Notes under the pieces: model-generated
Told to the model about the DNA's origin: nothing
The model's input: only the letters and a program-made list of their open reading frames with translations
Database searches by the model: none
Source of the DNA: a virus
Lineage: Duplodnaviria > Caudoviricetes
Virus record (IMG/VR): IMGVR_UViG_3300033552_000006
Location: 1-58,643 of that record
Reading direction: 5' to 3' (one strand)
DNA length: 58,643 bases
Shown: positions 1-58,643 of the stretch, piece after piece
Position numbering within the stretch: the first letter of the stretch is position 1
Layout: each line of letters starts with the position of its first letter
Translations under genes and position numbers: made by a program

Positions 1-185
1 GTAAGGAACAATGCCACACATCATTATGCCCAAACCACTGATAAATTACATGATCTGGAATGAGGAGGCGAAGCAAGAGGTGTACTGTTTACGAGCATTA
101 ACACGCCTTTACACAATAAATAGTTGCTCTTAAATTCCAAACTAGGCGTATTTGGCTCTAGTTATAGTTTTGATTGCAATTTTGG

Positions 186-249
186 TTGTGATAATTGGCT
201 TACTGCGTAATTGGGGTGCAGTTTTTTTGTGATAATTGGCTTACTGCGT
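186..249. repeat. 23-bp perfect direct repeat TTGTGATAATTGGCTTACTGCGT (186-208, 227-249)
   Basis: Read directly; lies immediately downstream of the ssb stop codon. Confidence 0.9.
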
Positions 250-593
250 TATAAGAATAGAATGTCTTCTACTATTATATCAGTAGTGTACATTGTTATT
301 GGTTCTTTGACGCCTTTGATTTTCTTATCGTATGATCTATTGGAGAGCTCTCCTTTGATTAGGACATGCTTGCCTTGTTTGATATACTTATTTACAATTT
401 CGGCTGTCTTGCCCCATGCTACGACTCTGTGGAACGTAGCGTTCTCCACTTTATTACCTTGTTTGTCGGTATAAGTGTTATTTGTTGCTACTCTGAATGT
501 GCTGGCTACTCTGCCTGATTCAAGAGTCTTGGTGATTGGGTTGTTTACTACGTTGCCAATCAATTGTACTGAGTTTTGAAGCGTTGCTTTCAT
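249..593 (-). CDS. ssb: single-stranded DNA-binding protein (OB fold, no acidic C-tail)
   Basis: NSVQLIGNV, FRVATN, FHRVVAWGKTAE, KGKHVLIKGEL-type SSB motifs. Confidence 0.93.
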   Translation of the reverse strand: MKATLQNSVQLIGNVVNNPITKTLESGRVASTFRVATNNTYTDKQGNKVENATFHRVVAWGKTAEIVNKYIKQGKHVLIKGELSNRSYDKKIKGVKEPITMYTTDIIVEDILFL

Positions 594-655
594 AATATAG
601 CGTGGTTAGTTATAGTCCACGAACTGTTATTGCCTATTGTTTAGGACTTAGTTAG

Positions 656-715
656 AGGGCAAGGCGGGAATCGAACCCGCAATGCAATGAAGTGATAGCC
701 TATTTCCACTTGCCC
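656..715 (-). ncRNA. tRNA-like element lacking an anticodon arm (about 60 nt)
   Basis: Minus strand: acceptor stem GGGCAAG/CTTGCCC, T-arm GCGGG-TTCGATT-CCCGC, only 28 nt between acceptor 5' strand and T-arm; no encoded CCA. Confidence 0.65.
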
Positions 716-726
716 GACCATTGTTA

Positions 727-1263
727 TTATACTGCAGCAGGTACAGTCATTACAGGTGTAGCAGTTTTGCGCTTGTTAATTGGAATAAATGGAACTTCTT
801 CTTTTACAACTGGTGGTGCCGGAACTACAGTTTCCTTTGGTGTTAGTATAACTTTTTTAGCTACAGGTGGAACTTCCACTGTTGGTGTTACAACTGTTGG
901 TGCGGCGATGTGCTCAACACCTTCAAGCTTGTCAATTTTAGCTGTTAGTTTTTCTACGTTAGCTTTAGCTTTATCGATATCTTGTTGTCTGTATCTGTCA
1001 AGCTTAGCTTGAACTTTGTCTTTTTGTTGTAATGCGAAACCTACTGCTTTAGCCATTTTTTCTTGAGTGTACGATTGGCGGGCCATTACAGTTTCAATTA
1101 TTGGTGTTCCATCAATCATATTGATTACGTTGGCTTCTGTTAATGATAGCAAGTCTGCTGATGTTTGCAGGATGATGTGAGGTATACATACTACTGCTTT
1201 AACTGTTGCTACTGCCATTGATTGTGCTTGAACTTTTACTGAATTGTTTGAAGAATTTTTCAT
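727..1263 (-). CDS. hypothetical protein with coiled coil and Pro/Val/Thr-rich tail; paralog of 2154-2432
   Basis: ORF track 727-1329; ATG at 1263 preferred because its leader (ATATTATG) matches that of ssb. Confidence 0.7.
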   Translation of the reverse strand: MKNSSNNSVKVQAQSMAVATVKAVVCIPHIILQTSADLLSLTEANVINMIDGTPIIETVMARQSYTQEKMAKAVGFALQQKDKVQAKLDRYRQQDIDKAKANVEKLTAKIDKLEGVEHIAAPTVVTPTVEVPPVAKKVILTPKETVVPAPPVVKEEVPFIPINKRKTATPVMTVPAAV

Positions 1264-1387
1264 AATATTAGTGCGTGACTCGCCAGTGTTTTGGGTCTTA
1301 TGGTTGTGCCCGTTTGATTGCTTATGCAATTTGTAGCCTACCTCGGTTTCGCTCCGAGCATAGGTTTAGTTATTATTTAATTTGTTT

Positions 1388-1702
1388 TTATTTATTGTAG
1401 GTTTCACGAACATATGGTGCGTAGAGTAATGTGTAGCCAATGGTTGCGAATAGCAAGGCCATAGCTATAGATACACCAAAGTGTACTTTGGAATATACTG
1501 CGAAGCAGAATAGTAATATATCTACTAGGTGTGATGTCTTAGCTACTATCCATTTTACCGCCGGTACTGCTTCGCATAGGAATACGAATGATAGTAGTGT
1601 GACTAGTCCTGTAAATGCGTAGCCAATAATGTTGCCGCCAATGATCATGGCAACAATGAATATGCCTATGTAAATTACTAGGCTGTTAGTTCTGTTTTTC
1701 AT
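1388..1702 (-). CDS. hypothetical membrane protein (3-4 TM helices)
   Basis: Long hydrophobic segments throughout the 104 aa. Confidence 0.75.
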   Translation of the reverse strand: MKNRTNSLVIYIGIFIVAMIIGGNIIGYAFTGLVTLLSFVFLCEAVPAVKWIVAKTSHLVDILLFCFAVYSKVHFGVSIAMALLFATIGYTLLYAPYVRETYNK

Positions 1703-1703
1703 G

Positions 1704-1889
1704 TTAGTTGATTATTGATAGTTCGTTACCGACTGTGTATATTCTGTTGAGGTGGAGTTTAACCACGCTTGTGTTTTGATTGTAGGCATAGTAGTAATGT
1801 CTAACTACCATGTAGCTGATCTCATATAGCTCTGATAATACTTTTATGATGCGTACATCTACCGATTGTGTTTTGATACGTGTTCTCAT
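1704..1889 (-). CDS. hypothetical protein
   Basis: Tightly packed ORF in the leftward operon. Confidence 0.55.
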   Translation of the reverse strand: MRTRIKTQSVDVRIIKVLSELYEISYMVVRHYYYAYNQNTSVVKLHLNRIYTVGNELSIIN

Positions 1890-1892
1890 GGC

Positions 1893-2084
1893 TTAGTTGA
1901 ATAGGTTATTGATTTGATCTTCGATGGAGTCTAGTTTTATGCTATAGTCCATTAATGTTTCGCAGTCATCTTCTGACCATTTCCCTTCCGGAAGGTTGTT
2001 TTTAAAGAATACTAATCTATTATGCACTTCTAATGCGTCTTGTTGTAACGCTACCAATACTTCTTGTGGATCTAATACTAACAT
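1893..2084 (-). CDS. hypothetical protein
   Basis: Tightly packed ORF, A-rich leader. Confidence 0.6.
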   Translation of the reverse strand: MLVLDPQEVLVALQQDALEVHNRLVFFKNNLPEGKWSEDDCETLMDYSIKLDSIEDQINNLFN

Positions 2085-2153
2085 GATATTTGTTTGCCTA
2101 TTCTTGGGCTATGAGGACATTGATAGCTTGCTTATTTGTTATTGAATTTGTTT

Positions 2154-2432
2154 TTATTTTACCTCTACGCTTGGTTTGTAGCCTGATAGCTTAACACGTA
2201 GTTTATCCAACTTTTGGTTGGTGATAGCGGAGCGATAGTTAACGCTGTCTTGGACAGATATGCTCTTGTCTATCTTGTTGACGATGTGTGCCTCGCTGTA
2301 CATAATTATGTCGGCTAAGCCTGTTGCTAGCATGTGAGCTACGCCGAATGATTGTTGAACTAGGTTGATTGCAACGTCTTTGTTTGAGATTGCTGTTGGT
2401 GCTACTGCTGTAGCTACTGTATTTGTATTCAT
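2154..2432 (-). CDS. hypothetical protein, paralog of 727-1263
   Basis: Shared pattern H-x7-D-x5-EA-x3-N-x-ID...V-x2-R-x3-T-x2-K. Confidence 0.7.
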   Translation of the reverse strand: MNTNTVATAVAPTAISNKDVAINLVQQSFGVAHMLATGLADIIMYSEAHIVNKIDKSISVQDSVNYRSAITNQKLDKLRVKLSGYKPSVEVK

Positions 2433-2490
2433 AGTGAATGGTTTTAAGTAGAAGTTTATTTAATTCTACTTTTTATTTAATTTGTTTTTA

Positions 2491-2530
2491 GGCCCCCCGG
2501 CTTCGAAGTTTCGAGAAAGGCGGGGGGGTT
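2491..2530. other. GC-rich hairpin (CCCCCCG...CGGGGGGG) at the divergence point
   Basis: Inverted repeat with an inner TCGA-AGTT-TCGA stem in very AT-rich surroundings. Confidence 0.75.
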
Positions 2531-2586
2531 TTGTATATAAGCAACACATCCGCATAAATTATTTGTAAAATTATTTGTAGGCGTTA

Positions 2587-2617
2587 TTTGTAGGTACGTA
2601 ATTATTGCGTATGTTTG
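2587..2617 (+). promoter_or_regulatory. Bacteroidota primary-sigma promoter
   Basis: TTTG (2587-2590) - 19 nt - TATGTTTG (2610-2617) matches the -33/-7 consensus TTTG-N19-21-TAnnTTTG. Confidence 0.7.
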
Positions 2618-2740
2618 TCAAGATGATTGTTAAGGGTTAATAATTTAATTTAACGGAGAGGGATCGAAGTATTTTATTTTTTAAGCCCTTTGCGGTTATT
2701 TTTTTTTAAAGCGGCGATATCGCCATAATTAAAAATTGGT

Positions 2741-2950
2741 ATGGACAATACGATAAGAGAATTAATTTACAAGATGGAATGTAAGGGTTTTGATATTTTA
2801 GAAATTCATTTTTATCTTGATTTTGTTTGGATGGTTGTTTCTATTTATGTTCTTGCTCCTAGTGATTATGAAAAAAAGGTTTGCAAAGAGCGTTTGGCGC
2901 AAGCGCATATAGAGATTGATTTTACGGGATATAAAAAACAAAAATTATGA
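2741..2950 (+). CDS. hypothetical protein
   Basis: First ORF after the promoter; ATGA overlap with the next gene. Confidence 0.55.
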   Translation: MDNTIRELIYKMECKGFDILEIHFYLDFVWMVVSIYVLAPSDYEKKVCKERLAQAHIEIDFTGYKKQKL

Positions 2951-3150
2951 AAATAGAGTATGTAAAGCCGGGAAGCGATAAGATGACTGTTGTTTCTGGG
3001 AGTATGAAAAGCGTTAATAGGGCTATGGACGGGGTTTCAGCAAATATCATGAATATTACATTTGCGACTAATAGTGTTGAGGATGTGGACAAGGCTATAA
3101 AATTTTTGAATAGTATTAAAATTTGTCATGTATTAACAAAATCTTTATAA
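2947..3150 (+). CDS. hypothetical protein
   Basis: Translationally coupled ORF. Confidence 0.55.
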   Translation: MKIEYVKPGSDKMTVVSGSMKSVNRAMDGVSANIMNITFATNSVEDVDKAIKFLNSIKICHVLTKSL

Positions 3151-3158
3151 ACTTTAGC

Positions 3159-3923
3159 ATGGCAAAGCGAGACAAAAAGAAAATAATTAAAGTTGCTGTT
3201 ATTGGAAATGGAAAAATGTTACGCGGATTGAGTTTTAATATGGCAGCAATTAATTTAGCGTTGTATGGTTCTGTAGATCCAGATACAAAAATGCTTTGCG
3301 AGGCATCAAAAAAAATGTGGGAATGTGCTTATCCAAAACTTAGAAGAGGAAATAATTTTGGTATTCCAATAATTTTTGGAACGGCAGGAGATAATTTACC
3401 TTCTCAAGAATATTACAAAAAAATGATGCTAGGAGATTTTAATTTTCAAGATGTATTTGTTCCAATTAAACAACTTGTCATTGGAAAAAGCATGATAGAG
3501 CAGATAAATGAAAGTATTAAAAAAGGTGAATATTTACCTCAAGAAGAAATCGTTCGTAAAATGTCTATAAGAGAAGCACCACCGATTCCTTTATTTGAAT
3601 ATTTAAATGAATATCCACTTACACCAAAACAATGTTATAATACTATAAACCCGATTGCAAGGGAAAGTGCTACAATGCGTATGGAAGATAAAGTAAAAAC
3701 ATTAGGGGAAAAAAGATGCGGTGTTAATGATAACGGTGATGTTTATTCTACTCAAGGAATAATCAGAAAAAATACTGCATCGCTTATTGATTTGTGTGAA
3801 ACCATGAGAGGTGATAAGAACACTAATGGTGGTAGTCCGGAAAAACAACGTTTAATTTCACTTGCTCAAACTGCTTATCAAGAAGCAAAAATGTGGGCAA
3901 TCGAAGCAAGTTTTACAGAGTAA
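3159..3923 (+). CDS. fusion of a terminase-ATPase-like fragment and a C-terminal Acb2-like (cyclic nucleotide sponge) domain
   Basis: FGIPIIFGTAG / VFVP / EYPLT resemble TerL FGTPLIYGTGG / VFIP / SYPIK; C-terminal RLISLAQTAYQEAKMWAIEA resembles the Acb2 (T4 Vs.4) A-x-T-x3-EA-x-MWA motif; possible internal start at 3681. Confidence 0.65.
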   Translation: MAKRDKKKIIKVAVIGNGKMLRGLSFNMAAINLALYGSVDPDTKMLCEASKKMWECAYPKLRRGNNFGIPIIFGTAGDNLPSQEYYKKMMLGDFNFQDVFVPIKQLVIGKSMIEQINESIKKGEYLPQEEIVRKMSIREAPPIPLFEYLNEYPLTPKQCYNTINPIARESATMRMEDKVKTLGEKRCGVNDNGDVYSTQGIIRKNTASLIDLCETMRGDKNTNGGSPEKQRLISLAQTAYQEAKMWAIEASFTE

Positions 3924-3925
3924 TC

Positions 3926-4159
3926 ATGGCAAATACAGTAGAGAATTTCGACATGATTGCTGTAAGTAGCAGCAATCTTAAGGCTATTGGTTATAGCGAA
4001 GGGGTGATTAGAATTGAATTTATTAGAGGTTCTAAGTATGACTACTCGCCTTGCACAAAAGAAGAATTTGTTCAAGGGGTAAACTCAGGGAGTGTAAGTG
4101 GTTGGTTCAATACCATCAAGGCTACCAAGAACGCTAAAAAAGTGGAGAGTGATGGCTAA
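3926..4159 (+). CDS. KTSC domain protein
   Basis: VSSSNLKAIGY...IEF..GSKYDY...S.S...WFN.IK pattern. Confidence 0.85.
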   Translation: MANTVENFDMIAVSSSNLKAIGYSEGVIRIEFIRGSKYDYSPCTKEEFVQGVNSGSVSGWFNTIKATKNAKKVESDG

Positions 4160-4616
4160 GATATTTAACCCAAATACAGAACCTATAGAACTGGAGAATT
4201 TACCAAAGGGGAATAATAGAAAAGTAAGTGTTTTATTGAACTATATTTTGGGTTCAGTTTTGATTTTAGCATTAGGTTTATTTATAATTATTATAGGGGG
4301 AAAAAAAGAAGAGATAGATAAAGATAAAGGAATTATGGGATTAGAAAAACTAATAGAAATGCAAAACGGAAACATACTTACCCAAGAGGTAGAATATGAA
4401 ACCAGTAAAAAGATAGATCCGAAAGATACTTCGGGCATTTTCTTTGAAGTAGTAAACGGAAACGACAAGTTTCAAGAAGGGGATTTGGTAAAGTTCAACC
4501 ACCGCTTTAGAGAGCTTCAGCAGATTGAAGGAAAAGAATACTGCGTAATAGATCCAAGTCAAATCCAATTTAAAATCAAAAAAGAAGATGTCAAAGCAGA
4601 TATACTTAAGCGATAG
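4152..4616 (+). CDS. groES: GroES-like co-chaperonin with an in-frame N-terminal TM extension (alternative start 4335)
   Basis: EGDLVKF...IEGKEYCVI...I motif; directly upstream of and overlapping groEL. Confidence 0.65.
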   Translation: MAKIFNPNTEPIELENLPKGNNRKVSVLLNYILGSVLILALGLFIIIIGGKKEEIDKDKGIMGLEKLIEMQNGNILTQEVEYETSKKIDPKDTSGIFFEVVNGNDKFQEGDLVKFNHRFRELQQIEGKEYCVIDPSQIQFKIKKEDVKADILKR

Positions 4617-6138
4617 TCAAACTAAGATTATGGAAGGCATCAACTTACTGGCTGATGCAGTGCAAAGCACATTAGGTCCTTCGGGAAAAACAGTTATTAT
4701 TGCCGAGGAAGGTGACGAACCGTTTGCCACCAAAGATGGGGTAACGGTAGCCAATTGTATGAACAGTCGCGATCCTGTTATAAATGTGGGAATGCAGCTT
4801 ATCAAGAAAGTGGCAAGCAAAATGGATTTTGATTCAGGGGATGGTACCACAACGGTAACGGTATTGTGCCGGGCACTCATAAAACATGGGCTGGAACTTA
4901 AAGCCAAAAAAGGCTTTGACGAACATGCTTTCAAAGAAACTATTTACACTTGTTTGGGCAGAACCATTTATGAATTGAAAAAACATTCAAGAGAAGTTTT
5001 ATTGGCAGATATCGGAAAAGTAGCTCTTACCTCCACCAACAACGACAAGTTCCTTGCCAACTTATTTCAAGAAGCTTTCAATAACTCTGGAACAGAAGGA
5101 TACATCAACATCGTGGAAAGCGTTACCGGTAAAAGCTACGTCGATATCATAAAGGGTTATGTAGTGGAATTGGGGTATATGGAAAGAGCATACGCCAATA
5201 ATCCACTGACAGGTTTCTTTGAAGCACCCAAATGTTCAGTGCTTGTTTATGACAATGAATTCACAAGCAAAAAAGAAATCATGGCGCTGATACGCGTAAA
5301 CAATGGTTATACAAATCCTTTGCCTATATTAATTATTGCAAAAGACTATTCCAAAGAAGTTCAGGGAATTGTAGAGTTTAACAATATGGACCGAACAGGC
5401 AACAAGATATGTCTGATTAAGAACCCGTTGCGTAACGACGAGTACAATACCATGTTGCAAGATATTGCACAATACACAAATGCAGAAGTGGCAAGTTCTT
5501 ATAGCGAGTACGATACGGAACTTGGAATAGCTTATGACTTGGTAGTCAAACAAGGCTATACAGTAATGGGAGAAATTCCAGAAACCGAAAGAAAAGTATT
5601 AGACACTTATCTTTCCTTGTTAGAACAAGCTTCGGAGCAAGAAAAATCAGGACATTATTCAGCCATGATGCTCAAAAGAGTTGCCCGTATGCGCCATGGA
5701 GTAACCACTTTTTACGTTGGTGGTGATTCTGATATTGAACTCAAGGAAAAAAAACACCGAGTAGAGGATGCTTATAAATCCTGTAAGGCAGCATTGAAAG
5801 ACAATGTAATTATGGGCGGTGGGCAAAGCTTGGTTCTGATCACCTTAAATTACAATCCAAAAGAGGAATATGAAATGGCTTTTTATAAAGCTATGTTTGA
5901 ACCTTTCAATATTATTCTAAAAAACTCGCTTCACAAAGACGATGATCGTGTAAATGTTTCCAAGCAAATTAAATGGGGATATGGTTACAATGCCAAGACC
6001 AGGGAATATGAAGACTTGCATGAATCAGGGATTATAGATCCGGTGAGTGTTCAAATCAATGCTCTTACTAATGCAGTAAGTATTGCCCTTACCGTTTTAT
6101 CAACAGAATGTTTAATCGTGGAGACACCAAATCAATAA
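4588..6138 (+). CDS. groEL: phage chaperonin GroEL
   Basis: TLGPSG, TKDGVTVA, GDGTTT, ELKEKKHRVEDA, GIIDP motifs; no GGM tail. Confidence 0.95.
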   Translation: MSKQIYLSDSQTKIMEGINLLADAVQSTLGPSGKTVIIAEEGDEPFATKDGVTVANCMNSRDPVINVGMQLIKKVASKMDFDSGDGTTTVTVLCRALIKHGLELKAKKGFDEHAFKETIYTCLGRTIYELKKHSREVLLADIGKVALTSTNNDKFLANLFQEAFNNSGTEGYINIVESVTGKSYVDIIKGYVVELGYMERAYANNPLTGFFEAPKCSVLVYDNEFTSKKEIMALIRVNNGYTNPLPILIIAKDYSKEVQGIVEFNNMDRTGNKICLIKNPLRNDEYNTMLQDIAQYTNAEVASSYSEYDTELGIAYDLVVKQGYTVMGEIPETERKVLDTYLSLLEQASEQEKSGHYSAMMLKRVARMRHGVTTFYVGGDSDIELKEKKHRVEDAYKSCKAALKDNVIMGGGQSLVLITLNYNPKEEYEMAFYKAMFEPFNIILKNSLHKDDDRVNVSKQIKWGYGYNAKTREYEDLHESGIIDPVSVQINALTNAVSIALTVLSTECLIVETPNQ

Positions 6139-6140
6139 CT

Positions 6141-6557
6141 ATGAATTTATCAAAATTAGGAGCACAAGAATTATTAAGCTATTCTACCATCATGGAGAAT
6201 ATCATCACTACTAACACCCAAATTCAAGGGGAAATCAAAGAGGCGGTAGAAAAAAACTTCTGCACCAAAGACGAGATTGAACCCATTTTTACGAAGTCGG
6301 TAAACGCTCATGACGAAGCCGATGAACTTTACGCTGGAATCCAAAAAGAATTGGACCTTAGAGCCAAAAAAGATTTGGGAATGAAGTTTGGAATCAGACG
6401 CACTCAATCTATAATTAAAGAACTTGATGCTTTTGTTGCTGCCAAAAATGAGCAAGGTAGATTTGCTGAAGAAAAAAGACAAGAGGAAGCTAAACGTATA
6501 TCCGCTGAAACGGCAAGCGATTTAAAAGTAGTCAAAGAAGATGCTGACGCTGAATAA
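6141..6557 (+). CDS. hypothetical helical protein
   Basis: ATG 2 nt after the groEL stop. Confidence 0.7.
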   Translation: MNLSKLGAQELLSYSTIMENIITTNTQIQGEIKEAVEKNFCTKDEIEPIFTKSVNAHDEADELYAGIQKELDLRAKKDLGMKFGIRRTQSIIKELDAFVAAKNEQGRFAEEKRQEEAKRISAETASDLKVVKEDADAE

Positions 6558-6849
6558 CACAATCATAAAAGATCCAATCTTAGCGAGTGATTATCAAATT
6601 CATTCGCTGAGAGATTGGTTTCCTTATGCTTTTACTGTTCCGGAACATATTGTCACCAACAAAGATAAAAAGGATTACAAGGCCGGGTTCTTAAATGAAC
6701 TGTATTCAATCGTATATCCTGACTTACTCAAGACACAAATATTCAAAGAAGTTACAGCAAGATTTGATATTTTTGTGGACGAAAGACAATACCAAAATAT
6801 GATTCGTGAATATAGTAAGAAAAAATATGTTATTTTTATTAAAAATTAA
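6541..6849 (+). CDS. hypothetical protein
   Basis: Overlapping ORF in the operon. Confidence 0.65.
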   Translation: MLTLNNTIIKDPILASDYQIHSLRDWFPYAFTVPEHIVTNKDKKDYKAGFLNELYSIVYPDLLKTQIFKEVTARFDIFVDERQYQNMIREYSKKKYVIFIKN

Positions 6850-6860
6850 ACCTACTTTTG

Positions 6861-7490
6861 ATGTACCTAATGCAACTGGATCCGTTTACGGGATTGATTA
6901 AAGAAGATGATGAATTAGATAGCTGGAAAGCTATTGAATCATTCAAAGAGCTTGTGAACAAGAAAGGGTATGGCATGAGAGCTTTAACCTGTGTAGCATT
7001 AGTTATGGATTACGGTTCGATTATTAAAAATTATAGCGAAAAAGAAAGACCTTTGAAAGCAATGGAGATTGTTTTTAACACCAGAAAAGCGATGCTTTGG
7101 AACTGTGACGAAATACAATTAGCCTGTATTAATTACAAAGAGTTACAATACAATCCTGCTTTGGAGGAAAAAAGTTTGTTGGACGAACTGAGGATAAGCA
7201 AATTGAATGAGATCAAAAACGCTGAATCTACATACGAGAAAACAAGAATGTTAAAAGAACTTTCCAACATCAATGATTTGCATGAAACTTTTGATAGAAA
7301 AAATAGTGCTAAAGACATGTTTGCTGAAAGTCCTGTTAGAAATGGATATAAATTATTAAGATTAGAAGTTAAAATTTTAGACAAAAAATCCTTTTATTAT
7401 GAGCGAAAAAAACGAGAAGCCGACCAAGAAGAGCGTAATAACGCCAAAGAAAACAGTAGCGACAACGCTAACGCCAGTACCAACAGCTAA
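6861..7490 (+). CDS. hypothetical protein, candidate small terminase subunit
   Basis: Helical protein with C-terminal coiled coil, two genes upstream of TerL; function inferred from position only. Confidence 0.4.
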   Translation: MYLMQLDPFTGLIKEDDELDSWKAIESFKELVNKKGYGMRALTCVALVMDYGSIIKNYSEKERPLKAMEIVFNTRKAMLWNCDEIQLACINYKELQYNPALEEKSLLDELRISKLNEIKNAESTYEKTRMLKELSNINDLHETFDRKNSAKDMFAESPVRNGYKLLRLEVKILDKKSFYYERKKREADQEERNNAKENSSDNANASTNS

Positions 7491-7932
7491 AGCTGAAGAA
7501 GTAAAAAAAGCGGAAACTCCTGTTGAGGAAAAACCTGCATTTGTTGAAGGAGTGACACTTTCAGATGATTTTATTCCGGGAACACAAAAAGGATTTGCTG
7601 ATGCAGATTTAGATAATCCTAAAAATGCTATTCCAAGTAAAGAACAAGTTGATGAAGAAACTGCTAGACAAAAAATTGGTGGTACAATTGAAACAATAGC
7701 AGATCAAGACATTGCTGAAAAAGAAGCAAAAGGTTATAAAAATGGCGCTTTAGGAGTTCAAGAAAATCCTGATTTTAAACCTAAAAAGCATGTTTTTGAA
7801 AAACCTGTTCATGCTTCTGAAAAAGCGCATTACGAAGAAATAGTAAAATCCAACAAGGAAACTATCTCTAGCTTGAGAAAGCAAGTGGCAGACCTTCAAG
7901 AAGAACTGGAAGCGACAAAGGTTTCAAAATAA
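7399..7932 (+). CDS. hypothetical low-complexity/coiled-coil protein
   Basis: Lys/Glu/Pro-rich ORF followed by a terminator. Confidence 0.7.
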   Translation: MSEKNEKPTKKSVITPKKTVATTLTPVPTAKAEEVKKAETPVEEKPAFVEGVTLSDDFIPGTQKGFADADLDNPKNAIPSKEQVDEETARQKIGGTIETIADQDIAEKEAKGYKNGALGVQENPDFKPKKHVFEKPVHASEKAHYEEIVKSNKETISSLRKQVADLQEELEATKVSK

Positions 7933-7988
7933 TAGTTCCGGATTACCTACAATCCGAAATAAAGAATCCTTTTTTTTATTGTTTTCCC

Positions 7989-8023
7989 AAAACAGCTTTC
8001 CATTGATTTGTGAAAGCTGTTTT
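7989..8023 (+). terminator. intrinsic terminator-like hairpin upstream of terL
   Basis: AAAACAGCTTTC...GAAAGCTGTTTT. Confidence 0.7.
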
Positions 8024-8040
8024 ACTTTAATCCCTAAATT

Positions 8041-10212
8041 ATGGCAGTTACTATCCTTGACCACACTTACGATGCCAAAAGGTTTTCCCCTTTGGTATAT
8101 GATGAAAAAGTTCTCAAATATTCACAAACATTAAAAGCCGGCACTTTGGCTTATGATGATTTTTGGGATGAACAAGATGATCGATGTTTGTTCGGGCACA
8201 AGCCAAAGGGAATGAATGATATTACCGGAGAGCATTACTTTCATTTGAACATGAATCAGATTGAAATGCTTGTCCAGGGCGAGAACCGTAAAAGAATACA
8301 TTCGCCTTACTATCGGGAATTGGATAACCGACTTTTCAAAATTACCTATGATGCCAAGAAAAACCATTACGGGATTATTGTAGGTAAACCCAGAAGGGTA
8401 GGACTCTCGGAGTTCGGAGCCGTTCAGCTTCAGTACGAACTGCTAATGCATCTCAAAAACAGAGTTGGAATATGTGCCGGAAAGCAAGACAAAGCAGATG
8501 GTTTCTACGATAAGGTACTATCACTGCTAAAGCACGTAAGACCAGAGTATGCTTCGGCAAGGTTGTTCAAGAATGACAAATCCATGAAACTCGGTTATAC
8601 CGATATCGTAAACAAGCAGTCTATCGAATGTGGATTAGAATCTGAAATGTTGATCAGAACGATGTTTGTTGATTCTGCTGGATTTGAGGGAGCTTCGATG
8701 TCGGTAGTTATTTTTGAGGAAGCAGGTTTATTCCCAAACCTTGTTCAGTCTTACAAATCTACAGAACCTTGTTTTAAAGATGGTGCCATTCAGTTTGGAA
8801 CGCCTCTTATCTACGGAACGGGTGGACAAATCGAAAAAGGTTCCAAAGGATATTTAGATATGTGGGAGAACCACGTTGCCTACAACTTAGAAAAAGTATT
8901 TATTCCCGCCTATGAGTATTACCCTGGGGATGGAGAAATAGACGAGAAAACTAAAATCAAAGGCCCTAGTTTCTTTGATATTAAAACAGGACGTACCAAT
9001 CAGGAAGCAGCACTCAAGCATATTATTGAACAGCGTAAAAAAGCTTCCAAATCTAAAGAAGGAATCACCAAGCACATACAGTCCTACCCGATTAAAGAGT
9101 CAGAGATATTCATTAAAACTAAAGGAGGTATTCTGGACCGTATCAAACTGAACAATCAGCTGATGGTTATCGAAGAAGGGCTATGTCCTTATGATATACG
9201 TAAAGGTCGTTTAGAATGGGTGGACAACGAAGGAACTATCAAAGCATTGGGCAAATGCAAGGACACCAAAGAAAAAGTGAAAGTTCGTATCAAACGAAAT
9301 TCAACAGTTCGTTGGGTGGATGATGAAGAAGGAACTATTCAGAGATTAGCCGATCCTATCAACAATGATAGCATGGACCACAAACCCGATATTGCCGCTT
9401 GTGATAGTTATGACGAAGAAGTTGCCGATGCTTCTAAAGCTTCCGATGGAGCAACGTTGGTTTATAGAACTTATGCCGGTCCATCGAAAGATTACAATAT
9501 GCCAATTGCGGTACTTGCCGAACGTGGTGATTCCTCCACCGATGATGTGTTTTATGAAAACAATGTAAAAATGGCAGTTTACTTTAATTACGAACTTCTT
9601 GTAGAATACTCTAAAATTGCCATTATTAATTACTTCATTGATGTAGGCGCTGAACACTTACTAAAACAAAGACCGGATTTACGTAAAGAACTTGGGCCTA
9701 CTAAAGCCAAGAACGAGTACGGGCAACGTATGACCAATGACGTAAAAGTTTTAGGTACCAAACTGCTAAAAACAGAAGTCAAAGACAATTGTGATAATAT
9801 CTGGTTTAGAAATGTACTACTTGACCTTATCGACTTTGGGGATGTCAATACCGATATTGCTATGGCGTTCCTTATCGTGCTATTGTACAAATTAGAGATA
9901 TTTGAAACCATAGTCGAAGACGATGATGATTTTGATGATGGAGGAAATATATTTGATTCCATGGCTTACTACGATGTGGACTCAAGAGGAAATGTGGTTG
10001 TAAAAACTTATGGAGGAAATGAAGCGGACGAAATGGAAATGTATAACCCCGACATTCACCTTACCGAAACAGACAGAGCCGACATTCGTATCAAGAAAGA
10101 GCAGCATAAAAAGGAAATGGACGAAATTAAAAAAACCTTTGAAATCAAAAAGAAAACGTCTTTTGAAGATTTAATTCAAGAAGAAATAATGCGTAATATC
10201 AATCGTACATAA
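8041..10212 (+). CDS. terL: terminase large subunit
   Basis: Walker A-like GKPRRVGLS, Walker B VVIFEEAG, YGTGG coupling motif, RNase H-like ACDSYD and DIAMA; precedes portal. Confidence 0.92.
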   Translation: MAVTILDHTYDAKRFSPLVYDEKVLKYSQTLKAGTLAYDDFWDEQDDRCLFGHKPKGMNDITGEHYFHLNMNQIEMLVQGENRKRIHSPYYRELDNRLFKITYDAKKNHYGIIVGKPRRVGLSEFGAVQLQYELLMHLKNRVGICAGKQDKADGFYDKVLSLLKHVRPEYASARLFKNDKSMKLGYTDIVNKQSIECGLESEMLIRTMFVDSAGFEGASMSVVIFEEAGLFPNLVQSYKSTEPCFKDGAIQFGTPLIYGTGGQIEKGSKGYLDMWENHVAYNLEKVFIPAYEYYPGDGEIDEKTKIKGPSFFDIKTGRTNQEAALKHIIEQRKKASKSKEGITKHIQSYPIKESEIFIKTKGGILDRIKLNNQLMVIEEGLCPYDIRKGRLEWVDNEGTIKALGKCKDTKEKVKVRIKRNSTVRWVDDEEGTIQRLADPINNDSMDHKPDIAACDSYDEEVADASKASDGATLVYRTYAGPSKDYNMPIAVLAERGDSSTDDVFYENNVKMAVYFNYELLVEYSKIAIINYFIDVGAEHLLKQRPDLRKELGPTKAKNEYGQRMTNDVKVLGTKLLKTEVKDNCDNIWFRNVLLDLIDFGDVNTDIAMAFLIVLLYKLEIFETIVEDDDDFDDGGNIFDSMAYYDVDSRGNVVVKTYGGNEADEMEMYNPDIHLTETDRADIRIKKEQHKKEMDEIKKTFEIKKKTSFEDLIQEEIMRNINRT

Positions 10213-10250
10213 AAAAAGAATATTTTTACATAAAATAACCTACAACAGAC

Positions 10251-12491
10251 ATGAGCTACATCTTAACCAACCAGAAAATTGCAGACAAAAACAAGAATGA
10301 AGAATGGCACAAAGACCATGTAAGGTCGTTTATGGGTTTGTACTTTAAACGAACCGAATCAGAAAGAAGATCAATTCAAATGAAATGCTGGAAAGCATAT
10401 ACTTGTCACAACGATGCTCAGCATGAAAAAAATACTAAGCCAATTACTAGCCCATATGGTTTAAGTCTTGGAATGGAATGGATTGCTTATCCCCTTGTGG
10501 AGAGCAAGCTGGAACAAATGGTAGGTGAATACATGACTCGTGGGATTAAAAGAAAGACTTATGTAATCAACAAAAAGGCTCAGACCGCCAAGCTTAACGA
10601 AATGTTTGATATGCTTTCAGAGGAAATCCTCAGAGAAGTAAACAAAGAAGTTGGCGCTGAATTGGGATTTGATCCAGAGACAGCATCGCCTGATAAAGAA
10701 CTCCCGCCAAATATTGAAGAGTTTTTTGAGCAAGGATATAAAACCATATCCGAACAGGTTTCCGATACGATACTCAACCAGGTATTAATCGGAAAAAAAC
10801 AGATTGACAAAATAAAAGATTTGTACTTACAATTCCTTTTGTTTGACGAGTGCGTTGGTTATGTAGATTCAGAAGATGGACAACCTTCCATTCGCGTTTG
10901 TAATATTTTTGAAACAGAGTTTGACTTTGATCCAACAAAAGAAATTCAAGACAACCCACAATACATTGTATTTCCAAAAATATTAAGTTATAACAATATC
11001 ATTAATTCATATGACCTGAGCAAAGAAGAAGAAGCCATACTAAAAAGTTACACTACTTTAAACAGAAGTGCCGCTATGAACGATGGCGACTTGGGTGATG
11101 GAACAGGATTCGATGGTAATTATTCTGATTGGATTTCAGGAGAAAAAGAAAACCTTCAGATTCGTTGCGTAGAAATGATTTGGATATCGCAAAAGAAAAT
11201 TTCAGTTAAAGTTTCTATTAACAAAAAATCAGGTAAAAAAATCTACAAAACTGTTACTGACGACTACAAGTCTCGCAAATCAGACGACGTAGAATCTATC
11301 TGGGTTCAGCAAAAAAGAAAATGCGTGATGGTAGGTCCTGATTTGTGTTTGGAATGGGGAGTGGATAATGAAAGATATTCTCGTATCGACAATCCAAAAG
11401 AAGATTGTATCTCGGTGGTAGCTATTAGAAGAAACAACAGTATCAATGCGAATCATGTACGTTCTGCTGCTTCCAAGTTATTACAACTACAGGAATTTGC
11501 TTCAGAGTGTTTGTTTGAGCTCCGATTAGCTATGCGTAGAAACAACGGAAGAGTATTGGTTTATGATGCAGCACAAGTGCCAAAACAATTTCTTAAAACA
11601 GGTGGGTATCAATCGGCCATTAACAGAGTAATGCACCACGCCAAAAAAGACCAGTTTTTAATTATCAATTCAATGGACAAACAGGCGCGTCATGCGTTTA
11701 ATCAATTTAGTTCATTAGATTTATCTACCAAAGGATTGATGCAAGATTTATTTAACGTGCTTGGACTGATTGAGGAATTAGCCGGAAAGTTCTTGGGATT
11801 GTCTCCACAACGTGAAGGACAGATTGACCAATACGAAAGTGCTACCGGAACAGAGCGTGCGGTAACGCAATCCACTGCTAGAACAGAAGTGTATGTAAAG
11901 CCTTTTGAATCTTTTGTAAAATATCTTTTAGACAAAGTATTAATGAAAGGAAAATACTGCTACGAAGAAAACGAAGTAACTCAATATATCTTTGGAGATC
12001 TTAAAACCAAATTTTTCACCGTATATCCGGAATACTTCCAAGAAGATGTTGGAGTATATATTGCAGACAATTTTGCAGAGCAAAGAAAAAAAGGAGTGGT
12101 GGACCAGGCAGCGCAACAAGCTTTATCCAATGCTGCTACTCCTGATTTGATATTGTCACTTATTGAAACTTTAAATGCCGATACAGCCGGAGAAAGTGAA
12201 GCTATATTCAAGCGTGCAGTTAAATCCATGAATGCTTTAAAAGCACAGGAAGCACAGGCCGCCGCTGATTCTCAAAAAGCACAGTTAGAATCCGATGCTG
12301 CTAAATTAGCCGAAGAATCTAAACTTAAACGTGAAGAGTTTGCCAATAAAATTGAGATTGCTAATATCCAAGCTAATGCCACTGCTATGAACAATAGCAT
12401 GAACAATGAAGCTAAAGGAACTATGAAACTTGCTGATATAGAAAAAGATTTGATGCTGGCCGAACAAAAAAAGTCGGAAAATTCAAATTAA
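10251..12491 (+). CDS. portal protein
   Basis: 746 aa after TerL; GLSPQREGQI...E.ATGTERAV.QS motif typical of P22/crAss portals; C-terminal coiled coil. Confidence 0.88.
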   Translation: MSYILTNQKIADKNKNEEWHKDHVRSFMGLYFKRTESERRSIQMKCWKAYTCHNDAQHEKNTKPITSPYGLSLGMEWIAYPLVESKLEQMVGEYMTRGIKRKTYVINKKAQTAKLNEMFDMLSEEILREVNKEVGAELGFDPETASPDKELPPNIEEFFEQGYKTISEQVSDTILNQVLIGKKQIDKIKDLYLQFLLFDECVGYVDSEDGQPSIRVCNIFETEFDFDPTKEIQDNPQYIVFPKILSYNNIINSYDLSKEEEAILKSYTTLNRSAAMNDGDLGDGTGFDGNYSDWISGEKENLQIRCVEMIWISQKKISVKVSINKKSGKKIYKTVTDDYKSRKSDDVESIWVQQKRKCVMVGPDLCLEWGVDNERYSRIDNPKEDCISVVAIRRNNSINANHVRSAASKLLQLQEFASECLFELRLAMRRNNGRVLVYDAAQVPKQFLKTGGYQSAINRVMHHAKKDQFLIINSMDKQARHAFNQFSSLDLSTKGLMQDLFNVLGLIEELAGKFLGLSPQREGQIDQYESATGTERAVTQSTARTEVYVKPFESFVKYLLDKVLMKGKYCYEENEVTQYIFGDLKTKFFTVYPEYFQEDVGVYIADNFAEQRKKGVVDQAAQQALSNAATPDLILSLIETLNADTAGESEAIFKRAVKSMNALKAQEAQAAADSQKAQLESDAAKLAEESKLKREEFANKIEIANIQANATAMNNSMNNEAKGTMKLADIEKDLMLAEQKKSENSN

Positions 12492-12495
12492 TTTC

Positions 12496-12509
12496 TACAT
12501 TTGTTAAAA
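12496..12509 (+). promoter_or_regulatory. putative -7 promoter element TACATTTG(TTAAAA)
   Basis: TAnnTTTG consensus in the intergenic gap; same extended motif recurs at 29389. Confidence 0.55.
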
Positions 12510-12535
12510 GAAACATAATTTAAAAGGAAAACCCC

Positions 12536-13531
12536 ATGGCAACAGAAAACGAATTAGACACAGAAGCAAATTTATTTGACACTATTGATGACAATCATAA
12601 CTACGAAGAAGAAGATGATGATTCAGATTTAGGATTTGATGAAGATTCTTTTTCTTTAGAAAATTTCTCTGAAGAAGAAGATGATGAAGATCAGGAAGAA
12701 GAAGAAAAAAATCTATTCGATGAAGACCAAGATGATGAAGATGAAGATAACGAAGATTTTTCGGATACTGAATTGGAAGCTTTCAATAAAAAGCTAGGAA
12801 CAGACTTTAAATCGGTAGAAGATTTAAAAGCCAGTTTTCAGGCCAAAGACACTGAGTCAGAGCAAAGCAAAGAAGATGCGGAATACGAAGTAATGACCAA
12901 CAAAGTTTCCTTGTATGACCGTTACATCGGAATGGACAATGAGAACTTAATCCGCAATCAATTGCTTTCACAAGCTACCGCTGCCAAAAAAGATATCAAT
13001 GATCCTGATGTGATCGCGGAGATTGAAGAAAAAATAGAAGGGCTTAATGACTTGGAGCAATTGGACACAATGGCCGAAACTTTGAGAAGCAATTTGCAGT
13101 CTCAAAAAGACAAAACTCAGAGTTCTATTGATTCTATTGACAACAAAAGAACAGAAGTAAGCAATGCTTCTGCCAGAAAAAACGTAGATGATTTGCAAAA
13201 TGCCTTGAGTGGTATTTTTGATCAAAAAGAATTCATGGGAATTACCGTAACCAAAGAAGATATCACTCAGGTATATGAGGATATCCGTTCTAATAAATTT
13301 TTCGAAAGCATTAACAATAACCAGGAAATGATTGCAAAGGTGGCAATGTTTATTAAGCACGAAGCTCAAATTTCAAAGCTAGTAAATTCGCCAACTCACA
13401 GCGATAAAACAAAATCTGCATTTGATTTCTTTGCCAAAAGTGGCCAAGGAAAGCAGAGAAGTATCGCAACAGCCAAAGGCTCTGCATCATCAGGTAGTGC
13501 TAACGATAATACAATGAACTTCCTTAAATAA
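12536..13531 (+). CDS. acidic scaffold-like protein
   Basis: Very Asp/Glu-rich N-terminus and helical body, between portal and MCP. Confidence 0.7.
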   Translation: MATENELDTEANLFDTIDDNHNYEEEDDDSDLGFDEDSFSLENFSEEEDDEDQEEEEKNLFDEDQDDEDEDNEDFSDTELEAFNKKLGTDFKSVEDLKASFQAKDTESEQSKEDAEYEVMTNKVSLYDRYIGMDNENLIRNQLLSQATAAKKDINDPDVIAEIEEKIEGLNDLEQLDTMAETLRSNLQSQKDKTQSSIDSIDNKRTEVSNASARKNVDDLQNALSGIFDQKEFMGITVTKEDITQVYEDIRSNKFFESINNNQEMIAKVAMFIKHEAQISKLVNSPTHSDKTKSAFDFFAKSGQGKQRSIATAKGSASSGSANDNTMNFLK

Positions 13532-13648
13532 GTCAAAGACTCAATTTGGTGAAGTATTTTTTACAAAGAAGGTTTTAGTCAATGATAGAAACCAACGATG
13601 TTTTGAGCAAAATAATCCTATTTAAAAATCTTAAAACAAGAAAAGCTT

Positions 13649-15331
13649 ATGTCTATTCTAATGAGAGGGACGAGAGAAAATTTCAACCCACAAATCCACA
13701 CCGAAGCCAATTCATTGACTTCTCAAATGCAGAAACACTTTGAAGTAAGAAGAAAGTCTATGGACTTATTTTCTCGATTTACAAAGTTCACTTCATTTAT
13801 GTTTGCTACCGGCCGCTACAACGGAGGTTCAAACTCAGGTAAAGTATTGTCCGCAAAAGACACATTGATGGACAATGCGTATCGTATTGCTTATGAAGGA
13901 GCTTTATTGCTTCCTGCATATTCAATGGGAGCAGCACAAATCGGTTCTTGGTTCGACGCTGGAAACAGCCAACCGGACATGGGAGCAGTAGTAGGAGTTA
14001 CCTACACAAACGGAATTACTGTTGGTACAGTAGTAACGGATGTTGCCGGAAGTATTGCCATTGAGCATGATCCAGCAAATGAAATCTACGGAGACAAATT
14101 CAATCCAAATGACTCGATTGTTTTAGGACAAGGTTTAGGGATTTTATTTATTATCCAACAGCACCCAAGACGTGCCGTTGATGGAAGCCACTACATTCTT
14201 GATGGTAAATTCGTAGGTACTGCAAGTACATTCAAGGCTGAATACCTTGCTGCGGGTGAAGTTATGACAGAAGGTGGTAACTACTTCGGGGAAGGTTCTC
14301 TTAGAGGATGGCAACGTTACAACCGTTCTAAATGGAGAATTAACTATTCTTCTATTCATAGAGCGTCTATGACAATGACTGGTTCTGCTAAGAAACAAAA
14401 AATCGCTTGGATTGTGAATCCTGAAACAAATGGAAAAATGTGGGAGTATGATGAAGTCCTTAAAAACGACAAAATCTTTCACATGCAAAATGAGCTTGCT
14501 TTAAGATACTCTCGTATCTCTATGGATGCTACAAACCACTCTTGGTTTGAAAACTACGGCCGCAACAAGTTAACTCTTTCTGGCTTTAAAGCGGAATCAG
14601 GACTGACAGCTCCGATGTTAGGAGATGGATGGATTCCACAAATTCAAGAAAATTTAACCATTGACTACGATCCAAATGCGGGATTGAGCCACTTGCTTTT
14701 AGAATCATTGATGATGATTTTAGGACAACGTTCTCCGGTAGGTTCTTCAGGGAACACTTTCGTAGGTGTTGGTGATGTGATTGGTTTAAGTGTAATTGAT
14801 GCTGCTTTCAAGAAATTGATTGGGTACGGTAACATGATTGCTAATTCTGCTTCTGGCGTTATGAACGAAAACATTGTAAACATCAAAACTGGTGAAGACA
14901 ATAAAATCGGTTTCAAAATCACAAACTACTACTACCTTGATAACAACTTCGTGTTTATTCAAGATGATTTGTTCAACAACCCAGCGTTGTTCAACACAAG
15001 CGGTGGTGTTACAGGAACAGGACATATCTATGTGTTAAATGCTTCTACTGTTGATGGTGTATCTAACTTTGAGTTACTTGCACGTTCTGGTAGAGAATTG
15101 AAACGTAAGTATGAGAACGGAATGCATTCATTTAATGAAGCAAGCGAAGGTGACGTAGCTTCTTCAGGATTTGATGGTTGTTCAGTTCACTCATTGAGTG
15201 AGTTATTGCCGATTTTATATGACGTAAGATCTTGCGCCATTATCAAGGCAACAACTAAATATAACGGTGGTGCTTTATCAGCCTTACCGGTAGCGAATGG
15301 AACGCATCAAGCGACGAAATTCATGTATTAG
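13649..15331 (+). CDS. major capsid protein (crAss-type)
   Basis: Position after portal/scaffold, size, preference for C-ending codons (TTC/AAC/TAC), followed by a strong terminator. Confidence 0.85.
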   Translation: MSILMRGTRENFNPQIHTEANSLTSQMQKHFEVRRKSMDLFSRFTKFTSFMFATGRYNGGSNSGKVLSAKDTLMDNAYRIAYEGALLLPAYSMGAAQIGSWFDAGNSQPDMGAVVGVTYTNGITVGTVVTDVAGSIAIEHDPANEIYGDKFNPNDSIVLGQGLGILFIIQQHPRRAVDGSHYILDGKFVGTASTFKAEYLAAGEVMTEGGNYFGEGSLRGWQRYNRSKWRINYSSIHRASMTMTGSAKKQKIAWIVNPETNGKMWEYDEVLKNDKIFHMQNELALRYSRISMDATNHSWFENYGRNKLTLSGFKAESGLTAPMLGDGWIPQIQENLTIDYDPNAGLSHLLLESLMMILGQRSPVGSSGNTFVGVGDVIGLSVIDAAFKKLIGYGNMIANSASGVMNENIVNIKTGEDNKIGFKITNYYYLDNNFVFIQDDLFNNPALFNTSGGVTGTGHIYVLNASTVDGVSNFELLARSGRELKRKYENGMHSFNEASEGDVASSGFDGCSVHSLSELLPILYDVRSCAIIKATTKYNGGALSALPVANGTHQATKFMY

Positions 15332-15339
15332 TATTAACC

Positions 15340-15372
15340 AAAAACTCCGGGATTCAATTCTCGGAGTTTTTA
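15340..15372 (+). terminator. intrinsic terminator after MCP
   Basis: AAAAACTCCGGGA...TCTCGGAGTTTTT. Confidence 0.8.
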
Positions 15373-15389
15373 TTATTTAAATAAAAAAA

Positions 15390-16271
15390 ATGGAAACAAC
15401 AGAAAAAGGAACAACAGAAGACAGAAGGGCAGAGTATTTAAAATCAATAGTTTTGGATCCCAAAAGAATGGAAGGTGTATGGGAACTTAAAATTGAGATC
15501 ACCAACACTCAAGGCACTAAAGCCTTTGGAGGAAGATTATTAAGCACATACAATCATCCCTTAACCGGAATGAGAACGGCATTAGTAAATTTAAACTTCC
15601 AAGAAGAATTAGGGCTTATGATTGACAGACCTACCATGCGTTTTCATCCAGACCAAAATCCTATGGACAGAAGAATTGTGGATTGGTTAATCTCTCACCC
15701 AGAAGTAGGCGTAGAAGGAGTAACGCTTAAAGATGGAGTACTAAATAAAAAAGCTTCAAATCCTTCTATCACAGTAAAAAATGTGGACAGACAGGAAATG
15801 AGCAATATTGACAATGAAGATACTATTGATGTTGTCATTGGTAAGTTGTCAGATGATAATGCAAAAACAGGAATCTCTTTGGAACGATTGAGATATTTGT
15901 TAGCTCATTTCAATCTGCCTTACTTTGATATCAGATATATCAAAAATAAAACCACTGAAAAAAAGTATTTGAGACAAAAAATCAAAACTTTTGCCAGAGG
16001 TATCAACGGGGATGGAAGCCTTAACGCCACTAAAGTAGATAAAGTTCTTAGCGAACTAGATGATTTAAAATACACTTATGAGCTAAAAGAAATGCTACGT
16101 TTCAGCATTATCAAAGAAGCTTATGGTGTTTATAAATTCAACAACGTTCCGTTGGGAAGTAATGCTGATAGTGTTATCTTGTGGATGAAAAACAACTTGG
16201 AGATCTATACCGAAATGGTAGGAGAACTTTATCCTAGATTAAAATCAGAAGGATTCACTTTTAAAACATAA
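15390..16271 (+). CDS. conserved capsid-module protein
   Basis: Syntenic with the gene following MCP in crAss-like phages. Confidence 0.6.
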   Translation: METTEKGTTEDRRAEYLKSIVLDPKRMEGVWELKIEITNTQGTKAFGGRLLSTYNHPLTGMRTALVNLNFQEELGLMIDRPTMRFHPDQNPMDRRIVDWLISHPEVGVEGVTLKDGVLNKKASNPSITVKNVDRQEMSNIDNEDTIDVVIGKLSDDNAKTGISLERLRYLLAHFNLPYFDIRYIKNKTTEKKYLRQKIKTFARGINGDGSLNATKVDKVLSELDDLKYTYELKEMLRFSIIKEAYGVYKFNNVPLGSNADSVILWMKNNLEIYTEMVGELYPRLKSEGFTFKT

Positions 16272-16282
16272 AATAACCACTT

Positions 16283-16930
16283 ATGGCATATACCGTACAG
16301 GAAGCCTATAACAGAGTACTTGAGGAAGCAGATAAGTTAGGTTCAGACTACTTTACGCTTCCTCAAGTTTTAAAAGCTTTCAAGAAAGAAACACTGGACT
16401 TCGTTGGAGCAAGAGCCAAAGAAGCAGAACTGAATCAGGAAGTAACAGACGACATCAGACCTTTATTGGTTCCGGTGTCTATTCCATTTATAAACAATCC
16501 TGATGATAATTTGCAGAAAATGGCAACGCTTCCCAACAACTACCATACTAAGCTATCGGTAAACGTAATGTACACTGATGGACTTAAAGCACGCAAGCCT
16601 TTGGTAGAACGTCATGGGGAAAGCAATACTAACGAGATATCACCATTCAAGAAAGCAGACCGTATGTACCCAAGAATACAGCAGTTTGCCAACTACTTCA
16701 ATGTGATTACAGGACTGAGTTCTAGTTCTACTATACAGCCTTCCAAATTACTTTTGGTGTATATCAAACAGCCTACTTTTGGGAGAGTTTCTACCGATGC
16801 AGTTGTAGAATTAAGTGATGCCGTATGTGAGTTGTTGTTTGCCATGACCGCTAATGCGTTGCGATTAAATGTAGGGGAGCAACAAGCTCAAACTAACTTT
16901 CAAGTAAACCAAACTTACAGACAGAAATAA
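16283..16930 (+). CDS. tail ring/neck protein
   Basis: TLPNNY, YIKQP, VELSD.V.E pattern typical of P22 gp4-like ring proteins; synteny. Confidence 0.6.
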   Translation: MAYTVQEAYNRVLEEADKLGSDYFTLPQVLKAFKKETLDFVGARAKEAELNQEVTDDIRPLLVPVSIPFINNPDDNLQKMATLPNNYHTKLSVNVMYTDGLKARKPLVERHGESNTNEISPFKKADRMYPRIQQFANYFNVITGLSSSSTIQPSKLLLVYIKQPTFGRVSTDAVVELSDAVCELLFAMTANALRLNVGEQQAQTNFQVNQTYRQK

Positions 16931-17640
16931 TGGAAACAGAAGAACAAGTAGTGTACTCCATTATGGAGACTGTTAAAAAAGGTACTTTCTCAGATGATGC
17001 TAAGATTGATGAAAGAATAGTTCGCGCGTTTCTTAGAACTTACAGGGCTGTAGCTTTAAGTAAATATTCTATGGAAGGACTTACCATCGGAGACGAATGC
17101 TTCCAGCACTTAGGAGAATTGGAATTCAGTTATGCCAAACCTAAACAATTTGATAGAGCTTTGCCTAAAATAATTCGCCTTAGAAACAATTTTGGATTGT
17201 TCTTTGAAAAAAATGGAGAGAACATTCCAGTTTTGAACTCAGAGGAGTTCACTCTTGGACTTAAAAACCTTATCAATGGCAAATTACCTAAAGCAAAATT
17301 TCTTTCCTCTAAAGCTACCGTATTCATCGGAAAGAAAAATGATACGCATTGTGGTCCTAAACCAACTTTCAATTTGGTGTTAAATGATTTTCAGGACGAA
17401 CTGATCCTTACTGCCGGACTTAAAATAAGTTTGGATGTCTATGCGGTTTTGGATAATCCAGACAACGCACCTGGTTACGATTGGACAGTAGATACCTATC
17501 CTTGCCCATCGGAATTGATAGCAGAAATCAAAGAAAAAATATTAGCCAAAGAGTTTAATCTTATTTTGCAAATTAAGACTGATAAAACCACTGATGGAAA
17601 CGACGAAGAAAGTATTGCCAGACAAAAACAAGAAAGTTAA
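16930..17640 (+). CDS. tail ring protein
   Basis: IDER, LP-x-II, YPCP..LI..IK, D-x2-DG pattern; synteny. Confidence 0.55.
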   Translation: METEEQVVYSIMETVKKGTFSDDAKIDERIVRAFLRTYRAVALSKYSMEGLTIGDECFQHLGELEFSYAKPKQFDRALPKIIRLRNNFGLFFEKNGENIPVLNSEEFTLGLKNLINGKLPKAKFLSSKATVFIGKKNDTHCGPKPTFNLVLNDFQDELILTAGLKISLDVYAVLDNPDNAPGYDWTVDTYPCPSELIAEIKEKILAKEFNLILQIKTDKTTDGNDEESIARQKQES

Positions 17641-18121
17641 ATCAAATTCAAAGTTCAAGGAAGTGTATGGATTAAATTACTTCCTTGAGCAATTTGATAA
17701 AAAATATCCTCCTACGATGATGGGAGAAAAAAAAGGAATAAGACCTAAAAAAATAAATAGATCTCTTTATAAAAAAATACTCATGGAATACCTTGATATT
17801 TATTTTAAAGAGATCTATTTTATTAATGGCCCTTCGTATTTTCTTTATACCGGAATGCTTGAAAAAGTAAAGTATCGTCCAAGAATTATTGTTAACAAAG
17901 GAGTTAAAAAAATCATAAACCCAAGCATCGGATTTATGTGGTATCAACGTCCTTCAGAGTTGTTTTTCATTTGTTGTAAACTAGTAAAACTAACAGGTAA
18001 AACCAATAAACTTCCTGAAATTGAAATATTATATAAAAACAATTTTGATATGAATTTAATTGTTAATTTTGAAGATGCCATCGAAGAACAAAAAAACAAC
18101 AATAACAACTACCTACTATGA
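17594..18121 (+). CDS. basic protein, candidate crAss IHF/HU-like protein
   Basis: Lys-rich, YKKIL helix then beta arm; sits before the tail tubular gene as in crAss-like phages. Confidence 0.45.
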   Translation: METTKKVLPDKNKKVKSNSKFKEVYGLNYFLEQFDKKYPPTMMGEKKGIRPKKINRSLYKKILMEYLDIYFKEIYFINGPSYFLYTGMLEKVKYRPRIIVNKGVKKIINPSIGFMWYQRPSELFFICCKLVKLTGKTNKLPEIEILYKNNFDMNLIVNFEDAIEEQKNNNNNYLL

Positions 18122-19173
18122 TATCAGGAATCGTACCTTTTGAGGAAATTGTCCAGTCTGTCAAAGACGAGACAGGTATTGAAAACATGAGGCCCTTATA
18201 TGAAAAAATAAGAAGATTTATTTTTCGTGCCGAAAGAGAAATTGGGTACGGTGGAACAGTGGATATTAAAAAAGTCACTTACAAAAGAGCTTCCGGTTAC
18301 AACGGGAAATATTTTAAGTTTCCAGAAGATTTTATAGAATACGAGGGAATAGGAATTAAAGGTAATGCTTTGCACCCTTCTTACTATACCAAAACATCAG
18401 AAGGAATTCGATTTAATTCTTTACAAAATGAAAATATAGTTTTGTTGTATTGGGGAATTAAAGTGGACAACGAAGGAAATCCTATTGTTACAAGAAACCA
18501 CGAAAAAGCAGTTGTTGCTTATATCCTTTGGAAAATGTACTCTTCTCGAATATTTTTAGGAATTGGTAATTTTAATTACTTTAAAGAGTACGAAGATTTC
18601 TTTACTGTTGAATGTTTAGCAGCAAGAGGAGACGATGCTATGCCTACAACGGAAGAATGGAATGACTTGGGCGCTTTGTCTTATACAGACCGCAGAATCC
18701 TTATTAAAGAACGTACTCATTCTTACAGTTATGCAGAAGAACATGAAGAAGAAGCTTGCGAATTTATCAATGGACAGTACCAAGGCGAAGGCAGTGGTTT
18801 TGGCAATGGTAGTGGTTCAGGTAGCGGAAGCGTTTCTACTGCAAAAAAAATATACTTCTGGCAATTAATCAATATATCCGATAAAATTGACAGCGTAATT
18901 AATGCGCTTTCAAACACTTATTTCCAAGACAAAGAATCAAAACTTTTATCTGAATTTGAACAGGGCTTAACAGTTGATTACTCTAAAATTGGAAGCATCT
19001 GTTTTGCCGTAGCCAACACCGAAGAAAAAGCGTATCTTATTTTTGATATCTTGGGTAACAATATTACAAATTCGTTTGATATTTATTACGATTCAACACT
19101 TAAGGTTTATGTTTTTGTTTCTAAAAATTTCCAATCTTACTCGAGTATATTTTTCAAATTTAAAACCCCATAA
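18118..19173 (+). CDS. tail tubular/ring protein with an appended C-terminal domain
   Basis: FPEDF, LLYWGIKVDNEGNPIV, AVVAYI motifs; Gly/Ser linker then about 110 extra aa. Confidence 0.6.
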   Translation: MISGIVPFEEIVQSVKDETGIENMRPLYEKIRRFIFRAEREIGYGGTVDIKKVTYKRASGYNGKYFKFPEDFIEYEGIGIKGNALHPSYYTKTSEGIRFNSLQNENIVLLYWGIKVDNEGNPIVTRNHEKAVVAYILWKMYSSRIFLGIGNFNYFKEYEDFFTVECLAARGDDAMPTTEEWNDLGALSYTDRRILIKERTHSYSYAEEHEEEACEFINGQYQGEGSGFGNGSGSGSGSVSTAKKIYFWQLINISDKIDSVINALSNTYFQDKESKLLSEFEQGLTVDYSKIGSICFAVANTEEKAYLIFDILGNNITNSFDIYYDSTLKVYVFVSKNFQSYSSIFFKFKTP

Positions 19174-19176
19174 CTA

Positions 19177-20472
19177 ATGAACAGCAATGATATTATAAAC
19201 GGATTAAGGGTAACTACCATGTTGCCTTTAGATGCAAAAGGATATTTTCTAAATGAAGATGCTCTTAAAAATTTAGGAGTCAACAACAATTTAGCATTTA
19301 CCTATTTTGATGGAATGATTGCCTATAGTATTTTGGAAGGAAAAACATACCGATGGAGAGAACCAAAACAAAGTGAAACAGGATTGCTTCTTGCTCATTT
19401 TCAATATCCAGCAGGAATTGTGGTTGGAGGAATAAACTATTCCAATAAGTCTTATAATTTTTTTGAGATAAAATTTGGACAAAATCCAATTCCATATCTG
19501 ACTTTAGAACTTAAAGCCAAAGGAGAAGGGAATACTCTTAAAACATTACAAGCCGGAGATATTGTAGAAGGGTTTAAAGATGCTACCACTTATTGGGATG
19601 CTGCTATTTACATGGGTGGAGGTATTTCCAACAGAGCCAATTATGTTCCTTTGGTAGAAACATTGCTTGGAAATAATCAAGGCACTTTTGTTGATGAAAC
19701 GGGTGCTCCAATTAACGGAACAACGGTTTATCCTTTTGATTTTAAAGGTGGATTTGTATCTACTGAAGGATATCTTCCTAACAGTATTGTTCGGGAAAAT
19801 GGAAATTTATATATCAATATTCAAGAAGTTCCTGTAAACAGTGGTTTAACTGCTCCTTCTTTACAACCTACTTTTTGGAGTTTGTTCCTTACCAAAGGAA
19901 CTGATGGTCTTTCAGCTTATCAAATAGCTTTAGCTAATGGATTTCAAGGAACACAAGCAGCGTGGGTTCTTTCGTTGGACGGAACTAATGGTCTTTCAGC
20001 TTATCAAATAGCTATTGCCAATGGATTTCAAGGAACACAAGCAGCGTGGGTTCTTTCCTTAGTTGGAACAGCTGGATTAAGCGCTTATGAAGTGGCTTTG
20101 GTTAATGGGTTTTTAGGAACTCAAGCAACGTGGCTAGCTTCATTAAAAGGGGATGCCGGTTCTAATGCTTCTAATAATTTACAGCGTGATGCTTCGGTTA
20201 GTTTTACATTAGCCGATACTGATAACAATTTTGTCATTCAGTTATTCAATGTTGCTGATATTGTAATTACTGTTCCGGACACAGGACTTCGTGGCAAGTT
20301 CAATTGTGGATTTAGACGTATGGGAGCCGGAGAAGTTTCTTTTGCGGAAGCAGTAGGAGTAACCGTTACAAACCCTACAGGAAAAAGAATTGCCAGAGTA
20401 GGAGATCCGGTTTATATCGAAAGAAACGCCAACACACAAAACTACCCTTTGATGGGAAACACTAAAATATAA
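19177..20472 (+). CDS. tail/head fibre protein with GxSAY repeats
   Basis: PLDAK N-terminus; three GLSAYQIA..NGF.GT...W..SL.G repeats common in phage fibres. Confidence 0.7.
   Translation: MNSNDIINGLRVTTMLPLDAKGYFLNEDALKNLGVNNNLAFTYFDGMIAYSILEGKTYRWREPKQSETGLLLAHFQYPAGIVVGGINYSNKSYNFFEIKFGQNPIPYLTLELKAKGEGNTLKTLQAGDIVEGFKDATTYWDAAIYMGGGISNRANYVPLVETLLGNNQGTFVDETGAPINGTTVYPFDFKGGFVSTEGYLPNSIVRENGNLYINIQEVPVNSGLTAPSLQPTFWSLFLTKGTDGLSAYQIALANGFQGTQAAWVLSLDGTNGLSAYQIAIANGFQGTQAAWVLSLVGTAGLSAYEVALVNGFLGTQATWLASLKGDAGSNASNNLQRDASVSFTLADTDNNFVIQLFNVADIVITVPDTGLRGKFNCGFRRMGAGEVSFAEAVGVTVTNPTGKRIARVGDPVYIERNANTQNYPLMGNTKI
19897..20148 (+). repeat. 3 x 84-bp tandem coding repeat
   Basis: Units start at 19897, 19981 and 20065; the first two are nearly identical at DNA level. 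Confidence 0.9.
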
Positions 20473-20475
20473 GCT

Positions 20476-21039
20476 ATGCATCCATTTAAAAAAATGATAT
20501 TATCTCTTTGTTTTAAACCTCAGGTAATTATACCTCCTCCTGTAGTGCATTATATAACTATTACAAATGTCACTACTCTTTCAGTTGTTAATAATCTTAG
20601 ACAAATTAAAATTTATTTTGATACAAATTTTGTTTTACCTACTAGTTTTATTTTAGAACTTTTTGATTTGTCTAACTTTGCTTTACCTATTACTTTTCAA
20701 AATGTAACAGAAAACTTTGTTATTGCAGAAGTACAATATGAAGGAGCAGGTATTATAGTTCCAGGTCCAATATTGTGGATTATAAATTTAACTAAAGATG
20801 GAGTTTATTCAAATACAGTTAATATTAACGATCCTATTATAGTTCCTTCACCTCCTGCAAATCCTAGTGGAGGTTCTACTGTAGGGTTTAGCAATATGAC
20901 CGACAATCAAGCTTTTGTTACATATGAAGATGGCTTTGGAAATACTCAAAACATATATGTTTATACAGAGAATGGAGATTGTGTTACTTTTTATGCTAGG
21001 CAAATTATATATTCTGTAGGATGCACTCAATGTTTATAA
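20476..21039 (+). CDS. hypothetical beta-rich protein (fibre-associated)
   Basis: ORF in the fibre cluster; Pro-rich linkers, C-terminal Cys. Confidence 0.6.
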   Translation: MHPFKKMILSLCFKPQVIIPPPVVHYITITNVTTLSVVNNLRQIKIYFDTNFVLPTSFILELFDLSNFALPITFQNVTENFVIAEVQYEGAGIIVPGPILWIINLTKDGVYSNTVNINDPIIVPSPPANPSGGSTVGFSNMTDNQAFVTYEDGFGNTQNIYVYTENGDCVTFYARQIIYSVGCTQCL

Positions 21040-21051
21040 CAAAAAATAATT

Positions 21052-21657
21052 ATGCCAACAACCAAATTTAAAATAACCGAAACCACTAAAAGAACCTCCT
21101 TAAAAATCAATGGGGTTCTTGCTGTTGTGGGCCAAGAACACGATATTGCCTTGCAAAGTAGCGTCATGGTATTGAATGACAGCGGACTTCCTGCAGAACC
21201 AGCAGACAGTTTTAAGTATAAAATAATAGTTGATGGCATTGCTCCTGTAAATGAAAGTACTGTAACGATAAATTTTCAAACGGATAAAACAATGACTCCT
21301 CAAACAGTAAATGAGGCGCGTTCGTTAGACCTTTACCAATCATTATTTTTTACGGATTATGTGATAGGTAACAGATACTTTGACAGAATACTGATCACTG
21401 CTATAAATGGTTATGGAAGTTGGACCTATAACAGTTCTCCTTTAAAAGTCGGAGATTCTTTCTTTTATTATCAGCTGAGTTCTTTACTGTTTGCCGCTAC
21501 TGAATATCACCCACAAAACGCTTATAATATTATGAAATGGAAGTTTGGAAATGTCAATTCTTTTTTTAATGAAGAAAACACTTTTCAAATTAACGCAGAA
21601 TTTATGACTGCACCAGTAATTCCTGTATATAATGATTTACCACTAAGTCAATTTTAA
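21052..21657 (+). CDS. hypothetical structural protein
   Basis: ORF in the fibre cluster. Confidence 0.6.
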   Translation: MPTTKFKITETTKRTSLKINGVLAVVGQEHDIALQSSVMVLNDSGLPAEPADSFKYKIIVDGIAPVNESTVTINFQTDKTMTPQTVNEARSLDLYQSLFFTDYVIGNRYFDRILITAINGYGSWTYNSSPLKVGDSFFYYQLSSLLFAATEYHPQNAYNIMKWKFGNVNSFFNEENTFQINAEFMTAPVIPVYNDLPLSQF

Positions 21658-22031
21658 TGGATATCGTAAGCATATTTTGGAGCAAAATAACCGGAAGAGT
21701 TCCAACGTCTTTGGTAGATGGGCAAATTGCTATTAATCAAAAAGATAAAAAATTGTTTTATCCCGATGAAACAGGAGCAGTTCAAACTTTTAATTTAAAC
21801 GTCGTTGCTTCTGAAACAAGTTTAGATATCGATTTAATTGTAACACAGGACAACCAAACAATGTTCAACATATTTAGCAATCCAAACCAATCTAATTTAT
21901 ACATAAATGACTCTATTTATTTTAAATCCAAAAGTTATGACATTAGTAATATTGATGGAAATTGGAAATTAATTTGGAAAAATGAATTTTTATTAAAAAC
22001 AACAGACCTACTAATATTTAGAAAAAACTAG
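21657..22031 (+). CDS. short fibre-like protein
   Basis: VPTSLVDGQIAINQKDKKLFY resembles the common fibre GE-x-A-x-N-x2-D-x-KL motif. Confidence 0.6.
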   Translation: MDIVSIFWSKITGRVPTSLVDGQIAINQKDKKLFYPDETGAVQTFNLNVVASETSLDIDLIVTQDNQTMFNIFSNPNQSNLYINDSIYFKSKSYDISNIDGNWKLIWKNEFLLKTTDLLIFRKN

Positions 22032-22036
22032 AAACT

Positions 22037-22822
22037 ATGCAAGACGGAAAACAAATTAAAGACGCGACAATTACAGAAGCTAAATTCGCACCGCTTCCAA
22101 ACACTCCATCGGGACCAAATGCCCCAACGAGTAGAGCATACGTAGATACGCAACTCGCTCAATCTGTAAACAACCAAGATTGGAAAAATTCCGTTAGAGC
22201 TTCTTCTAACATTAACGTAACTATAGCGTCTCCAGGAGCAACTATTGGTGGAGTTGCAATGGTAAATGGAGATAGAGTAGTGTTGTATGGACAAACTTTA
22301 GGAGCCGCTAATTGGATTTACAATTGGAATGGACCAACAGTTCCAATGACAAGATCTTTAGACGCAGATGCTAATTCAGAAGTAACTTCTCAATCTGCTG
22401 TTTCAGTAGAAGAAGGCAGCGATGCTGGAAAGTCTTTTAGAATTACGACTACAGGAGCAATAGTTTTAGGAACTACCGTTTTAGCAATCCAAAGCTTTGT
22501 GACTTTTACAAGTGCCAATCCTGTAAGCACTAACAAATTTATGGTAGCAAGTGTCACGACTGCAGATGGAGATGTAGCTTGCGTGACTGTAGTAACTTCT
22601 ACACCCAATGCATCAAGTTATGTTGGAGCAAATGTCAACGGTGACATTCCAGAACTAGGCAACGGTATTAAAACTAAAGACTGTTATTTTAGTGGAGATT
22701 CAGGAACTACCGCAAGGGCTTTCGGAGCTGTTTTAACGGGCGATAAATTATATTGGAACGGAAGTATTGCTGGTTACCAATTGGCCGCAACTGATAGAAT
22801 AACCTTTACTTACAACGTGTAA
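22037..22822 (+). CDS. phage fibre/decoration protein
   Basis: AYVD, DWKNSVRA, GDRVV..GQT...N.IY, R..DAD...EV, VEEG motif series. Confidence 0.7.
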   Translation: MQDGKQIKDATITEAKFAPLPNTPSGPNAPTSRAYVDTQLAQSVNNQDWKNSVRASSNINVTIASPGATIGGVAMVNGDRVVLYGQTLGAANWIYNWNGPTVPMTRSLDADANSEVTSQSAVSVEEGSDAGKSFRITTTGAIVLGTTVLAIQSFVTFTSANPVSTNKFMVASVTTADGDVACVTVVTSTPNASSYVGANVNGDIPELGNGIKTKDCYFSGDSGTTARAFGAVLTGDKLYWNGSIAGYQLAATDRITFTYNV

Positions 22823-23052
22823 TGGATGGGAAACAAGTCATAAACAAAGCTAATCCAACGGGAACAGGTAAATACCTTGATGAAAGAGGTGTTTACGTTA
22901 CTGTTCCTGGGGGCGCTTCCTCGGGAGACATTGTAACCACTTTGACAGCCAACAGTACTATAAATTCAGGTAGTCAAAGAATAGTTTACAATGATTACAA
23001 TATAGGCATTTATGATCTGACAATTAACGGAAATTTAATAATAACAAATTAA
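22822..23052 (+). CDS. small fibre-associated protein
   Basis: Coupled ORF; N-terminus MDGKQV resembles MQDGKQI of the upstream gene. Confidence 0.55.
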   Translation: MDGKQVINKANPTGTGKYLDERGVYVTVPGGASSGDIVTTLTANSTINSGSQRIVYNDYNIGIYDLTINGNLIITN

Positions 23053-23053
23053 A

Positions 23054-23677
23054 ATGGGAATAATAACCGCAAATACAGATACACCCACTATTCCAGCAGC
23101 AGGTTCACAAAATCTAGCGCCTAATTCTTTAGGGCAAATGAGACAAATATCTTCTTCAAAAAATATAGGAATAGTAAGTATAACTAATTTTTCTATTACT
23201 GCTCAATCTCCAACTGCTGCTGTACGTACTTACATCGCCGGTTCTGCTTTAGCAATACCTCCTACTAAAATACAGACAGGAACCAATTTTAGATGGAAAT
23301 TTAACTTGACAAAGACAGCAGCGGGAATTGCCGCATCTACAATTGATATTTGTTTTGGAATCGCGGGAACAACTGCAGACACAGCAAGGTTGTCTTTTGC
23401 AAAACCTGCAGGAACCGCCGTAGCAGATGAAGGATTTGTAGTTATTGATTGCGTTGTTAGAAATATTGGTATCTCAGGAGTAGCTGTAGCTGAATTCACT
23501 ATGATTCACAATCAAGCTTCTGCCGGACATGCTTTAATTCCAATAGTCTGTGTCAATACAGTATCAGCCGGATTTGACACGACTGTCGCTAATCTTATTG
23601 TTGGATTGTGTTTAACCTCAGGAACGGGTGACGTGATCACCATACAGATGGTACAATCAGAATGCTGGAATATTTAA
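23054..23677 (+). CDS. beta-sandwich fibre-tip-like protein
   Basis: Ala/Thr/Gly-rich beta-strand pattern in the fibre cluster. Confidence 0.55.
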   Translation: MGIITANTDTPTIPAAGSQNLAPNSLGQMRQISSSKNIGIVSITNFSITAQSPTAAVRTYIAGSALAIPPTKIQTGTNFRWKFNLTKTAAGIAASTIDICFGIAGTTADTARLSFAKPAGTAVADEGFVVIDCVVRNIGISGVAVAEFTMIHNQASAGHALIPIVCVNTVSAGFDTTVANLIVGLCLTSGTGDVITIQMVQSECWNI

Positions 23678-23707
23678 CTATTAATTTTTAAACAAACCCC
23701 AATTAAA

Positions 23708-26700
23708 ATGAAAAAATTACAATTATTGATTATCGTATTATTAACGTTCTTTGCCAGTCAAGTACAAGGACAAACTACAGTTGTCAACGAGCTTGTCATA
23801 AAAGCACTTGCCAAATCTAATAGTGCTACACGTATCATGGTACATGATAGTATCACTAAAAAAACTGCTTTTATTTTAAAATCAAGTTTAAAAACAGACT
23901 TGAGCCAAACAATTACTCCTACTAATATTACAATAAGTCCCGGTAACGGAACAAGTGTTGTTCTCCCTTTGGTGACTATCGTTAATTCTGGACTTCAATC
24001 TCCATCTGACAAAACTAAACTCAATGGTATTGCTACGGGAGCAACCGCTAATCAGACTGATGCTTATTTACTTTCCAGAGCCAATCATACAGGAACTCAG
24101 GATGTAAGTACTATAATCGGATTGAGCACTTTACTAAATACAAAAGAACCAGTTATTGTTGCGGGTTCTACTCTTGAATATTGGAGAGGAGACAAGACAT
24201 GGAATACTTTGAACAAAACGGTTGTCGGTTTATCTAATGTGGACAATACCACGGATTTAAACAAACCTATATCCACTGCTACTCAAACTGCTTTAAATAC
24301 AAAAGAGCCTACTATTGCAACTGGATTAAATTCTCAATATTGGAGAGGTGACAAAACTTGGCAAACGTTACCTCCAACTTTTTACGGCAACGGCAATGTA
24401 ATTCCTAAATCTACAGGAAGTGGCTTTACTGATAGTAGATTGACAGATAACGGAACCTATTTTGGAATTGGTACCTCTGTAACTCCTGTTTACGATGTTA
24501 CTCTAGGTAATCAAAACAATAAAACAATAGGTATTGAGACTAGCGCTTCTACCGTTTCCGGAAAGGATTTAACCTTACTTTCAGGTAGTACTTCCGCTGG
24601 AGCTACCCTTGTCAGTTGGGTAAATACAAACAATACTAACGCTATTTATGAACAGAGAACTGTAACTCCTACGGGTGTTGTCTACATGGCAAGTTTCGAC
24701 CCTCAATGGGGAGATGCTTCTCTTACTTACCAATCTTTTGAGGGTGATGGGTACGCAACTTCTTATTATGAGAATGGGCAATATATTAGAAGCTTTGCTA
24801 TATCTCTACAAGATGTACCTTATCTAGTTTTAAGTGGTACTGAGACAGGAACAGGGGTAATACATAAATACTTTCCAGCTACTAGAGTTTATGGTGCTGT
24901 AAGCGGTATGGCTGCTGGTAACTATAGAGGCATTACTACTGCTCCTAATGGAGATATTTACGCTTATACTGCTACTACTTTATATAAGCAGCTTAATAAT
25001 GCTACATCATTTGTGGCGGTAACAAATCAAGCTTCTGTGGGATACCAAGATCGTAGTATATTTTTTGGAACCAATGGAGACCTATACTTACTTTATAATA
25101 ATCCTGCTCCTACTCTTCGTGGACAGTTATATAAGAGTGTTGCAGGTGGAGCTTTTATTTTACAAAATGATTTAACTACGGACGTAGGCATTAATGCTAC
25201 TGCTTGGTATAATGGACTTCAAGCTCTTAATGGAGATATATATGCTGTTTCTGCTGATAAGGTTTATCGAAAAGCTTTAGGAGAAGCTTCATTTACTAAG
25301 AATTTAATAGCCAGTGTTCCTGCTGGAGATTTTGCAGCCTCCCCAAGAGTAGCTTCTAATGGAGACATATTGTTGAATATAGGATATAAGTTTACTCCTA
25401 ACGGTTATAACGCAAGCAATACATTTGAATATAGATTGTCCTTTAACTCGGGACCTTCTAATATAAATGGAGGAACTTTAAATTTGTATTCAGGAATTGG
25501 AAAAGGTACAGGTACCAGTAATGTAGATATATACACTAGTCAAAAATTGGGTACGGGAACTATTCTTCAAACTAACGTGCTAAGAGCTAGAATAAATAAC
25601 GAAGGGTTACTATTACTTCCCTCAATTACTAACGCTATTATTACTGCTGACGCTACAGGTAAGGCAGCTATAACAAAAGAATACTTGGATAGTAAAGGGT
25701 TTTTACCTATTGCAGGAAATGTAACTAAAACAGGAATACTAAATTTCTCTAATTCTACTTTAGATTCAGGAATTAACTTTTCTATTAATAGTACAGCTAG
25801 TGGCGTAGGAGGTATTACTTTTACTAATGATGGATCAAATAAAACAGGTATATTGGGTACTAATCTTTGGACAGGTCAAGCTATAAAAATACTTAATTCT
25901 GGTACTACGGGTATAGAAGTTGTTAATTCTGGAGGAGGTTATGGTATAATTATAGGCAACACCACTAATGGAATAGGAATTGATATAACCAATACGGGTA
26001 CTAGTATGGGTGGTAGAATGTTTAATAATGGTACAGGTATAGGACAAACTTTAGTTAACAGTAGTTCAGGTAGAGGTTACTCCACGCATAACTTTAGTAC
26101 AGGGGTTGGGTACTATTTAAACTCTACTTTACCCTCTACAGGTGATTTATTTCAAACTAATAAAAATGATGTTTTAACAGGTAAAATAGATCACTTAGGT
26201 AATGTTACAGCACCATCTTTTATAAAATCGGGAGGATTGGCTACACAATTTTTAATGGCTGATGGCGGTTCGAATAGCACTGTTTATGCTCCTATAGCTT
26301 CCCCTACATTCACAGGAACACCAACAGTTCCTACAGCTACAGCGGAAAGTAATGGTTTACAAATAGCTAATAAGGATTATGTGTTGGCTAATGGAGCTTC
26401 AAATGCATTATTATTAACAGGTGACCAAATTGCAACAGGCAGGAAAGCATTAACATCTAACAATACAACAGTTGGAGGGTTAAATATAGTTAATAATAAA
26501 ACAACAACCACAGCAGGAACTTCTGACCAATCTGGACTTTTTATAGATAATTTAGGAACATCTGGAATTCTCGTAGATAATAGAGGTGCAGATGGAATAA
26601 TAGCTAAATCAATTGGTACTGGAAGTGCTGTTAATATTCAAACATTTTCCACAGGAATTGGATTAATACTTAGAAATCAAGGAGGTACAGGAGATTTACT

Positions 26701-26941
26701 ATCTGCAGAACTTGGAGCAACTAGAATTGAATCATCAGGGGCTTTTATTTCAAATAACATCACAGCTACAGGTTTATTGAAATTGAAGTCTTACACTGTG
26801 TCTACATTACCAACAGGCGTTCAAGGAGCAACAGCTTATGTGACAGATGCTTTATCACCTACTTATTTAGCTATTATATCAGGCGGGGGAACGGTTGTAA
26901 CACCTGTATTTTTTAACGGTACAAACTGGGTAGCGCATTAA
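23708..26941 (+). CDS. large fibre-like protein with an N-terminal Sec-type signal peptide
   Basis: MKKLQLLIIVLLTFFASQVQG|Q; fibre motifs RANHTGTQ, 2x YWRGDKTW, VGLSNVDNTTDLNKP, SPTFTGTPTVPT; propeller-like and beta-helix-like repeats. Confidence 0.75.
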   Translation: MKKLQLLIIVLLTFFASQVQGQTTVVNELVIKALAKSNSATRIMVHDSITKKTAFILKSSLKTDLSQTITPTNITISPGNGTSVVLPLVTIVNSGLQSPSDKTKLNGIATGATANQTDAYLLSRANHTGTQDVSTIIGLSTLLNTKEPVIVAGSTLEYWRGDKTWNTLNKTVVGLSNVDNTTDLNKPISTATQTALNTKEPTIATGLNSQYWRGDKTWQTLPPTFYGNGNVIPKSTGSGFTDSRLTDNGTYFGIGTSVTPVYDVTLGNQNNKTIGIETSASTVSGKDLTLLSGSTSAGATLVSWVNTNNTNAIYEQRTVTPTGVVYMASFDPQWGDASLTYQSFEGDGYATSYYENGQYIRSFAISLQDVPYLVLSGTETGTGVIHKYFPATRVYGAVSGMAAGNYRGITTAPNGDIYAYTATTLYKQLNNATSFVAVTNQASVGYQDRSIFFGTNGDLYLLYNNPAPTLRGQLYKSVAGGAFILQNDLTTDVGINATAWYNGLQALNGDIYAVSADKVYRKALGEASFTKNLIASVPAGDFAASPRVASNGDILLNIGYKFTPNGYNASNTFEYRLSFNSGPSNINGGTLNLYSGIGKGTGTSNVDIYTSQKLGTGTILQTNVLRARINNEGLLLLPSITNAIITADATGKAAITKEYLDSKGFLPIAGNVTKTGILNFSNSTLDSGINFSINSTASGVGGITFTNDGSNKTGILGTNLWTGQAIKILNSGTTGIEVVNSGGGYGIIIGNTTNGIGIDITNTGTSMGGRMFNNGTGIGQTLVNSSSGRGYSTHNFSTGVGYYLNSTLPSTGDLFQTNKNDVLTGKIDHLGNVTAPSFIKSGGLATQFLMADGGSNSTVYAPIASPTFTGTPTVPTATAESNGLQIANKDYVLANGASNALLLTGDQIATGRKALTSNNTTVGGLNIVNNKTTTTAGTSDQSGLFIDNLGTSGILVDNRGADGIIAKSIGTGSAVNIQTFSTGIGLILRNQGGTGDLLSAELGATRIESSGAFISNNITATGLLKLKSYTVSTLPTGVQGATAYVTDALSPTYLAIISGGGTVVTPVFFNGTNWVAH

Positions 26942-26969
26942 TAATTAATCAATTAAAATATCAATAAAA

Positions 26970-27218
26970 ATGAAAAAAGTCAGCGGATTATTTAGCGTAA
27001 ATTTAAGAGAAAGAATTAAAGGCGCAGCTATAGCAATAGCAGGAGTGTTTTTTACAGCCATTTATAGTGTTTATCAAGCAAATGGAATTCCTAAATGCAA
27101 AGAAGATTGGTTAACAATGCTTGGAGTAGGACTAGCGGCTGGTGGATCTTACATTGTAGTAACTTTTTTAGGAGGTCCTGAACCTTCTAAAATAGAAACA
27201 TTTTTGAAAAAAGAATAA
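26970..27218 (+). CDS. putative holin (2 TM)
   Basis: Two hydrophobic helices, charged termini, near the endolysin. Confidence 0.55.
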   Translation: MKKVSGLFSVNLRERIKGAAIAIAGVFFTAIYSVYQANGIPKCKEDWLTMLGVGLAAGGSYIVVTFLGGPEPSKIETFLKKE

Positions 27219-27251
27219 ATTTCAGGAAAATAAACTTACAGTTAAATACCG

Positions 27252-27293
27252 AAAATCAACATTGTTTAATTATTTTTACAGTGTTGATTTTTT
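27252..27293 (+). terminator. terminator-like hairpin
   Basis: AAAATCAACATTGT...ACAGTGTTGATTTTTT. Confidence 0.65.
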
Positions 27294-27331
27294 CGTAAGT
27301 CAATACTTGACAATTTAAACCAAAAAAAATA

Positions 27332-27700
27332 ATGAGTATAATCTTAATGTTTGAAAAAATAAGCAAGCCCCTCATTTATTTTTTCAAAGAACTTGGAGTC
27401 ATGTTTTTAAATATAGAATCTTGGTGGATTTCTAAAAAAGAATATACAAGAATACATTTGAGGTGGACAGGGTTTACAATATTACTTCTTGCTACTGGTG
27501 TACTAAGAGAAATACAAACAGAAAATGATAAAATTGCTAATAATGCTCGAAATAATAGCGACAAGCTATTATTGCAAAAAAAAAATAATTTCTTGGAGTA
27601 TCGTTATTTGTCAAAGCTTGAAGAAGATATACAAGAATTTAAAGAACTTAAAAAAATAGCAATTAACAATCAGTCCCGAATTAAAGAAATGAAAAAATGA
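27332..27700 (+). CDS. membrane protein with coiled coil (lysis module)
   Basis: One TM segment followed by a coiled coil. Confidence 0.55.
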   Translation: MSIILMFEKISKPLIYFFKELGVMFLNIESWWISKKEYTRIHLRWTGFTILLLATGVLREIQTENDKIANNARNNSDKLLLQKKNNFLEYRYLSKLEEDIQEFKELKKIAINNQSRIKEMKK

Positions 27701-27906
27701 AAAATTATTTAGCCATTGTATTTTTTGGAATCATAATAATGATTGCCAATTTATTTACAGATAAGCCCGAACAACATAGTTCGGCTATTGTTATTATGAA
27801 TCCTAAAATAGTAAAAAAAGAATTAGAAAAGCGAGCGCTGATCAACGAAGTCAAAACACTTAGTAGTGAAAATAGTAGCGCTCTATTAAAACTTTCTAAT
27901 CCTTAA
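27697..27906 (+). CDS. small N-anchored membrane protein (lysis module)
   Basis: N-terminal hydrophobic helix; ATGA coupling. Confidence 0.55.
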   Translation: MKNYLAIVFFGIIIMIANLFTDKPEQHSSAIVIMNPKIVKKELEKRALINEVKTLSSENSSALLKLSNP

Positions 27907-27909
27907 GCC

Positions 27910-28509
27910 ATGATTTGCAAAATATCAACCTACAATAATATTCGTGCTAATTTTGGAAAACTTACTCCCAAACAAGTACAAGGATTTGAAGCCATTTTTA
28001 ACGAATGGGATAACAATCCATTAGAATACATCGACACAAGACAGCTCGCTTATATCTTAGCGACTTCTTGGCATGAGACTGCTAAAACTATGCAGCCAAT
28101 AAAAGAATACGGCAGAGGTCGTGAAAGACCTTACGGAAAAAAAATCAAACACTCCGGATTAAGATATCTTATTCCTCTACACATCTTCTACGGACGAGGC
28201 TTTGTTCAATTAACCTGGTACGAGAATTACTTAATGATGGGTAGGTTGCTTGGCTTGGATTTACTTAACAATCCTGACATGGCTTTGCAAATGGATGTCG
28301 CCGTTAAAATTATGTTTGAAGGTATGTTCAAAGGTTCTTCTTCCTTTGGAGACTTTACCGGAAAATGTTTGGAAATGTATTTCAACAAAACCACCAACAA
28401 CCCTCTTGGCGCTCGTAAAATTATTAACGGAACAGATCAGGCAAAATTGATAGAATCCTATCACAATATTTTTGCAAAATCTATTATAAAAATCAAACAA
28501 ACATGTTAA
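27910..28509 (+). CDS. endolysin, glycoside hydrolase family 19-like
   Basis: AYILAT..HET, PIKEYG, FYGRGFVQLTWYENY, ARKIING motifs. Confidence 0.88.
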   Translation: MICKISTYNNIRANFGKLTPKQVQGFEAIFNEWDNNPLEYIDTRQLAYILATSWHETAKTMQPIKEYGRGRERPYGKKIKHSGLRYLIPLHIFYGRGFVQLTWYENYLMMGRLLGLDLLNNPDMALQMDVAVKIMFEGMFKGSSSFGDFTGKCLEMYFNKTTNNPLGARKIINGTDQAKLIESYHNIFAKSIIKIKQTC

Positions 28510-29114
28510 CAGCTACTAATTTAAAAATAATGTTTATAGCTATGCTTCTTGTATTTGGAGTTTGGTTTTATCAGGACTGGAAGTATAACAAGTATGAAAA
28601 TAAAAGACAGGTTGAAAATGCAAGGCAGTTAGAACGCCAAGACAGCATTCATTCTGCTTATGTTGTTTATAGCCAAGACCAAATTAAAAAGTACGTTAAT
28701 AACACTTCTGATTTAAAAGAATTAACTAAACAAAATAATATTGACATTAATCGAATTGAAAAAATAATGATTGCAAAACTGCAGTATCGTGATACCACAA
28801 AAAGAAAAGTAGATTTAGCTCCGGTTCTTGCTGCTATTAATACCCGATCTGATTTTGAGCTTCCTGTTATAGATTCTACACAATGTCTTATTATAAAAGG
28901 AACTGTAAAATATATCAATGATAAACTATCTTTTACTTTTGAAGACAAAAGATATAAAGACAAAATTACTGCGGTGGCTTATTGGGAAAGAAGGCAATGG
29001 AAGTTATTTTGGTTTCGTACTCGAATCTTTGGAAAAAGACAAGATACTGCAATAATAAAAAGTGAATGTGGCATAAGTCAATTAATTCAAATAGAAAAAA
29101 AAAAAAATGACTAA
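28503..29114 (+). CDS. putative spanin-like membrane protein
   Basis: N-terminal TM, coiled coil, C-terminal beta region with Cys; directly after the endolysin. Confidence 0.5.
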   Translation: MLTATNLKIMFIAMLLVFGVWFYQDWKYNKYENKRQVENARQLERQDSIHSAYVVYSQDQIKKYVNNTSDLKELTKQNNIDINRIEKIMIAKLQYRDTTKRKVDLAPVLAAINTRSDFELPVIDSTQCLIIKGTVKYINDKLSFTFEDKRYKDKITAVAYWERRQWKLFWFRTRIFGKRQDTAIIKSECGISQLIQIEKKKND

Positions 29115-29358
29115 AATAGCATGGCCCGAACTCAAGCAGAAAGTATTAGCATTAGTTAAAACCAAAAGTCCTATAAAAGTAGAAAGAATAGGAGTTATTA
29201 TTGATGAAGAAGTATTTGTCAATACCCATATAAAAGTAGTGGACAGTGCGCTGCAAAAAGAGAATCTTAGTTTAAGACAAAAACATTTCAAGCTTTATAT
29301 TGCAGCTCCGCACTACGAAAGATTATTAGCCTATTACTACCTAAAAACACAATTGTAA
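29107..29358 (+). CDS. hypothetical protein
   Basis: Overlapping ORF followed by a terminator. Confidence 0.6.
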   Translation: MTKIAWPELKQKVLALVKTKSPIKVERIGVIIDEEVFVNTHIKVVDSALQKENLSLRQKHFKLYIAAPHYERLLAYYYLKTQL

Positions 29359-29385
29359 GACACTTCCCAAAAGTGTCTTTTTTTT
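29357..29385 (+). terminator. intrinsic terminator
   Basis: AAGACACTT-CCCAA-AAGTGTCTT followed by a T run. Confidence 0.8.
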
Positions 29386-29388
29386 ATA

Positions 29389-29402
29389 TAAATTTGTTAA
29401 AA
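29389..29402 (+). promoter_or_regulatory. putative -7 promoter element TAAATTTG(TTAAAA)
   Basis: TAnnTTTG consensus right after the terminator and before the muzzle/cargo operon. Confidence 0.55.
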
Positions 29403-29412
29403 ATATAACATT

Positions 29413-32400
29413 ATGGCAAAGCAAAATAATACTCCTGATTTGAATGATGTAGAAATCCACAACTTCTCAAAAGGCTGGACTACAGACTTGGATAATCATG
29501 CAGAGAAGTCCGACAGTTATTCGGATGCTTGGAATGGAAGACTGTACAGCGCAGATGGAACCCTTGCATTTACTTCTATTAATGGTTCTAAGTTTGTTTA
29601 CAATAACGAATTGGTTGTTCGTTACAATGGATCATTTGCTTTCAAAGACGAGTTGATTGTTTTTGCTAAAGGATTGTTTCCTGTTGGTGTTGTAGAAACA
29701 GAAACTAAAATAATTACTGAAGTTACTGTAAAGAATTTTTCGATAAGCAGTGATACCAATGCAATTAATGGAATTGATTTCGCTTCTAATTTTCAACAAA
29801 GTCAAATAGAGATTACCGTTCCGATACCTACAATAGATGATGCTGATTTTAAACAAAATCTGACAGAAGTAGAATCAGTAAACACTATTGATGTTTCTTA
29901 TGGAAATTTGTTTAAGACTTTGACTTATATGCCGCAGTCACCAACTATATGTGCTTTAAATAGTTCAGACAAACCAATCAACAACAAAACTTACAACGAT
30001 GCTATATTTTCTTTTTCTTATAACGAACAAGGATTGCTTGTCAGTAAAATTATTTATGTTGGGGACTTGAACATTCCTTTGAACGCGGTTATAACTACTG
30101 AAGGAGTGGAAGAAAACACCTATTATAAAAGGGTATATTTTAGCGATTACTATAATTCTACCAGAGTAGTAAATATAAAGGATCCAAAATTATCTACTAG
30201 AAATTCTTTTGAATTTGACATCAAAACAAAAGGAATGCTGCTTAATCCAAGAGTAACTTCTATATTAAAAAATGGACAGTTAAAAGCAATGACTGTTTTT
30301 TATACTATGAAATTAATCACTGAGAACGGACAGGTTTCTGATTTTTCTCCATTGTCTAAAGCAATCAAAATTGGGAAAGGTTCTGGGGGGGAATTCTCAG
30401 GAGGAAGTGTTAGTGAAATTACCGATAAATCTGTAAAAGTAGATTGCTATATTCCGGACTATAAAAATTTCAAAGAAGTACAATTGATTGCCATTGAGTT
30501 TGAGGCCAACAATGTTCCCACTACTATCAGACTTGTGGGTACTAAATTGGTAAATGCCATTGTGAGTTTTGAGCATTTTGGTTCAGAGCCGGAGTTTCTC
30601 GAAAATATAACTTTGGCTGATTTATTCAAGAACAGTATCAGTTGGAGATACAATTCTGATTTTGCTACCAAAAATAATAAACTCATGGTTGTAGGGCTTC
30701 GTAACGATCCGTTGTTTATGAACTCAAAGAATGTAGCTCTTGATTTTTCTTTGTCTAGTTTTGATGCTTCAGGGAATACCCATGCTTCATTGCTTAATCC
30801 GGAACCTTCCAAATACAATTTGATTGACGCTTTAGCTACAGAATCTTTTTTCTATGTACAGCGTAAGTTATACAGAAAAATTGAAGTGTTCGGGAATTTT
30901 ACTATGAAGCTTTATAACAATCTGACAGGAGAGTTTTACGAATTTAATTTTCCAGAAATTATTTATGATTATGTGGACCAAACCAATATTATTGCCGGAT
31001 TCTTAATCTCTAGACAATCCATAAATGACTTTGCCACAAAATTCCCTAATCTTAGAATAAAGAGATCGGGAACAAGTATATTGTTTGAACCAATCAATGA
31101 ATTGATAAAAACAGATTTTCATAATTACAACTTAACTTTTAGCACCAGTCAGGTAATTATTGATTTAGATAATGATACTGAAAATAAAACTATTGCATGG
31201 CCGACTACTGACTATGCAAAAGAAAGCCGATTGATTTACGGAGGAGTATCAAATGGATGGTTCAGCGGTAACGGAGTTCGCGTTACCATGCACAGTGTTT
31301 CTGATAATGTTATTAGCAAGAATATCAATTGGATGAACGGTCTTGCTTTGCCTTTGCAAATCAAACAACCTACTCTTAAAAAAGGGGTAATGAAAGGAGA
31401 GATATATCGTACTGGAATACAATGGTACAAAAACGGAAACAAATTATTCACTACAGTCTTAGGAGATTTAAAAATTCCTGATATCGGTCAGCCTAAAAGA
31501 GAATTAGATGTAGAAGGCAAAGTAATTCCTTCAACAGAAAAGTATAACAATTGGAAAGTAGTTGGAGAAGAAATGTATGCCGAAAGAATAGAACTGCAGT
31601 TTGATATTAGAATCAATTGCGAACTTTCCAAAGAAGTAGATTCCTATCAGATTGTTTATGTAGAAAGAAGTGAAAACAACAGAACCATATTGGCTCAAGG
31701 AATATCAGCGCCACTAGAAAGAATAGCTGACTTTCAACAAGGCGGTGGAGATTCTGCTATGTCTATGGAAGAAACTATGGTGAAAAAATGGATGCTTCCA
31801 AGTAACGGAGGTCCAGTGTATGATGAAACAGGATTACGTGCTTATGATGTAAACCCTGATGTAGACAACGAACAAAACAGAGTAGTTACCAACAGAAAAT
31901 CATTTTACTTTGACAGTCCTGATTTTGTATATGAAAAAATCTCAAGTAATTTTGTAGAGTCTTGTGTATTGGAATATATAGAAACAATTGCCACTGATCA
32001 TGACAGACACAATATCATCGGTGGATACAACAGAGATACTTGTGGATGGGGAGGAGAAAATGGAGAACCAGGTAATGCGGGTAATCCCGGAACCCAATGC
32101 TATTTTTCCAATGGAAGCAAAAACAACGAAGGTCCTTCCCCTTTTGGGTTGCCTAAATTTTCTCAAAAGATACCTTCTAATTTGCTTTCAGGTAGTGAAA
32201 TCACAAGACCGTTTTACGTAAATGCAAGTGTATTTGCAAATCGATTGAGACAAAGAACTTATACTTCTTTTCAGAATAAAATTTCTGATCAGTATAAATA
32301 TTTTATTCATAAATCTCAATCTGCTCTGCCAGGGGAGATTCTTTCAGGGTACAAAATGAATGATAAGTTTGATTATGCCAATCATGCTTTTACATTAGCG

Positions 32401-34101
32401 GCTCCGGGTTGGTTCTTTCAACAAAGAGCAAGACAAGCCACTTATATTGATACCGCTTCTTTGTTCCGAGTGGCTAACACTGCCGGAGGAAGGGAAACTA
32501 TTTTAATTAAGACCGTTGAGAATTTCTTTTCTACTGCTAACATTGCCCAGACTCCGTACATAATTAACTCACAAGTTAACTTTGGAACTGCAACAGGGCG
32601 CAGAGACGTTTTAAAAGGAAACGATGCTTACATTGTATCGAATTTAAAAAGAAACAATGAAGATTCTATTTATGGTGGCCGTACCGAGTTTGCTTATGCA
32701 TCTAACGAATACATTCCTCTTAGCGATGCTATTCCTATTGTTGCCAATAGAATTGTTTCTCAAACGATTTATGTGGAAGGTGACACTTATTGCAGTTTGT
32801 ACTTGAGAAACAAAAGTTCTTATCAAGGCACAGAAGTTCCAGAACAAATAGGGTTTCATTGGTCACAAGCATCTACTAAAGAAAACAGAAAGTATCAATA
32901 CAATAAATTCAACGCTTGGTGTTATGCTGTAGTATTAGAATCCACTGTTGAACCAAGGCTAAATAATTCTGAAGAGTTCTATAAATTTAGTAAAGCCATT
33001 AATTTTGATTATGATGAATTGTATAATTCTGCTTATCTGCAAGAGAATGATTTGAAAAAATCAATTCCTATCCCTTACAACTTCAAGGACGATCCAATTT
33101 TAAATAATATCATAGCGGTTTCTAATCCTAAATCAAGTGGAGACTATGTGGATGCTTGGACTGAGTTCTTGACAAATGAATTCTATGAACTGGACAAGAA
33201 CATGGGTTCTGCATTGAATATTGTGAAAGACAAAGATACCATTTATGTAATCCAAGAAAAGCAGACTTCCCGTATTCAAGTAGATGAAAGAAACTTCATT
33301 ACTCCCGACAAGGGCGGTGCGGCTATTCAGGTTGCTCAAGGAGGAGGAACTTCGATTAGCGGGCATGAGATTCTCAGTGATTACGGAACGGGTCTTAGAA
33401 GGGCTGTAATTGAGAGTCCTTTTGGATTTGTGTTTTTTGACGAGTCCAAAAATGAAATGGTAAAAATTATAGATCCATTGTTTCTGCCAAACAGTCTAGC
33501 CCTTGAGATAAAAAGAATGTTTGGCAACGACAAGGTGATTGGCGTGGAAGGATATTACGACGAGGAATTCAAGGAAACAAATCTTAGGTTTCGAACAGTG
33601 GGCAATAATAACTTTGTGATTTCTTACAATGAATTGTTAAAAACTTTTAACGGTAAAATTGCTTATGACAATGATTTGTATTTCTCTTTTCAAAATAAGA
33701 TACTAGCGCCTTATTCTAATTCAAAAAATATAGGAGAATTAAATCATGGTGCAGAGTTATTGTTTTTTGGAGTTCAGAAAAATTTGAAATTAAAAGTAAT
33801 TTCAACTCCCAATTTTTATGATACCAAAATAAATAAAGGAATTGCTGTTTATGCGAATATTAATTATCCGCTGTTAAAGACTACATTTATAACCTCATTA
33901 GGACATGTTAGAAATATACTCGGAACTCATCATTGGTATAAGCTTAGAGAAGGAGTTCATACCTTGCCCGCTAAGAATCCAACAGACGAAGATGATATCA
34001 GAGGAGAATGGTGTTCTATTGAAATTGAAGCTGAAAGTAAAGACAACAAGCAAATTAAAATATTCTCATTATTGAACTTTTTTAGAAAATCATATAAATA
34101 A
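29413..34101 (+). CDS. tail muzzle/stabilisation protein (P22 gp10-like)
   Basis: N-terminal FSKGW..D, KGEIYR.GI, YGGRT, GDTY and C-terminal IRGEW motifs; size and position before the cargo genes. Confidence 0.8.
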   Translation: MAKQNNTPDLNDVEIHNFSKGWTTDLDNHAEKSDSYSDAWNGRLYSADGTLAFTSINGSKFVYNNELVVRYNGSFAFKDELIVFAKGLFPVGVVETETKIITEVTVKNFSISSDTNAINGIDFASNFQQSQIEITVPIPTIDDADFKQNLTEVESVNTIDVSYGNLFKTLTYMPQSPTICALNSSDKPINNKTYNDAIFSFSYNEQGLLVSKIIYVGDLNIPLNAVITTEGVEENTYYKRVYFSDYYNSTRVVNIKDPKLSTRNSFEFDIKTKGMLLNPRVTSILKNGQLKAMTVFYTMKLITENGQVSDFSPLSKAIKIGKGSGGEFSGGSVSEITDKSVKVDCYIPDYKNFKEVQLIAIEFEANNVPTTIRLVGTKLVNAIVSFEHFGSEPEFLENITLADLFKNSISWRYNSDFATKNNKLMVVGLRNDPLFMNSKNVALDFSLSSFDASGNTHASLLNPEPSKYNLIDALATESFFYVQRKLYRKIEVFGNFTMKLYNNLTGEFYEFNFPEIIYDYVDQTNIIAGFLISRQSINDFATKFPNLRIKRSGTSILFEPINELIKTDFHNYNLTFSTSQVIIDLDNDTENKTIAWPTTDYAKESRLIYGGVSNGWFSGNGVRVTMHSVSDNVISKNINWMNGLALPLQIKQPTLKKGVMKGEIYRTGIQWYKNGNKLFTTVLGDLKIPDIGQPKRELDVEGKVIPSTEKYNNWKVVGEEMYAERIELQFDIRINCELSKEVDSYQIVYVERSENNRTILAQGISAPLERIADFQQGGGDSAMSMEETMVKKWMLPSNGGPVYDETGLRAYDVNPDVDNEQNRVVTNRKSFYFDSPDFVYEKISSNFVESCVLEYIETIATDHDRHNIIGGYNRDTCGWGGENGEPGNAGNPGTQCYFSNGSKNNEGPSPFGLPKFSQKIPSNLLSGSEITRPFYVNASVFANRLRQRTYTSFQNKISDQYKYFIHKSQSALPGEILSGYKMNDKFDYANHAFTLAAPGWFFQQRARQATYIDTASLFRVANTAGGRETILIKTVENFFSTANIAQTPYIINSQVNFGTATGRRDVLKGNDAYIVSNLKRNNEDSIYGGRTEFAYASNEYIPLSDAIPIVANRIVSQTIYVEGDTYCSLYLRNKSSYQGTEVPEQIGFHWSQASTKENRKYQYNKFNAWCYAVVLESTVEPRLNNSEEFYKFSKAINFDYDELYNSAYLQENDLKKSIPIPYNFKDDPILNNIIAVSNPKSSGDYVDAWTEFLTNEFYELDKNMGSALNIVKDKDTIYVIQEKQTSRIQVDERNFITPDKGGAAIQVAQGGGTSISGHEILSDYGTGLRRAVIESPFGFVFFDESKNEMVKIIDPLFLPNSLALEIKRMFGNDKVIGVEGYYDEEFKETNLRFRTVGNNNFVISYNELLKTFNGKIAYDNDLYFSFQNKILAPYSNSKNIGELNHGAELLFFGVQKNLKLKVISTPNFYDTKINKGIAVYANINYPLLKTTFITSLGHVRNILGTHHWYKLREGVHTLPAKNPTDEDDIRGEWCSIEIEAESKDNKQIKIFSLLNFFRKSYK

Positions 34102-34107
34102 AAAATT

Positions 34108-34785
34108 ATGCTAAATTCAAACTACAAAACGGTAGACGATACTGTTGTTAAAATTAAAAAGAAATTTATTAAAGACAAGCTTGAAGAAGCTCCTTCAGTA
34201 GAAGATTTGAACCAAGAAATTTCTTTGAATAAAAAAGCAACAGTTTCTAATGATTATCAAAATAAAAAAGATTCTGCTATTACAGGTGGAAATTACAATG
34301 AAATTGATCCTGTAAAAACAATAGACCCAAAAGTATTGGATGGTGGAGAAGTTAAAAATGCTGATAGTAAATGGGGAACAGGAAGTGGTGGAGCAAAAGC
34401 GGGTTCTGCTGCTATGGGTGCTTTGGGAATGGTTGGAACTGTAATGGCTCAAAAAGGACCAATGAACGCAAAAGAAAGAGGTGCTAATATAATGAGTTTA
34501 ACTTCTCAAGGTGCTCAAGCAGGTGCCGCTTTTGGTCCAACGGGAATGGCTATTGGTGCTGCTGCAGGATTACTAACAGGAGGTATCATGGCTATTGGTG
34601 ATCAAAAAGAATTGGACAACAAAGCCAAAATAGAAAGAGTAGCTATGCTTGATGATATCAAGGACAAACGGATGAAATCGCAAAAATTGGAAGAAGGCAA
34701 AAAAGCTGTAGCCAAAAATAAATCGCTGTTAGAAGCGCAAATGGGAATGTTAGGTTCCAATTACTCACCATCTAAAACCGTATAA
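34108..34785 (+). CDS. small ejection (cargo) protein with a Gly/Ala-rich membrane segment
   Basis: GAQAGAAFGPTGMAIGAAAGLLTGG glycine zipper; position. Confidence 0.6.
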   Translation: MLNSNYKTVDDTVVKIKKKFIKDKLEEAPSVEDLNQEISLNKKATVSNDYQNKKDSAITGGNYNEIDPVKTIDPKVLDGGEVKNADSKWGTGSGGAKAGSAAMGALGMVGTVMAQKGPMNAKERGANIMSLTSQGAQAGAAFGPTGMAIGAAAGLLTGGIMAIGDQKELDNKAKIERVAMLDDIKDKRMKSQKLEEGKKAVAKNKSLLEAQMGMLGSNYSPSKTV

Positions 34786-34788
34786 GTT

Positions 34789-37485
34789 ATGCCAGTAGGA
34801 AACGCAGAATATCAAAGACTATTAGGATTATTGAAAAGTAATCCTAATTATAAATTAATGTTGGACACCATATCTAAAGCGGAAGGTACTTGGGGTAAGG
34901 ATGCTTATTCTACTAAATACGGTGGAAAGAAAGTGGATTGGAAAAATGGTAAAAGCAGAGACTCTATTCCATTTGGTAAAAACGGTCAAAAAACAAGTGC
35001 CCATGGTAAGTACCAATTTATGAATAAAACTTGGGATGGCAAGGTTCAAGAGTTAGGACTTACTGGATTTACTCCCGAAGAACAGGACGTAGCTGCTTTG
35101 TCTTTAGCTGAAGAAACGGGAGCATTGAAAAAGTTGGATGATGGAGATATCAAAGGCGCTATATTTTCTGCAGGAAAGAAATGGATGGGATTGCCTGTTA
35201 ATGAAAAAGGAGATAGTGGTGCTCCTCACCAAAAAGCGCAACCATTATCAAAGGTACTTGGGTATTTTAAATCCAATGAATCAGCAAGAGCAGCAATAAA
35301 TAATGGTTATAAAACCCTTAACGAAAAAAACGCTTCCTCTAATGATGTTAAACAAATAGAACTTAACAAAAAGAAAACAGGTAATTTTATTCAAGAATTA
35401 AGAAGTGTTAATTCTGATTTGAATATGTCTGAAGAAGAAAAAAATGCAGAAAAACATCGTATAAAAAGAAAGTATTATCAAGATGGTTCTATGTTAGCTA
35501 TAGCACATAATCTTCAATCTGAAAATAAAAAAAATGTAGAGTTCAATGACCGAATTAAAAATCTACAAGCTAAAGTTAGAGAGTTTAATGATACGCCAAC
35601 TGAAGTAAAACGCAAGTCAGGAGTTCCTATGAAATTGGCTAAAGAAATTGAAGCCGAATATGAAGCTTTTGGGCTAAAAAAAAATGACAGAACTTTTACC
35701 ACTTCCAATTTTGATTTAGATGATTTAAAAATTCAAATAAAAAAAGTTCGCAATCCGCATGAATATATTCAAACTGAAAAAGGACTTCTTAAATATGGTA
35801 AATCTAAAGAAGAATATGATGCTGAGGTTAATAAAAACGCTCCCGATGGTGGAGGTATAGAATCGGATATTGAATCGGGAACTGCTGATGCTACTGCGAC
35901 AACTCCAGAGCAAGATGCTAAAATAAAAGCAGACCAAGCTGTAACAAAGAAACTAGCTGATGATGCTTTGGCCGCCAAAAAGAAACCGCCTACAGAATTT
36001 TCTGAACTCAGTAATGCTAACACTCAAGAAATATTCACCGATCCTAAATTCAAATATACTTCGGGCAAAGCAGAAATTCCTTTTGATGCCTTGTTAGGAT
36101 TTGCTACAGGAATTACAGGAATGGCCGCCGCTGATGTAGACATCAAATATCGTGACGAGAAAGTTGGAGAAGGAATGCTTCAGTATGCAGCGGATATAGC
36201 TAAAATAAAAGATATGGGATTGCCTCCTGAGATTGAAGGCGATTTAAAGCAAAAACTTGCTTCTGCTTACCAAACGGGAATCACTAACATAGTTCGTTCC
36301 TCCAACGGCAACAGAAACCTTGTGTTAGGAAATCAAGGACAGTTGGATCAAGCGAGAATGTCGGGGATAGTAGAAATCGCTGCAATGGATGTGGACAGAA
36401 GGGATAAAGCTTTGGCTGCCTTTGGAGAAGTGCAACAGAAAATTACTGAGTTTGATGCTAAAAGGGATATCGCCAACAATGAACGAAGATATGCCGAAGA
36501 CCAAAAAACACAATTGGCCGGAGCAACATTAGCTAAAGCGGGAATGGAAAACCTTGTCAAAGGAATAGCCTATGCTAAAGAGAACGGTCCTGGTTCTGCA
36601 AATGATATGTTGAGACAAAAAATGCAATTTAATATTACAGGATTAATTAAAGGAGCCACTCCCGGAGAAATAGGAAGTCCTGAATATCTTGCCGCAACTC
36701 AATTAAAACATGAATTTTCAGAAGGAAGAAAAAGAACTTTTAATGATTGGATTGCCACTAAAGGCAGAGAAGAAAAAGACGTTATTAATAATATTCTTTT
36801 AAAACACCCTGAGAAGAATCCGCTTACAAATAAAGATGCTAATTTAGATGATTTAATTACTTTTACCAAAGATGTTACAGGAGACAAACAATACGAAAGT
36901 GAGTACCAAAAATATTTAGGAATAAGTGATTTGACTACCAATGCAGTTGCAGAAGATACAAGCAAAATAAAAGCGGAAGCAGAAGGTACTACTAAAACAG
37001 AAGCGCCTGTTGAACCACAACACGCTACTCACGATCAGAATGTAATGCCAATAGTTACTCAAGGAATTAATAATACTACGGGAGATACTTCCAATGTTCC
37101 GGCTACAATGAAAGGAAAGTCAGCAAAACTTAGAGAAGATGCACCGCTTGTAGATGCTCAAGGAAATGCTTTAATTAACGGTGTCGCTCAAAAAGTAAAG
37201 CCAAATGGAATGATTGTAGGAACAGGCGCTACCGCAGACACTAAAGTAGCTGATGATATAATATTGGGAGGGCTTAATAAACAAGCGTTGACAGGTAAAG
37301 GATTAACTCCTAGCGAAATTAATCAACTTGAGAATGATAAAAAAGTCAGAAATGAAAATGACAAAAAAACGCAATCCAATTTATTAGAATTAGAAAATAT
37401 TAATAAAGCTTCTGCAGAGCGTGAATTGATATTTAACGAACAACAAGCCGCTAACCAAGCCAAGTTAGATTTAGTAACAAAATAA
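34789..37485 (+). CDS. ejection protein with an N-terminal lambda-R-like (GH104) lytic transglycosylase domain
   Basis: LDTISKAEGT, SAHGKYQF...TW, FTPEEQDVAA, W.GLP motifs. Confidence 0.8.
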   Translation: MPVGNAEYQRLLGLLKSNPNYKLMLDTISKAEGTWGKDAYSTKYGGKKVDWKNGKSRDSIPFGKNGQKTSAHGKYQFMNKTWDGKVQELGLTGFTPEEQDVAALSLAEETGALKKLDDGDIKGAIFSAGKKWMGLPVNEKGDSGAPHQKAQPLSKVLGYFKSNESARAAINNGYKTLNEKNASSNDVKQIELNKKKTGNFIQELRSVNSDLNMSEEEKNAEKHRIKRKYYQDGSMLAIAHNLQSENKKNVEFNDRIKNLQAKVREFNDTPTEVKRKSGVPMKLAKEIEAEYEAFGLKKNDRTFTTSNFDLDDLKIQIKKVRNPHEYIQTEKGLLKYGKSKEEYDAEVNKNAPDGGGIESDIESGTADATATTPEQDAKIKADQAVTKKLADDALAAKKKPPTEFSELSNANTQEIFTDPKFKYTSGKAEIPFDALLGFATGITGMAAADVDIKYRDEKVGEGMLQYAADIAKIKDMGLPPEIEGDLKQKLASAYQTGITNIVRSSNGNRNLVLGNQGQLDQARMSGIVEIAAMDVDRRDKALAAFGEVQQKITEFDAKRDIANNERRYAEDQKTQLAGATLAKAGMENLVKGIAYAKENGPGSANDMLRQKMQFNITGLIKGATPGEIGSPEYLAATQLKHEFSEGRKRTFNDWIATKGREEKDVINNILLKHPEKNPLTNKDANLDDLITFTKDVTGDKQYESEYQKYLGISDLTTNAVAEDTSKIKAEAEGTTKTEAPVEPQHATHDQNVMPIVTQGINNTTGDTSNVPATMKGKSAKLREDAPLVDAQGNALINGVAQKVKPNGMIVGTGATADTKVADDIILGGLNKQALTGKGLTPSEINQLENDKKVRNENDKKTQSNLLELENINKASAERELIFNEQQAANQAKLDLVTK

Positions 37486-37495
37486 ACCAACAGAC

Positions 37496-39514
37496 ATGAG
37501 TATAGGAGGTATCGCCGGATTAACAGGACTTGCCAGTCAAGTAGATAGAGTTTCACAAAACCAGAGAGAAATGGCTTCTTTAAAAGAAGTGGAAACAAGC
37601 ATTGCCAAAGACAACGAGCAAAGCATGTTAGCACAAGAAATGGAAGCTAAACAGTACGAAGATATTGCTGCAAAATCAGCCGAACTCTTAGAACCTGATA
37701 GAGATAAAATAAGGGTAAAATCTTTGGAACTCCAAGCCAATATTCGTTCTAAAATTGAAGAGTATGGTTCTCGTAAAAAATTTTTTGAAAACGGTGGAGT
37801 AGCTTTATTAAGTAAATACAAAAACGATTTGTTATCATCAAAAGAAACGATGTCTTACGGTGATAACAAAAAAAATATGGAAAGTTTAATGAAGCTTAAA
37901 GAATCAGGTAAAGGACATTTGATTAGTAGTGTTGATTTGCAAAGCTTGACTAATTATCAGCAAGGTACCGGTGATGGTAAAATAACTTATGCGGGAATGA
38001 AAAGTGAAATCAGTATGCCTACTGAATTTTTTGATTATCAGCAAGAAATTCCAGCGGGAAACATTTTGCATTACAAAGACAACTACATGGGGATCTATAG
38101 CAATTGGGCAATAGAAAATCCTAAGTTGGTAGGATTGCAAGGAGAAGAACTAGAAGCTCAGCTTATAGAATACACTTACAAAAATCATAGCGGTATGGGT
38201 AGCAATGAAACCAAACGCAATAATGATATAGCAAGACAAAATCAAAAAGAAGATCGCGAACAGATTGCTAAGGCTGGAACTGCCGAAGAAGATAAAACAT
38301 TGTCTCTTGTGGCCGCTACAAATTCTGTAATGAACCAATTGCAAGAATCTTCACCGCCTACTATTTATGACATGATGGGCGATGAAAATTATATCAAAAA
38401 ACAGTCTTCTAAAAACCCAGAGTTAGGGGCGTTATTTGGTTCTTCATCTGAATACAATGATGCGGTTTCTAATTATACTTCTGCCGGTCAATTGGATAAA
38501 TTAGGGAAATCAATAATCAAAGGTTCTATTTGGGAAACTAAGTATGCTCCGGCAAGTAGTGTTGTTGTTCCTATGATGGACCAATCAGGAGTTAGAAATA
38601 TTTTGTTTCCGGGAAGTCCTGTTGCTGGTGGAGTAAATGTTGGATTAAACTCTAGCGAATATTATTCTCCTAATGGTGAAAAACTAAAAGAAGATTTTGT
38701 AAAAGAATCTATCAAGGGCAAAACAAATGAGAACATGACTTTTGGGGGTTTAATTTATGGCTACATTGATGGTAACCAAAAAATGGTTACTCAAATAAGA
38801 GATTCTAAAGGAGGTTCTTTAACCAAAAAAGACAAAGCTGGAAACGTTGTTTATACCGAAGAACAAAAAGACCACATGAAAGGATATAGCGGTAAGCTTA
38901 CCCACGATATGTTTGCTGTACTAACAAATTCCGAAGGGGAAAGAGTCTACAAAAGGCTTAATGCAAATCAAATGTCAGGAGAGAGTGCATTAGCTGTTGC
39001 TATTGGTGCCGGAGACAATATTGCTCATGTTGCTCAAACAAGACAAAAACGTACTATTGCTAAAGCAGTTCAAGAACAAACCAAAAGCCTTAATGCTAAA
39101 ATGATTCAGACAGAAGTAGCCAGAGCTTCTACAACAGGTGGAGTATTTGCTTCTCCTGAATTCATGATGGAAGCCAAATCTGCTAAAGTTGCTGATGGTT
39201 CAAACAGAACTACTTTGCAAAAAGCATACTACATGACTGCTACCGCAATGAACAATAGTGGTATGGTTGACAACAAAATGATGCTTGCAGACAAGTTTTA
39301 TTTGAGAGGTAATGAAAATAATTTTAGCAACAGAGTAGGGTACTCCCAAGAACTTAAAGATGCTTTATTGAATAAAAGTAAAATAAGTGACGTAGATTAC
39401 ATCAAATTATTTGCTAAGGTCCATACCGGTAAAGACACAGGAGAAGACCATCAAGACAATGAAGTATTTGCTCAGACTTGGACAAAAATGTACGAACTCT
39501 TAAATAAAAAATAA
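37496..39514 (+). CDS. ejection (cargo) protein
   Basis: Helical N-terminus; lies between the cargo and RNAP genes. Confidence 0.6.
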   Translation: MSIGGIAGLTGLASQVDRVSQNQREMASLKEVETSIAKDNEQSMLAQEMEAKQYEDIAAKSAELLEPDRDKIRVKSLELQANIRSKIEEYGSRKKFFENGGVALLSKYKNDLLSSKETMSYGDNKKNMESLMKLKESGKGHLISSVDLQSLTNYQQGTGDGKITYAGMKSEISMPTEFFDYQQEIPAGNILHYKDNYMGIYSNWAIENPKLVGLQGEELEAQLIEYTYKNHSGMGSNETKRNNDIARQNQKEDREQIAKAGTAEEDKTLSLVAATNSVMNQLQESSPPTIYDMMGDENYIKKQSSKNPELGALFGSSSEYNDAVSNYTSAGQLDKLGKSIIKGSIWETKYAPASSVVVPMMDQSGVRNILFPGSPVAGGVNVGLNSSEYYSPNGEKLKEDFVKESIKGKTNENMTFGGLIYGYIDGNQKMVTQIRDSKGGSLTKKDKAGNVVYTEEQKDHMKGYSGKLTHDMFAVLTNSEGERVYKRLNANQMSGESALAVAIGAGDNIAHVAQTRQKRTIAKAVQEQTKSLNAKMIQTEVARASTTGGVFASPEFMMEAKSAKVADGSNRTTLQKAYYMTATAMNNSGMVDNKMMLADKFYLRGNENNFSNRVGYSQELKDALLNKSKISDVDYIKLFAKVHTGKDTGEDHQDNEVFAQTWTKMYELLNKK

Positions 39515-39515
39515 A

Positions 39516-42500
39516 ATGGGAAAGATTTTTAAAAGCAACAATTTAGATCCTGCGGGAGTAAACATTCCTACTGCAGAACAAAATCAAGCAGAGTTCTTAG
39601 ATATGCAAAGCAAAAGTCAAGAAAATATTGACATGCAAACGGCTGACTATTTAGCTAAAGAAAAAAAGAAACAGTACGGTGATATCAATGCCGCTACACA
39701 AGATTCAGGAATGGCCGGCATGCAAGAAGAATTTCAAGGCATGGCTGGAACTGAAACTGCAATACAGAATCAAGACCAAAGCCAATTACCTAAAGCCTAC
39801 AATATGGATGATATCCATAGAAACTGGCTTGGGCAAACAGGAGAGTCTTTTATGAAAGGACTTGGCGATACTGTTATTGGCAGTACAGGTGATTTACTAA
39901 ATTTTGCTACTGCTCCGCTAGATGGTTTTACTATGCTTGAAGGAAATATACTTGGTAATGCTTTAAGAGAATATGGAGATGAAATGGCTGACGAGCATAC
40001 TACATTTCTTAAAAAGAAATTAGAAGGTCAAGAACTTACTTGGGGTTCTTTAGCTGATCCTGATTTTTGGAGTACTAACGTAGCTGAAATGATTCCAATG
40101 GCTTTGGAGTTTATGGTAACAGGTTTTGGTGCGGGAGCCGCTGCAAAAAAAGGAGCTGGATTTTTTGTTAAATCATTAGGCACTGAAGCTAGATTATTAA
40201 AAGCCATGCAAACATCAACTGATGTTGCAGAAGGTTTGGCCGGAAGCGGTAGACTTGTAAAAGATATCATAGGAACTGGTAAAGGAATTAAAGACTTTAG
40301 TCTTGCCAAGTATCTTACCCGAAATGTTGATGGCGTTCTTGAAATGTCAAAGTTCAGTAAAGAATTTGCGGGCGCTGCTGGTGCGGGTGCTGCAAACAAT
40401 TTACTTACAGGTGCAGTAAATGGAATGGAAGCTCATAGAGAAATGGTTTCTCAAAATGAACAAGATATAGCCAAAGGAATAGCACCTCGCTATACAGAAG
40501 ACGAAATGGCACAAGTTGCTACAGGAACTTTTACAAGAAATATGCTTTATGCTCCAATGGATATGATTTCTTGGGGATTGAGTTATGGCAAAGCCGGAGA
40601 AAAATTAATGGCGGGAATGTCTAAAAAAATGGTTTTAAAACCTGCTGAAGAAATAGCCAAACAAACTGCCGCTTCTTTTACTAAATCTACTTTCCCATTA
40701 GTAAAAGGAATTATGGGTGCTGCAGGTCATGGATTCATGGAAGGAGCAGAAGAAACTTTCCAAGAAACTTATGAAGAATGGGCAAGGCTAAAATCCAGAG
40801 AAAAACACTTAGGAGAAAAAGCTCCTGACTATTGGGATTTTTATTTCTCTAAAGAAAACAAAAATACTAAAGTAGCTTCTTTTGCTATGGGCGCTCTTAT
40901 GGGTGGAGCAATGAATCTTAACTTCAAAAAAGCTGCCGAAGAAGGATTAAATTACAGAGATCGTTCCGAAGTATTAAGAGCTACTATTGATGTTAATGAC
41001 AAAGGTGGACAAAATGCTAAAACGTATCACATCAGAAATCAAATGATTGACTTATTGCATGATGATAAGGTTGAGCATTTTGATGCTTTTATGTCATCGT
41101 TATTAGCTAAAGGAACTATTGATGAAGAACAGCTTAATGAATACACCAAAGAATTTCAAGAAGTAAGTGTTGATTATAATGCTGCTGCTAATTTGAACGT
41201 AGCCGGTAAATATGCTTTGGCTGAGAACACCATTAAAGCAAAATCATTGTCACGATTTATCGAAAATGAAAAAGCTTCTTATGCTGAAAAGCAAGCTTCC
41301 CTTAAAGAAAATTTTGATGGAGAAGAAAACAACGCTGTCTTGCACCAGGAACAACTTCAAGAATTGGCTGATTTAGAAAATACAATGGCCGAGGCAGAAA
41401 ATCCTATTACAGCTGAAAAAATAAAGCACATCAAAGAAAGTATTGCTGAGCATAAAAATTCTCCAGTACAAGCGCAGTATGCTAAATTAGAATCGGAACA
41501 CAACCAACAAGTGGAAATGTTGAGTTTAAATTTAGCAATGGCTAATGCTAATAGAATGAATCTTATTTCAGGAAAATCGGCAACGCCTTTGAATATTAAA
41601 TTCTGGAAAAATTCAAATGGAGTAGAACAAGTTTTTATTACTGAGGATTCTAAAGAATATTACGAAGAAGGATTTAGTTATTCCAATGAAAATAAAAACG
41701 ATCCTAATTTAAAAGATAAAAAATCAATGTCTGAGGGTGACTTGCAATCGTTCCAAGCAGAAGGTGATGTTCTTGCTGGATTGTCTGATAAACAATACGA
41801 ACAATTTGTCAACATGAGTTCTGAAGAAGTTTTTGAAAGTGCTAAACGCAACCACGAAAACATGCTTAAAAACGCAAGCAAAGAAACTATTAAAATTTAT
41901 GACAAGATAATGGGCAAAGGCAAAGAGCTTGTCGGAAAAGTTAAAGCTAAACTAGATGCTAATGGCAACCCTGTTCTTGATGAAGAAGGGAATCCTGTTA
42001 TGGAGCCGGACACTGCAGAAACAACTCCTACTTCAACAAAACCTATCAATCCTAATATTTCTCCAAGTGGTGAAGAAAATGCTTATGAAAAAGCATATCA
42101 AGAAGGTGGTTTAGAAACTGCTAAGGAAGCTGAGGCTAGAAAAATTGCTGAAGAAGAAGCTAAGTTTAAAGAAAAACAAAGTACAGAGCCTAAAACTAAA
42201 GAACAACAAATTGAAGATTTTTTCAAAGGAATGAACGCTGATGAAGGTGCTCAAAAAAAAATGAAAGAATATGCAGAACGTTTGGCCAACGGTGAATCAG
42301 AAGAAAAAGTTTTTGAAGGAATAAATCTTGATGGAGCTATAGCAAATGGTACCAGAGAATATTTAAATATAATTCAAGATTCTCAGATTGATGAAAATTT
42401 AAATCAAAAACCGACTTACAGTGTTGTTAAAGACAAAGTTACCGGAAAGTATTCTTTAGTTGATACGGTAACTGGCGAGCCGCACCCTAACGGTAAAACA

Positions 42501-45500
42501 TACACTACTTCTATATCTGCTAAAAAAGATTTGGGTAACGCTTCTGTTGTTGGCACTGTTGTCAAAGGTGCTTGGACAGGAACCAAAGGCGCTGTTAAAT
42601 TAGCGGGCAAAGGGTTAAAGTATGCTGCTAAAACAGGTCGTGGAATTGCCAAAGAAGGTGGCGAAATTATAGAAAAAACTCAGGAAGAAATTCAAAATGC
42701 ATTAGACCAAAAAGCTAAAGAGAAAGCCAATACGCAAAACGTCAATCAGGATGCCATGCGTAAGAAAATCATGCATGATGCTTATTACAGTTCCTCTGCC
42801 AGAAACATTGCCAACAATCCTAATGCTGCTGTTTCTAAACAAGAATTAGATGCTTACCTTGATACTAAAATAGCGGCGTTCAAATGGGGGCCAAGAGCCA
42901 TCGAAGAACAGTACACTATCAATAGAATCTTAAAAGCAAAAGGTATTGATGTTAATGTTGTAATTGCCCAAAATCTATTTTCTGCAGTAGGCACCCATGC
43001 AGTAGGTTATGCATTGGCAAGTACTATTTATATTGATGAAAAGGTTTGGAATCAACCAGCTGTATTTATGCATGAAATGTCACATATTCATTACCAACTT
43101 ACTCAAAATACTCCGGCTACAAAAGCAGTAGTAGAATTTGCTAGAAGGGATGCTAAATTGGTGGAAAAAGTAGAACGTTTATATGCTACTAAAGTAATCT
43201 ATGAATCAGAAGGTAAAAAATTTACCCTTGAAACATTCTTAAATGATATTGGCGGACAAGAAGCTTATCAAGACGTAATAGATGAACATGGAATGGAAGC
43301 GTTTTTAGCAGATATTGGTATCACCAAAGCGCCTGATTCAGAACAGTCAGTAATCAATGAGGAATTGTTCACTCATACTCTTGAAGGCCCAATGGCTAAA
43401 AATTTCAACCAAGCCTTAGAACCTATTCGTGAAAGAGGTAGAAAAATAGAATCTAAAAAATGGTGGAGTTGGTTAAAAGGAAACCAAGTTACTTTTGAAC
43501 CATTTGCTTTGGATGTTGCTGAAAAATTAAACAAAGGAGTTGCAATAAACCGTAACGATTTGTTTGAACACGTTATGAGTAAGTTTTCAGAAGAAGTGGC
43601 TAAAAAACCAAAGTCAGCGTTTACTGCTTCCGGGCATGCTTCTATTGTGGACATGCAACAAGCTAATGCTATAGCAAACCATCAAAGAATTACTGCTTCT
43701 AAAATTGAGCAAAGACAATCTTACGATGCCGAAGAAGCTAAGAAAAAAAACAGAGCAACTACCTATGCTAGACTGGCTCAGAAAATCAAAGCGGATATTA
43801 ACATCAGCATGAAAGATATGTCCGAGTTGGAACGTAGAAACGAAACAGAATTCCAATTGGAAGAACTGGAAAACTCTATGTTGGAAGAAGGGGCTTTCGA
43901 TGATTACGAATTAGCCAAGTCTGTTCAGTTTAGGGGAGCAACTAGAATACTGAACAGCTTTACCAAAAGTTTGAATTATGTGAAACGCCAACGTTTTGCA
44001 GCAGCCGATGGTATCGCTTCTGATTTTAATGAAGATGATTTGTTAGATAGAGACGCGTTAATTTCAGAGTTCTATAGTCTTGCCTTTGAACACAAAGGAA
44101 ACACTAATGGATTTATAGATTCTATCGAAACCAGTCAAGTGGAAGAAGTGTATCAGTTCAATCAGTACATGGAGAAAATGCACCCGGGAGAGAAACATAT
44201 GTACTTGAGTTCTATGGCTCACGTAATGGCAAACACTCAAACCATAAGTGCTATCAAAAGTGTAGTTACCGCTGATGGGAAATGGGAAACAGTCAATGCT
44301 CTATCCGAAACAGAAAACCATAAGGTTCAAAACCACATGGCTAAAATGGAACGTGATGAAAATTTACATTACAACCATAAAACGGACGAAAATGCATCGC
44401 TTCCAGTTCAGAATTATCAGTACTTTATTGATGCCTACAATGACATCAAATCAGGTAATCAAAATGATGAAAGCTATTTAGGAATCCTAAGAATGATTGC
44501 TCCAACAGGAACTAAGTTTTCGGCCTTGATCAACAACCAAACTATCAACATGAAAGGGCACAATATCAATGTGAGAGTTCTTATTGATAAAATGGTAAAA
44601 TCCAAAGTGGCCGAAAATGAAAACGGTAAAATTGCAGTGTACAAACTAAAACCGTTCATTGAAGCCATTGTAGACAGTAACCGTAAATTCACTTCGTATT
44701 CTGTAATCCAGAATGCTGAGGGGAACATGGAACCAAGCAAGATTACCAACAATCATTTATTGTCAGAGATTAATGCTATGAATGAGTTTCTTGTCAAAGA
44801 CGCAAAAGGCAATTTCCCGACCTTTAAATCATTTAAGGAAAGATATTCCCATTTGTCTGACGCTTCCAACAGAACGCATGAAAACCCTGTTTTAAGAGGT
44901 ATCTACGATAATGCTAAAAGCAATACTGCTAGACCTTCTTTAACTCAGTATGCTGGACTTACGCACTTGCAGAACGGAGCTAACTCTTTGTATAAAAACT
45001 CAACTGACTTTGCTCAGACTATTGAGGATTTTATGTTGTTCAGCAAATATACTTCTAAGAACTATGTTCAGACTTTGAGTGCTATGGCTGACAGTCCAAG
45101 AAAGTTCATGATGACAGTTGAACGTATCTTGCACAAAGATGCTTTCAACTCTAAAAATGAATTGACTTTAAAAGGAAAACGTTTGCTTGAATCCTCTTGG
45201 AAAATTTATGATAAATCCAATGAAAATCTTTCTGGAAAAAAGAAAGCAATGACTATGCAAACTCAAGGAGAATTCTTTACCAAGTTTGATCAGTCCGTAA
45301 GCAAGGAAATTGCTCGTTGGAATGAGAATGCTAAAGACCTGATAGCTAACAAAACAATTGAGCCTACTTATTTTACTAACGGAAAGCTTAATGCCAACGG
45401 AGAAAATAAGATACGTGAATTTGTATTGAACCAAACCGTTAATGGAATGGCATTGGCTGAAATATTCAATCCGGGTATTCCTTTTAATGATATCGTAAAA

Positions 45501-48500
45501 CGTAACAAAGGAAACAGTTCTCCTGTAATCACTTTCGGAAACAAGAATCTTAAAATGGAAGCTATTCCAATTGACGATACTAAATCTGAACTTGGTTCTA
45601 ACTCTGGTATGTATATGACTCAAGCTATGGCTCAAAAAATAATTGATGCCGGACTTGGAGTCTTTGATTTGAATCATGGATTAAAATTATTGAACTACCA
45701 TGTAGAGAGAGATAATCCAAATTTTAAAGGAGTATCTGCTTACTTCAAAGGGTACACAACTATAATCTCTGAGGAGACTTTAATCACTGAACCTGGACTA
45801 AAAGGTATTTACCAATTACTTACGGAACGTGAAGAAAAGTACAACGGAGAATATTTCGATAAGTATGGAGTTAGTCCTTCTTTAGATATTACCAATGGGG
45901 AAGAAAACTACATCAACTATGCCGTTCCGTATTCTGCCATTAAAAGCGATTTGTTTTCTGCTGAGCAACAACAATCATTATCAGGTATAACTTATGAAGC
46001 ACTCGAAGCCAATTTATCAGACCACCAAAACAGATTGCAAGGAGACAAAGAAACTGTTACTGAATACGATAAAATGCATGCTGCTTTGGATGCTCTTTAT
46101 TATGGCGATAATGGTTTCATGGGCTTATCTACCAATAATTTTGGGCCACAACAAATAATGGATAAACAAACTGAAGAAGCGGTAACGCCTGTTCAGTTTA
46201 TGTCCTCTGTTATTGTAAACGGAATGGTTGGCAACAACTTAGAAATGGGAGAAGAAATTCAAAAGCTTATCCGTACCGATATGAAGAATAACTTGGACGA
46301 GGTTATCTCTGAATTGGGGAACATGGAACCGGCTAAGTACAAGGCTTTCATCTTAAAGAATTTGGATTTGGAGAATATGGACCAAACCCAAAGGCTTATG
46401 ATTGAAGAATCCCTTACTAATCTTAACCATCCGGCTGTATCTGACTTTATAACTAATACATTAGCCAATAGATTAAAACAAGCCGGAAACAAGCTTAAAA
46501 CAAATGGTAGTGTTGCACAACAAAAACCATCATTACATTTTAAATACGGTAGAGGTAAGAACTATTCTATTAATGGAAGAACAGGACTTGCTGGATTTAC
46601 AGACAGACACAATGCCGATGGTAGTGTAGGAACTATGGTTAATGAAATCGTATTGCCTAAGCACATGAAAGATAAAGTTATCTTCAGACAGTACTTGGAC
46701 GAAAACGATCCTCAAGCTATGCGTATCATAAAAGCAAATGCAGACTTAATGGGTAAGTTTACCAAAGCTACTACCGAAAATGATGCTCAAGCTAAATCTG
46801 ATGTAATGAAACAAGTGGCTTTAATGATTGCACGTTCCAGACATGGACAAGCAAGAACAAAGGGTTCTTACGGGCATGATGTAAATGATTATATCGGAGA
46901 GTTTTACGAAGATGGCGTTGCTAAAGGTTGGTTTGTTCGCGGAGAAAGTGTGATGGGTACTCGTATTCCTTCGCATGGACCAGCATCAACAGGAGTCTTT
47001 GAAGCAGTAGATTATTTGGAAGGAGAAGGAAACCAAACTATTGTATCAGAAGAATTTTCAGATATAGCCGGTTCCGATTACGATGGAGATTCCTTGTTTA
47101 TTCAACGCAAAGGAAAAGAGACGCCAAACTTCAACCAAGCTTTGGAAAAAACAGTTGACTTATGGACTTCTCCGGGAATGAAAAACCAAATCAAAGCTAA
47201 GATTGAATTTGAAAAAGAAGTTGAATCAGTTATCGGTGATCAGAAAGTAGAAAAGCAAATGCCTATGTCTCCGGCTTACCACCGAGAAGCGTACAACAAT
47301 ACCATGATTTCTAAAAGAAATATTGGTATCATTTTCAACACCCACCGTATTGCAAATTACTTGGCGGCTTACAATGTAAAATTGAACAGCCCTATTAATA
47401 TCGATGGAACCAGAGTTGATGCTTTTAGCGATAAGGAAGTAGGACAAGAGAGTAGAAACAATCAATCTGCTATGCTTGCCAATATCATTTTGGATAATAC
47501 CAAATGGGGTTTCGCTGATGCTTTGGGATTAAATGACCAAACTATCAACCAGTACTCTTTACTTACTAACATGGGATTCTCTTTAAAGCAAATCAATGGT
47601 ATCATGAACTCAAAAGCGGTTAAGGTTTGGAACAAGCACCAAGCCAATAACCAAAACCCGTTCGCTACCAAAATGAAAAATGCTGATGTAAAGAAAGCCA
47701 TACTAACGGAATTAGGTATAGACGATTCTAAAGTGAAAGCAATCAGTATTAACACTAGTGCCGATAAGATAAATTCTAAAGAGCAAATGAAGCACATTAT
47801 TCAAATGATGGAGACATTGGAAACCATGAACGCTGATATTTTACATATCTCTAAAATTATGGCAGGCCACAAAGGAATTGAAAACGATCCGTTTGTATTG
47901 GAAAAACAATTGTCGGCATTTGATCAAGTAATCAATTCTGATAAAAACAATGCTTTGCTTACGTTCCCTAAAGCGTTCAGAGATAATCCGGACATTAGTG
48001 CTTATCACGATAATGCTTCTCGCATATTGGAGATTATGAAAAAAGCCAATACCATTTACAATAAATCAACTTCTGAGTTGATTGCTGTACTGGACGAGAA
48101 AATAGGTTTTGATAAAAAACTTAGCAAAAGCCAACAGGAACGTGCTTCAGATATCATCAAAAGATTTACTACTTCCAGAATGTTAGGGTTAAACAACCTT
48201 ACTTCTACGGAGAAGCTTAAAGTAAAAAGACAATTGTTTAAAAACATTCAGGCTTATGAAAAAATGTTGCAAGAAACTAAGCTTCCGGGCAACAGAGGAC
48301 TTACGCAATTGGACAAAAGCGTATTGTTCAACAGAGCATTGAATATCAATATCAAACATGCACCTGGACAAAAAAACAAAACTGAAGGAGCTAAAGTTTT
48401 TGACGAAAAAAGCTATGTGTCAGCAAATCCAAGATTCTTTAATGAAAGCATTACAGAAGAAGATAGAATTGCTGTACAACAAGAGTACAAAGCATTGCCT

Positions 48501-51500
48501 CAAAATATCAAAGATGGATTGCTTACTTTGGATTTAATGAAAAATGGATTAACAGGAAAATTATCTTTGTCAAGTATTTTTGATGAAGGTACTAACCATG
48601 ATATTTCTACTTATGCTGCACATGATAGCAAAACCAAGAACAATCCTATAGATAAAAAAGTGATGGATAAATTAGAAAATCTTATTATCTCTAATGAATT
48701 CAAAACTAGCAAAAGCATTCAAGACGTTAGTGGTACTGTATCTTTTAAAGCGGGAGATAACTTAGTCTCTTACATCAGAACCAACAACAAAATTGTATCT
48801 GATGGATTGCAAAGAGGTAATGGAATGATATTCAAAGTAAATGGCAAGCCCTATATCTACGAAGGTATTTCCAAAGAAGAAAAGGACATGATCCGCCAAG
48901 GAAATCGCGATGCTCAAACACAACAACAAGCTTTTACTACTGCTTTGTTCGGTAAAATAAAACCATACAAAGTTTTTGAAGGAGAGGATATCAATCTGGA
49001 AGCTATTTCTATTCCTGATATTGATGGAAGCAGACCCACTTACAAAAGTAAAAAATCAGAGCAGTCCACTAAAGCGGGCCACATGACTGAAGCTACTGTT
49101 AAGTTTGAATCTACTATAAAAAAAAAAGCTAACGTAGGTAACGCTTCACTTATTGATTACCATAACTACAATGACGTTGCTCCCTTAAATCAAAGGGAGT
49201 TTAACGTTGTTATGGAATACGACCAAACCATTGACGACGAGCAAAAAGAATTAGTTTATAAAACCTATCTCGACGAAAAGAAAGAAGCCAATGACTTAAT
49301 GGCTACCCACAATCAAGAAACTTTTTCCAAAATGACTGATGATAATTTGAGCAAAGCCTATAGCAAATTTGCCCAAAAAGATATGTATGCCTATTCTGTT
49401 ATTACTACACCGCTTATCATGGAACTAGCGAGTCGTATGGGCGTGGAGCAAAGTGCCTTAACAGAACAGTTTGAAGATGGCAAGGATATTAGTCTTATGG
49501 ACAGTTGGCTAAACAACAACAACATCTCCTCCAATCATCCCGTTACCCAAAACCTTGTAAAGAAGCTTGGAGAAGAATACAAAAAATTCGTATTGGAAAG
49601 AGGGAAATATATTAAGAGTATCAATACGGCTACCGATGCACTTTACCAAGAGAAATTTGGGCTTAGCAAAAACAAATATGTTCGTATGGGGCAAAGAGTA
49701 GTACAGTCTTTGGTGAACAATAGAATTGAAGTTTATGAGAAGCTATACGGAAATTTGATAGAGAGGGAAGAAATTATTGATGCCAATGGAACCACAAAGA
49801 AAACTTTGAAGTTTAAAAGTGAAGATACTATAAAAGCTTTGCACAAATCAGGTAAAATCAGTCAGGCTGAAATGGACTTTTATACTGTATTTAGAAAAAC
49901 CACTAATCACTTAAAACAATTTGATGGAAACGATAAAACCCGTAAGGATTATATACCACATACTGCTATGGGTAACTTTGAACAGTTCGCCAATAGAGGT
50001 TTGTTAGGATTAATGGTTAATAGCAAGGGAATTGACAGTGTAATTGAGGACGTAAAAGTATATACAGATATTGGTGGCAAAAAAGAATTAATATCGTTTA
50101 GAGACGCCAAAAATCATTACAATGCTTTGGCTTATTCCAAACAACAAACGCCTAAAGATTTATTGAATTTTGAGAAGTTGAAACGTACTGCTAAAAAATT
50201 GCAAAAAACAGGAAAGAACGAAGATGGTTCTCGTTTGATTTATAGCAATATGCAAAATGAGACTTTGCTTGGAATGAGTCCATTGAGTAGGTTTGCAAGT
50301 TCTCGTTCTAATACTGCCGAAATAATGCCCTCAATGGATTTAAATAAAGCATTAGTGGAATACGTCAACGCAAGTATGTTTACTAATGGAAATGAAAGCT
50401 TCAAAGGGTTCAAAGCTATGATGCCAATGATTGATGGAGTGATGGCTTACAATGAAAAAAACGGATACCAAAATGCGTACAAGTATGTAAAAGAAGTGGT
50501 AAAAGAAGGGTTCATTATGAAAAAAGACCAAATCACTTTCAGCAAAAATACTGATGCTGTAATCAATGGCTTGGTTAAAAGCAATACGATGTATGCTTTG
50601 GGATATAAGGGTATGCTTATAGGGAAAGGGATATATGCCATTGGTAACTTAGCCGTTGGTAAGTACATGAACATAAAAAGGGAAGGTGGAAAGTCTTGGG
50701 CTGTTGGAGAGGCTCGCTATTGGGGAGTGGACAAAGGCATCAGCTTAGATACTTTGGATAGACGTAGGAGAGCAAAAAACATACTTTCCAATTTAGGGTA
50801 TATGGAAGCTGACTTCTACGATGATGTAGATATTGAAGCTAAATCAGGTATCGACAATGTATTTACACAAATGGCTTTACTGCCAATGTCGGTGACTGAA
50901 AATTGGATTCAAAAAAGTCATATGCTTGGAATGCTTACCGATGAAGAGTTTGACAAGTTTGATGAAAAAGGACAATACAAAACGGGGGAAACACAAATTC
51001 AAATGGAGCGTGTTCAGAAACTTGAAGAGCGAGTTAAGAACTCACATGGTAAGGGGTTTAGTCCTACAGACCAAAGTAGAATCCATAGGTATGCAGTAGG
51101 TAAAATGTTCATGCAATTTTCAAGACATTTACCTGTACAAATCAGAGAGCGATTTGCTAAAGAGGATATTGATATGAACGGACAAAAATATATCGGTTCA
51201 TTGAGACAAGTGGGTAAAACAGCTGTTGATATCTTCAACAATCGTATGACTCCTGACAAATTTAAAGAGTACTATGCTGACTTGGAACCGCATCAAAAAG
51301 AAGCGTTGCTTGCTGGACTGAGAGGTATGGCACTTATGACTACTCTTGGAATGATAGCGGGCCATTCTACTGATGCAAGTCAAATGACTTCGGGAACTGA
51401 TGCCTCTAGTGTAGCCAGTGGGGTTATGAGTGATGCAAACATTCACTTTGACTTAGACAGGCTTGGACTTAAAACGATACCCCCTTCGGTACGTTCTGCT

Positions 51501-51554
51501 ATGAGTGTGCTAAAAATGATAACACATGGTGGTCAGACTGATGCTGGTAAGTAA
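39516..51554 (+). CDS. virion RNA polymerase polyprotein (zincin domain + two-barrel RNAP)
   Basis: TRIPSHG...AGSDYDGDSL catalytic loop (DYDGD at 47076-47090, aa 2521-2525); HEMSH at 43071-43085 with downstream EELF; 4012 aa. Confidence 0.9.
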   Translation: MGKIFKSNNLDPAGVNIPTAEQNQAEFLDMQSKSQENIDMQTADYLAKEKKKQYGDINAATQDSGMAGMQEEFQGMAGTETAIQNQDQSQLPKAYNMDDIHRNWLGQTGESFMKGLGDTVIGSTGDLLNFATAPLDGFTMLEGNILGNALREYGDEMADEHTTFLKKKLEGQELTWGSLADPDFWSTNVAEMIPMALEFMVTGFGAGAAAKKGAGFFVKSLGTEARLLKAMQTSTDVAEGLAGSGRLVKDIIGTGKGIKDFSLAKYLTRNVDGVLEMSKFSKEFAGAAGAGAANNLLTGAVNGMEAHREMVSQNEQDIAKGIAPRYTEDEMAQVATGTFTRNMLYAPMDMISWGLSYGKAGEKLMAGMSKKMVLKPAEEIAKQTAASFTKSTFPLVKGIMGAAGHGFMEGAEETFQETYEEWARLKSREKHLGEKAPDYWDFYFSKENKNTKVASFAMGALMGGAMNLNFKKAAEEGLNYRDRSEVLRATIDVNDKGGQNAKTYHIRNQMIDLLHDDKVEHFDAFMSSLLAKGTIDEEQLNEYTKEFQEVSVDYNAAANLNVAGKYALAENTIKAKSLSRFIENEKASYAEKQASLKENFDGEENNAVLHQEQLQELADLENTMAEAENPITAEKIKHIKESIAEHKNSPVQAQYAKLESEHNQQVEMLSLNLAMANANRMNLISGKSATPLNIKFWKNSNGVEQVFITEDSKEYYEEGFSYSNENKNDPNLKDKKSMSEGDLQSFQAEGDVLAGLSDKQYEQFVNMSSEEVFESAKRNHENMLKNASKETIKIYDKIMGKGKELVGKVKAKLDANGNPVLDEEGNPVMEPDTAETTPTSTKPINPNISPSGEENAYEKAYQEGGLETAKEAEARKIAEEEAKFKEKQSTEPKTKEQQIEDFFKGMNADEGAQKKMKEYAERLANGESEEKVFEGINLDGAIANGTREYLNIIQDSQIDENLNQKPTYSVVKDKVTGKYSLVDTVTGEPHPNGKTYTTSISAKKDLGNASVVGTVVKGAWTGTKGAVKLAGKGLKYAAKTGRGIAKEGGEIIEKTQEEIQNALDQKAKEKANTQNVNQDAMRKKIMHDAYYSSSARNIANNPNAAVSKQELDAYLDTKIAAFKWGPRAIEEQYTINRILKAKGIDVNVVIAQNLFSAVGTHAVGYALASTIYIDEKVWNQPAVFMHEMSHIHYQLTQNTPATKAVVEFARRDAKLVEKVERLYATKVIYESEGKKFTLETFLNDIGGQEAYQDVIDEHGMEAFLADIGITKAPDSEQSVINEELFTHTLEGPMAKNFNQALEPIRERGRKIESKKWWSWLKGNQVTFEPFALDVAEKLNKGVAINRNDLFEHVMSKFSEEVAKKPKSAFTASGHASIVDMQQANAIANHQRITASKIEQRQSYDAEEAKKKNRATTYARLAQKIKADINISMKDMSELERRNETEFQLEELENSMLEEGAFDDYELAKSVQFRGATRILNSFTKSLNYVKRQRFAAADGIASDFNEDDLLDRDALISEFYSLAFEHKGNTNGFIDSIETSQVEEVYQFNQYMEKMHPGEKHMYLSSMAHVMANTQTISAIKSVVTADGKWETVNALSETENHKVQNHMAKMERDENLHYNHKTDENASLPVQNYQYFIDAYNDIKSGNQNDESYLGILRMIAPTGTKFSALINNQTINMKGHNINVRVLIDKMVKSKVAENENGKIAVYKLKPFIEAIVDSNRKFTSYSVIQNAEGNMEPSKITNNHLLSEINAMNEFLVKDAKGNFPTFKSFKERYSHLSDASNRTHENPVLRGIYDNAKSNTARPSLTQYAGLTHLQNGANSLYKNSTDFAQTIEDFMLFSKYTSKNYVQTLSAMADSPRKFMMTVERILHKDAFNSKNELTLKGKRLLESSWKIYDKSNENLSGKKKAMTMQTQGEFFTKFDQSVSKEIARWNENAKDLIANKTIEPTYFTNGKLNANGENKIREFVLNQTVNGMALAEIFNPGIPFNDIVKRNKGNSSPVITFGNKNLKMEAIPIDDTKSELGSNSGMYMTQAMAQKIIDAGLGVFDLNHGLKLLNYHVERDNPNFKGVSAYFKGYTTIISEETLITEPGLKGIYQLLTEREEKYNGEYFDKYGVSPSLDITNGEENYINYAVPYSAIKSDLFSAEQQQSLSGITYEALEANLSDHQNRLQGDKETVTEYDKMHAALDALYYGDNGFMGLSTNNFGPQQIMDKQTEEAVTPVQFMSSVIVNGMVGNNLEMGEEIQKLIRTDMKNNLDEVISELGNMEPAKYKAFILKNLDLENMDQTQRLMIEESLTNLNHPAVSDFITNTLANRLKQAGNKLKTNGSVAQQKPSLHFKYGRGKNYSINGRTGLAGFTDRHNADGSVGTMVNEIVLPKHMKDKVIFRQYLDENDPQAMRIIKANADLMGKFTKATTENDAQAKSDVMKQVALMIARSRHGQARTKGSYGHDVNDYIGEFYEDGVAKGWFVRGESVMGTRIPSHGPASTGVFEAVDYLEGEGNQTIVSEEFSDIAGSDYDGDSLFIQRKGKETPNFNQALEKTVDLWTSPGMKNQIKAKIEFEKEVESVIGDQKVEKQMPMSPAYHREAYNNTMISKRNIGIIFNTHRIANYLAAYNVKLNSPINIDGTRVDAFSDKEVGQESRNNQSAMLANIILDNTKWGFADALGLNDQTINQYSLLTNMGFSLKQINGIMNSKAVKVWNKHQANNQNPFATKMKNADVKKAILTELGIDDSKVKAISINTSADKINSKEQMKHIIQMMETLETMNADILHISKIMAGHKGIENDPFVLEKQLSAFDQVINSDKNNALLTFPKAFRDNPDISAYHDNASRILEIMKKANTIYNKSTSELIAVLDEKIGFDKKLSKSQQERASDIIKRFTTSRMLGLNNLTSTEKLKVKRQLFKNIQAYEKMLQETKLPGNRGLTQLDKSVLFNRALNINIKHAPGQKNKTEGAKVFDEKSYVSANPRFFNESITEEDRIAVQQEYKALPQNIKDGLLTLDLMKNGLTGKLSLSSIFDEGTNHDISTYAAHDSKTKNNPIDKKVMDKLENLIISNEFKTSKSIQDVSGTVSFKAGDNLVSYIRTNNKIVSDGLQRGNGMIFKVNGKPYIYEGISKEEKDMIRQGNRDAQTQQQAFTTALFGKIKPYKVFEGEDINLEAISIPDIDGSRPTYKSKKSEQSTKAGHMTEATVKFESTIKKKANVGNASLIDYHNYNDVAPLNQREFNVVMEYDQTIDDEQKELVYKTYLDEKKEANDLMATHNQETFSKMTDDNLSKAYSKFAQKDMYAYSVITTPLIMELASRMGVEQSALTEQFEDGKDISLMDSWLNNNNISSNHPVTQNLVKKLGEEYKKFVLERGKYIKSINTATDALYQEKFGLSKNKYVRMGQRVVQSLVNNRIEVYEKLYGNLIEREEIIDANGTTKKTLKFKSEDTIKALHKSGKISQAEMDFYTVFRKTTNHLKQFDGNDKTRKDYIPHTAMGNFEQFANRGLLGLMVNSKGIDSVIEDVKVYTDIGGKKELISFRDAKNHYNALAYSKQQTPKDLLNFEKLKRTAKKLQKTGKNEDGSRLIYSNMQNETLLGMSPLSRFASSRSNTAEIMPSMDLNKALVEYVNASMFTNGNESFKGFKAMMPMIDGVMAYNEKNGYQNAYKYVKEVVKEGFIMKKDQITFSKNTDAVINGLVKSNTMYALGYKGMLIGKGIYAIGNLAVGKYMNIKREGGKSWAVGEARYWGVDKGISLDTLDRRRRAKNILSNLGYMEADFYDDVDIEAKSGIDNVFTQMALLPMSVTENWIQKSHMLGMLTDEEFDKFDEKGQYKTGETQIQMERVQKLEERVKNSHGKGFSPTDQSRIHRYAVGKMFMQFSRHLPVQIRERFAKEDIDMNGQKYIGSLRQVGKTAVDIFNNRMTPDKFKEYYADLEPHQKEALLAGLRGMALMTTLGMIAGHSTDASQMTSGTDASSVASGVMSDANIHFDLDRLGLKTIPPSVRSAMSVLKMITHGGQTDAGK

Positions 51555-51559
51555 AAAAG

Positions 51560-51595
51560 AAAAGGCGAGATTCAGTATATGTTTCTCGCCTTTTT
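51560..51595. terminator. bidirectional intrinsic terminator
   Basis: AAAAGGCGAGA...TCTCGCCTTTTT between convergent genes. Confidence 0.85.
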
Positions 51596-51601
51596 AATTA
51601 T

Positions 51602-51883
51602 TTATATCAATATCACTTCAAATGTGTGAAACACTAAAACTCCTCCTGCCATTTGAAAAGTTCCAATGTGTTTTAATTCTGCATTTTCTATTTCAGGTAT
51701 TGGATTCCCTGTTCCAAATATTTTAAAATGTCTGAATACTTTTTTCGCATTTACATCTACCAAAGCCCAAATACAAGGAACGTATCCTTGCATTTGATTT
51801 GTTAGTATTTCTGCTCCTATTGGCATTTCAATAATGTTGTCGTCCATGTTAGGCATTTGGAATTTCCATATTTGTTTTTTCAT
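51602..51883 (-). CDS. conserved small phage protein
   Basis: IWKF...MP.GAEIL..Q...CIWALVD...GTG...IGT.Q...VFH.FE pattern, widespread in phages. Confidence 0.75.
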   Translation of the reverse strand: MKKQIWKFQMPNMDDNIIEMPIGAEILTNQMQGYVPCIWALVDVNAKKVFRHFKIFGTGNPIPEIENAELKHIGTFQMAGGVLVFHTFEVILI

Positions 51884-51913
51884 AATTTATATATTAAGTA
51901 TTGTTTATTAAAT

Positions 51914-51967
51914 TTATAACTTGCGCTAGTAGCCATTGAAAAAACGGCGACTAGCTGACAGTTATGC
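51914..51967 (+). other. attC-like site 1 (54 bp)
   Basis: TTATAAC...GCTAGT/ACTAGC stem...GTTATGC. Confidence 0.7.
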
Positions 51968-51972
51968 AACAG

Positions 51973-52356
51973 CTACCGTATATTGCGTATAATTCGATTT
52001 CGTAATTTTCTTTTTTGTGTTGCTTTTAATTGTTTATTATTAAATTGAAATTTTTCTTCTAAATCAAATTTTCCAAAAGAGTATTTTAAACGAAAATAAA
52101 TTTGGTAGATACACTCATTAAAATCATTTTCTTGGTCAAAAGCACCTTTTACCATCACACTTTCCATAAATTCTGATTGCGTTTTTTCTTTAAAACAAAA
52201 ACAACCATCTTTAAAATAAAAATTAAAGTGTTTATAATATTTACCTATTTTATTTCTTAATGCAATTTTAATTTTCGACAACAAAGCCGATTGCATAACA
52301 CTCGTTTGCACGCATTGCGGGTTTTGTGGTTCAATCATATTTTCGTTTCGCATCAT
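51973..52356 (-). CDS. cassette ORF, hypothetical; 5' end lies inside attC-like site 2
   Basis: ORF track; bounded by GTTATGCAA and TTGCATAAC. Confidence 0.65.
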   Translation of the reverse strand: MMRNENMIEPQNPQCVQTSVMQSALLSKIKIALRNKIGKYYKHFNFYFKDGCFCFKEKTQSEFMESVMVKGAFDQENDFNECIYQIYFRLKYSFGKFDLEEKFQFNNKQLKATQKRKLRNRIIRNIR

Positions 52357-52425
52357 ATTTATTTTAAGTTAGAAATTTTATTTTTACGAAGCCCGCAACG
52401 ACAAGCAAGCGAGATAACGTTATCA
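52293..52425 (+). other. attC-like site 2 (133 bp)
   Basis: GCATAAC, CTCGTTTGC/GCAAGCGAG and TTGCGGG/CCCGCAA stems, GTTATCA. Confidence 0.75.
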
Positions 52426-52444
52426 GGAATACTACGTTTCCGTT

Positions 52445-52669
52445 TCATAAGAAACCTATTCCTCTGTTGTAATCGCTAGACATTTCGTTTAAATACTTTT
52501 GTTGTTCATTTTCTATGATGCCTAATTCATAAGCTTCAATTAAAGTTAATTCTCTTTCATAAGTCATTCCTTGAAATTTATATTCTAAACTTATTGATTC
52601 CCCTATTGTAAAAACTTTTGCTTTCACATTAGTTTTTCCGTCAATGTGTTTAATTGTTATTGTTTTCAT
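52445..52669 (-). CDS. cassette ORF, hypothetical
   Basis: ORF track 52445-52756; MKTITIK start at 52669 preferred (A-rich leader). Confidence 0.6.
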   Translation of the reverse strand: MKTITIKHIDGKTNVKAKVFTIGESISLEYKFQGMTYERELTLIEAYELGIIENEQQKYLNEMSSDYNRGIGFL

Positions 52670-52700
52670 AACATATTTAGTTTTAATTAATTCGTACTCC

Positions 52701-52779
52701 TGATAACAAGTGTTTGTAAATACCAGCCGAATTAAGGTTAGTGTGTAGGCTGGCATCTACAAGCACCGATACGTTATCT
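52701..52779 (+). other. attC-like site 3 (79 bp)
   Basis: TGATAAC, GTGTTTGTA/TACAAGCAC and CCAGCC/GGCTGG stems, GTTATCT. Confidence 0.75.
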
Positions 52780-53106
52780 TCAATTGCTACTATTAGGGTA
52801 ATCATTGCTTTTTTTTTCTAGATATTCTTTTTCTTCGTATTTTAAATATACTTTTTTAATTGTTCCGTTTGATTCAAATGTGTTATAAAAAAGCCTTTTA
52901 ATCCGTACCTTATTTATTCCGATACTGTCTTTTTTTTCTTCTTTATTTATCGCAAAACCTTTTTGAACCCATTTACCTGTATAATAATAATTGTATGCGG
53001 TTTCGGTTGTGTCTTTTATTTCCAGAATCAAATTAACATTTTTTGTTTGGCTAAAAATAGCATTTGATAATAATAGTAATATAATTGGCAATTTGATATT
53101 TATCAT
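52780..53106 (-). CDS. cassette ORF, secreted protein with a signal peptide
   Basis: MINIKLPIILLLLSNAIFS|Q. Confidence 0.65.
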   Translation of the reverse strand: MINIKLPIILLLLSNAIFSQTKNVNLILEIKDTTETAYNYYYTGKWVQKGFAINKEEKKDSIGINKVRIKRLFYNTFESNGTIKKVYLKYEEKEYLEKKSNDYPNSSN

Positions 53107-53134
53107 AATTTTTAGTTTAAAACCCGCAAATAGA

Positions 53135-53271
53135 ATATAACAGCACCTATACTCAATTTGTCAATCGGTGATTGTTTGTGAGCAATTAGTGTTACACGGT
53201 TTACACTCTTTTTTGTCCAGTTTTTACCGTGATAAACTGGACAAAATGCGTATAGCAGCGAGACGTTATGT
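53135..53271 (+). other. attC-like site 4 (137 bp)
   Basis: ATATAAC, CTATAC/GTATAG and TTTGTC/GACAAA stems, GTTATGT overlapping the dnaG stop codon. Confidence 0.7.
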
Positions 53272-55179
53272 ATTAAGTTCTTTTTTAATTCTAATCATAA
53301 GGTCAATGTAATGCTTTACATTCTGCTTGTTAGGTTTGTCCTTCTTGCTTTCTTCCTCTATCAGACATTCTATGTAAACTGTCTTATAGAAAAGCAAATT
53401 CTGTCGAATAGCATTTTGAAGTATCAAATGAAGCTCTGGAACTTCTCCCGGCTTTATAATTCCACCTGTCGCAGTCAAAACATTCTTATTACCGTTCAGT
53501 TCTTCATTGCGCATTTCATTTGCTAATAAAAACGTCTCTTCGCTTAAAACGTTACGCAAAGAATTAAAGTCTCTTAAATCAACGGATTTGGCTTTGTCAT
53601 AAATATAAGAAAAGGTAAGATTTAAAAAGTGAATGCCATCGTTCTCCAATTCATAAATGACTTTATCGAGTACTGTTCGCTTGGCATCAAAGTTTACTTC
53701 CTTGTACGTTTGTTGCCCTATCATTCCGGCTTTGTCCAGTAGCACCTCTTTGAAGGTAAGTTCTAAAGAACCATAAGCTAATATGTACTGCAATATCTTG
53801 CGTTCACATTGCTTCTGTATGAAGTTCTTGCTTGAAACAAACTGCCCGTAAAAGCTTTGTGGTGCTGCCACATTAAAGACTACTTGCTCTGCTGTGTATT
53901 TCTTAAGTGTAGTATGTAGCATTTCAATATTTATCTTAGAGATATTGGCACATTGGCTGAGGTATATTTCCCTTTGTATGGCACTTGGCATCTTGGCAAT
54001 ACTGCTTACTACATCTTCAATAGCTTCTCCTCTGAGGGCTATATTATCTGCTGCCATACGAAGCAAGTGCTGAAGCTTAAACAGTACAAAGTCCACTGCA
54101 TTCTCGGAAATATAATTCTCTATCTGCTCTTGAGTCCTTGCTTTGGCAAAATCATCAGGATCCTGTCCATCGGGAAGTATCAAAACTTTTACATTCATTC
54201 CCTCTGGAAGCAATACGTCAATTCCTCGAAGTGCTGCTTTTAGTCCGGGCAAATCGCCATCAAACATTACCACTACATTTTTAGTGAAACGTTTAATCAG
54301 TTTTACCTGTTCAGTAGTCAATGCAGTTCCAGCGGAAGCTACCGTATTTTCTACTCCTTTTTGGTGGAACATAATTACATCAAGATACCCTTCAGTAAGC
54401 AAACATTGGTTCTTTTCGGATATAGATTTCTTGGCTTCGTATATGCCATACAACGCTTCGGACTTGTTGTATATAATACTGTCCGAACTGTTTACGTACT
54501 TCGCCATGTTATCATCCTTCACCATTATCCTACCGCCAAAGCCAATGATGTTTCCCGCTATATTTTTGATAGGAAACATTACCCTGTTTCGGAACTTGTC
54601 GTATAGCTTATTCTTTTCAGGTAAGTAACCCAGTACCGAAGCTTCCACTGCCAATTTCCAATTGAATCCGTTATTGATTAACTGATTGGTTAATCCTGAT
54701 ACGGTTGCTGGTCCAAAGCCTATCTCAAACTTCTGTATGGTTTCTGCGGTAAGTTGCCTTTCTCCATAAACATAGTTCAGCACTTCTTGAAAGTAATTCA
54801 GATTAGCCTTGTAATATTCATTGGCTGTCTTGGTTATTATAAACAAGGACTCTTTGTGTTGAGCTAAAAGCTTTTCTTCGTTAGTACTTTCAGTTTCTAA
54901 AAATTCAATGCTATACAGCTTACACAAATGCCTTATCGCTTCGGGGTAATTCATCATTTCCTTTTCCATGATAAAAGTAGCTATACCACCACCTTTGCTG
55001 GAACTGAAACATTTGAATATCCCTTTAGTTGGCGAAACCATAAAGGAAGGGGAACGCTCGTTGGTAAAAGGGGAGAAGCCTTTGTAATTGCTTCCCGCCC
55101 GTTTTAAGTCCACGTATTTCCCGATTACCTCTACAATGTCCAAAGCGAATACTTTGTCAATCGTTTCTTGTAGTATCAA
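53266..55179 (-). CDS. dnaG: DNA primase, bacterial DnaG type
   Basis: SPF..ERSPSF.V zinc-finger region, FRNRVMFPI, GFGGR, KYVNS, EGYLDV, GTALT, FDGD..G, DPDD. Confidence 0.95.
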   Translation of the reverse strand: MILQETIDKVFALDIVEVIGKYVDLKRAGSNYKGFSPFTNERSPSFMVSPTKGIFKCFSSSKGGGIATFIMEKEMMNYPEAIRHLCKLYSIEFLETESTNEEKLLAQHKESLFIITKTANEYYKANLNYFQEVLNYVYGERQLTAETIQKFEIGFGPATVSGLTNQLINNGFNWKLAVEASVLGYLPEKNKLYDKFRNRVMFPIKNIAGNIIGFGGRIMVKDDNMAKYVNSSDSIIYNKSEALYGIYEAKKSISEKNQCLLTEGYLDVIMFHQKGVENTVASAGTALTTEQVKLIKRFTKNVVVMFDGDLPGLKAALRGIDVLLPEGMNVKVLILPDGQDPDDFAKARTQEQIENYISENAVDFVLFKLQHLLRMAADNIALRGEAIEDVVSSIAKMPSAIQREIYLSQCANISKINIEMLHTTLKKYTAEQVVFNVAAPQSFYGQFVSSKNFIQKQCERKILQYILAYGSLELTFKEVLLDKAGMIGQQTYKEVNFDAKRTVLDKVIYELENDGIHFLNLTFSYIYDKAKSVDLRDFNSLRNVLSEETFLLANEMRNEELNGNKNVLTATGGIIKPGEVPELHLILQNAIRQNLLFYKTVYIECLIEEESKKDKPNKQNVKHYIDLMIRIKKELNT

Positions 55180-55185
55180 AATTTT

Positions 55186-55488
55186 TTATTTTTTGTTGAT
55201 AATATAATCAATTTGAGCAGCGATTAAAGCGCCGGCTTTTGCAAGTTCTTTAATTCTGTTTTCTGGGGTAGGTTTCCAGTATTTTAAATCCCAAGGCCAA
55301 AATCTATTAATTATAGAAACCCATGAATTACCCCACCAAAGTTCTCTTAAATCTGTTGGTAATGCGTAAATGGCTGCGGCTTTTGCCAGTTGTTGTTCAG
55401 CATACAAAGAATCGTTTGTATAATCAAATCCTAATTCTTTAATTTGTCTTTCACGCTCAATGGCGATTATTTCTATTCCTGTTTTCAT
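55186..55488 (-). CDS. conserved all-alpha phage protein
   Basis: ERERQ...LA.AA..YA...WPW...WKP...L.KAGALIAA.ID pattern, common in phages. Confidence 0.75.
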   Translation of the reverse strand: MKTGIEIIAIERERQIKELGFDYTNDSLYAEQQLAKAAAIYALPTDLRELWWGNSWVSIINRFWPWDLKYWKPTPENRIKELAKAGALIAAQIDYIINKK

Positions 55489-55491
55489 AAT

Positions 55492-55776
55492 CTAATATCT
55501 ATATTTTAAAATTACTTCATCGTCGCATGGAACCAATTTTTTTATGTTTTCTAGGTTGCATACTTTCTGGCCGTTTCTTTCGCAAAACTCCCATCCTTGC
55601 CATGCCCAACAAATGTATATTACCCAATCATTAGCACCACCACGTTTGGCTATCCAAATCATTTTAGCATTAATATTTGTGTTGGTCATGTAAATGTCTT
55701 GTGTAGAATTTACACATTCTCCCGAATCAAATATTTCACCGGGAGATAATGCTTTTAATTTGTCTACTGTTAACAT
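55492..55776 (-). CDS. hypothetical protein
   Basis: Packed ORF in the leftward operon. Confidence 0.7.
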   Translation of the reverse strand: MLTVDKLKALSPGEIFDSGECVNSTQDIYMTNTNINAKMIWIAKRGGANDWVIYICWAWQGWEFCERNGQKVCNLENIKKLVPCDDEVILKYRY

Positions 55777-55778
55777 GG

Positions 55779-56000
55779 CTATAAAAGTTCAAGAGTTTTT
55801 TCTTTGCAATAACGAGCATCTTCTCCTAGTCCATTACTTTCTAAATACTGTAGAAAATCTTTTTTTTGATCTTTAGACAATTTTGTAATTAAATCTTCTA
55901 CTTGCGCGTGTTGCCCGTTTATTTTGCTTTCAACAATGTAAGCGAAGTATTCTTCTATTGTTGTAAAGTCGTATCCTTGAATTGTTTTTTGTGATACCAT
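55779..56000 (-). CDS. hypothetical protein
   Basis: Packed ORF. Confidence 0.7.
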   Translation of the reverse strand: MVSQKTIQGYDFTTIEEYFAYIVESKINGQHAQVEDLITKLSKDQKKDFLQYLESNGLGEDARYCKEKTLELL

Positions 56001-56002
56001 AA

Positions 56003-56371
56003 TTAAATTTTTGATGGAATTGTAATTTTATCAAAATTGCTAGAATTCAAAACAGTGTGAAGCTTAATATGTAATGCTTCAAAAATGTTTAACATTTCTC
56101 CGTGACTATTTTTTGAATAATCATAAACGTAATTGCCATTATTAAAAGAAGGAAGTACTTCTTTAATAATTTTTGTTTGTTCAAATGGCAAAGCACTATC
56201 ACATTTTTTTCTCACTTCTTCTGACAAAGCTAAGTTCATCATATCTCCTTTGTTTACTATTCCTCCGCAGTAAGTTTCCATAAGAAGCTCTATTAAATCC
56301 AATTGTTCTTGAGAGTAAAGATTCAAAAACATATCAATTCTTTTACGGGTATTCTCTATGCTATTTGACAT
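56003..56371 (-). CDS. hypothetical protein
   Basis: Packed ORF overlapping the end of the PcfJ-like gene. Confidence 0.65.
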   Translation of the reverse strand: MSNSIENTRKRIDMFLNLYSQEQLDLIELLMETYCGGIVNKGDMMNLALSEEVRKKCDSALPFEQTKIIKEVLPSFNNGNYVYDYSKNSHGEMLNIFEALHIKLHTVLNSSNFDKITIPSKI

Positions 56372-57714
56372 AACAATTTGGTTTTAACGGTTTTGTTTTT
56401 AGGCTTAAGTGCTTTTTTAATCTGATACAGGTTTGCATCCATTAAGGCAAGAATTTCTTTGTTTTGTGCCGTACCTCTGTTTTTAATTCCTCTGGCTTGT
56501 GCCACTTTCATTGTTCGCAGATCAACTTCTATACTCTCATTTTGGATTCCTTTGTATGTTGCCGAAAAACATAAAGAATTTTTGTTTTTGTAATATTCAT
56601 TGGTAAAAATGCAATGGCGGTGTGCAGATGCTTCTTTTTTGAAATCAGCTACGCTTTCTAAGACTTTGATTTCAATATCTCCACTGACAAAATGAAGTCC
56701 AAAGAATTTTCTTTTTTCAATGGTATATTCAATTTCATTCTTTTCCATAGCTTTGATAAGTTCTAATGCAGCACGTTTTCTTTCGACGTTGCGTTTTCTT
56801 TCCATGAGCCTGTCATGCTCAGCGCGTAGATTATCAGGACAAACATATTTGGCATTTTTCAAATCACGACCAAAGTATTGCTGAACTTTAACCAAATCAT
56901 ACCAGTCACTGAATAATACTGGACGATATTTGTTTTTAAGGCAAGTTTGAATAGCGTCTTTTAAATAATCAGAATCATCACCTCTTAAAGCCTTGTTGAC
57001 ATAAAAAGACAGGAACTTATCTTGTTTTAATTTTATCAATGTTTCGGCAAAATTGTCTTTAAACAAAAAGTGATATAACACATAAGGAATAACATCGTGA
57101 ACTTCTCTCACTCCATTACGCTTAAGGATTGGATGATACCTTTTTTTGGGATAAGTAAAAGCAGGATTCATATTGTCTACATTAGCATATCCGTTATACC
57201 CTCCATATCCAATTTGTTTTTCTCCACTTCTCACCTCAAGGCCGGAACTATAATTAAAAGCACTGCCATAATAACTGTTTCCATAATTGTTGTTCAGCGT
57301 TTTCTTTTTGCCATCAGTTCTTATCCAGTGCTGGATTACCTCATGAAAATAATATTCCGGCTTGGTTTTCTTCTTCATATATTTTGTGACTTCATAAATT
57401 CTCTGAACTTGAAAATCTTCTTTGTAAGTAATCAGACTAAATTGTTCTCTTATTTTAAAATCACCGTTATGATTTACCATTTTAAGTTCTTTGCCGCAAT
57501 CAGGACAATTTGCTCCAGTAATTTGATTATGCCATGACTGGGTTTCCGTTTTCCATGTGGTGCCACAATCCAAACAGTAAACGGTTTTTCTTGATTGCGC
57601 TGCATAAGCTTGGAACATTGTATCTATTGCCCACTCTTTTTGCTTTAAATTCAAAAGGGGTAACGAAAGTTTAAGTTCTGTTACCCTAAAATCTAATTTT
57701 GTTTTCGGTTTCAT
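56356..57714 (-). CDS. PcfJ-like protein
   Basis: N-terminal CLDCG/CPDCG zinc ribbon; W.D...YFGRDL.N.KYVCP.NL..EHD; E...HHC-like HRHCIF and QARG..N C-terminus; paired with PcfK. Confidence 0.85.
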   Translation of the reverse strand: MKPKTKLDFRVTELKLSLPLLNLKQKEWAIDTMFQAYAAQSRKTVYCLDCGTTWKTETQSWHNQITGANCPDCGKELKMVNHNGDFKIREQFSLITYKEDFQVQRIYEVTKYMKKKTKPEYYFHEVIQHWIRTDGKKKTLNNNYGNSYYGSAFNYSSGLEVRSGEKQIGYGGYNGYANVDNMNPAFTYPKKRYHPILKRNGVREVHDVIPYVLYHFLFKDNFAETLIKLKQDKFLSFYVNKALRGDDSDYLKDAIQTCLKNKYRPVLFSDWYDLVKVQQYFGRDLKNAKYVCPDNLRAEHDRLMERKRNVERKRAALELIKAMEKNEIEYTIEKRKFFGLHFVSGDIEIKVLESVADFKKEASAHRHCIFTNEYYKNKNSLCFSATYKGIQNESIEVDLRTMKVAQARGIKNRGTAQNKEILALMDANLYQIKKALKPKNKTVKTKLLCQIA

Positions 57715-57718
57715 ATCG

Positions 57719-58210
57719 TTAGAATAAAGAACCTTGCTCTGGCTCTGTTGCTAAAACTGTTTTCTTAACTACCTTTTTGCTTAGTATATCAGCAATAGCT
57801 TTATCCATTGCTCTTTGTTTGGCTTGTGCCATTTCAATTTCATTGAGTTCTACTTCAGGAAGCTTGACATTTTTCTTGGCTTCCTCAATAGCACGTTCCA
57901 TTGCTTGCTTCTTAGCTGATTCCAAATCTGCTTCAGTCAATTTTACCGTATGGTTTACAATTACTTTGGCTTTTACAGCTTTGATATTCTTAATATTGTC
58001 CTCGTCGTAATAATGGACTGCCATGTTGTATATTTCATCATCCTCAAAACCATTACATCCGCTTTTCTGAACAGTCTGCATTATGTAGTTGACGCATTCA
58101 GATAAGCTTTTATTGGGCTTTAATAATGTATTCGCGAATAGAGTATCTTCGATTGCTCTAAGTTCAAGATAAGAACTGATACTCTTTTCAAATTGGGTTG
58201 ATGCTTTCAT
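57719..58210 (-). CDS. PcfK-like protein (AcrIIA9 family)
   Basis: YLE.RA.ED.LF...KPNK....C..YI...VQKSGCNGF.DDEIY.MAVHYYDED and C-terminal Q.SLF. Confidence 0.85.
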   Translation of the reverse strand: MKASTQFEKSISSYLELRAIEDTLFANTLLKPNKSLSECVNYIMQTVQKSGCNGFEDDEIYNMAVHYYDEDNIKNIKAVKAKVIVNHTVKLTEADLESAKKQAMERAIEEAKKNVKLPEVELNEIEMAQAKQRAMDKAIADILSKKVVKKTVLATEPEQGSLF

Positions 58211-58212
58211 AA

Positions 58213-58491
58213 TTATTTTTTTATTAATTCTAATTGTTCAAAATAATACCAAGAATGTTTTCCAGATATGCCTGAAAGAGAATATCTGTAACCGTTATCA
58301 GTTTTTATTTTTTGATAAACCTTGCCTTCTTTGCCTACTATGTGTGGAACAATATCTATCCAAGCTCTTTTATCATCTTCATAATATGATTTTTGATTAG
58401 ATCTTTGCCCTGGCATTGTTTTGCTTTCCCAAATTAAATGCCCATATTTCACAATACGGACATTATCTCCTATGTTAAATTCAATTGCCAT
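58213..58491 (-). CDS. hypothetical protein (SH3/KOW-like beta barrel possible)
   Basis: FNIGDNVRIV...IVGKEGKV...WY..EQLE pattern. Confidence 0.6.
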   Translation of the reverse strand: MAIEFNIGDNVRIVKYGHLIWESKTMPGQRSNQKSYYEDDKRAWIDIVPHIVGKEGKVYQKIKTDNGYRYSLSGISGKHSWYYFEQLELIKK

Positions 58492-58643
58492 TAGATAAAG
58501 TAACGTATATTGCGAATTTGTTTTTTAATTTGTTTTTCGCGTCCAGTTCCTCTGCCTTCATACTGTTGGCTTTCCTGTTCCAACAATGCTGCTACAATAC
58601 ATTTTGGAATTATCATGGGTGCATTATTTTTCTCCCAATCCTC
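58491..58643 (-). CDS. partial hypothetical protein (3' end, runs off the window)
   Basis: 51 open codons ending ...KQIRNIRYFI*, with TAATG overlap to the next gene. Confidence 0.55.
   Translation of the reverse strand, partial: EDWEKNNAPMIIPKCIVAALLEQESQQYEGRGTGREKQIKKQIRNIRYFI

Follow-up and report, generated by a model that had tools for sequence, protein, structure and literature searches.

The open reading frame (ORF) at positions 3159-3923 of the window, by which we mean the whole stretch of viral DNA analysed here (58,643 nucleotides), raises the question of why a phage would carry, in one frame, a part that resembles its own terminase and a part that resembles a sponge for immune signals. 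The original prediction, made from the letters of the sequence, had described a TerL-like front and an Acb2-like end in this ORF, and this observation was confirmed by the programs that we ran. The ORF reads through without an internal stop, and the 58.6-kb record holds one copy of the gene. We refer to the front part of the protein as the N-domain. The gene, its parts and its immediate neighbours are the following:

3159..3923, + strand: the whole ORF (protein P0001), from the ATG at 3159 to the TAA at 3921-3923, stop included, 254 aa
3159..3653, + strand: residues 1-165, the N-domain, belonging to a rare nameless family of small phage proteins of which about 30 were found
3654..3680, + strand: residues 166-174, the junction IARESATMR, which resembles the junction of P0019 (a relative described below) and the start of the sponge gene of a related phage (locus L073)
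3681..3920, + strand: residues 175-254, predicted Acb2-family module, starting at an in-frame ATG (M175) as stand-alone relatives do
2947..3150, + strand: upstream neighbour, 67 aa, no known family, at the left edge of the exchanged cassette
3926..4159, + strand: downstream neighbour, KTSC-domain protein, 77 aa, PF13619 at 24.5 bits, just below the cut-off of 25

The phage is crAss-like. Its own TerL, at 8041-10212, matches phrog_6681 (E = 3.4e-51), shares about 23-28% identity with the terminases of the crAss family and also retrieves phages of Flavobacterium and Cellulophaga, and a portal gene (phrog_6547) follows it. On the + strand ahead of TerL come two small ORFs, the ORF at 3159-3923, the KTSC protein, a protein of 154 aa, a chaperonin of the GroEL type and another four ORFs. 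TerL lies downstream of the ORF under study, at a distance of 4 kb and on the same strand. The viral record of 58.6 kb is rated 74% complete.

The C-terminal Acb2-family module

By homology, the C-terminal 80 residues appear to form a complete Acb2-family module. Two features within it are used below:

3762..3908, + strand: residues 202-250, match to the Acb2/Tad1 hairpin family PF24729 (scoring 28.3 bits where the cut-off is 27, with E = 2e-6)
3849..3872, + strand: R231 to T238 (RLISLAQT), in which the Arg and the Thr are invariant in 16/16 family sequences (alignment A1)

The PF24729 score of the ORF lies only 1.3 bits above the gathering cut-off. The Acb2-like relatives in three related phages score 38.7, 33.9 and 37.4 bits (loci L007, L009 and L073, respectively). 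We also searched with residues 165-254, restricting the search to shorter proteins, and PF24729 is annotated on all 14 of the short homologs (68-124 aa, 40-57% identity). The motif SLAQTAYQEAKMWA (residues 234-247), on which the call of an Acb2-like end had been based, falls within the PF24729 match. By tblastn, a homolog of residues 181-254 is present in 146 Flavobacterium phage records, and in phage FCL-2 this homolog is a 75-aa stand-alone gene. The module therefore resembles Acb2 both in its fit to PF24729 and in the length of its stand-alone relatives (68-92 aa, Acb2-sized), and differs from it in being the tail of a 254-aa protein. No match to PF21825 (Sequestin) was found in P0001 in the Pfam search at E ≤ 1.

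Compared with solved structures as a single sequence, the module gave no Acb2 match. The profile of the Acb2-like family (A1, 16 sequences) found T4 Vs.4 (7uq2), the Acb2 protein of phage T4, as its best PDB match, at a marginal E of 0.026 over 44 columns. Unlike the solved Acb2 proteins, this subfamily (TLGEKRV..FNP...IDLCE...RLISLAQTAYEEAAMWAVKA) is thus distant, and the hairpin is the only part that aligns; the motif of the C-terminal helix, A..T....EA.MWA..A, is held in common with T4 Vs.4. In the family profile alignment, R231 and T238 align with D61 and T68 of T4 Vs.4. Residues R67 and T74 of PaMx33 Acb2 grip the phosphates of cyclic trinucleotides, and the accessible text of the same study gives D61 and T68 of T4 Vs.4 as their equivalents, T4 retaining the Thr only, and describes a D61R mutant of the T4 protein (PMC10312549). 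With R231 and T238 at the R67/T74 positions and at the spacing of the cyclic-trinucleotide pocket, the subfamily appears, on this description, to keep both pocket residues, and the pair would point to cyclic trinucleotides. The N-terminal half of the module did not align to any solved Acb2, and the equivalents of Y11 and K26, which belong to the dinucleotide pocket of PaMx33 Acb2, could not be placed. An F...K pair at a similar spacing occurs in most family members, and the F is absent from the protein of the window.

We infer sponge activity for the C-terminal module, and this is well supported by homology. Acb2 itself is a homo-hexamer whose ligand pockets lie between the protomers. By the same homology, the module would oligomerise and sequester cyclic oligonucleotide alarm signals, and CBASS-type effectors would in consequence stay off. 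The sponge half of the ORF is, in this sense, ordinary.

Relationship of the N-domain to the terminase

The comparison of the N-domain with the terminase involves three segments:

3315..3464, + strand: residues 53-102, the TerL-like core, comprising a helix, the motif III strand with its loop (GIPIIFGTAG) and VFVP
8749..8910, + strand: residues 237-290 of TerL, the segment that the N-domain resembles, just after Walker B (VVIFEEAG, TerL residues 222-229)
3600..3638, + strand: residues 148-160, YLNEYPLTPKQCY, collinear in HMMER with TerL HIQSYPIKESEIF, where the ATPase domain ends, with low posterior support

We searched residues 1-168 against 1.84 billion representative sequences using phmmer. 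This resulted in 24 matches, namely the query, 22 relatives of 70-372 aa and one spurious match to a repeat-rich TrbI protein; none of the 24 is a terminase. A profile search gave 21 matches and added a few members. Proteins of this family typically start with MAKRDKKK, share the core LRG..N..xN.A.YGS.DPD...KE.WE.A.PK...G.P.IFGTGG and in many cases end with KLSKR or RYDRNK, and the smallest are 70-80 aa long. Pfam and PHROG models gave no match to the family.

The link to TerL emerged from the comparison of profiles. Aligned with hhalign, the N-domain family (A3, 23 sequences, free of TerL) and TerL (A4, 17 sequences) matched with a probability of 96% and an E of 4.3e-9 over 50 columns, pairing residues 53-102 of the N-domain with residues 237-290 of the crAss-like TerL (phrog_6681), that is, the helix and the motif III strand. 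The similarity that had been noticed by eye is recovered by BLASTP for the single pair of this N-domain and the phage's own TerL (residues 67-115 against 252-302, E = 4e-4), and two of the motif pairs that had been picked out, FGIPIIFGTAG/FGTPLIYGTGG and VFVP/VFIP, fall inside that alignment. The third, at EYPLT, is placed by HMMER in the expected order, with EYPLTP collinear with TerL SYPIKESEIF and low posterior support there; the YLNEYPLTPKQCY motif recurs in four other proteins (P0019, P0022, P0030 and P0021). At a looser hhalign setting, LRG of the N-domain pairs with FEG of TerL just before Walker B, and this pairing is weakly supported. The significant likeness to TerL therefore spans only 50 columns, and the collinear matches that flank it have low support.

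We also asked how the N-domain profile behaves on complete loci. The 35 loci of related phages were fetched by TerL peptides outside the N-domain-like region. In 27 of them, and in the window, the profile matched the TerL ORF at E ≤ 0.01 (best 4e-8), always around residues 245-400. A scan with the N-domain motif gave 75 stretches, mostly TerL genes. After these 75 loci had been added, 95 of 9829 ORFs were matched, of which 86 are TerL and nine are N-domain family rows or two small look-alikes; the 75-locus set is biased because the search pattern selects the motif.

The original prediction had further held that the TerL-like part lacks the Walker A, Walker B and nuclease motifs, and direct reading of P0001 bears this out. 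There is no GK[ST] and hence no Walker A. The Walker B acids are absent, and AAINLA stands at the position of TerL VVIFEE; the family consensus at this position is AEMN, with N32 nearly invariant. An RNase H-like nuclease domain is also absent, as the TerL-like part stops near residue 160 and is followed by the Acb2 module. GNGKM (residues 16-20) was considered as a degenerate P-loop and rejected: no S/T follows it, it is not conserved in the family and it lies directly before LRG.

Against PDB sequences, the profile of the N-domain family gave no match to a terminase and none of any kind under E 0.3. No solved terminase having been matched, the likeness would be specific to this TerL clade. 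With no Walker A, with the Walker B acids replaced and with no nuclease, the N-domain is best described as a derived TerL fragment and not as a terminase, and its family appears to descend from the ATPase domain of crAss-type TerL. It differs from TerL also in size (about 165 aa against about 720) and in its family-specific MAKRDKKK and YGS.DPD motifs. The source would be the C-terminal half of the ATPase domain, which begins with the strand that precedes Walker B, includes the motif III strand GxPxIxGTGG and closes with the EYPLTP motif at the domain end, and the family would have kept none of the elements required to hydrolyse ATP or to cut DNA.

Fold prediction added little to these comparisons. 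AlphaFold2 run on the whole protein without an alignment gave an unusable model (pLDDT 37). For the N-domain with 30 aligned sequences, the model reached a pLDDT of 65.7 and a pTM of 0.24 and contained helices and no strands; its best-predicted part is a helix-loop-helix at residues 110-136 (pLDDT 85-86). The structural comparison that had been proposed for the front part (AlphaFold followed by Foldseek) yielded no match of the N-domain model in the PDB (best E 9.5). Neighbours in the ESM Atlas reached at best a score of 0.83, a level that amounts to no more than a lead, and the matches were unrelated. A two-copy complex prediction for residues 1-140 scored 0.01, which gives no verdict for or against a dimer.

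Gene order and the fusion in related phages

Three related phages cover the region (loci L007, L009 and L073), and their TerL proteins are 77-80% identical to that of the window. In all three, the N-domain and the Acb2-like part are encoded separately: the N-domain genes (130-192 aa) have their own stop, the two genes lie 1.6-2 kb apart, and in 3/3 such loci the N-domain gene has an Acb2-like gene no more than about 2 kb further downstream. The fusion, whose conservation it had been proposed to check, is therefore mostly not conserved, and the fused form is a singleton (a cluster of one member on one contig). The earlier interpretation is partly supported: its two pieces, one like the TerL ATPase without catalytic motifs and one like an Acb2 sponge, are as described, and it is limited by the relatives, which keep the parts separate. 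The matches to TerL and to Acb2 are significant, and a stop between the parts does occur in relatives; the decaying remnant with which the original prediction had coupled such a stop is not what we found, the front part being a conserved family.

The gene order in L007 and L073 is a MECKGFD protein, the N-domain, an Rv2179c-like exonuclease, the Acb2-like gene, KTSC, a 150-aa protein and GroEL, followed further on by TerL and the portal. L009 has the same order except that its MECKGFD gene comes after the N-domain gene. Between the N-domain gene and the exonuclease there is an extra GIY-YIG endonuclease in L007, and there are extra small genes in L009. By tblastn, the sponge genes are followed by a KTSC gene in the window, in L007 and in L073, three of the four loci; the KTSC query of the window gave no tblastn match in L009, where an ORF of similar length at the equivalent place is assigned by position and length alone. 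The Acb2-like product has 70 residues in L007 and 77 in L009, and L073 carries the module at the C-terminal end of a protein of 237 aa. The middle of that protein had looked by eye like DUF2829/Tad2, and we rejected this assignment for want of Pfam support at E ≤ 0.05. L007 carries an added protein with a PF21825 (Sequestin) domain after the Acb2-like gene (62 bits). The N-domain is 32-34% identical to its counterparts in L007 and L073, and the N-domain query gave no tblastn match in L009; the Acb2 part is 33-49% identical. These are the least conserved of the syntenic genes, a pattern expected of arms-race genes.

The N-domain is rare beyond these loci. Only four distinct family genes and two remote look-alikes were found among 113 scanned sequences, a set that represents fewer distinct contigs, since several loci share a contig, and in which many loci are too short to tell; the look-alikes (L030 and L074) have no sponge family nearby. 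The conservation in the 23-sequence alignment was too loose for scanning. With an 11-sequence alignment, the L007 contig was the only find in the viral collection, and there was none in the metagenome collection.

The borders of the N-domain segment were located on contigs about 90% identical to the window, from two of three non-source runs (X2 and X4, belonging to two studies); in the third run the contigs stop short of the border. The X2 and X4 contigs match the window from 3681 onward, and their likeness to it ends just upstream, where an in-frame TAA stands two codons before the ATG of M175 (3681). An X2 contig matches 3048-3140 and then continues into a different gene start, MKYFFD, which is exonuclease-like. 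Bases 3141-3680, which hold the N-domain, therefore sit in the slot that the exonuclease occupies in these relatives. In the window, no stop separates the N-domain from the Acb2 start, and the internal ATG of M175 is retained. A stand-alone homolog (P0005) begins at the position that corresponds to M175, and the window could therefore also yield a free sponge of 80 aa. The ATG of M173 is at 3675. Among the sequencing runs listed, none holding this sequence was an RNA run. Cassette exchange would thus have placed a stop-less N-domain gene straight before the Acb2 start codon, in a slot filled in relatives by the exonuclease gene. A second protein of this kind, P0034, consists of the front half of an N-domain joined to an exonuclease tail, and we take it to mean that deletions in this island readily yield in-frame chimeras. 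No repeats flank the cassette. Short nucleotide repeats common to both halves (AAAAATGTGGG and others) were considered and taken as chance occurrences in AT-rich DNA.

A relative that is 41% identical over the N-domain, P0019 (372 aa), joins the N-domain to a PF21825 domain (58.5 bits) and an Acb2-like tail. The tail aligns with the first half of the profile of the Acb2-like family (hhalign E = 2.7e-7), and the junction NPMARLSAANKMENNLK resembles both the junction of the window, NPIARESATMRMEDKVK, and the beginning of the sponge gene in L073. Fusion and gene order thus appear to tie the N-domain family to two sponge families. PF21825 is Sequestin, which sequesters 3'cADPR and blocks type I Thoeris, and which was found through its frequent fusion to Tad2 and Acb4 (10.1101/2025.07.12.664507). 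Like the Tad2-Acb4, Tad2-Sequestin and Sequestin-Acb4 fusions of that preprint, the present ORF would unite short anti-defence modules in one polypeptide; in contrast to it, the fusion partners named in the accessible text of the preprint are those of Tad2 and Acb4, with none of Acb2 and none that is terminase-like. A terminase-derived anti-defence protein, or an Acb2 fusion of this type, was likewise not found in the accessible text of the literature that we searched.

Possible roles of the chimeric protein

Our main reading, to which we assign a probability of roughly 0.6, is that the ORF encodes a chimeric accessory protein in a variable anti-defence island ahead of the chaperonin-terminase-portal block. 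The homologies of both parts, the gene order of the relatives, the borders of the cassette and the retained internal ATG are established by the comparisons above. The fused form is presumably made and working, and the N-domain may itself serve against defence, given that it occurs fused to sponges or next to them. It is reasonable to see in the ORF a two-part anti-defence protein, as the gene lies in an island that has sponge genes in relatives and the N-domain is elsewhere fused to Sequestin. As to how the N-domain would act, our preference is for a binder of nucleotide signals or host factors, then for a TerL look-alike directed against TerL-sensing immunity, and last for a regulator of packaging. 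More tentatively, the half of the terminase ATPase that faces the nucleotide may have been exapted into a new class of phage counter-defence proteins. The family would then act as a sponge-like binder of immune signals or as a terminase look-alike that blinds TerL-sensing receptors, and would be shuffled with Acb2 and Sequestin into multi-target proteins. For the sponge-like option we note that the minimal N-domain members, at 70-80 aa, have the size of known sponges.

It is possible, if on the whole doubtful, that the ORF is a neutral read-through chimera, in which the stop was lost by chance in the cassette exchange, the free M175 sponge and the N-domain work separately, and the fusion adds nothing and may be short-lived. 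The separate genes in L007, L009 and L073, the singleton status of the fused cluster and the TAA two codons before the ATG in the contigs of about 90% identity are all in keeping with such an accident. So are the M175 ATG, which is kept here and is where P0005 starts, so that the free sponge may be the working product, and P0034 as another in-frame deletion chimera of this island. However, P0019 is only 41% identical and is nevertheless fused at a homologous junction, which argues for persistence or recurrence of the fusion. Every ribosome starting at 3159 would moreover make the fused protein, because no stop lies in between, and fused sponge modules are described as common and functional in phages (10.1101/2025.07.12.664507).

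Unlike the chimeric accessory protein of our main reading, a putative terminase decoy seems improbable. Here the N-domain would mimic the TerL surface that is read by Avs-type STAND sensors and block them, and the sponge would handle signalling systems. Avs systems do detect terminases and portals, and the anti-Avs proteins named in the accessible text of the EVADES preprint are only ORF55 (a ligase) and ORF83 (DprA-like); as these are of other kinds, a terminase decoy would, on that text, be a new mechanism (10.1101/2025.06.06.658234). The TerL origin of the N-domain and its links to anti-defence modules are consistent with a decoy, but a sensor bound by such a fragment would be expected to be switched on and not blocked, the strands to which the N-domain corresponds lie buried in the core of TerL, and its predicted fold is not confident (pLDDT 65.7). 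In the published Avs3-TerL structure, furthermore, the sensor reportedly recognises the active sites of both the ATPase and the nuclease, and the N-domain has neither.

Most improbable is a putative packaging regulator, with an N-domain that binds TerL or the portal through what it keeps of the ATPase domain end, and that thereby tunes or poisons the assembly of the motor, be it that of its own phage or of a competitor: the region ending the TerL ATPase domain is indeed retained, the helix-loop-helix at 110-136 is the best-predicted part of the N-domain, in T4 gp17 the corresponding subdomain makes contact with the portal, and TerL lies 4 kb away on the same strand, but the gene sits among fast-changing accessory genes outside the conserved packaging block, the N-domain is fused to sponges, for which we know of no link to packaging, and it is missing from many TerL relatives (four family genes and two look-alikes in 113 sequences, with many loci short).

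Returning to the main reading, the gene would be a real chimera of a known sponge and a new TerL-derived family, as far as homology can tell. Sponge proteins are a main means by which phages shut down signalling immunity. The fusion partners of known sponges have recently led to new sponge families (10.1101/2025.07.12.664507), and by this fusion-partner logic the ORF at 3159-3923 flags a nameless family without a Pfam or PHROG model. The part of interest is thus the N-domain, with its repeated link to sponges and an origin traceable to the terminase motor. If the N-domain is not an anti-defence module, the gene remains an example of how in-frame chimeras arise when cassettes are exchanged in an accessory island of a phage. 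If it is one, sponge biology would be extended to the crAss-like phages of Bacteroidota, which to our knowledge have been little tested for sponges, and an essential virion-assembly enzyme would have been recycled into an immune-evasion part.

Additional chimeras and sponge fusions

The TerL-derived N-domain (residues 1-165 of the 254-aa protein) and the Acb2-family sponge module each recur in another chimeric protein. P0034, a database protein of the N-domain family (186 aa), is an in-frame chimera in which the front half of the N-domain, ending at the PK of WE.A.PK, is continued by the 60 C-terminal residues of the Rv2179c-like exonuclease family described below (GFPMYC...FEFL). The second chimera lies in the related phage locus L073:

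8270-8980, minus strand, L073: 237-aa protein with a C-terminal Acb2/Tad1 hairpin (37.4 bits)

The hairpin forms the final 60 residues of this protein. Residues 1-170 matched no Pfam family, and residues 68-107 gave a weak match to phrog_1048. Judged by its sequence, the protein is a further predicted sponge fusion, with a partner that has no assigned family.

Accessory genes in the islands of related phages

All three relatives that encode the N-domain and the Acb2-like protein separately (L007, L009 and L073) carry an Rv2179c-like 3'-5' exoribonuclease gene between the two, and the window lacks this gene.

4454-5245, L007; 4804-5595, L009; 8986-9765, L073: Rv2179c-like 3'-5' exoribonuclease (259-263 aa)
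3669-4469, plus strand, L007: GIY-YIG homing endonuclease (PF01541, E 4.4e-8)
4370-4624, plus strand, L009: acyl-carrier-protein-like gene (PP-binding, E 1.4e-7)

The homing endonuclease gene is located immediately 3' of the N-domain gene. Amplification of anti-defence loci by a homing endonuclease is reported in a 2026 paper (PMC13096335). The acyl-carrier-protein-like gene is found within the variable island.

Gene content around the island of the window

Two window genes located between the accessory island and TerL are retained in all three relatives:

4152-4616, plus strand: 154-aa protein with a hydrophobic stretch, without an assigned family
4588-6138, plus strand: GroEL-type chaperonin (PF00118; phrog_5725, E 2.4e-102)

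The leftward and rightward gene blocks of the window diverge at ~2432-2741. Elsewhere in the window, we observed the following genes:

249-593, minus strand: single-strand DNA-binding protein (PF00436, E 3.8e-26)
39516-51554, plus strand: single ORF of 4012 aa

The former is located on the strand opposite to the fusion gene and heads a block of small leftward-oriented genes that have no assigned family; the latter is preceded by ORFs of 1562, 898 and 672 aa.

The N-domain family in other contexts

Another database member of the N-domain family, P0042, corresponds to L007 3221-3646. One source names it "7-cyano-7-deazaguanine synthase in queuosine biosynthesis", a name for which we found no support. 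Two more distant crAss-like phages encode small ORFs that keep only the W..A.PK....G.P.I.GTGG core, and sponge families were not found near either of them:

6238-6489, plus strand, L030: small ORF with the N-domain core
551-925, minus strand, L074: small ORF with the N-domain core

The first 50-60 bases of the fusion gene (window 3159-3216; MAKRDKKK...VAVIG) were matched by short contigs with unrelated flanks, drawn from the probable source run and another sequencing run (X1 record 2; X3 records 9 and 10). At the DNA level, the 5' end of N-domain genes seems to be conserved between contexts that otherwise differ.

What the first reader, a model, noticed from the sequence alone, without database searches (positions are those of the whole stretch)
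51914..53271. Integron-like gene-cassette array (four attC-like sites, three cassettes) inside a crAss-like phage, with no integrase nearby
Seen: four imperfect palindromes of different length and sequence (54, 133, 79, 137 bp), each opening with ..TAAC and closing with GTTAT.., separated by single short ORFs. The right core of each site is complementary to the left core of the NEXT site rather than its own: GTTATGCAA (51961) with TTGCATAAC (52291) 9/9; GTTATCAGGAATAC (52419) with GTACTCCTGATAAC (52694) 13/14; GTTATCTTC (52773) with GAATATAAC (53133) 8/9. Established: this is the signature of integron cassettes integrated from circles by crossover at G^TT, and attC sites are recognised as folded ssDNA with little sequence conservation. 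Inference: the phage gains and shuffles accessory genes as mobile cassettes, using a host-encoded or distant phage-encoded tyrosine recombinase.
Basis: partly seen in the sequence, partly recalled or inferred. Interest (0 to 1): 0.9.

Follow-up and report, generated by a model that had tools for sequence, protein, structure and literature searches.

The report
Integron-like gene cassettes in a phage
A distantly crAss-like phage carries three small genes packaged as integron-style mobile cassettes, whose folded DNA sites belong to a family that also forms huge arrays next to an unusual recombinase in Bacteroidota chromosomes.

Summary
Four hairpin sites (ATAAC...GTTAT) separate three small minus-strand ORFs. 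The right core of each site pairs with the left core of the next over 9, 14 (13/14) and 9 (8/9) nt. Only 1.5% of 532 control pairs in the window reach 9.

The sites belong to a structured family with covarying stems. A covariance model built from phage sites finds W4 and W3 independently, and nothing else in the window.

Homologous sites occur in unrelated Flavobacterium psychrophilum phages. There, 98-100% identical genomes differ by whole-cassette insertions and permutations whose breakpoints lie at C|GTTA.

The same model hits 66 of 151 genomes of one Bacteroidota family, in same-strand arrays up to about 70 kb. In 11 of 11 loci examined, the array starts just downstream of a co-oriented tyrosine recombinase. 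That enzyme is nearest IntI and XerA but lacks the IntI-specific insert.

The window encodes no tyrosine recombinase, so a host enzyme is the likely catalyst.

In phage arrays the ORFs run antisense to the sites; in chromosomal arrays they run sense. Phage attC clusters without an integrase were published in 2023, so the kind is known but this variant appears new.

The parts
51916..51965 (+). Site W1. A short hairpin (ATAAC...GTTAT) at the left end of the array. It is the weakest family member.
   Evidence: Sequence. The fold has a 6-bp closing stem on both strands. Model R1 gives only 16.4 bits (E 0.013) and the alignment is misplaced. No partner for its left-core extension occurs nearby.
51962..52419 (+). 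Cassette A. It runs from TT of the W1 right core to G of the W2 right core, so it holds ORF A plus site W2.
   Evidence: The ends GTTATGCAA and TTGCATAAC pair 9/9. The boundary rule (crossover at G|TTA) is inferred from the Unahavirus comparisons. G+C is 0.277 against 0.357 for the window.
51973..52356 (-). ORF A, 127 aa. The alternative start at 52296 lies inside the core (GTT ATG). The longer form starts inside the W2 loop. Function unknown.
   Evidence: No Pfam or PHROG family. The N-terminal residues encoded by the W2-type site recur on other ORFs.
52295..52423 (+). Site W2, long class, 129 nt.
   Evidence: 90.8% identical over 52306-52402 to intergenic DNA of 6 Flavobacterium phage records. 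R1 gives 116 bits, but W2 is a training member.
52420..52773 (+). Cassette B, holding ORF B plus site W3.
   Evidence: The ends GTTATCAGGAATAC and GTACTCCTGATAAC pair 13/14. In the source sample, the contig covering this cassette has depth 79, against 236 and 170 for the flanking contigs.
52445..52669 (-). ORF B, 74 aa, function unknown.
   Evidence: 9 homologs at 66-83% identity. Two of them were seen in other phage arrays, in cassettes with different ends and neighbours.
52703..52777 (+). Site W3, short class, 75 nt.
   Evidence: 80.5% identical over 52659-52777 to 6 records of phages 6H, 1H and 23T. R1 gives 30.9 bits, E 2.3e-5, with filters off; W3 was not in the training set.
52774..53265 (+). 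Cassette C, holding ORF C plus site W4.
   Evidence: The ends GTTATCTTC and GAATATAAC pair 8/9.
52780..53106 (-). ORF C, 108 aa, with a hydrophobic N-terminus. Function unknown.
   Evidence: The only database match is itself. No Pfam or PHROG family. Atlas hits all score below 0.9.
53137..53269 (+). Site W4, long class, 133 nt, at the right end of the array. Its right core overlaps the primase stop codon.
   Evidence: R1 gives 34.4 bits, E 1.3e-4 over the whole window; W4 was not in the training set. No partner for its right-core extension occurs in the window.
51602..51883 (-). Flanking gene, a DUF7352 protein. It is the last gene of the minus-strand operon.
   Evidence: Pfam PF24043, E 1.2e-24. 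PHROG 3848.
53266..55179 (-). Flanking gene, a DnaG-type primase.
   Evidence: Pfam DNAG_N, Zn_ribbon_DnaG, Toprim and DnaB_bind.

Best explanation
Region 51916-53269 is a genuine integron-type cassette array: four folded-DNA recombination sites bounding three single-gene cassettes. It sits at the 3' end of the phage's replication operon.

How a cassette is built (inferred by analogy with integrons):
- Each cassette was once a circle whose complete site read [left core ...TAAC][stems][right core GTTA...].
- Insertion by a tyrosine recombinase opened the circle between G and TTA.
- The part of the right core after G therefore sits at the cassette's start, and it pairs with the left core at the cassette's end.

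What is shown:
- The sites belong to a structured family shared by diverse phages of Flavobacterium-like hosts and by large chromosomal arrays in Bacteroidota.
- In near-identical F. psychrophilum phages, cassettes have been inserted and permuted exactly at C|GTTA.

What is inferred:
- The phage has no recombinase of its own and borrows a host enzyme. The likely enzyme is the about 376-aa Xer/IntI-clade tyrosine recombinase that sits at the head of the chromosomal arrays.
- That enzyme would act on hairpins extruded from single-stranded phage DNA during replication.

Phage cassettes carry their gene antisense to the site. The site therefore lies upstream of the gene on the coding strand, and the cassette is read by the phage operon. 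Phage cassettes thus form a pool distinct from host cassettes.
For: 1. Cross-site complementarity is 9, 14 and 9 nt, against 1.5% of 532 control pairs reaching 9 and a control maximum of 10.

2. Family structure. In an alignment of 21 phage sites, 80.6% of cells are paired against 64.3% in shuffles. The covariation score is 0.386 against 0.141 (0 of 500 shuffles reach it) and at most 0.133 when partners are slid. All 9 pairs of the main stem change on both sides.

3. Model R1, built from phage sites, finds W4 (34.4 bits) and W3 (30.9 bits) without having been trained on them. It finds nothing else significant in 58.6 kb. All hits are on the + strand.

4. W2 and W3 are 91% and 80% identical to sites in 12 records of unrelated Unahavirus phages.

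5. Turnover at the cores.
- Phage 2A has a two-ORF cassette inserted relative to 6H, between ...aaacGTTA and ...aaccGTTA.
- Across ten genomes, the blocks that are rearranged are 98-100% identical, and they are permuted with junctions at FPSV-D15 locus positions 1673, about 2160, 3059, 3589, 3985 and 5117. Each is a C|GTTA right core.

6. A complete 52-kb virulent-type phage contig (G001) has no tyrosine recombinase but has 11 same-strand sites. Reading, 8 of its 10 adjacent pairs show 9-13 nt of cross-site pairing.

7. R1 hits 66 of 151 genomes of one Bacteroidota family.
- G128 has 46 same-strand hits over about 70 kb, and none at E<=0.5 in 80 kb of flanks.
- In G128, next-site pairing of 8 nt or more occurs in 28 of 45 neighbours, against 5 of 46 for a site's own cores and 3 of 44 for site i against site i+2.

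8. The recombinase lies at the array head and is co-oriented with it in G128 and in 10 of 10 further loci. There, 59 of 59 R1 hits are downstream of the gene and on its strand. The catalytic R, K, HxxR, H and Y residues are conserved. The best structural match is the integron integrase VchIntIA (2a3v), at E 1e-17.
Against: - No close relative of this phage could be retrieved. Gain or loss of these three cassettes is therefore not shown directly.
- The source-sample contigs give only a weak hint of cassette B polymorphism, and that sample is not independent of the window.
- W1 fits the family model poorly.
- One Unahavirus deletion (2A and D15 against 6H) occurred at a 15-nt repeat inside two site bodies, not at a core. 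Ordinary short-homology recombination therefore also acts on these arrays.
- The same site body (W2 type) occurs with different core extensions on both sides in different genomes. A strict rule that the body travels with the cassette to its left does not predict this.
- The recombinase link is by co-location in chromosomes. The loci were chosen because the gene and a site shared a contig.
- The host of this phage is unknown. Whether it, or F. psychrophilum, encodes the enzyme was not tested.
- The enzyme lacks the insert that is considered essential for IntI activity on attC. Activity on folded sites is therefore an inference.
Confidence: 0.78

Rival explanations
1. The array is a fossil. Cassettes were once acquired by site-specific recombination, or a piece of an array was captured, but they are no longer mobile in this phage. 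The hairpins now serve only as intergenic structure, for example as terminators or processing sites.
For: No recombinase in the window. No direct evidence of turnover in this lineage. W1 is degenerate.
Against: Core pairs are still 9/9, 13/14 and 8/9. W2 is 91% identical to sites in unrelated phages, which argues for recent exchange. Phage ORFs are uniformly antisense to the sites (G001 13/13, window 3/3), whereas chromosomal ORFs are sense (70/78 and 75/80). That pattern is hard to get by capturing host array fragments. Contigs of the source sample branch at W2 and W3, and cassette B has lower depth (weak evidence).
Confidence: 0.1
2. Cassettes move by homologous or short-homology recombination between similar hairpin repeats, as proposed for the promoter-stem-loop repeats of T4-type phages (recalled, not read here). 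No site-specific enzyme is involved.
For: One Unahavirus deletion has its junction in a 15-nt repeat shared by two site bodies.
Against: The four window sites share no long direct repeat. The best match is 26 nt at 77%. Six Unahavirus junctions fall at the 4-6 nt C|GTTA core and not in the longer similar stretches. Homologous exchange does not explain the pairing between the two ends of each cassette.
Confidence: 0.05
3. A different single-strand hairpin enzyme mobilises the units, for example an HUH/Y1 transposase of the IS200/IS605 or REP-associated kind. The neighbouring tyrosine recombinase would then be incidental.
For: These enzymes recognise hairpins and a short cleavage motif beside them (recalled). 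The linked recombinase lacks the IntI insert.
Against: No such gene was seen next to the arrays I inspected. The annotated neighbours of the G128 array are polA, the recombinase and ribosomal protein genes. The recombinase is co-oriented at the array head in 11 of 11 loci. I ran no dedicated HUH search.
Confidence: 0.05
4. These are ordinary intergenic terminators or regulatory hairpins, and the complementarity between sites is chance in AT-rich DNA.
For: Folding z-scores are modest. A crude hairpin scan gives 2-4 chance hits per shuffled genome.
Against: The control distribution, covariation, model hits confined to the array, and homologous sites with cassette-level variation in other phages.
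Confidence: 0.02

Closest known systems
Clusters of attC sites lacking an integron-integrase (CALINs) in phage genomes. Source: Qi, Rajabal, Ghaly, Tetu and Gillings, Front Microbiol 2023, PMC9892861. I read the abstract, section 3.4 and the passages from 'find'.
   Same: Arrays of hairpin recombination sites and small cassettes in virulent and temperate phages, with no integrase nearby. The paper reports 17 CALINs in 10,705 phage genomes, and IntI1 recombined 5 of 6 tested phage sites.
   Different: The main text has no occurrence of Flavobacterium, crAss or Bacteroid. The published Polaribacter phage P12002L gives no hit to my family model. The parts of that paper I read do not describe cassette permutation between near-identical phages, antisense gene polarity, or a link to a non-IntI recombinase.
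Sedentary chromosomal integrons with IntI and attC (for example the Vibrio superintegron). The structural details of attC given here are recalled. The statement that an insert specific to integron integrases is essential was read in PMC8138268.
   Same: AAC...GTT cores. The right core of one site pairs with the left core of the next. There is a second stem with sequence-free covariation. Sites within one array resemble each other. Arrays hold tens of cassettes beside a tyrosine recombinase. Crossover is at G|TT.
   Different: The loop between the core stem and the second stem is 1-2 nt on one arm and 5-6 nt on the other. A further semi-conserved stem (TTGYGG/CCRCAA) is present. The RYYYAAC/GTTRRRY consensus (recalled) is not kept beyond AAC/GTT. 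The recombinase scores 191.9 on TIGR02249 against a cut-off of 265. It has 18 residues where VchIntIA has 59, and it carries an extra N-terminal domain of about 105 aa. It is co-oriented with the cassettes.
Promoter-stem-loop (PeSL) mobile cassettes of T4-type phages.
   Same: Small accessory genes in phage hyperplastic regions are bounded by stem-loops and exchanged as modules.
   Different: Those repeats are near-identical and are thought to recombine by homology. Here the sites differ in sequence and length, and junctions fall at a 4-6 nt core.

Membership tests
Integron cassette array (attC sites) | Imperfect palindromes bounded by inverse core ...AAC and core GTT... | tested here: met
   All 4 window sites. 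In the G128 chromosomal array, 46 of 46 sites have AAC and 45 of 46 have GTT at the model positions.
Integron cassette array (attC sites) | The part of the right core after G belongs to the next cassette, so it pairs with the next site's left core. | tested here: met
   Window: 9, 14 and 9 nt, against 1.5% of controls reaching 9. G001: 8 of 10 neighbours, read. G128: 28 of 45 neighbours, against 5 of 46 for own cores.
Integron cassette array (attC sites) | Related genomes differ by whole cassettes with the crossover at G|TT. | tested here: met
   Met in Unahavirus phages that carry homologous sites: six junctions at C|GTTA between blocks 98-100% identical. One further deletion does not follow the rule. 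Not testable for the window's own lineage, because no relatives were found.
Integron cassette array (attC sites) | Seven-base consensus RYYYAAC / GTTRRRY (recalled) | tested here: not met
   Window right cores are GTTATGC, GTTATCA, GTTATCT and GTTATGT. Chromosomal cores include GTTACCT and GTTGTGC. Only AAC/GTT, usually TAAC/GTTA in phages, is conserved.
Integron cassette array (attC sites) | R box, unpaired central spacer, L box and extrahelical bases, in canonical geometry (recalled) | tested here: inconclusive
   A second covarying stem exists. However, the spacer is 1-2 nt on the 5' arm and 5-6 nt on the 3' arm. A conserved T.G pair is present in 13 of 21 sites, and a third stem is present. 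Equivalence to extrahelical bases cannot be judged without an enzyme-DNA structure.
Integron cassette array (attC sites) | The cassette gene is read towards its own site, with the ORF on the strand that carries G|TT at the site's 3' end. | tested here: not met
   In phage arrays the ORFs are antisense: window 3 of 3, G001 13 of 13. In the chromosomal arrays of the same site family they are sense: 70 of 78 and 75 of 80.
Integron (complete) | An adjacent IntI carrying the integron-specific additional domain. | tested here: not met
   The window has no PF00589 match. 0 of 401 genomes of the bacterial family pass TIGR02249. The array-head recombinase scores 191.9 against a cut-off of 265, and it aligns to VchIntIA with 18 residues where IntI has 59.
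Integron cassette array (attC sites) | Recognition by IntegronFinder or by HattCI plus Infernal attC models. | not testable with these tools
   These programs and their attC model are not available here, and Rfam was not searched for this. My own model R1 is no substitute.
Phage CALIN as defined by Qi et al. 2023 | At least two predicted attC sites within 3 kb of each other and no integron-integrase in the phage. | tested here: inconclusive
   Three or four sites lie within 1.4 kb and the window has no tyrosine recombinase. The sites were called with my family model, not with that paper's pipeline.
Xer/IntI clade of tyrosine recombinases (the candidate enzyme, not encoded in the window) | SAM-like core-binding domain plus a catalytic domain with R, K, HxxR, H and Y. 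| tested here: met
   PF13495 and PF00589. The residues are invariant in 9 of 9 aligned proteins. The top fold matches are 2a3v (IntI) and 5hxy/4a8e (XerA).

The most novel reading that the evidence does not exclude
Bacteroidota may harbour a distinct class of integron that standard definitions miss.

- Sites are about 140 nt.
- Arrays reach about 70 kb.
- The co-oriented integrase belongs to the Xer/IntI clade, lacks the IntI insert and has a new N-terminal domain.

Their phages, both virulent crAss-like and temperate siphoviruses, would exploit this system. The phages would keep their own pool of polarity-inverted cassettes, each carrying its site, and in some cases its start codon, upstream of the gene. 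The host enzyme would shuffle these cassettes during infection.

This would give phages an on-demand accessory genome.
Probability: 0.45. Interest if true: 0.9.

Novelty: new variant of a known kind. Interest (0 to 1): 0.78.

Why it matters
It would give a concrete, testable mechanism for how phages of Flavobacterium-like hosts gain, lose and reorder small accessory genes. These phages include F. psychrophilum phages that have been isolated in culture on their hosts. The genes involved are of the kind that often encode anti-defence or host-takeover functions.

It also points to large integron-like arrays in a phylum where the IntegronFinder 2.0 survey reported only rare complete integrons (passages read). 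These arrays are run by a recombinase without the domain that has been treated as defining integron integrases. That bears on an open question: how folded-DNA recognition by integrases evolved from Xer-type enzymes.

Practically, integron-finding pipelines that require the IntI-specific profile would label such systems, at best, as orphan site clusters.

Tried and rejected
Relatives of the window phage.
- Primase and DUF7352 protein searches of viral contigs found nothing.
- A primase search of metagenome contigs found nothing.
- A tblastn search of isolate phages with the primase gave only matches below 60% identity.
- Presence or absence of the three cassettes in this lineage therefore could not be tested.

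ORF B family.
- The search of genome contigs found nothing.
- The search of metagenome contigs returned only the contig already held as G001.

ORF C has no relatives besides itself. ORF A was not searched in the large protein database.

Other results that led nowhere.
- My first hand-written hairpin scanner was too unspecific, giving 2-4 hits per shuffled genome. I used it only to collect candidate sites inside obvious arrays, and the covariance model replaced it.
- Polaribacter phage P12002L, which has a published CALIN, gave no hit to R1 at E<=0.1. I cannot tie this family to that paper's IntI1 assays.
- I could not decide which strand folds. The main stem has a conserved T.G pair on the + strand. 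The core extensions often have the wobble on the other strand (read). Minus-strand folds of the four window sites are slightly more stable.
- Read laying used contigs only, and they came from the probable source sample. The depth differences and three joints skipping 52440-52675 are hints, not evidence of excision. The second run holds only short, partial matches.
- The taxon of 'the family of G009' is not disclosed. I know only that the record title reads 'Bacteroidota bacterium'. Whether it includes Flavobacterium was not established.

Literature. I ran eight searches. None found a paper describing cassette arrays in Flavobacterium phages, or Bacteroidota arrays headed by a Xer-like recombinase. 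The library holds only open-access papers and preprints, and supplements are closed, so this is not proof of novelty.
Full report
**What is in the window.**
Between the last gene of the minus-strand replication operon and a DnaG-type primase gene lie four imperfect palindromes. The last gene is a DUF7352 protein at 51602-51883, and the primase is at 53266-55179. Each palindrome opens with ATAAC and closes with GTTAT:
- W1, 51916-51965
- W2, 52295-52423
- W3, 52703-52777
- W4, 53137-53269

They are separated by single small minus-strand ORFs of 127 (or about 108), 74 and 108 aa. The W4 right core overlaps the primase stop codon.

The record is a phage. It has a large terminase, a portal and tail proteins. 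The best terminase matches are crAss-like phages at 24-28% identity. It is an IMG/VR record rated 74% complete, with no match to the tyrosine-recombinase family PF00589.

**Is the pattern more than chance?**
The right core of each site pairs with the left core of the next over 9, 14 (13/14) and 9 (8/9) nt. Each site's own two cores pair over only 5-7 nt (I18).

As a control I used all 532 GTTA...TAAC pairs lying 250-520 nt apart elsewhere in the window, on both strands. Only 8 (1.5%) reach 9 nt, and none exceeds 10.

Folding energies alone are unremarkable, with z-scores from -0.8 to -3.8. The four sites share no long direct repeat.

**The sites belong to a structured family.**
blastn against isolate phages found 12 records, all of them Flavobacterium psychrophilum siphoviruses of the genus Unahavirus. 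Six match W2 at 90.8% over 52306-52402. Six match W3 at 80.5% over 52659-52777.

Pattern and protein searches brought in further viral contigs with similar sites. I collected sites with a simple scanner and aligned 21 long-class sites. The layout that emerged is:
- TAAC
- 1-2 unpaired nt
- a stem of about 9 bp
- a small loop
- a semi-conserved stem (TTGYGG/CCRCAA)
- a variable loop of about 70 nt
- the returning arms
- a 5-6 nt bulge ending in C
- GTTA

Counted on this alignment:
- 80.6% of cells pair, against 64.3% in shuffles.
- Covariation is 0.386, against 0.141 in shuffles (0 of 500 shuffles reach it) and at most 0.133 when partners are slid.
- All 9 pairs of the main stem change on both sides.
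- One position is T.G in 13 of 21 sites.

The structure was derived from the same alignment, which flatters these numbers somewhat.

A covariance model (R1) built from these phage sites gave the following results:
- It scores W4 at 34.4 bits (E 1.3e-4 over the whole window). W4 was not in the training set.
- With filters off, it scores W3 at 30.9 bits (E 2.3e-5). W3 was not in the training set either.
- W1 reaches only 16.4 bits and is misaligned.
- Nothing else in the 58.6 kb is significant.
- All hits lie on the + strand.

**Cassettes move at the cores in other phages.**
Phages 2A and 6H are almost identical in this region. Where 6H reads ...aaacGTTAGGGAAC..., 2A has an extra two-ORF unit. 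The unit begins GTTACCTGC and ends GCAGGTAAC-site-...aaccG, and the shared GTTAGGGAAC cassette follows it.

I compared ten genomes: 2A, 6H, 23T, 1H, FPSV-D15, FPSV-F7, FPSV-D35, FPSV-D17 and two proviruses. The blocks that are inserted, missing or permuted are 98-100% identical. For example, provirus G004 has the FPSV-D15 blocks in a different order.

The junctions fall at FPSV-D15 locus positions 1673, about 2160, 3059, 3589, 3985 and 5117. Every one of these is the C|GTTA right core of a site. The crossover is therefore at the right core on the strand that the model matches. A cassette runs TTA...gene...left core-site body-G.

One event does not fit. A deletion in 2A and D15 relative to 6H has its junction in a 15-nt repeat shared by two site bodies.

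A 52-kb contig rated 100% complete (G001) has no tyrosine recombinase. It carries 11 same-strand sites in 4.4 kb. Reading, 8 of its 10 neighbouring pairs show 9-13 nt of cross-site pairing.

ORF B of the window has 9 homologs. The two whose context I could see lie in G001 and G002, in cassettes with different ends and neighbours.

Conversely, the end sequences of the window's cassettes A and B recur around unrelated ORFs in G001.

**Where the enzyme may come from.**
A 22-base motif from the W2 loop hit one Bacteroidota metagenome-assembled genome. That hit gave access to its taxonomic family.
- 0 of 401 genomes there pass the integron-integrase model TIGR02249.
- R1 nevertheless matches 66 of 151 genomes at E<=0.001.
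- The hits form same-strand arrays. G128 has 46 hits from about 469.4 to 539.9 kb and none at E<=0.5 in 80 kb of flanks. G075 has an array of at least 68 kb that runs to a contig end.
- The integron signature is present there too. Next-site pairing of 8 nt or more occurs in 28 of 45 neighbours, against 5 of 46 for a site's own cores and 3 of 44 for site i against site i+2.

Immediately upstream of the G128 array, after polA, lies a 376-aa tyrosine recombinase on the same strand as the sites.

Homologs occur in 73 of 151 genomes at E<=1e-60. About 30 of these are full-length at 55% identity or more.

I fetched 10 further loci in which such a gene and an R1 hit shared a contig. In all 10 the array starts downstream of the gene. 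All 59 R1 hits are on the gene's strand. This is a chosen sample, not a random one.

The recombinase has these properties:
- The catalytic residues are invariant in 9 of 9 aligned proteins.
- Its best NCBIfam model is the XerA-type model, at 223 bits against a cut-off of 220.
- It scores 191.9 on TIGR02249, against a cut-off of 265.
- Against the solved integron integrase VchIntIA, it aligns in two pieces, leaving 18 residues where IntI has 59. This is the position of the integron-specific insert.
- It has an additional N-terminal domain of about 105 aa with no Pfam match.
- The best fold matches of the predicted model (pLDDT 79.7) are VchIntIA (E 1e-17) and archaeal XerA.

**A polarity difference.**
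Relative to the intrinsic orientation of the sites, chromosomal ORFs are sense: 70 of 78 in G128 and 75 of 80 in G075. Phage ORFs are antisense: 13 of 13 in G001 and 3 of 3 in the window. The Unahavirus arrays show the same antisense arrangement.

In phages the site therefore lies upstream of its gene on the coding strand. In the W2 type, a 32-nt stretch is invariant in the 8 copies I aligned. On the coding strand it holds ATG codons and an N-terminal peptide, and this peptide is in frame with unrelated ORFs in the window and in four contigs.

I infer that phage cassettes form a pool separate from host cassettes while using the same recombination chemistry.

**Weak population evidence for this phage.**
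In contigs of the probable source sample, assembly breaks at W2 and W3. The cassette B contig has depth 79, against 236 and 170 for the flanking contigs. Three contigs share the cassette B ends but skip its ORF. This is compatible with cassette polymorphism. However, it is not independent evidence, and it comes from contigs rather than reads.

**Comparison with what is known.**
Phage-borne attC clusters without an integrase were reported in 2023 (PMC9892861; abstract, section 3.4 and passages read). The kind of element is therefore known. That paper's main text does not mention Flavobacterium, crAss or Bacteroid. Its supplementary list could not be seen.

The IntegronFinder 2.0 paper reports, for Bacteroidetes proper, a single complete integron, in Salinibacter (passages). 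The original IntegronFinder paper treats recombinases near attC that lack the IntI C-terminal profile as not being IntI (passages). A survey of tyrosine recombinases notes that the insert is 'not fully conserved' in its integron-like subgroup (passage).

Eight literature searches found no description of the arrays or phage cassettes reported here.

**Verdict.**

I file the element as working like an integron cassette array. It is not a canonical member:
- The core consensus, the loop geometry, the gene polarity (in phages) and the integrase signature all differ.
- The catalytic link to the Xer/IntI-clade enzyme is inferred from co-location, not shown.

Noticed in passing
window 52306-52402 (W2 loop); also L025-L028 and phage 2A: The loop of the W2-type site contains a 32-nt stretch that is invariant in 8 of 8 copies. 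On the coding strand it reads ATGATG... and encodes MMRNENMIEPQNPQC. This peptide is in frame with unrelated downstream ORFs in the window and in contigs G003, G005, G007 and G008, but it runs into a stop in phage 2A. The site may supply a start codon or an expression signal to whichever cassette gene follows it.
   Followed up: partly
L038 (FPSV-D15) about 2164-3059; L001 1119-2012; L002 248-1099: The RNA-ligase gene of the Unahavirus phages (Pfam PF09414) lies in a block bounded by two right cores. This block occupies different positions in FPSV-D15 and in provirus G004. A roughly 900-bp enzyme gene therefore behaves as a cassette.
   Followed up: partly
L001 about 3380-3530 against L002 about 1730-3110: Phages 2A and D15 lack three cassettes that 6H has. 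The deletion junction is a 15-nt repeat (ccagccgaaattata) shared by two site bodies, which makes a hybrid site. This is a homology-driven event, not a core-to-core event.
   Followed up: yes
window 52419-52432 and 52694-52707; L021 about 1595-1905: Nearly the same 14-nt cassette ends (GTTA[T/G]CAGGAATAC and GTACTCCTG[A/C]TAAC) flank unrelated ORFs in the window and in contig G001. Likewise, the ends of the window's cassette A (GTTATGCAA / TTGCATAAC) recur in G001. The end motif ACCTGC of a phage 2A cassette also occurs in the G128 chromosomal array. End sequences seem to form a limited repertoire that is independent of the cargo.
   Followed up: no
window 4588-6138 (+): The phage encodes a GroEL-like chaperonin of 516 aa (PHROG 5725, E 2e-102).
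   Followed up: no
window 39516-51554 (+): A single 4012-aa ORF ends 48 bp before a G+C-rich hairpin flanked by A and T runs (about 51558-51592). The hairpin lies between the convergent structural and replication modules and looks like a two-way terminator.
   Followed up: no
window 51962-53265: The three cassettes have lower G+C (0.277, 0.305 and 0.285) than the window as a whole (0.357) and the adjacent primase gene (0.381).
   Followed up: yes
L075 1-9400 (G128:C14:460001-469400); alignment A3: The array-head recombinases carry a conserved N-terminal domain of about 105 aa. Its predicted fold is beta-beta-alpha-beta-beta-alpha-beta, and it has no Pfam match. A 264-aa ORF with no family match sits between the recombinase gene and the first site in G128.
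   Followed up: partly
L042 1-700 (G009:C25): The Bacteroidota genome that gave the entry point carries a single phage-polarity cassette with a W2-type site (101 bits). It lies on a contig that also has two tyrosine recombinase genes, so it may be a prophage or a mis-binned viral contig.
   Followed up: no

Follow-up and report, generated by a model that had tools for sequence, protein, structure and literature searches.

A probable three-cassette array of an integron-like system in a Flavobacterium phage

Results

The window, i.e. the whole stretch of 58,643 nucleotides that was analysed (IMG/VR record IMGVR_UViG_3300033552_000006), is from a Flavobacterium phage. We consider it likely that the region 51962–53265 is an array of three mobile cassettes, which would belong to an integron-type recombination system native to Flavobacterium and shared with phages. 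Four hairpin sites (TAAC...GTTA) lie in one orientation within 51917–53268 (1.35 kb, the span being counted from TAAC to GTTA). A stem-based detector, requiring TAAC/GTTA and a score of at least 8, revealed zero further sites beyond these four on both strands of the window, and 30 shuffles of the window run through the same detector gave a mean of 3.1 matches per two strands, scattered along the full length. An energy-only scan for TAAC..GTTA hairpins, which proposed 37 candidates across the window, was unspecific and was superseded by this detector. With the G of the first GTT at 51961 and that of the last at 53265, these two positions are the outer cassette junctions.

Structure of the sites

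The left-most site of the array, S1 (51917–51964, + strand, 48 nt, detector score 8.0), is a hairpin situated ahead of the ORF 51602–51883 in the coding direction; its R box is closed in the folds of either strand, and the long-site covariance model R1 did not detect the site. S2 (52296–52422, + strand, 127 nt, 95.3 bits with R1) consists of the R box, an L helix of 9 bp that includes a T.G pair, one more helix, the third, formed by TTGCGGG/CCCGCAA, and a loop rich in A and T which carries ATGATG on the - strand and is 91% identical to intergenic DNA of the phages 2A, FPSV-D15, FPSV-F7, FPSV-D35 and FPSV-D17. S3 (52704–52776, + strand, 73 nt, 41.2 bits with R1) belongs to a family whose 22-nt core is exactly repeated in 41 viral contigs and 6 genome contigs, and over 52659–52777, the S3 region, the phages 6H, 23T and 1H show 80.5% identity to the window. 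S4 (53138–53268, + strand, 131 nt, 40.2 bits with R1) is the first site in the coding direction and its GTTA overlaps the stop codon of dnaG (53266–53268). When measured, the spacer was longer beside GTT in all four sites (4/5 nt in S1, 1/5 in S2, 2/6 in S3 and 5/9 in S4), exactly as a first reading made from the sequence alone (hereafter the sequence-only reading) had stated.

The sites have the hairpin architecture of attC (R box and L box, an unpaired spacer in the centre and a variable terminal structure), and in all four the terminal inverted AAC...GTT pairs as the R box. AAC/GTT is the invariant part, the host sites found with the covariance model including CAAC/GTTG. When the window cores, ATAAC/GTTAT, are compared with the attC consensus RYYYAAC/GTTRRRY, the fifth base (GTTAT) is T and not a purine, and the tails are variable. 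Covariation was analysed in 33 long sites, in the selection of which helix 2 was used and helix 3 was not; 93.4% of the cells were paired as compared to 65.7% in shuffles, with none of 500 shuffles reaching this level, and 168 double-change cells were found vs 42 expected, while helix 3 was 83.9% paired with 7/7 pairs covarying.

No extrahelical bases were found near the L box, the L helix being formed by 10 contiguous pairs without a bulge, and the strand asymmetry consists of about 4 extra bubble bases on the GTT side together with a conserved T.G pair. In 147 of 182 sites the more stable fold is that of the - strand (mean -1.63 kcal/mol), which is also richer in G.T pairs (2.45 vs 1.29), and in both respects it resembles the integron bottom strands as described in the available text of Nivina 2016 (PMC5027507). 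The strand cues thus conflict. An Rfam search at E<=1 gave nothing on the sites, its only three matches being sub-threshold and all located at 51550–51694, a convergent terminator region.

Cassettes and open reading frames

Each cassette runs from TT to G and contains one - strand ORF together with the hairpin upstream of it. The sequence-only reading had placed every ORF between the sites on the - strand, co-oriented with dnaG, and the ORF list agrees. Cassette 1 (51962–52419) has its own upstream hairpin S2, with junctions at the G|TT of S1 and S2, and its ORF (51973–52356, - strand) encodes 127 aa from the ATG in the S2 loop (52356) or 107 aa from an ATG that overlaps the R box (52296). The 3' tail of S1, GTTATGCAA (51961–51969), is complementary at 9/9 positions to TTGCATAAC (52291–52299) ahead of S2. 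Cassette 2 (52420–52773) carries the hairpin S3 and an ORF of 74 aa (52445–52669, - strand, N-terminus MKTITIKH), and its tails GTTATCAGG (52419–52427) and CCTGATAAC (52699–52707) are likewise complementary 9/9. In Logan contigs from the probable source sample the depth over cassette 2 was 79 vs 236 and 170 for the flanks, and other contigs of the sample join the cassette 2 stretch at about 52416. Cassette 3 (52774–53265), with the hairpin S4, has tails GTTATCTTC (52773–52781) and GAATATAAC (53133–53141) that are complementary 8/9, and an ORF of 108 aa (52780–53106, - strand) that begins 31 nt after S4, outside the site, with a hydrophobic N-terminus which, judged by eye, resembles a signal peptide.

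Searches of all three cassette ORFs against Pfam and PHROG gave no family, tblastn of the ORF 52445–52756 against phage records gave no homologue, and an alignment of the 107-aa cassette-1 ORF, when searched in viral contigs and metagenome contigs, gave no related locus. On the coding side the array begins at the stop codon of a dnaG-type primase gene (53266–55179, - strand), which was named in the sequence-only reading, agrees with that name by eye from its translation and is part of the phage backbone, for which a DnaG search in viral contigs gave no relative; the arrays of Unahavirus likewise come after a gene annotated as toprim-domain. Downstream of S1 lies an ORF of the DUF7352 family (51602–51883, - strand; PF24043 at 1.2e-24, phrog_3848). 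On its left side there was no GTTA junction matching the 5' tail of S1, and the ORF is either phage backbone or an old cassette. In the sequencing data there were also three low-quality skips of 219–236 nt, with short sides of 24–36 letters.

Predicted position of the crossover and orientation of the cassettes

Comparison of related cassettes showed that the predicted crossover lies at G|TT of the + strand and that the hairpin precedes its ORF in the coding direction. When the 6 nt after GTTA were compared with the 6 nt before the next TAAC in 125 non-redundant cassettes from relatives, complementarity was 6/6 in 75 and 5/6 in 26 of them (mean 5.0), while the controls gave means of 2.14 (within-site) and 2.13 ± 0.12 (shuffled partners). 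Junctions are sharp at GTT, both at the Unahavirus breakpoints and at 41 S3-type loci, and one cassette was found in 6 contexts with different left neighbours. In 13 of 23 pairs of homologous cassettes the right hairpin is retained and the left one replaced, in 10 both are retained and in none is the reverse seen, the 13 informative pairs deriving from about 5 cassette families and so not being independent. The sequence-only reading had offered as an alternative a crossover on the ORF side, which would swap N-termini; no pair showed such a swap.

The ORF and its site lie on opposite strands in 92 of 102 phage cassettes (same strand 6, tie 4) whereas among 117 host cassettes 104 have both on the same strand and 13 on opposite strands (Fisher p = 2e-38). 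In the window, 3/3 cassette ORFs are opposite to the site strand. By these strand assignments the inversion of the ORFs is specific to phages. A + top strand with inverted ORFs, as proposed in the sequence-only reading, was supported by the 13:0 ratio among the pairs and by the cassette found in 6 contexts.

The ordinary orientation, in which - is the top strand, a site follows each ORF and the true starts all lie outside the sites, appears highly improbable. Read on the - strand, every ORF is indeed followed by a hairpin, and the stop codon of dnaG lies within ATAAC, integron inverse cores often containing stop codons; the complementarity of the tails is equally compatible with either polarity, and the starts beside S3 and S4 lie outside the sites. 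What argues against it is that in 0 of the 23 pairs the downstream hairpin is kept with the upstream one changed, as compared to 13 of the reverse kind, that the S3-type unit is conserved from GTT across the hairpin and a 33-nt leader to ATG while everything beyond GTT differs, and that in host arrays, under the same site model, the ORFs are on the other strand relative to the site.

Predicted translation starts in and beside the sites

The ORF 51973–52356 begins, as the sequence-only reading had it, at the ATG in the loop of S2 and reads through the core as ...PQCVQTSVMQS..., where V-M is GTTATG. The broader suggestion of that reading, that the recombination site doubles as leader and N-terminus, is supported for site 2, the loop ATG of which is in frame with five ORF bodies, but not for site 3. 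These five bodies are unrelated to one another and continue the frame of the S2-type loop ATG and its leader of 20 residues; in three of them (loci L013, L015 and L016) no ATG occurs from the junction up to the conserved domain, and methyltransferases are among the S2-type cassettes without an ATG of their own. Twelve homologues of the cassette-1 ORF are conserved from (S/A/C)VMQSALL onward, and in 10 of them the open frame extends further upstream and is headed by an ATG, with at least 5 types of extension. Taking all cassettes together, the frame is open back to an ATG inside the site in 35 of 112, with 20 of these lacking an own ATG within 45 nt. From the frames it is suggested that in one cassette, that of S2, the hairpin probably supplies the start codon. 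As a point against the model, the sharing of the S2 leader by five ORF bodies means that a further boundary, placed precisely at GTT, exists towards the ORF; this boundary could come from concerted evolution of the sites, from cassette genesis or from rare exchange on the other side.

A start of the cassette-1 protein at the ATG of GTTATG (52296; 107 aa), with the frame through S2 untranslated and open by chance or by constraint at the DNA level, is the less probable of the two readings but one to be taken seriously. The cassette-1 ORF has an own ATG exactly at the junction, the homologue P0010 is called from MQSALL and P0012 likewise without an extension, the loop frame of a 2A-type variant of the site stops after 26 codons at GTTATGA, and the extension is poorly conserved in sequence among the homologues. 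Against this, 10 of the 12 homologues keep the stop-free upstream ATG in frame across the different extension types, and three sister cassettes with the same S2-type site have no alternative start. Moreover, the junction ATG abuts the stem of the R box while the loop ATG lies in an unpaired A/T-rich stretch, and translation initiation in Bacteroidota favours unpaired A/T-rich stretches.

For cassette 2, the frame 52445–52756 had been noted as open through site 3, and the longest frame does start in the loop of S3, but the extension is probably an artefact of ORF calling. In the S3-type family the ORF begins 32–35 nt after the site, a range that includes the ATG of cassette 2, 34 nt past S3, and in 16 of 18 cassettes with sites of 72–73 nt the frame does not reach back to an in-site ATG. 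The true start of cassette 2 is thus probably that of MKTITIKH (74 aa), as judged from the family, the 103-aa form from 52756 being the mechanical longest frame.

Arrays and recombinase in Flavobacterium

The site family is present in about 45 viral contigs and in Flavobacterium psychrophilum phages, most of the phage loci being predicted viruses of IMG/VR, and the covariance model R1 matches 128 of 151 Flavobacterium genomes. In the chromosomes the sites form arrays of about 30–70 co-oriented sites. A recombinase gene adjoins the array in three of the four chromosomal arrays inspected (G001, G094 and G031, not G152), located 0.8–1.2 kb from the 5' end of the array on the same strand, and in 7 further genomes it is found on the array contig and co-oriented. 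When using a threshold of E<=1e-60 for the recombinase, 81 genomes contained sites and recombinase, 47 sites only, 4 recombinase only and 19 neither (p = 6e-5). The host arrays also show an attI-like junction, ...TATATATTA|GTTATGGGTT, which is matched by AACCCATAAC of the first cassette, and a recombinase beside an attI half-site at the first cassette, the feature of an integron platform, was found only in the three host arrays with an adjoining recombinase. A recombinase search of the 58.6-kb window contig, estimated to be 74% complete, gave 0 matches.

The array-linked recombinase had its best scores with NF040815 (230.8 and 216.4 bits, cut-off 220) and with the solved XerA structures 5hxy and 4a8e. 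With TIGR02249 it reached 210.6 and 202.8 bits, below the cut-off of 265, and matched in two pieces that left model positions 180–238 unmatched, and in an alignment to IntI4 (2a3v) a stretch of 64 residues in the chain is matched by 22 in the recombinase, i.e. it is without the IntI-specific domain. It has an extra N-terminal part of 75 residues, and its C-terminal ...SPFDDL aligns to the end of IntI4. In the available text of PMC9668308 the IntI-specific additional domain around patch III is named as defining for integron integrases. The integrase located beside the array of phage FPSV-F7 was considered as a cassette recombinase and rejected, being of a different type (Arm-DNA-bind_5 and SAM_5 domains).

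It would be possible to explain the hairpins as regulatory intergenic modules, a terminator and leader resembling PeSLs (promoter-early stem-loops; PMC2839356, PMC4122927), with the genes shuffled by homologous recombination and neither a dedicated recombinase nor a circle involved, but this is unlikely. In its favour the hairpin and leader are a conserved module ahead of many different ORFs, the window contig is without a recombinase, and the sites are subject to homologous recombination as well, a deletion in phage 2A having passed through a 15-nt repeat that is present in two loops. However, homologous exchange predicts neither the pairing of the tails nor an attI-like half-site matching the first cassette nor host arrays adjoining a recombinase. 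None of the four sites was terminator-like, with no T-run after the hairpins, and matches to σ70-like promoters, the one type scanned, were not enriched (14 vs 10.5 ± 2.8). Still less probable is that the hairpins are passive repeats, either REP- or MITE-like or terminators, which would mark the ends of genes without taking part in their mobility. Such repeats would agree with the high abundance in the chromosome and the location between genes, but one and the same cassette was found in several arrays with its junctions precisely at GTT, the tails are complementary, and the arrays are strictly co-oriented beside the recombinase.

Discussion

In the integron-type system proposed here, the cassette is a circularisable unit cut at G|TT and composed of TT and a short tail, one - strand ORF and then the hairpin site. 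By comparison, host arrays use the same sites in the canonical order, ORF then site, and phages the order site then ORF. Exchange would be catalysed in trans by an Xer/IntI-like tyrosine recombinase without the IntI-specific domain, presumably acting on the folded single strand as in integrons and encoded by the host at the attI end of its arrays, with a homologue in some phages. The site of a phage cassette would be transcribed as a 5' leader since it lies upstream of the ORF. In the S2-type an unstructured AT-rich loop would then hold the start codon, and the 3' arm, the spacer and the R box would be translated into an N-terminal leader of 20 residues, while in the S3- and S4-types the site would be followed by a leader of 31–35 nt and a separate start codon.

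Integrons are the textbook system of gene capture in bacteria. When compared with the integron features given in the available text of PMC5027507, the present sites share with attC, especially with the homogeneous attC families of Vibrio-type sedentary chromosomal integrons, the imperfect AAC/GTT hairpin, the unpaired bubble, the second helix and the variable loop, but are without the single-base extrahelical bases. Also shared with integrons are the G|TT crossover leading to hybrid sites, the circularisable one-ORF cassettes, the long co-oriented arrays by a tyrosine recombinase and an attI-like half-site, and a more stable 'bottom' strand. The recombinase differs, being without the IntI-specific domain and under the cut-off of TIGR02249, and, unlike in class 1 integrons, its gene points the same way as the cassettes in the Flavobacterium hosts. 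The order of an integron cassette, in which the ORF comes before its attC and is encoded on the top strand, is typical of the host arrays and not of the phage cassettes. With four attC-type sites in 1.35 kb and no integrase on the incomplete window contig, the array has the features of a CALIN, a cluster of two or more attC-type sites over a few kb without an integron integrase. CALINs in phage genomes have been described, with 17 listed and two methyltransferase cassettes in P12002L (Qi et al. 2023, PMC9892861); the available text of that study contains no Flavobacterium, systematic inversion of ORFs, start codon within a site or host platform, and its list of 17 CALINs may include the present phages.

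With the PeSLs, the mobile regulatory cassettes of T4-type phages, the array has in common a module of stem-loop and leader flanking small orphan ORFs in a hypervariable early region. The shuffling of PeSLs is attributed to homologous recombination. Here, in contrast, the position of the junctions at G|TT does not vary, the two tails of a cassette can pair with each other, and there is a host platform linked to a recombinase. Xer-type recombinases (archaeal XerA or the 'integron integrase' family NF040815, XerC/D) give the best score of the array-linked recombinase, which is distinguished from them by its N-terminal extra of 75 residues, its IntI-like C-terminal end and its position beside a cassette array.

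A further and rather doubtful proposal is that Flavobacterium and its phages keep two mirror-image pools of cassettes with one recombination chemistry. The hairpin in phages would then have a dual use, as a recombination site in ssDNA and as a translation initiation region in mRNA, in some families even as the first 20 codons, the recombining strand would be placed on the coding strand, possibly the lagging-strand template, favouring fast turnover during infection, and a cassette would be silent in the array of the other party. Since every S2-type fusion uses GTT as a codon, N-terminal leaders would also be swapped in frame if exchange occurred, rarely, at the end next to the ORF. If this is true, the mostly orphan phage genes and the methyltransferases would be exchangeable among unrelated phages without being expressed in the host.

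In the available text of PMC9024848, integrons of Bacteroidota are described as rare, with earlier only In0 elements and one complete integron in Salinibacter. If the array-linked recombinase is active, the definition of the integron would be too narrow and a large reservoir of cassettes would have been overlooked. Cassettes are shared by unrelated phages, i.e. the window phage, the Unahavirus siphoviruses and dozens of viral contigs, and the inverted phage cassettes offer a concrete route by which genes could pass from phage to phage, a way to test how the orientation of a site is linked to expression and replication, and a natural case of one DNA stretch as both recombination site and coding sequence. 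In fish farming, phages of F. psychrophilum are considered as therapy candidates, and the shuffling of cassettes in their genomes is therefore of practical interest. Among the 107 phage cassette ORFs scanned, 8 are methyltransferases, and in the Polaribacter phage P12002L two sites of the present type are located beside - strand methyltransferase genes.

Layout of the window and its four hairpin sites

The block of plus-strand genes in the window ends at position 51554, and a minus-strand block starts with dnaG (53266–55179) and continues leftward via four small ORFs (the completeness of the record is estimated at 74%). The plus-strand block is closed just before the array by a single ORF of 4012 residues (39516–51554), and the contig as a whole may resemble crAss-like phages in its layout. 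Between the convergent blocks a perfect 11-bp inverted repeat (51560–51594, AAAAGGCGAGA / TCTCGCCTTTT) resembles a two-way terminator, and searches of the region against Rfam gave weak matches alone, all at this repeat.

Four sites on the plus strand, S1 (51917–51964), S2 (52296–52422), S3 (52704–52776) and S4 (53138–53268), form TAAC...GTTA hairpins, each with a predicted fold of a terminal R box, an asymmetric unpaired bubble, a second helix and a loop. The longer side of the bubble is next to GTTA at all four (4/5, 1/5, 2/6 and 5/9, respectively), as the sequence-only reading had noted. A detector demanding TAAC, GTTA and a 9-position helix with a score of at least 8, with TAAC/GTTA fixed and the strand called from the longer spacer, was run on both strands and returned S1–S4 alone, the mean being 3.1 hits in 30 shuffles of the window; folds and detector together confirm that the sites are present as first described. 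A σ70-like match (TTGTCG, 18 nt, TAAAAT; 9/12) is situated inside S2, on the minus strand at 52375–52404, with the loop ATG 19 nt downstream of it; the region shows no enrichment of matches of this type, and promoters of Bacteroidota depart from this consensus.

Both in the window phage (53266–55179) and in unrelated Unahavirus phages (L003–L009) the cassette array follows a primase/toprim gene of the same strand, directly in the window and after a few site-less ORFs in phage 6H. In FPSV-F7 (L010) a lysogeny-type integrase is found in place of this gene.

Cassettes as exchangeable units

Comparison of the window sites showed that the bases following GTTA are complementary not to bases of their own site but to those preceding the next TAAC: GTTATGCAA with TTGCATAAC, GTTATCAGG with CCTGATAAC and GTTATCTTC with GAATATAAC (the last at 8 of 9 positions). 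Such pairing across the cassette is the expected signature of a unit with one fixed cut point that would be able to close on itself.

In blastn searches, siphoviruses of Flavobacterium psychrophilum (genus Unahavirus) matched the S2 loop at 91% and S3 at 80.5% identity, and exact matches to a 22-mer of S3 were found in 41 viral contigs (4–143 kb) and six genome contigs, five of them titled Flavobacterium, and to a 27-mer of the S2 loop in six viral contigs. Within the related loci, where the phage loci are mostly predicted viral contigs, the detector found 201 sites in co-oriented arrays of up to 18 per locus. Comparing the 6 nt after GTTA with the 6 nt before the next TAAC in 125 non-redundant cassettes, we found complete complementarity in 75 and a score of 5/6 in another 26 (mean 5.0); the corresponding mean was 2.14 when both tails came from one site and 2.13 ± 0.12 when the partners were shuffled. 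When eight Unahavirus arrays were compared all-against-all by blastn the homology breakpoints fell at ...CGTTA|, and one conserved left end (…ATCTATAC|GTTA) leads into four different cassettes, depending on the phage. These comparisons show the cassettes as units cut at G|TT that recur from array to array and between unrelated phages.

In contigs of the probable source sample (runs X1 and X2; window 52373–52774) the depth of cassette 2, the unit between S2 and S3, is 79 versus 236 and 170 in its flanks, about one third to one half. Other contigs join at ~52416 and ~52771, just before GTTA, with ends inside S2 and at G|TT of S3. This gives weak support, weak because contigs break at repeats, for a cassette content that varies in the source sample.

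Phage 6H has one cassette twice, and one copy of its hairpin (L003 1887–2424) is truncated after ...TATACTAGC; the DNA beyond the truncation is annotated, on the other strand, as a fragment of cytochrome c oxidase subunit I. The DNA that separates two sites in 6H (L003 ~4260–5500) is missing from phage 2A (L009 ~4775–4795), where the join passes through a 15-nt repeat (CCAGCCGAAATTATA) common to both loops, a short-homology deletion and not a GTT cut.

Cut side and gene orientation

Since tail pairing is blind to polarity, the same cassette was compared in different places. An ORF of 75 codons, found in at least six loci, always has the same S3-type hairpin to its right, and its left neighbours are of six kinds; the left junction is GTTATAAGAA in every case and pairs with TTCTTATAAC in front of the cassette's own hairpin. 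In 23 pairs of cassettes from different loci with homologous interiors the right hairpin was kept and the left changed in 13, both were kept in 10 and the reverse was found in none, where the 13 informative pairs represent about five cassette families and the counts include related cassettes. This polarity (13 versus 0) places the cut at G|TT of the plus strand, with the hairpin 5' of its ORF in the coding direction.

The longest open frame was opposite to the site strand in 100 of 112 cassettes found by the detector, and with R1, a covariance model trained on 33 long sites, 92 of 102 phage cassettes were opposite, six the same and four tied. The proposal, made from spacer length, that the window ORFs are inverted relative to their sites was thus right, and the comparative evidence gives it better grounds.

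Arrays and recombinase in Flavobacterium

R1 gave matches (E ≤ 0.001, the E-values being approximate) in 128 of 151 sampled Flavobacterium genomes, many with at least 22 candidates scored, the numbers per genome being lower bounds. The arrays of four genomes, the chromosomal arrays that were read, have ~30–70 co-oriented sites spaced 0.5–0.9 kb apart and span 20–55 kb; the one in G152 (contig C1, ~2,290,200–2,344,600, L083–L085) holds ~70 over at least 55 kb. In 117 cassettes of these arrays the ORF was on the site strand in 104 and opposite in 13, which differs from the phage counts with p = 2e-38. The comparisons show, as read from sequence, the site upstream of the ORF in phage cassettes and downstream in host cassettes.

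In G001, G094 and G031 the top match of the genome to the integron-integrase model is found 0.8–1.2 kb beyond the 5' end of the array on the same strand; in G152, the fourth genome, the recombinase homologue is 465 kb away. The same co-orientation was found in seven more genomes, on contigs listing both features. Sites and recombinase occur together in 81 of the 151 genomes, sites only in 47, recombinase only in four and neither in 19 (p = 6e-5). The interval that separates the recombinase from the first cassette holds an inverted repeat followed by ...TATATATTA|GTTATGGGTT, and the site belonging to that cassette starts with AACCCATAAC; the same junction in a second genome reads ...ATATACAA|GTTGGCGGA with TCCGCCAAC. 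The host layout is that of an integron platform with canonical cassettes.

The recombinase linked to the host arrays has 346–347 residues with Pfam PF13495 and PF00589. Its best model is NF040815, "site-specific tyrosine recombinase/integron integrase" (230.8 and 216.4 bits, cut-off 220), followed by TIGR02249 (210.6 and 202.8 bits, cut-off 265), which matched in two pieces with model positions 180–238 skipped. Aligned to the solved structure of IntI4 (2a3v), its C-terminal end reaches the end of IntI4 and 22 residues stand opposite 64, so that the additional domain defining IntI is absent. This domain is treated as the defining one in the available part of PMC9668308.

No match to the recombinase was found on the window contig (58,643 bases, 74% complete). 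A homologue of 267–287 residues, with 38–40% identity to the recombinase of the host arrays, is encoded in two viral loci, L040 (6426–7229, minus strand) and L053 (9491–10354, plus strand); in both it is situated at the array's attI-side end and points in the direction of the cassette ORFs. We infer that the phage sites are recombined by a host or a phage enzyme. In L040 a second, phage-type integrase is located beside the homologue.

The G001 array holds one S3-type site with leader and two opposite-strand ORFs on its flanks, which indicates that phage-type cassettes do enter host arrays. At this place (L080 7703–8834, G001:C20) the S3-type site and phage-style leader are followed by an opposite-strand ORF of 85 codons, beside the second opposite-strand ORF, and the cassettes look like phage-type ones captured by the host. 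A search of 190 kb of chromosomal array sequence gave no copy of the S2 loop.

Possible translation starts inside the sites

It had been suggested that ORFs start inside sites 2 and 3. For site 3 this was not borne out: the conserved S3-type unit consists of GTT, hairpin, a 33-nt leader and then ATG, and in 16 of 18 cassettes with 72–73-nt sites the frame does not run back to the in-site ATG. The window ORF of cassette 2 most likely starts at 52669 and encodes 74 aa.

For site 2 the suggestion probably holds. The S2-type loop contains ATGATG after an A/T-rich stretch, and the frame MMRNENMIEPQNPQCVQTSV, after crossing the third helix, the L arm, the spacer and the R box, opens into five different ORF bodies: that of the window ORF, DNA methyltransferases of the N6/N4 (two) and C5 (one) types and a protein with an N-terminal DFDGT motif (HAD-like by eye; no Pfam family at E ≤ 0.001). 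P0015, from a large protein database, is a sixth body. Three of these ORFs lack an ATG of their own; in the interval from the junction to the start of conservation in the N-terminal region, L015 and L016 have no in-frame ATG, GTG or TTG, and L013 has as sole candidate start a TTG inside the first motif. S2-type ORFs thus probably start in the site loop. The window cassette-1 ORF has its own ATG within GTTATG, and among its homologues the extension is open and ATG-headed in 10 of 12, representing at least five sequence types. In the 2A-type site variant the loop frame ends after 26 codons. Over all families the frame is open to an in-site ATG in 35 of 112 cassettes, 20 of which have no own ATG within 45 nt.

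Comparison with integron attC sites

Three helices covary in 33 sites, 93.4% of cells being paired versus 65.7% in shuffles and 34–40% with slid partners; helix 2 was used in site selection and helix 3, which showed both-sided changes at 7/7 pairs, was not. Extrahelical bases, proposed earlier for assigning the recombining strand, failed to appear as single-base bulges, and the asymmetry consists instead of the bubble and a T.G pair. The bubble is 1/5 in 105 of 192 unique sites, with a conserved A after TAAC and AAAC before GTTA, and the T.G pair occupies one position in 24 of 33 sites. In integrons the bulged bases of attC are held by the additional domain of IntI, and their absence here fits the absence of that domain.

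The minus strand, coding in the phages, has the more stable fold in 147 of 182 sites and more G.T pairs, a likeness to integron bottom strands, for which both are reported in the available part of PMC5027507. Compared with a textbook integron, extrahelical bases and the IntI domain are missing, and in the phages the ORF-then-site order is missing too, and because of this the system is placed as one of integron kind but outside the IntI/attC family in the strict sense.

A Xer/IntI-like recombinase would act on the folded single strand, serving the phage arrays in trans during infection; the site would be transcribed as a leader, and in S2-type sites translation would start in the loop. Either of two ideas would fit the use of the mirror form by phages: with it the coding strand may become the recombining one, and so perhaps the template of lagging-strand synthesis, or cassettes may be silenced in the other party's array. 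Cassette units, the inversion between host and phage and the in-site starts all rest on comparison of sequences.

Clusters of attC in phages, including Polaribacter phage P12002L, have already been published, and Qi et al. reported attC sites of P12002L and tested them with IntI1 (PMC9892861, available part, whose main text does not mention Flavobacterium). P12002L (L067) has two short plus-strand sites of the same build as those of the window, 30008–30056 (spacers 1/4) and 38879–38936 (spacers 3/6), beside minus-strand DNA methyltransferase genes. For Bacteroidetes the IntegronFinder 2.0 paper (PMC9024848), in its available part, lists In0 elements only and one complete integron, in Salinibacter. 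A search of full-text literature found nothing on Flavobacterium cassette arrays, inverted phage cassettes or start codons inside attC; the nearest phage analogue in the available text is the PeSLs of T4-type phages.

When 107 phage cassette ORFs were scanned, 92 had no Pfam family at E ≤ 1e-5 and eight were N6/N4 DNA methyltransferases, which points to anti-restriction and other accessory roles. A serine recombinase (Resolvase N-terminal domain, 6.5e-31) is encoded by one phage cassette ORF (L039 4303–4950, plus strand), and others are RNA ligase (two cassettes), DUF3307 (two), a VRR-NUC nuclease and DUF1281_C.
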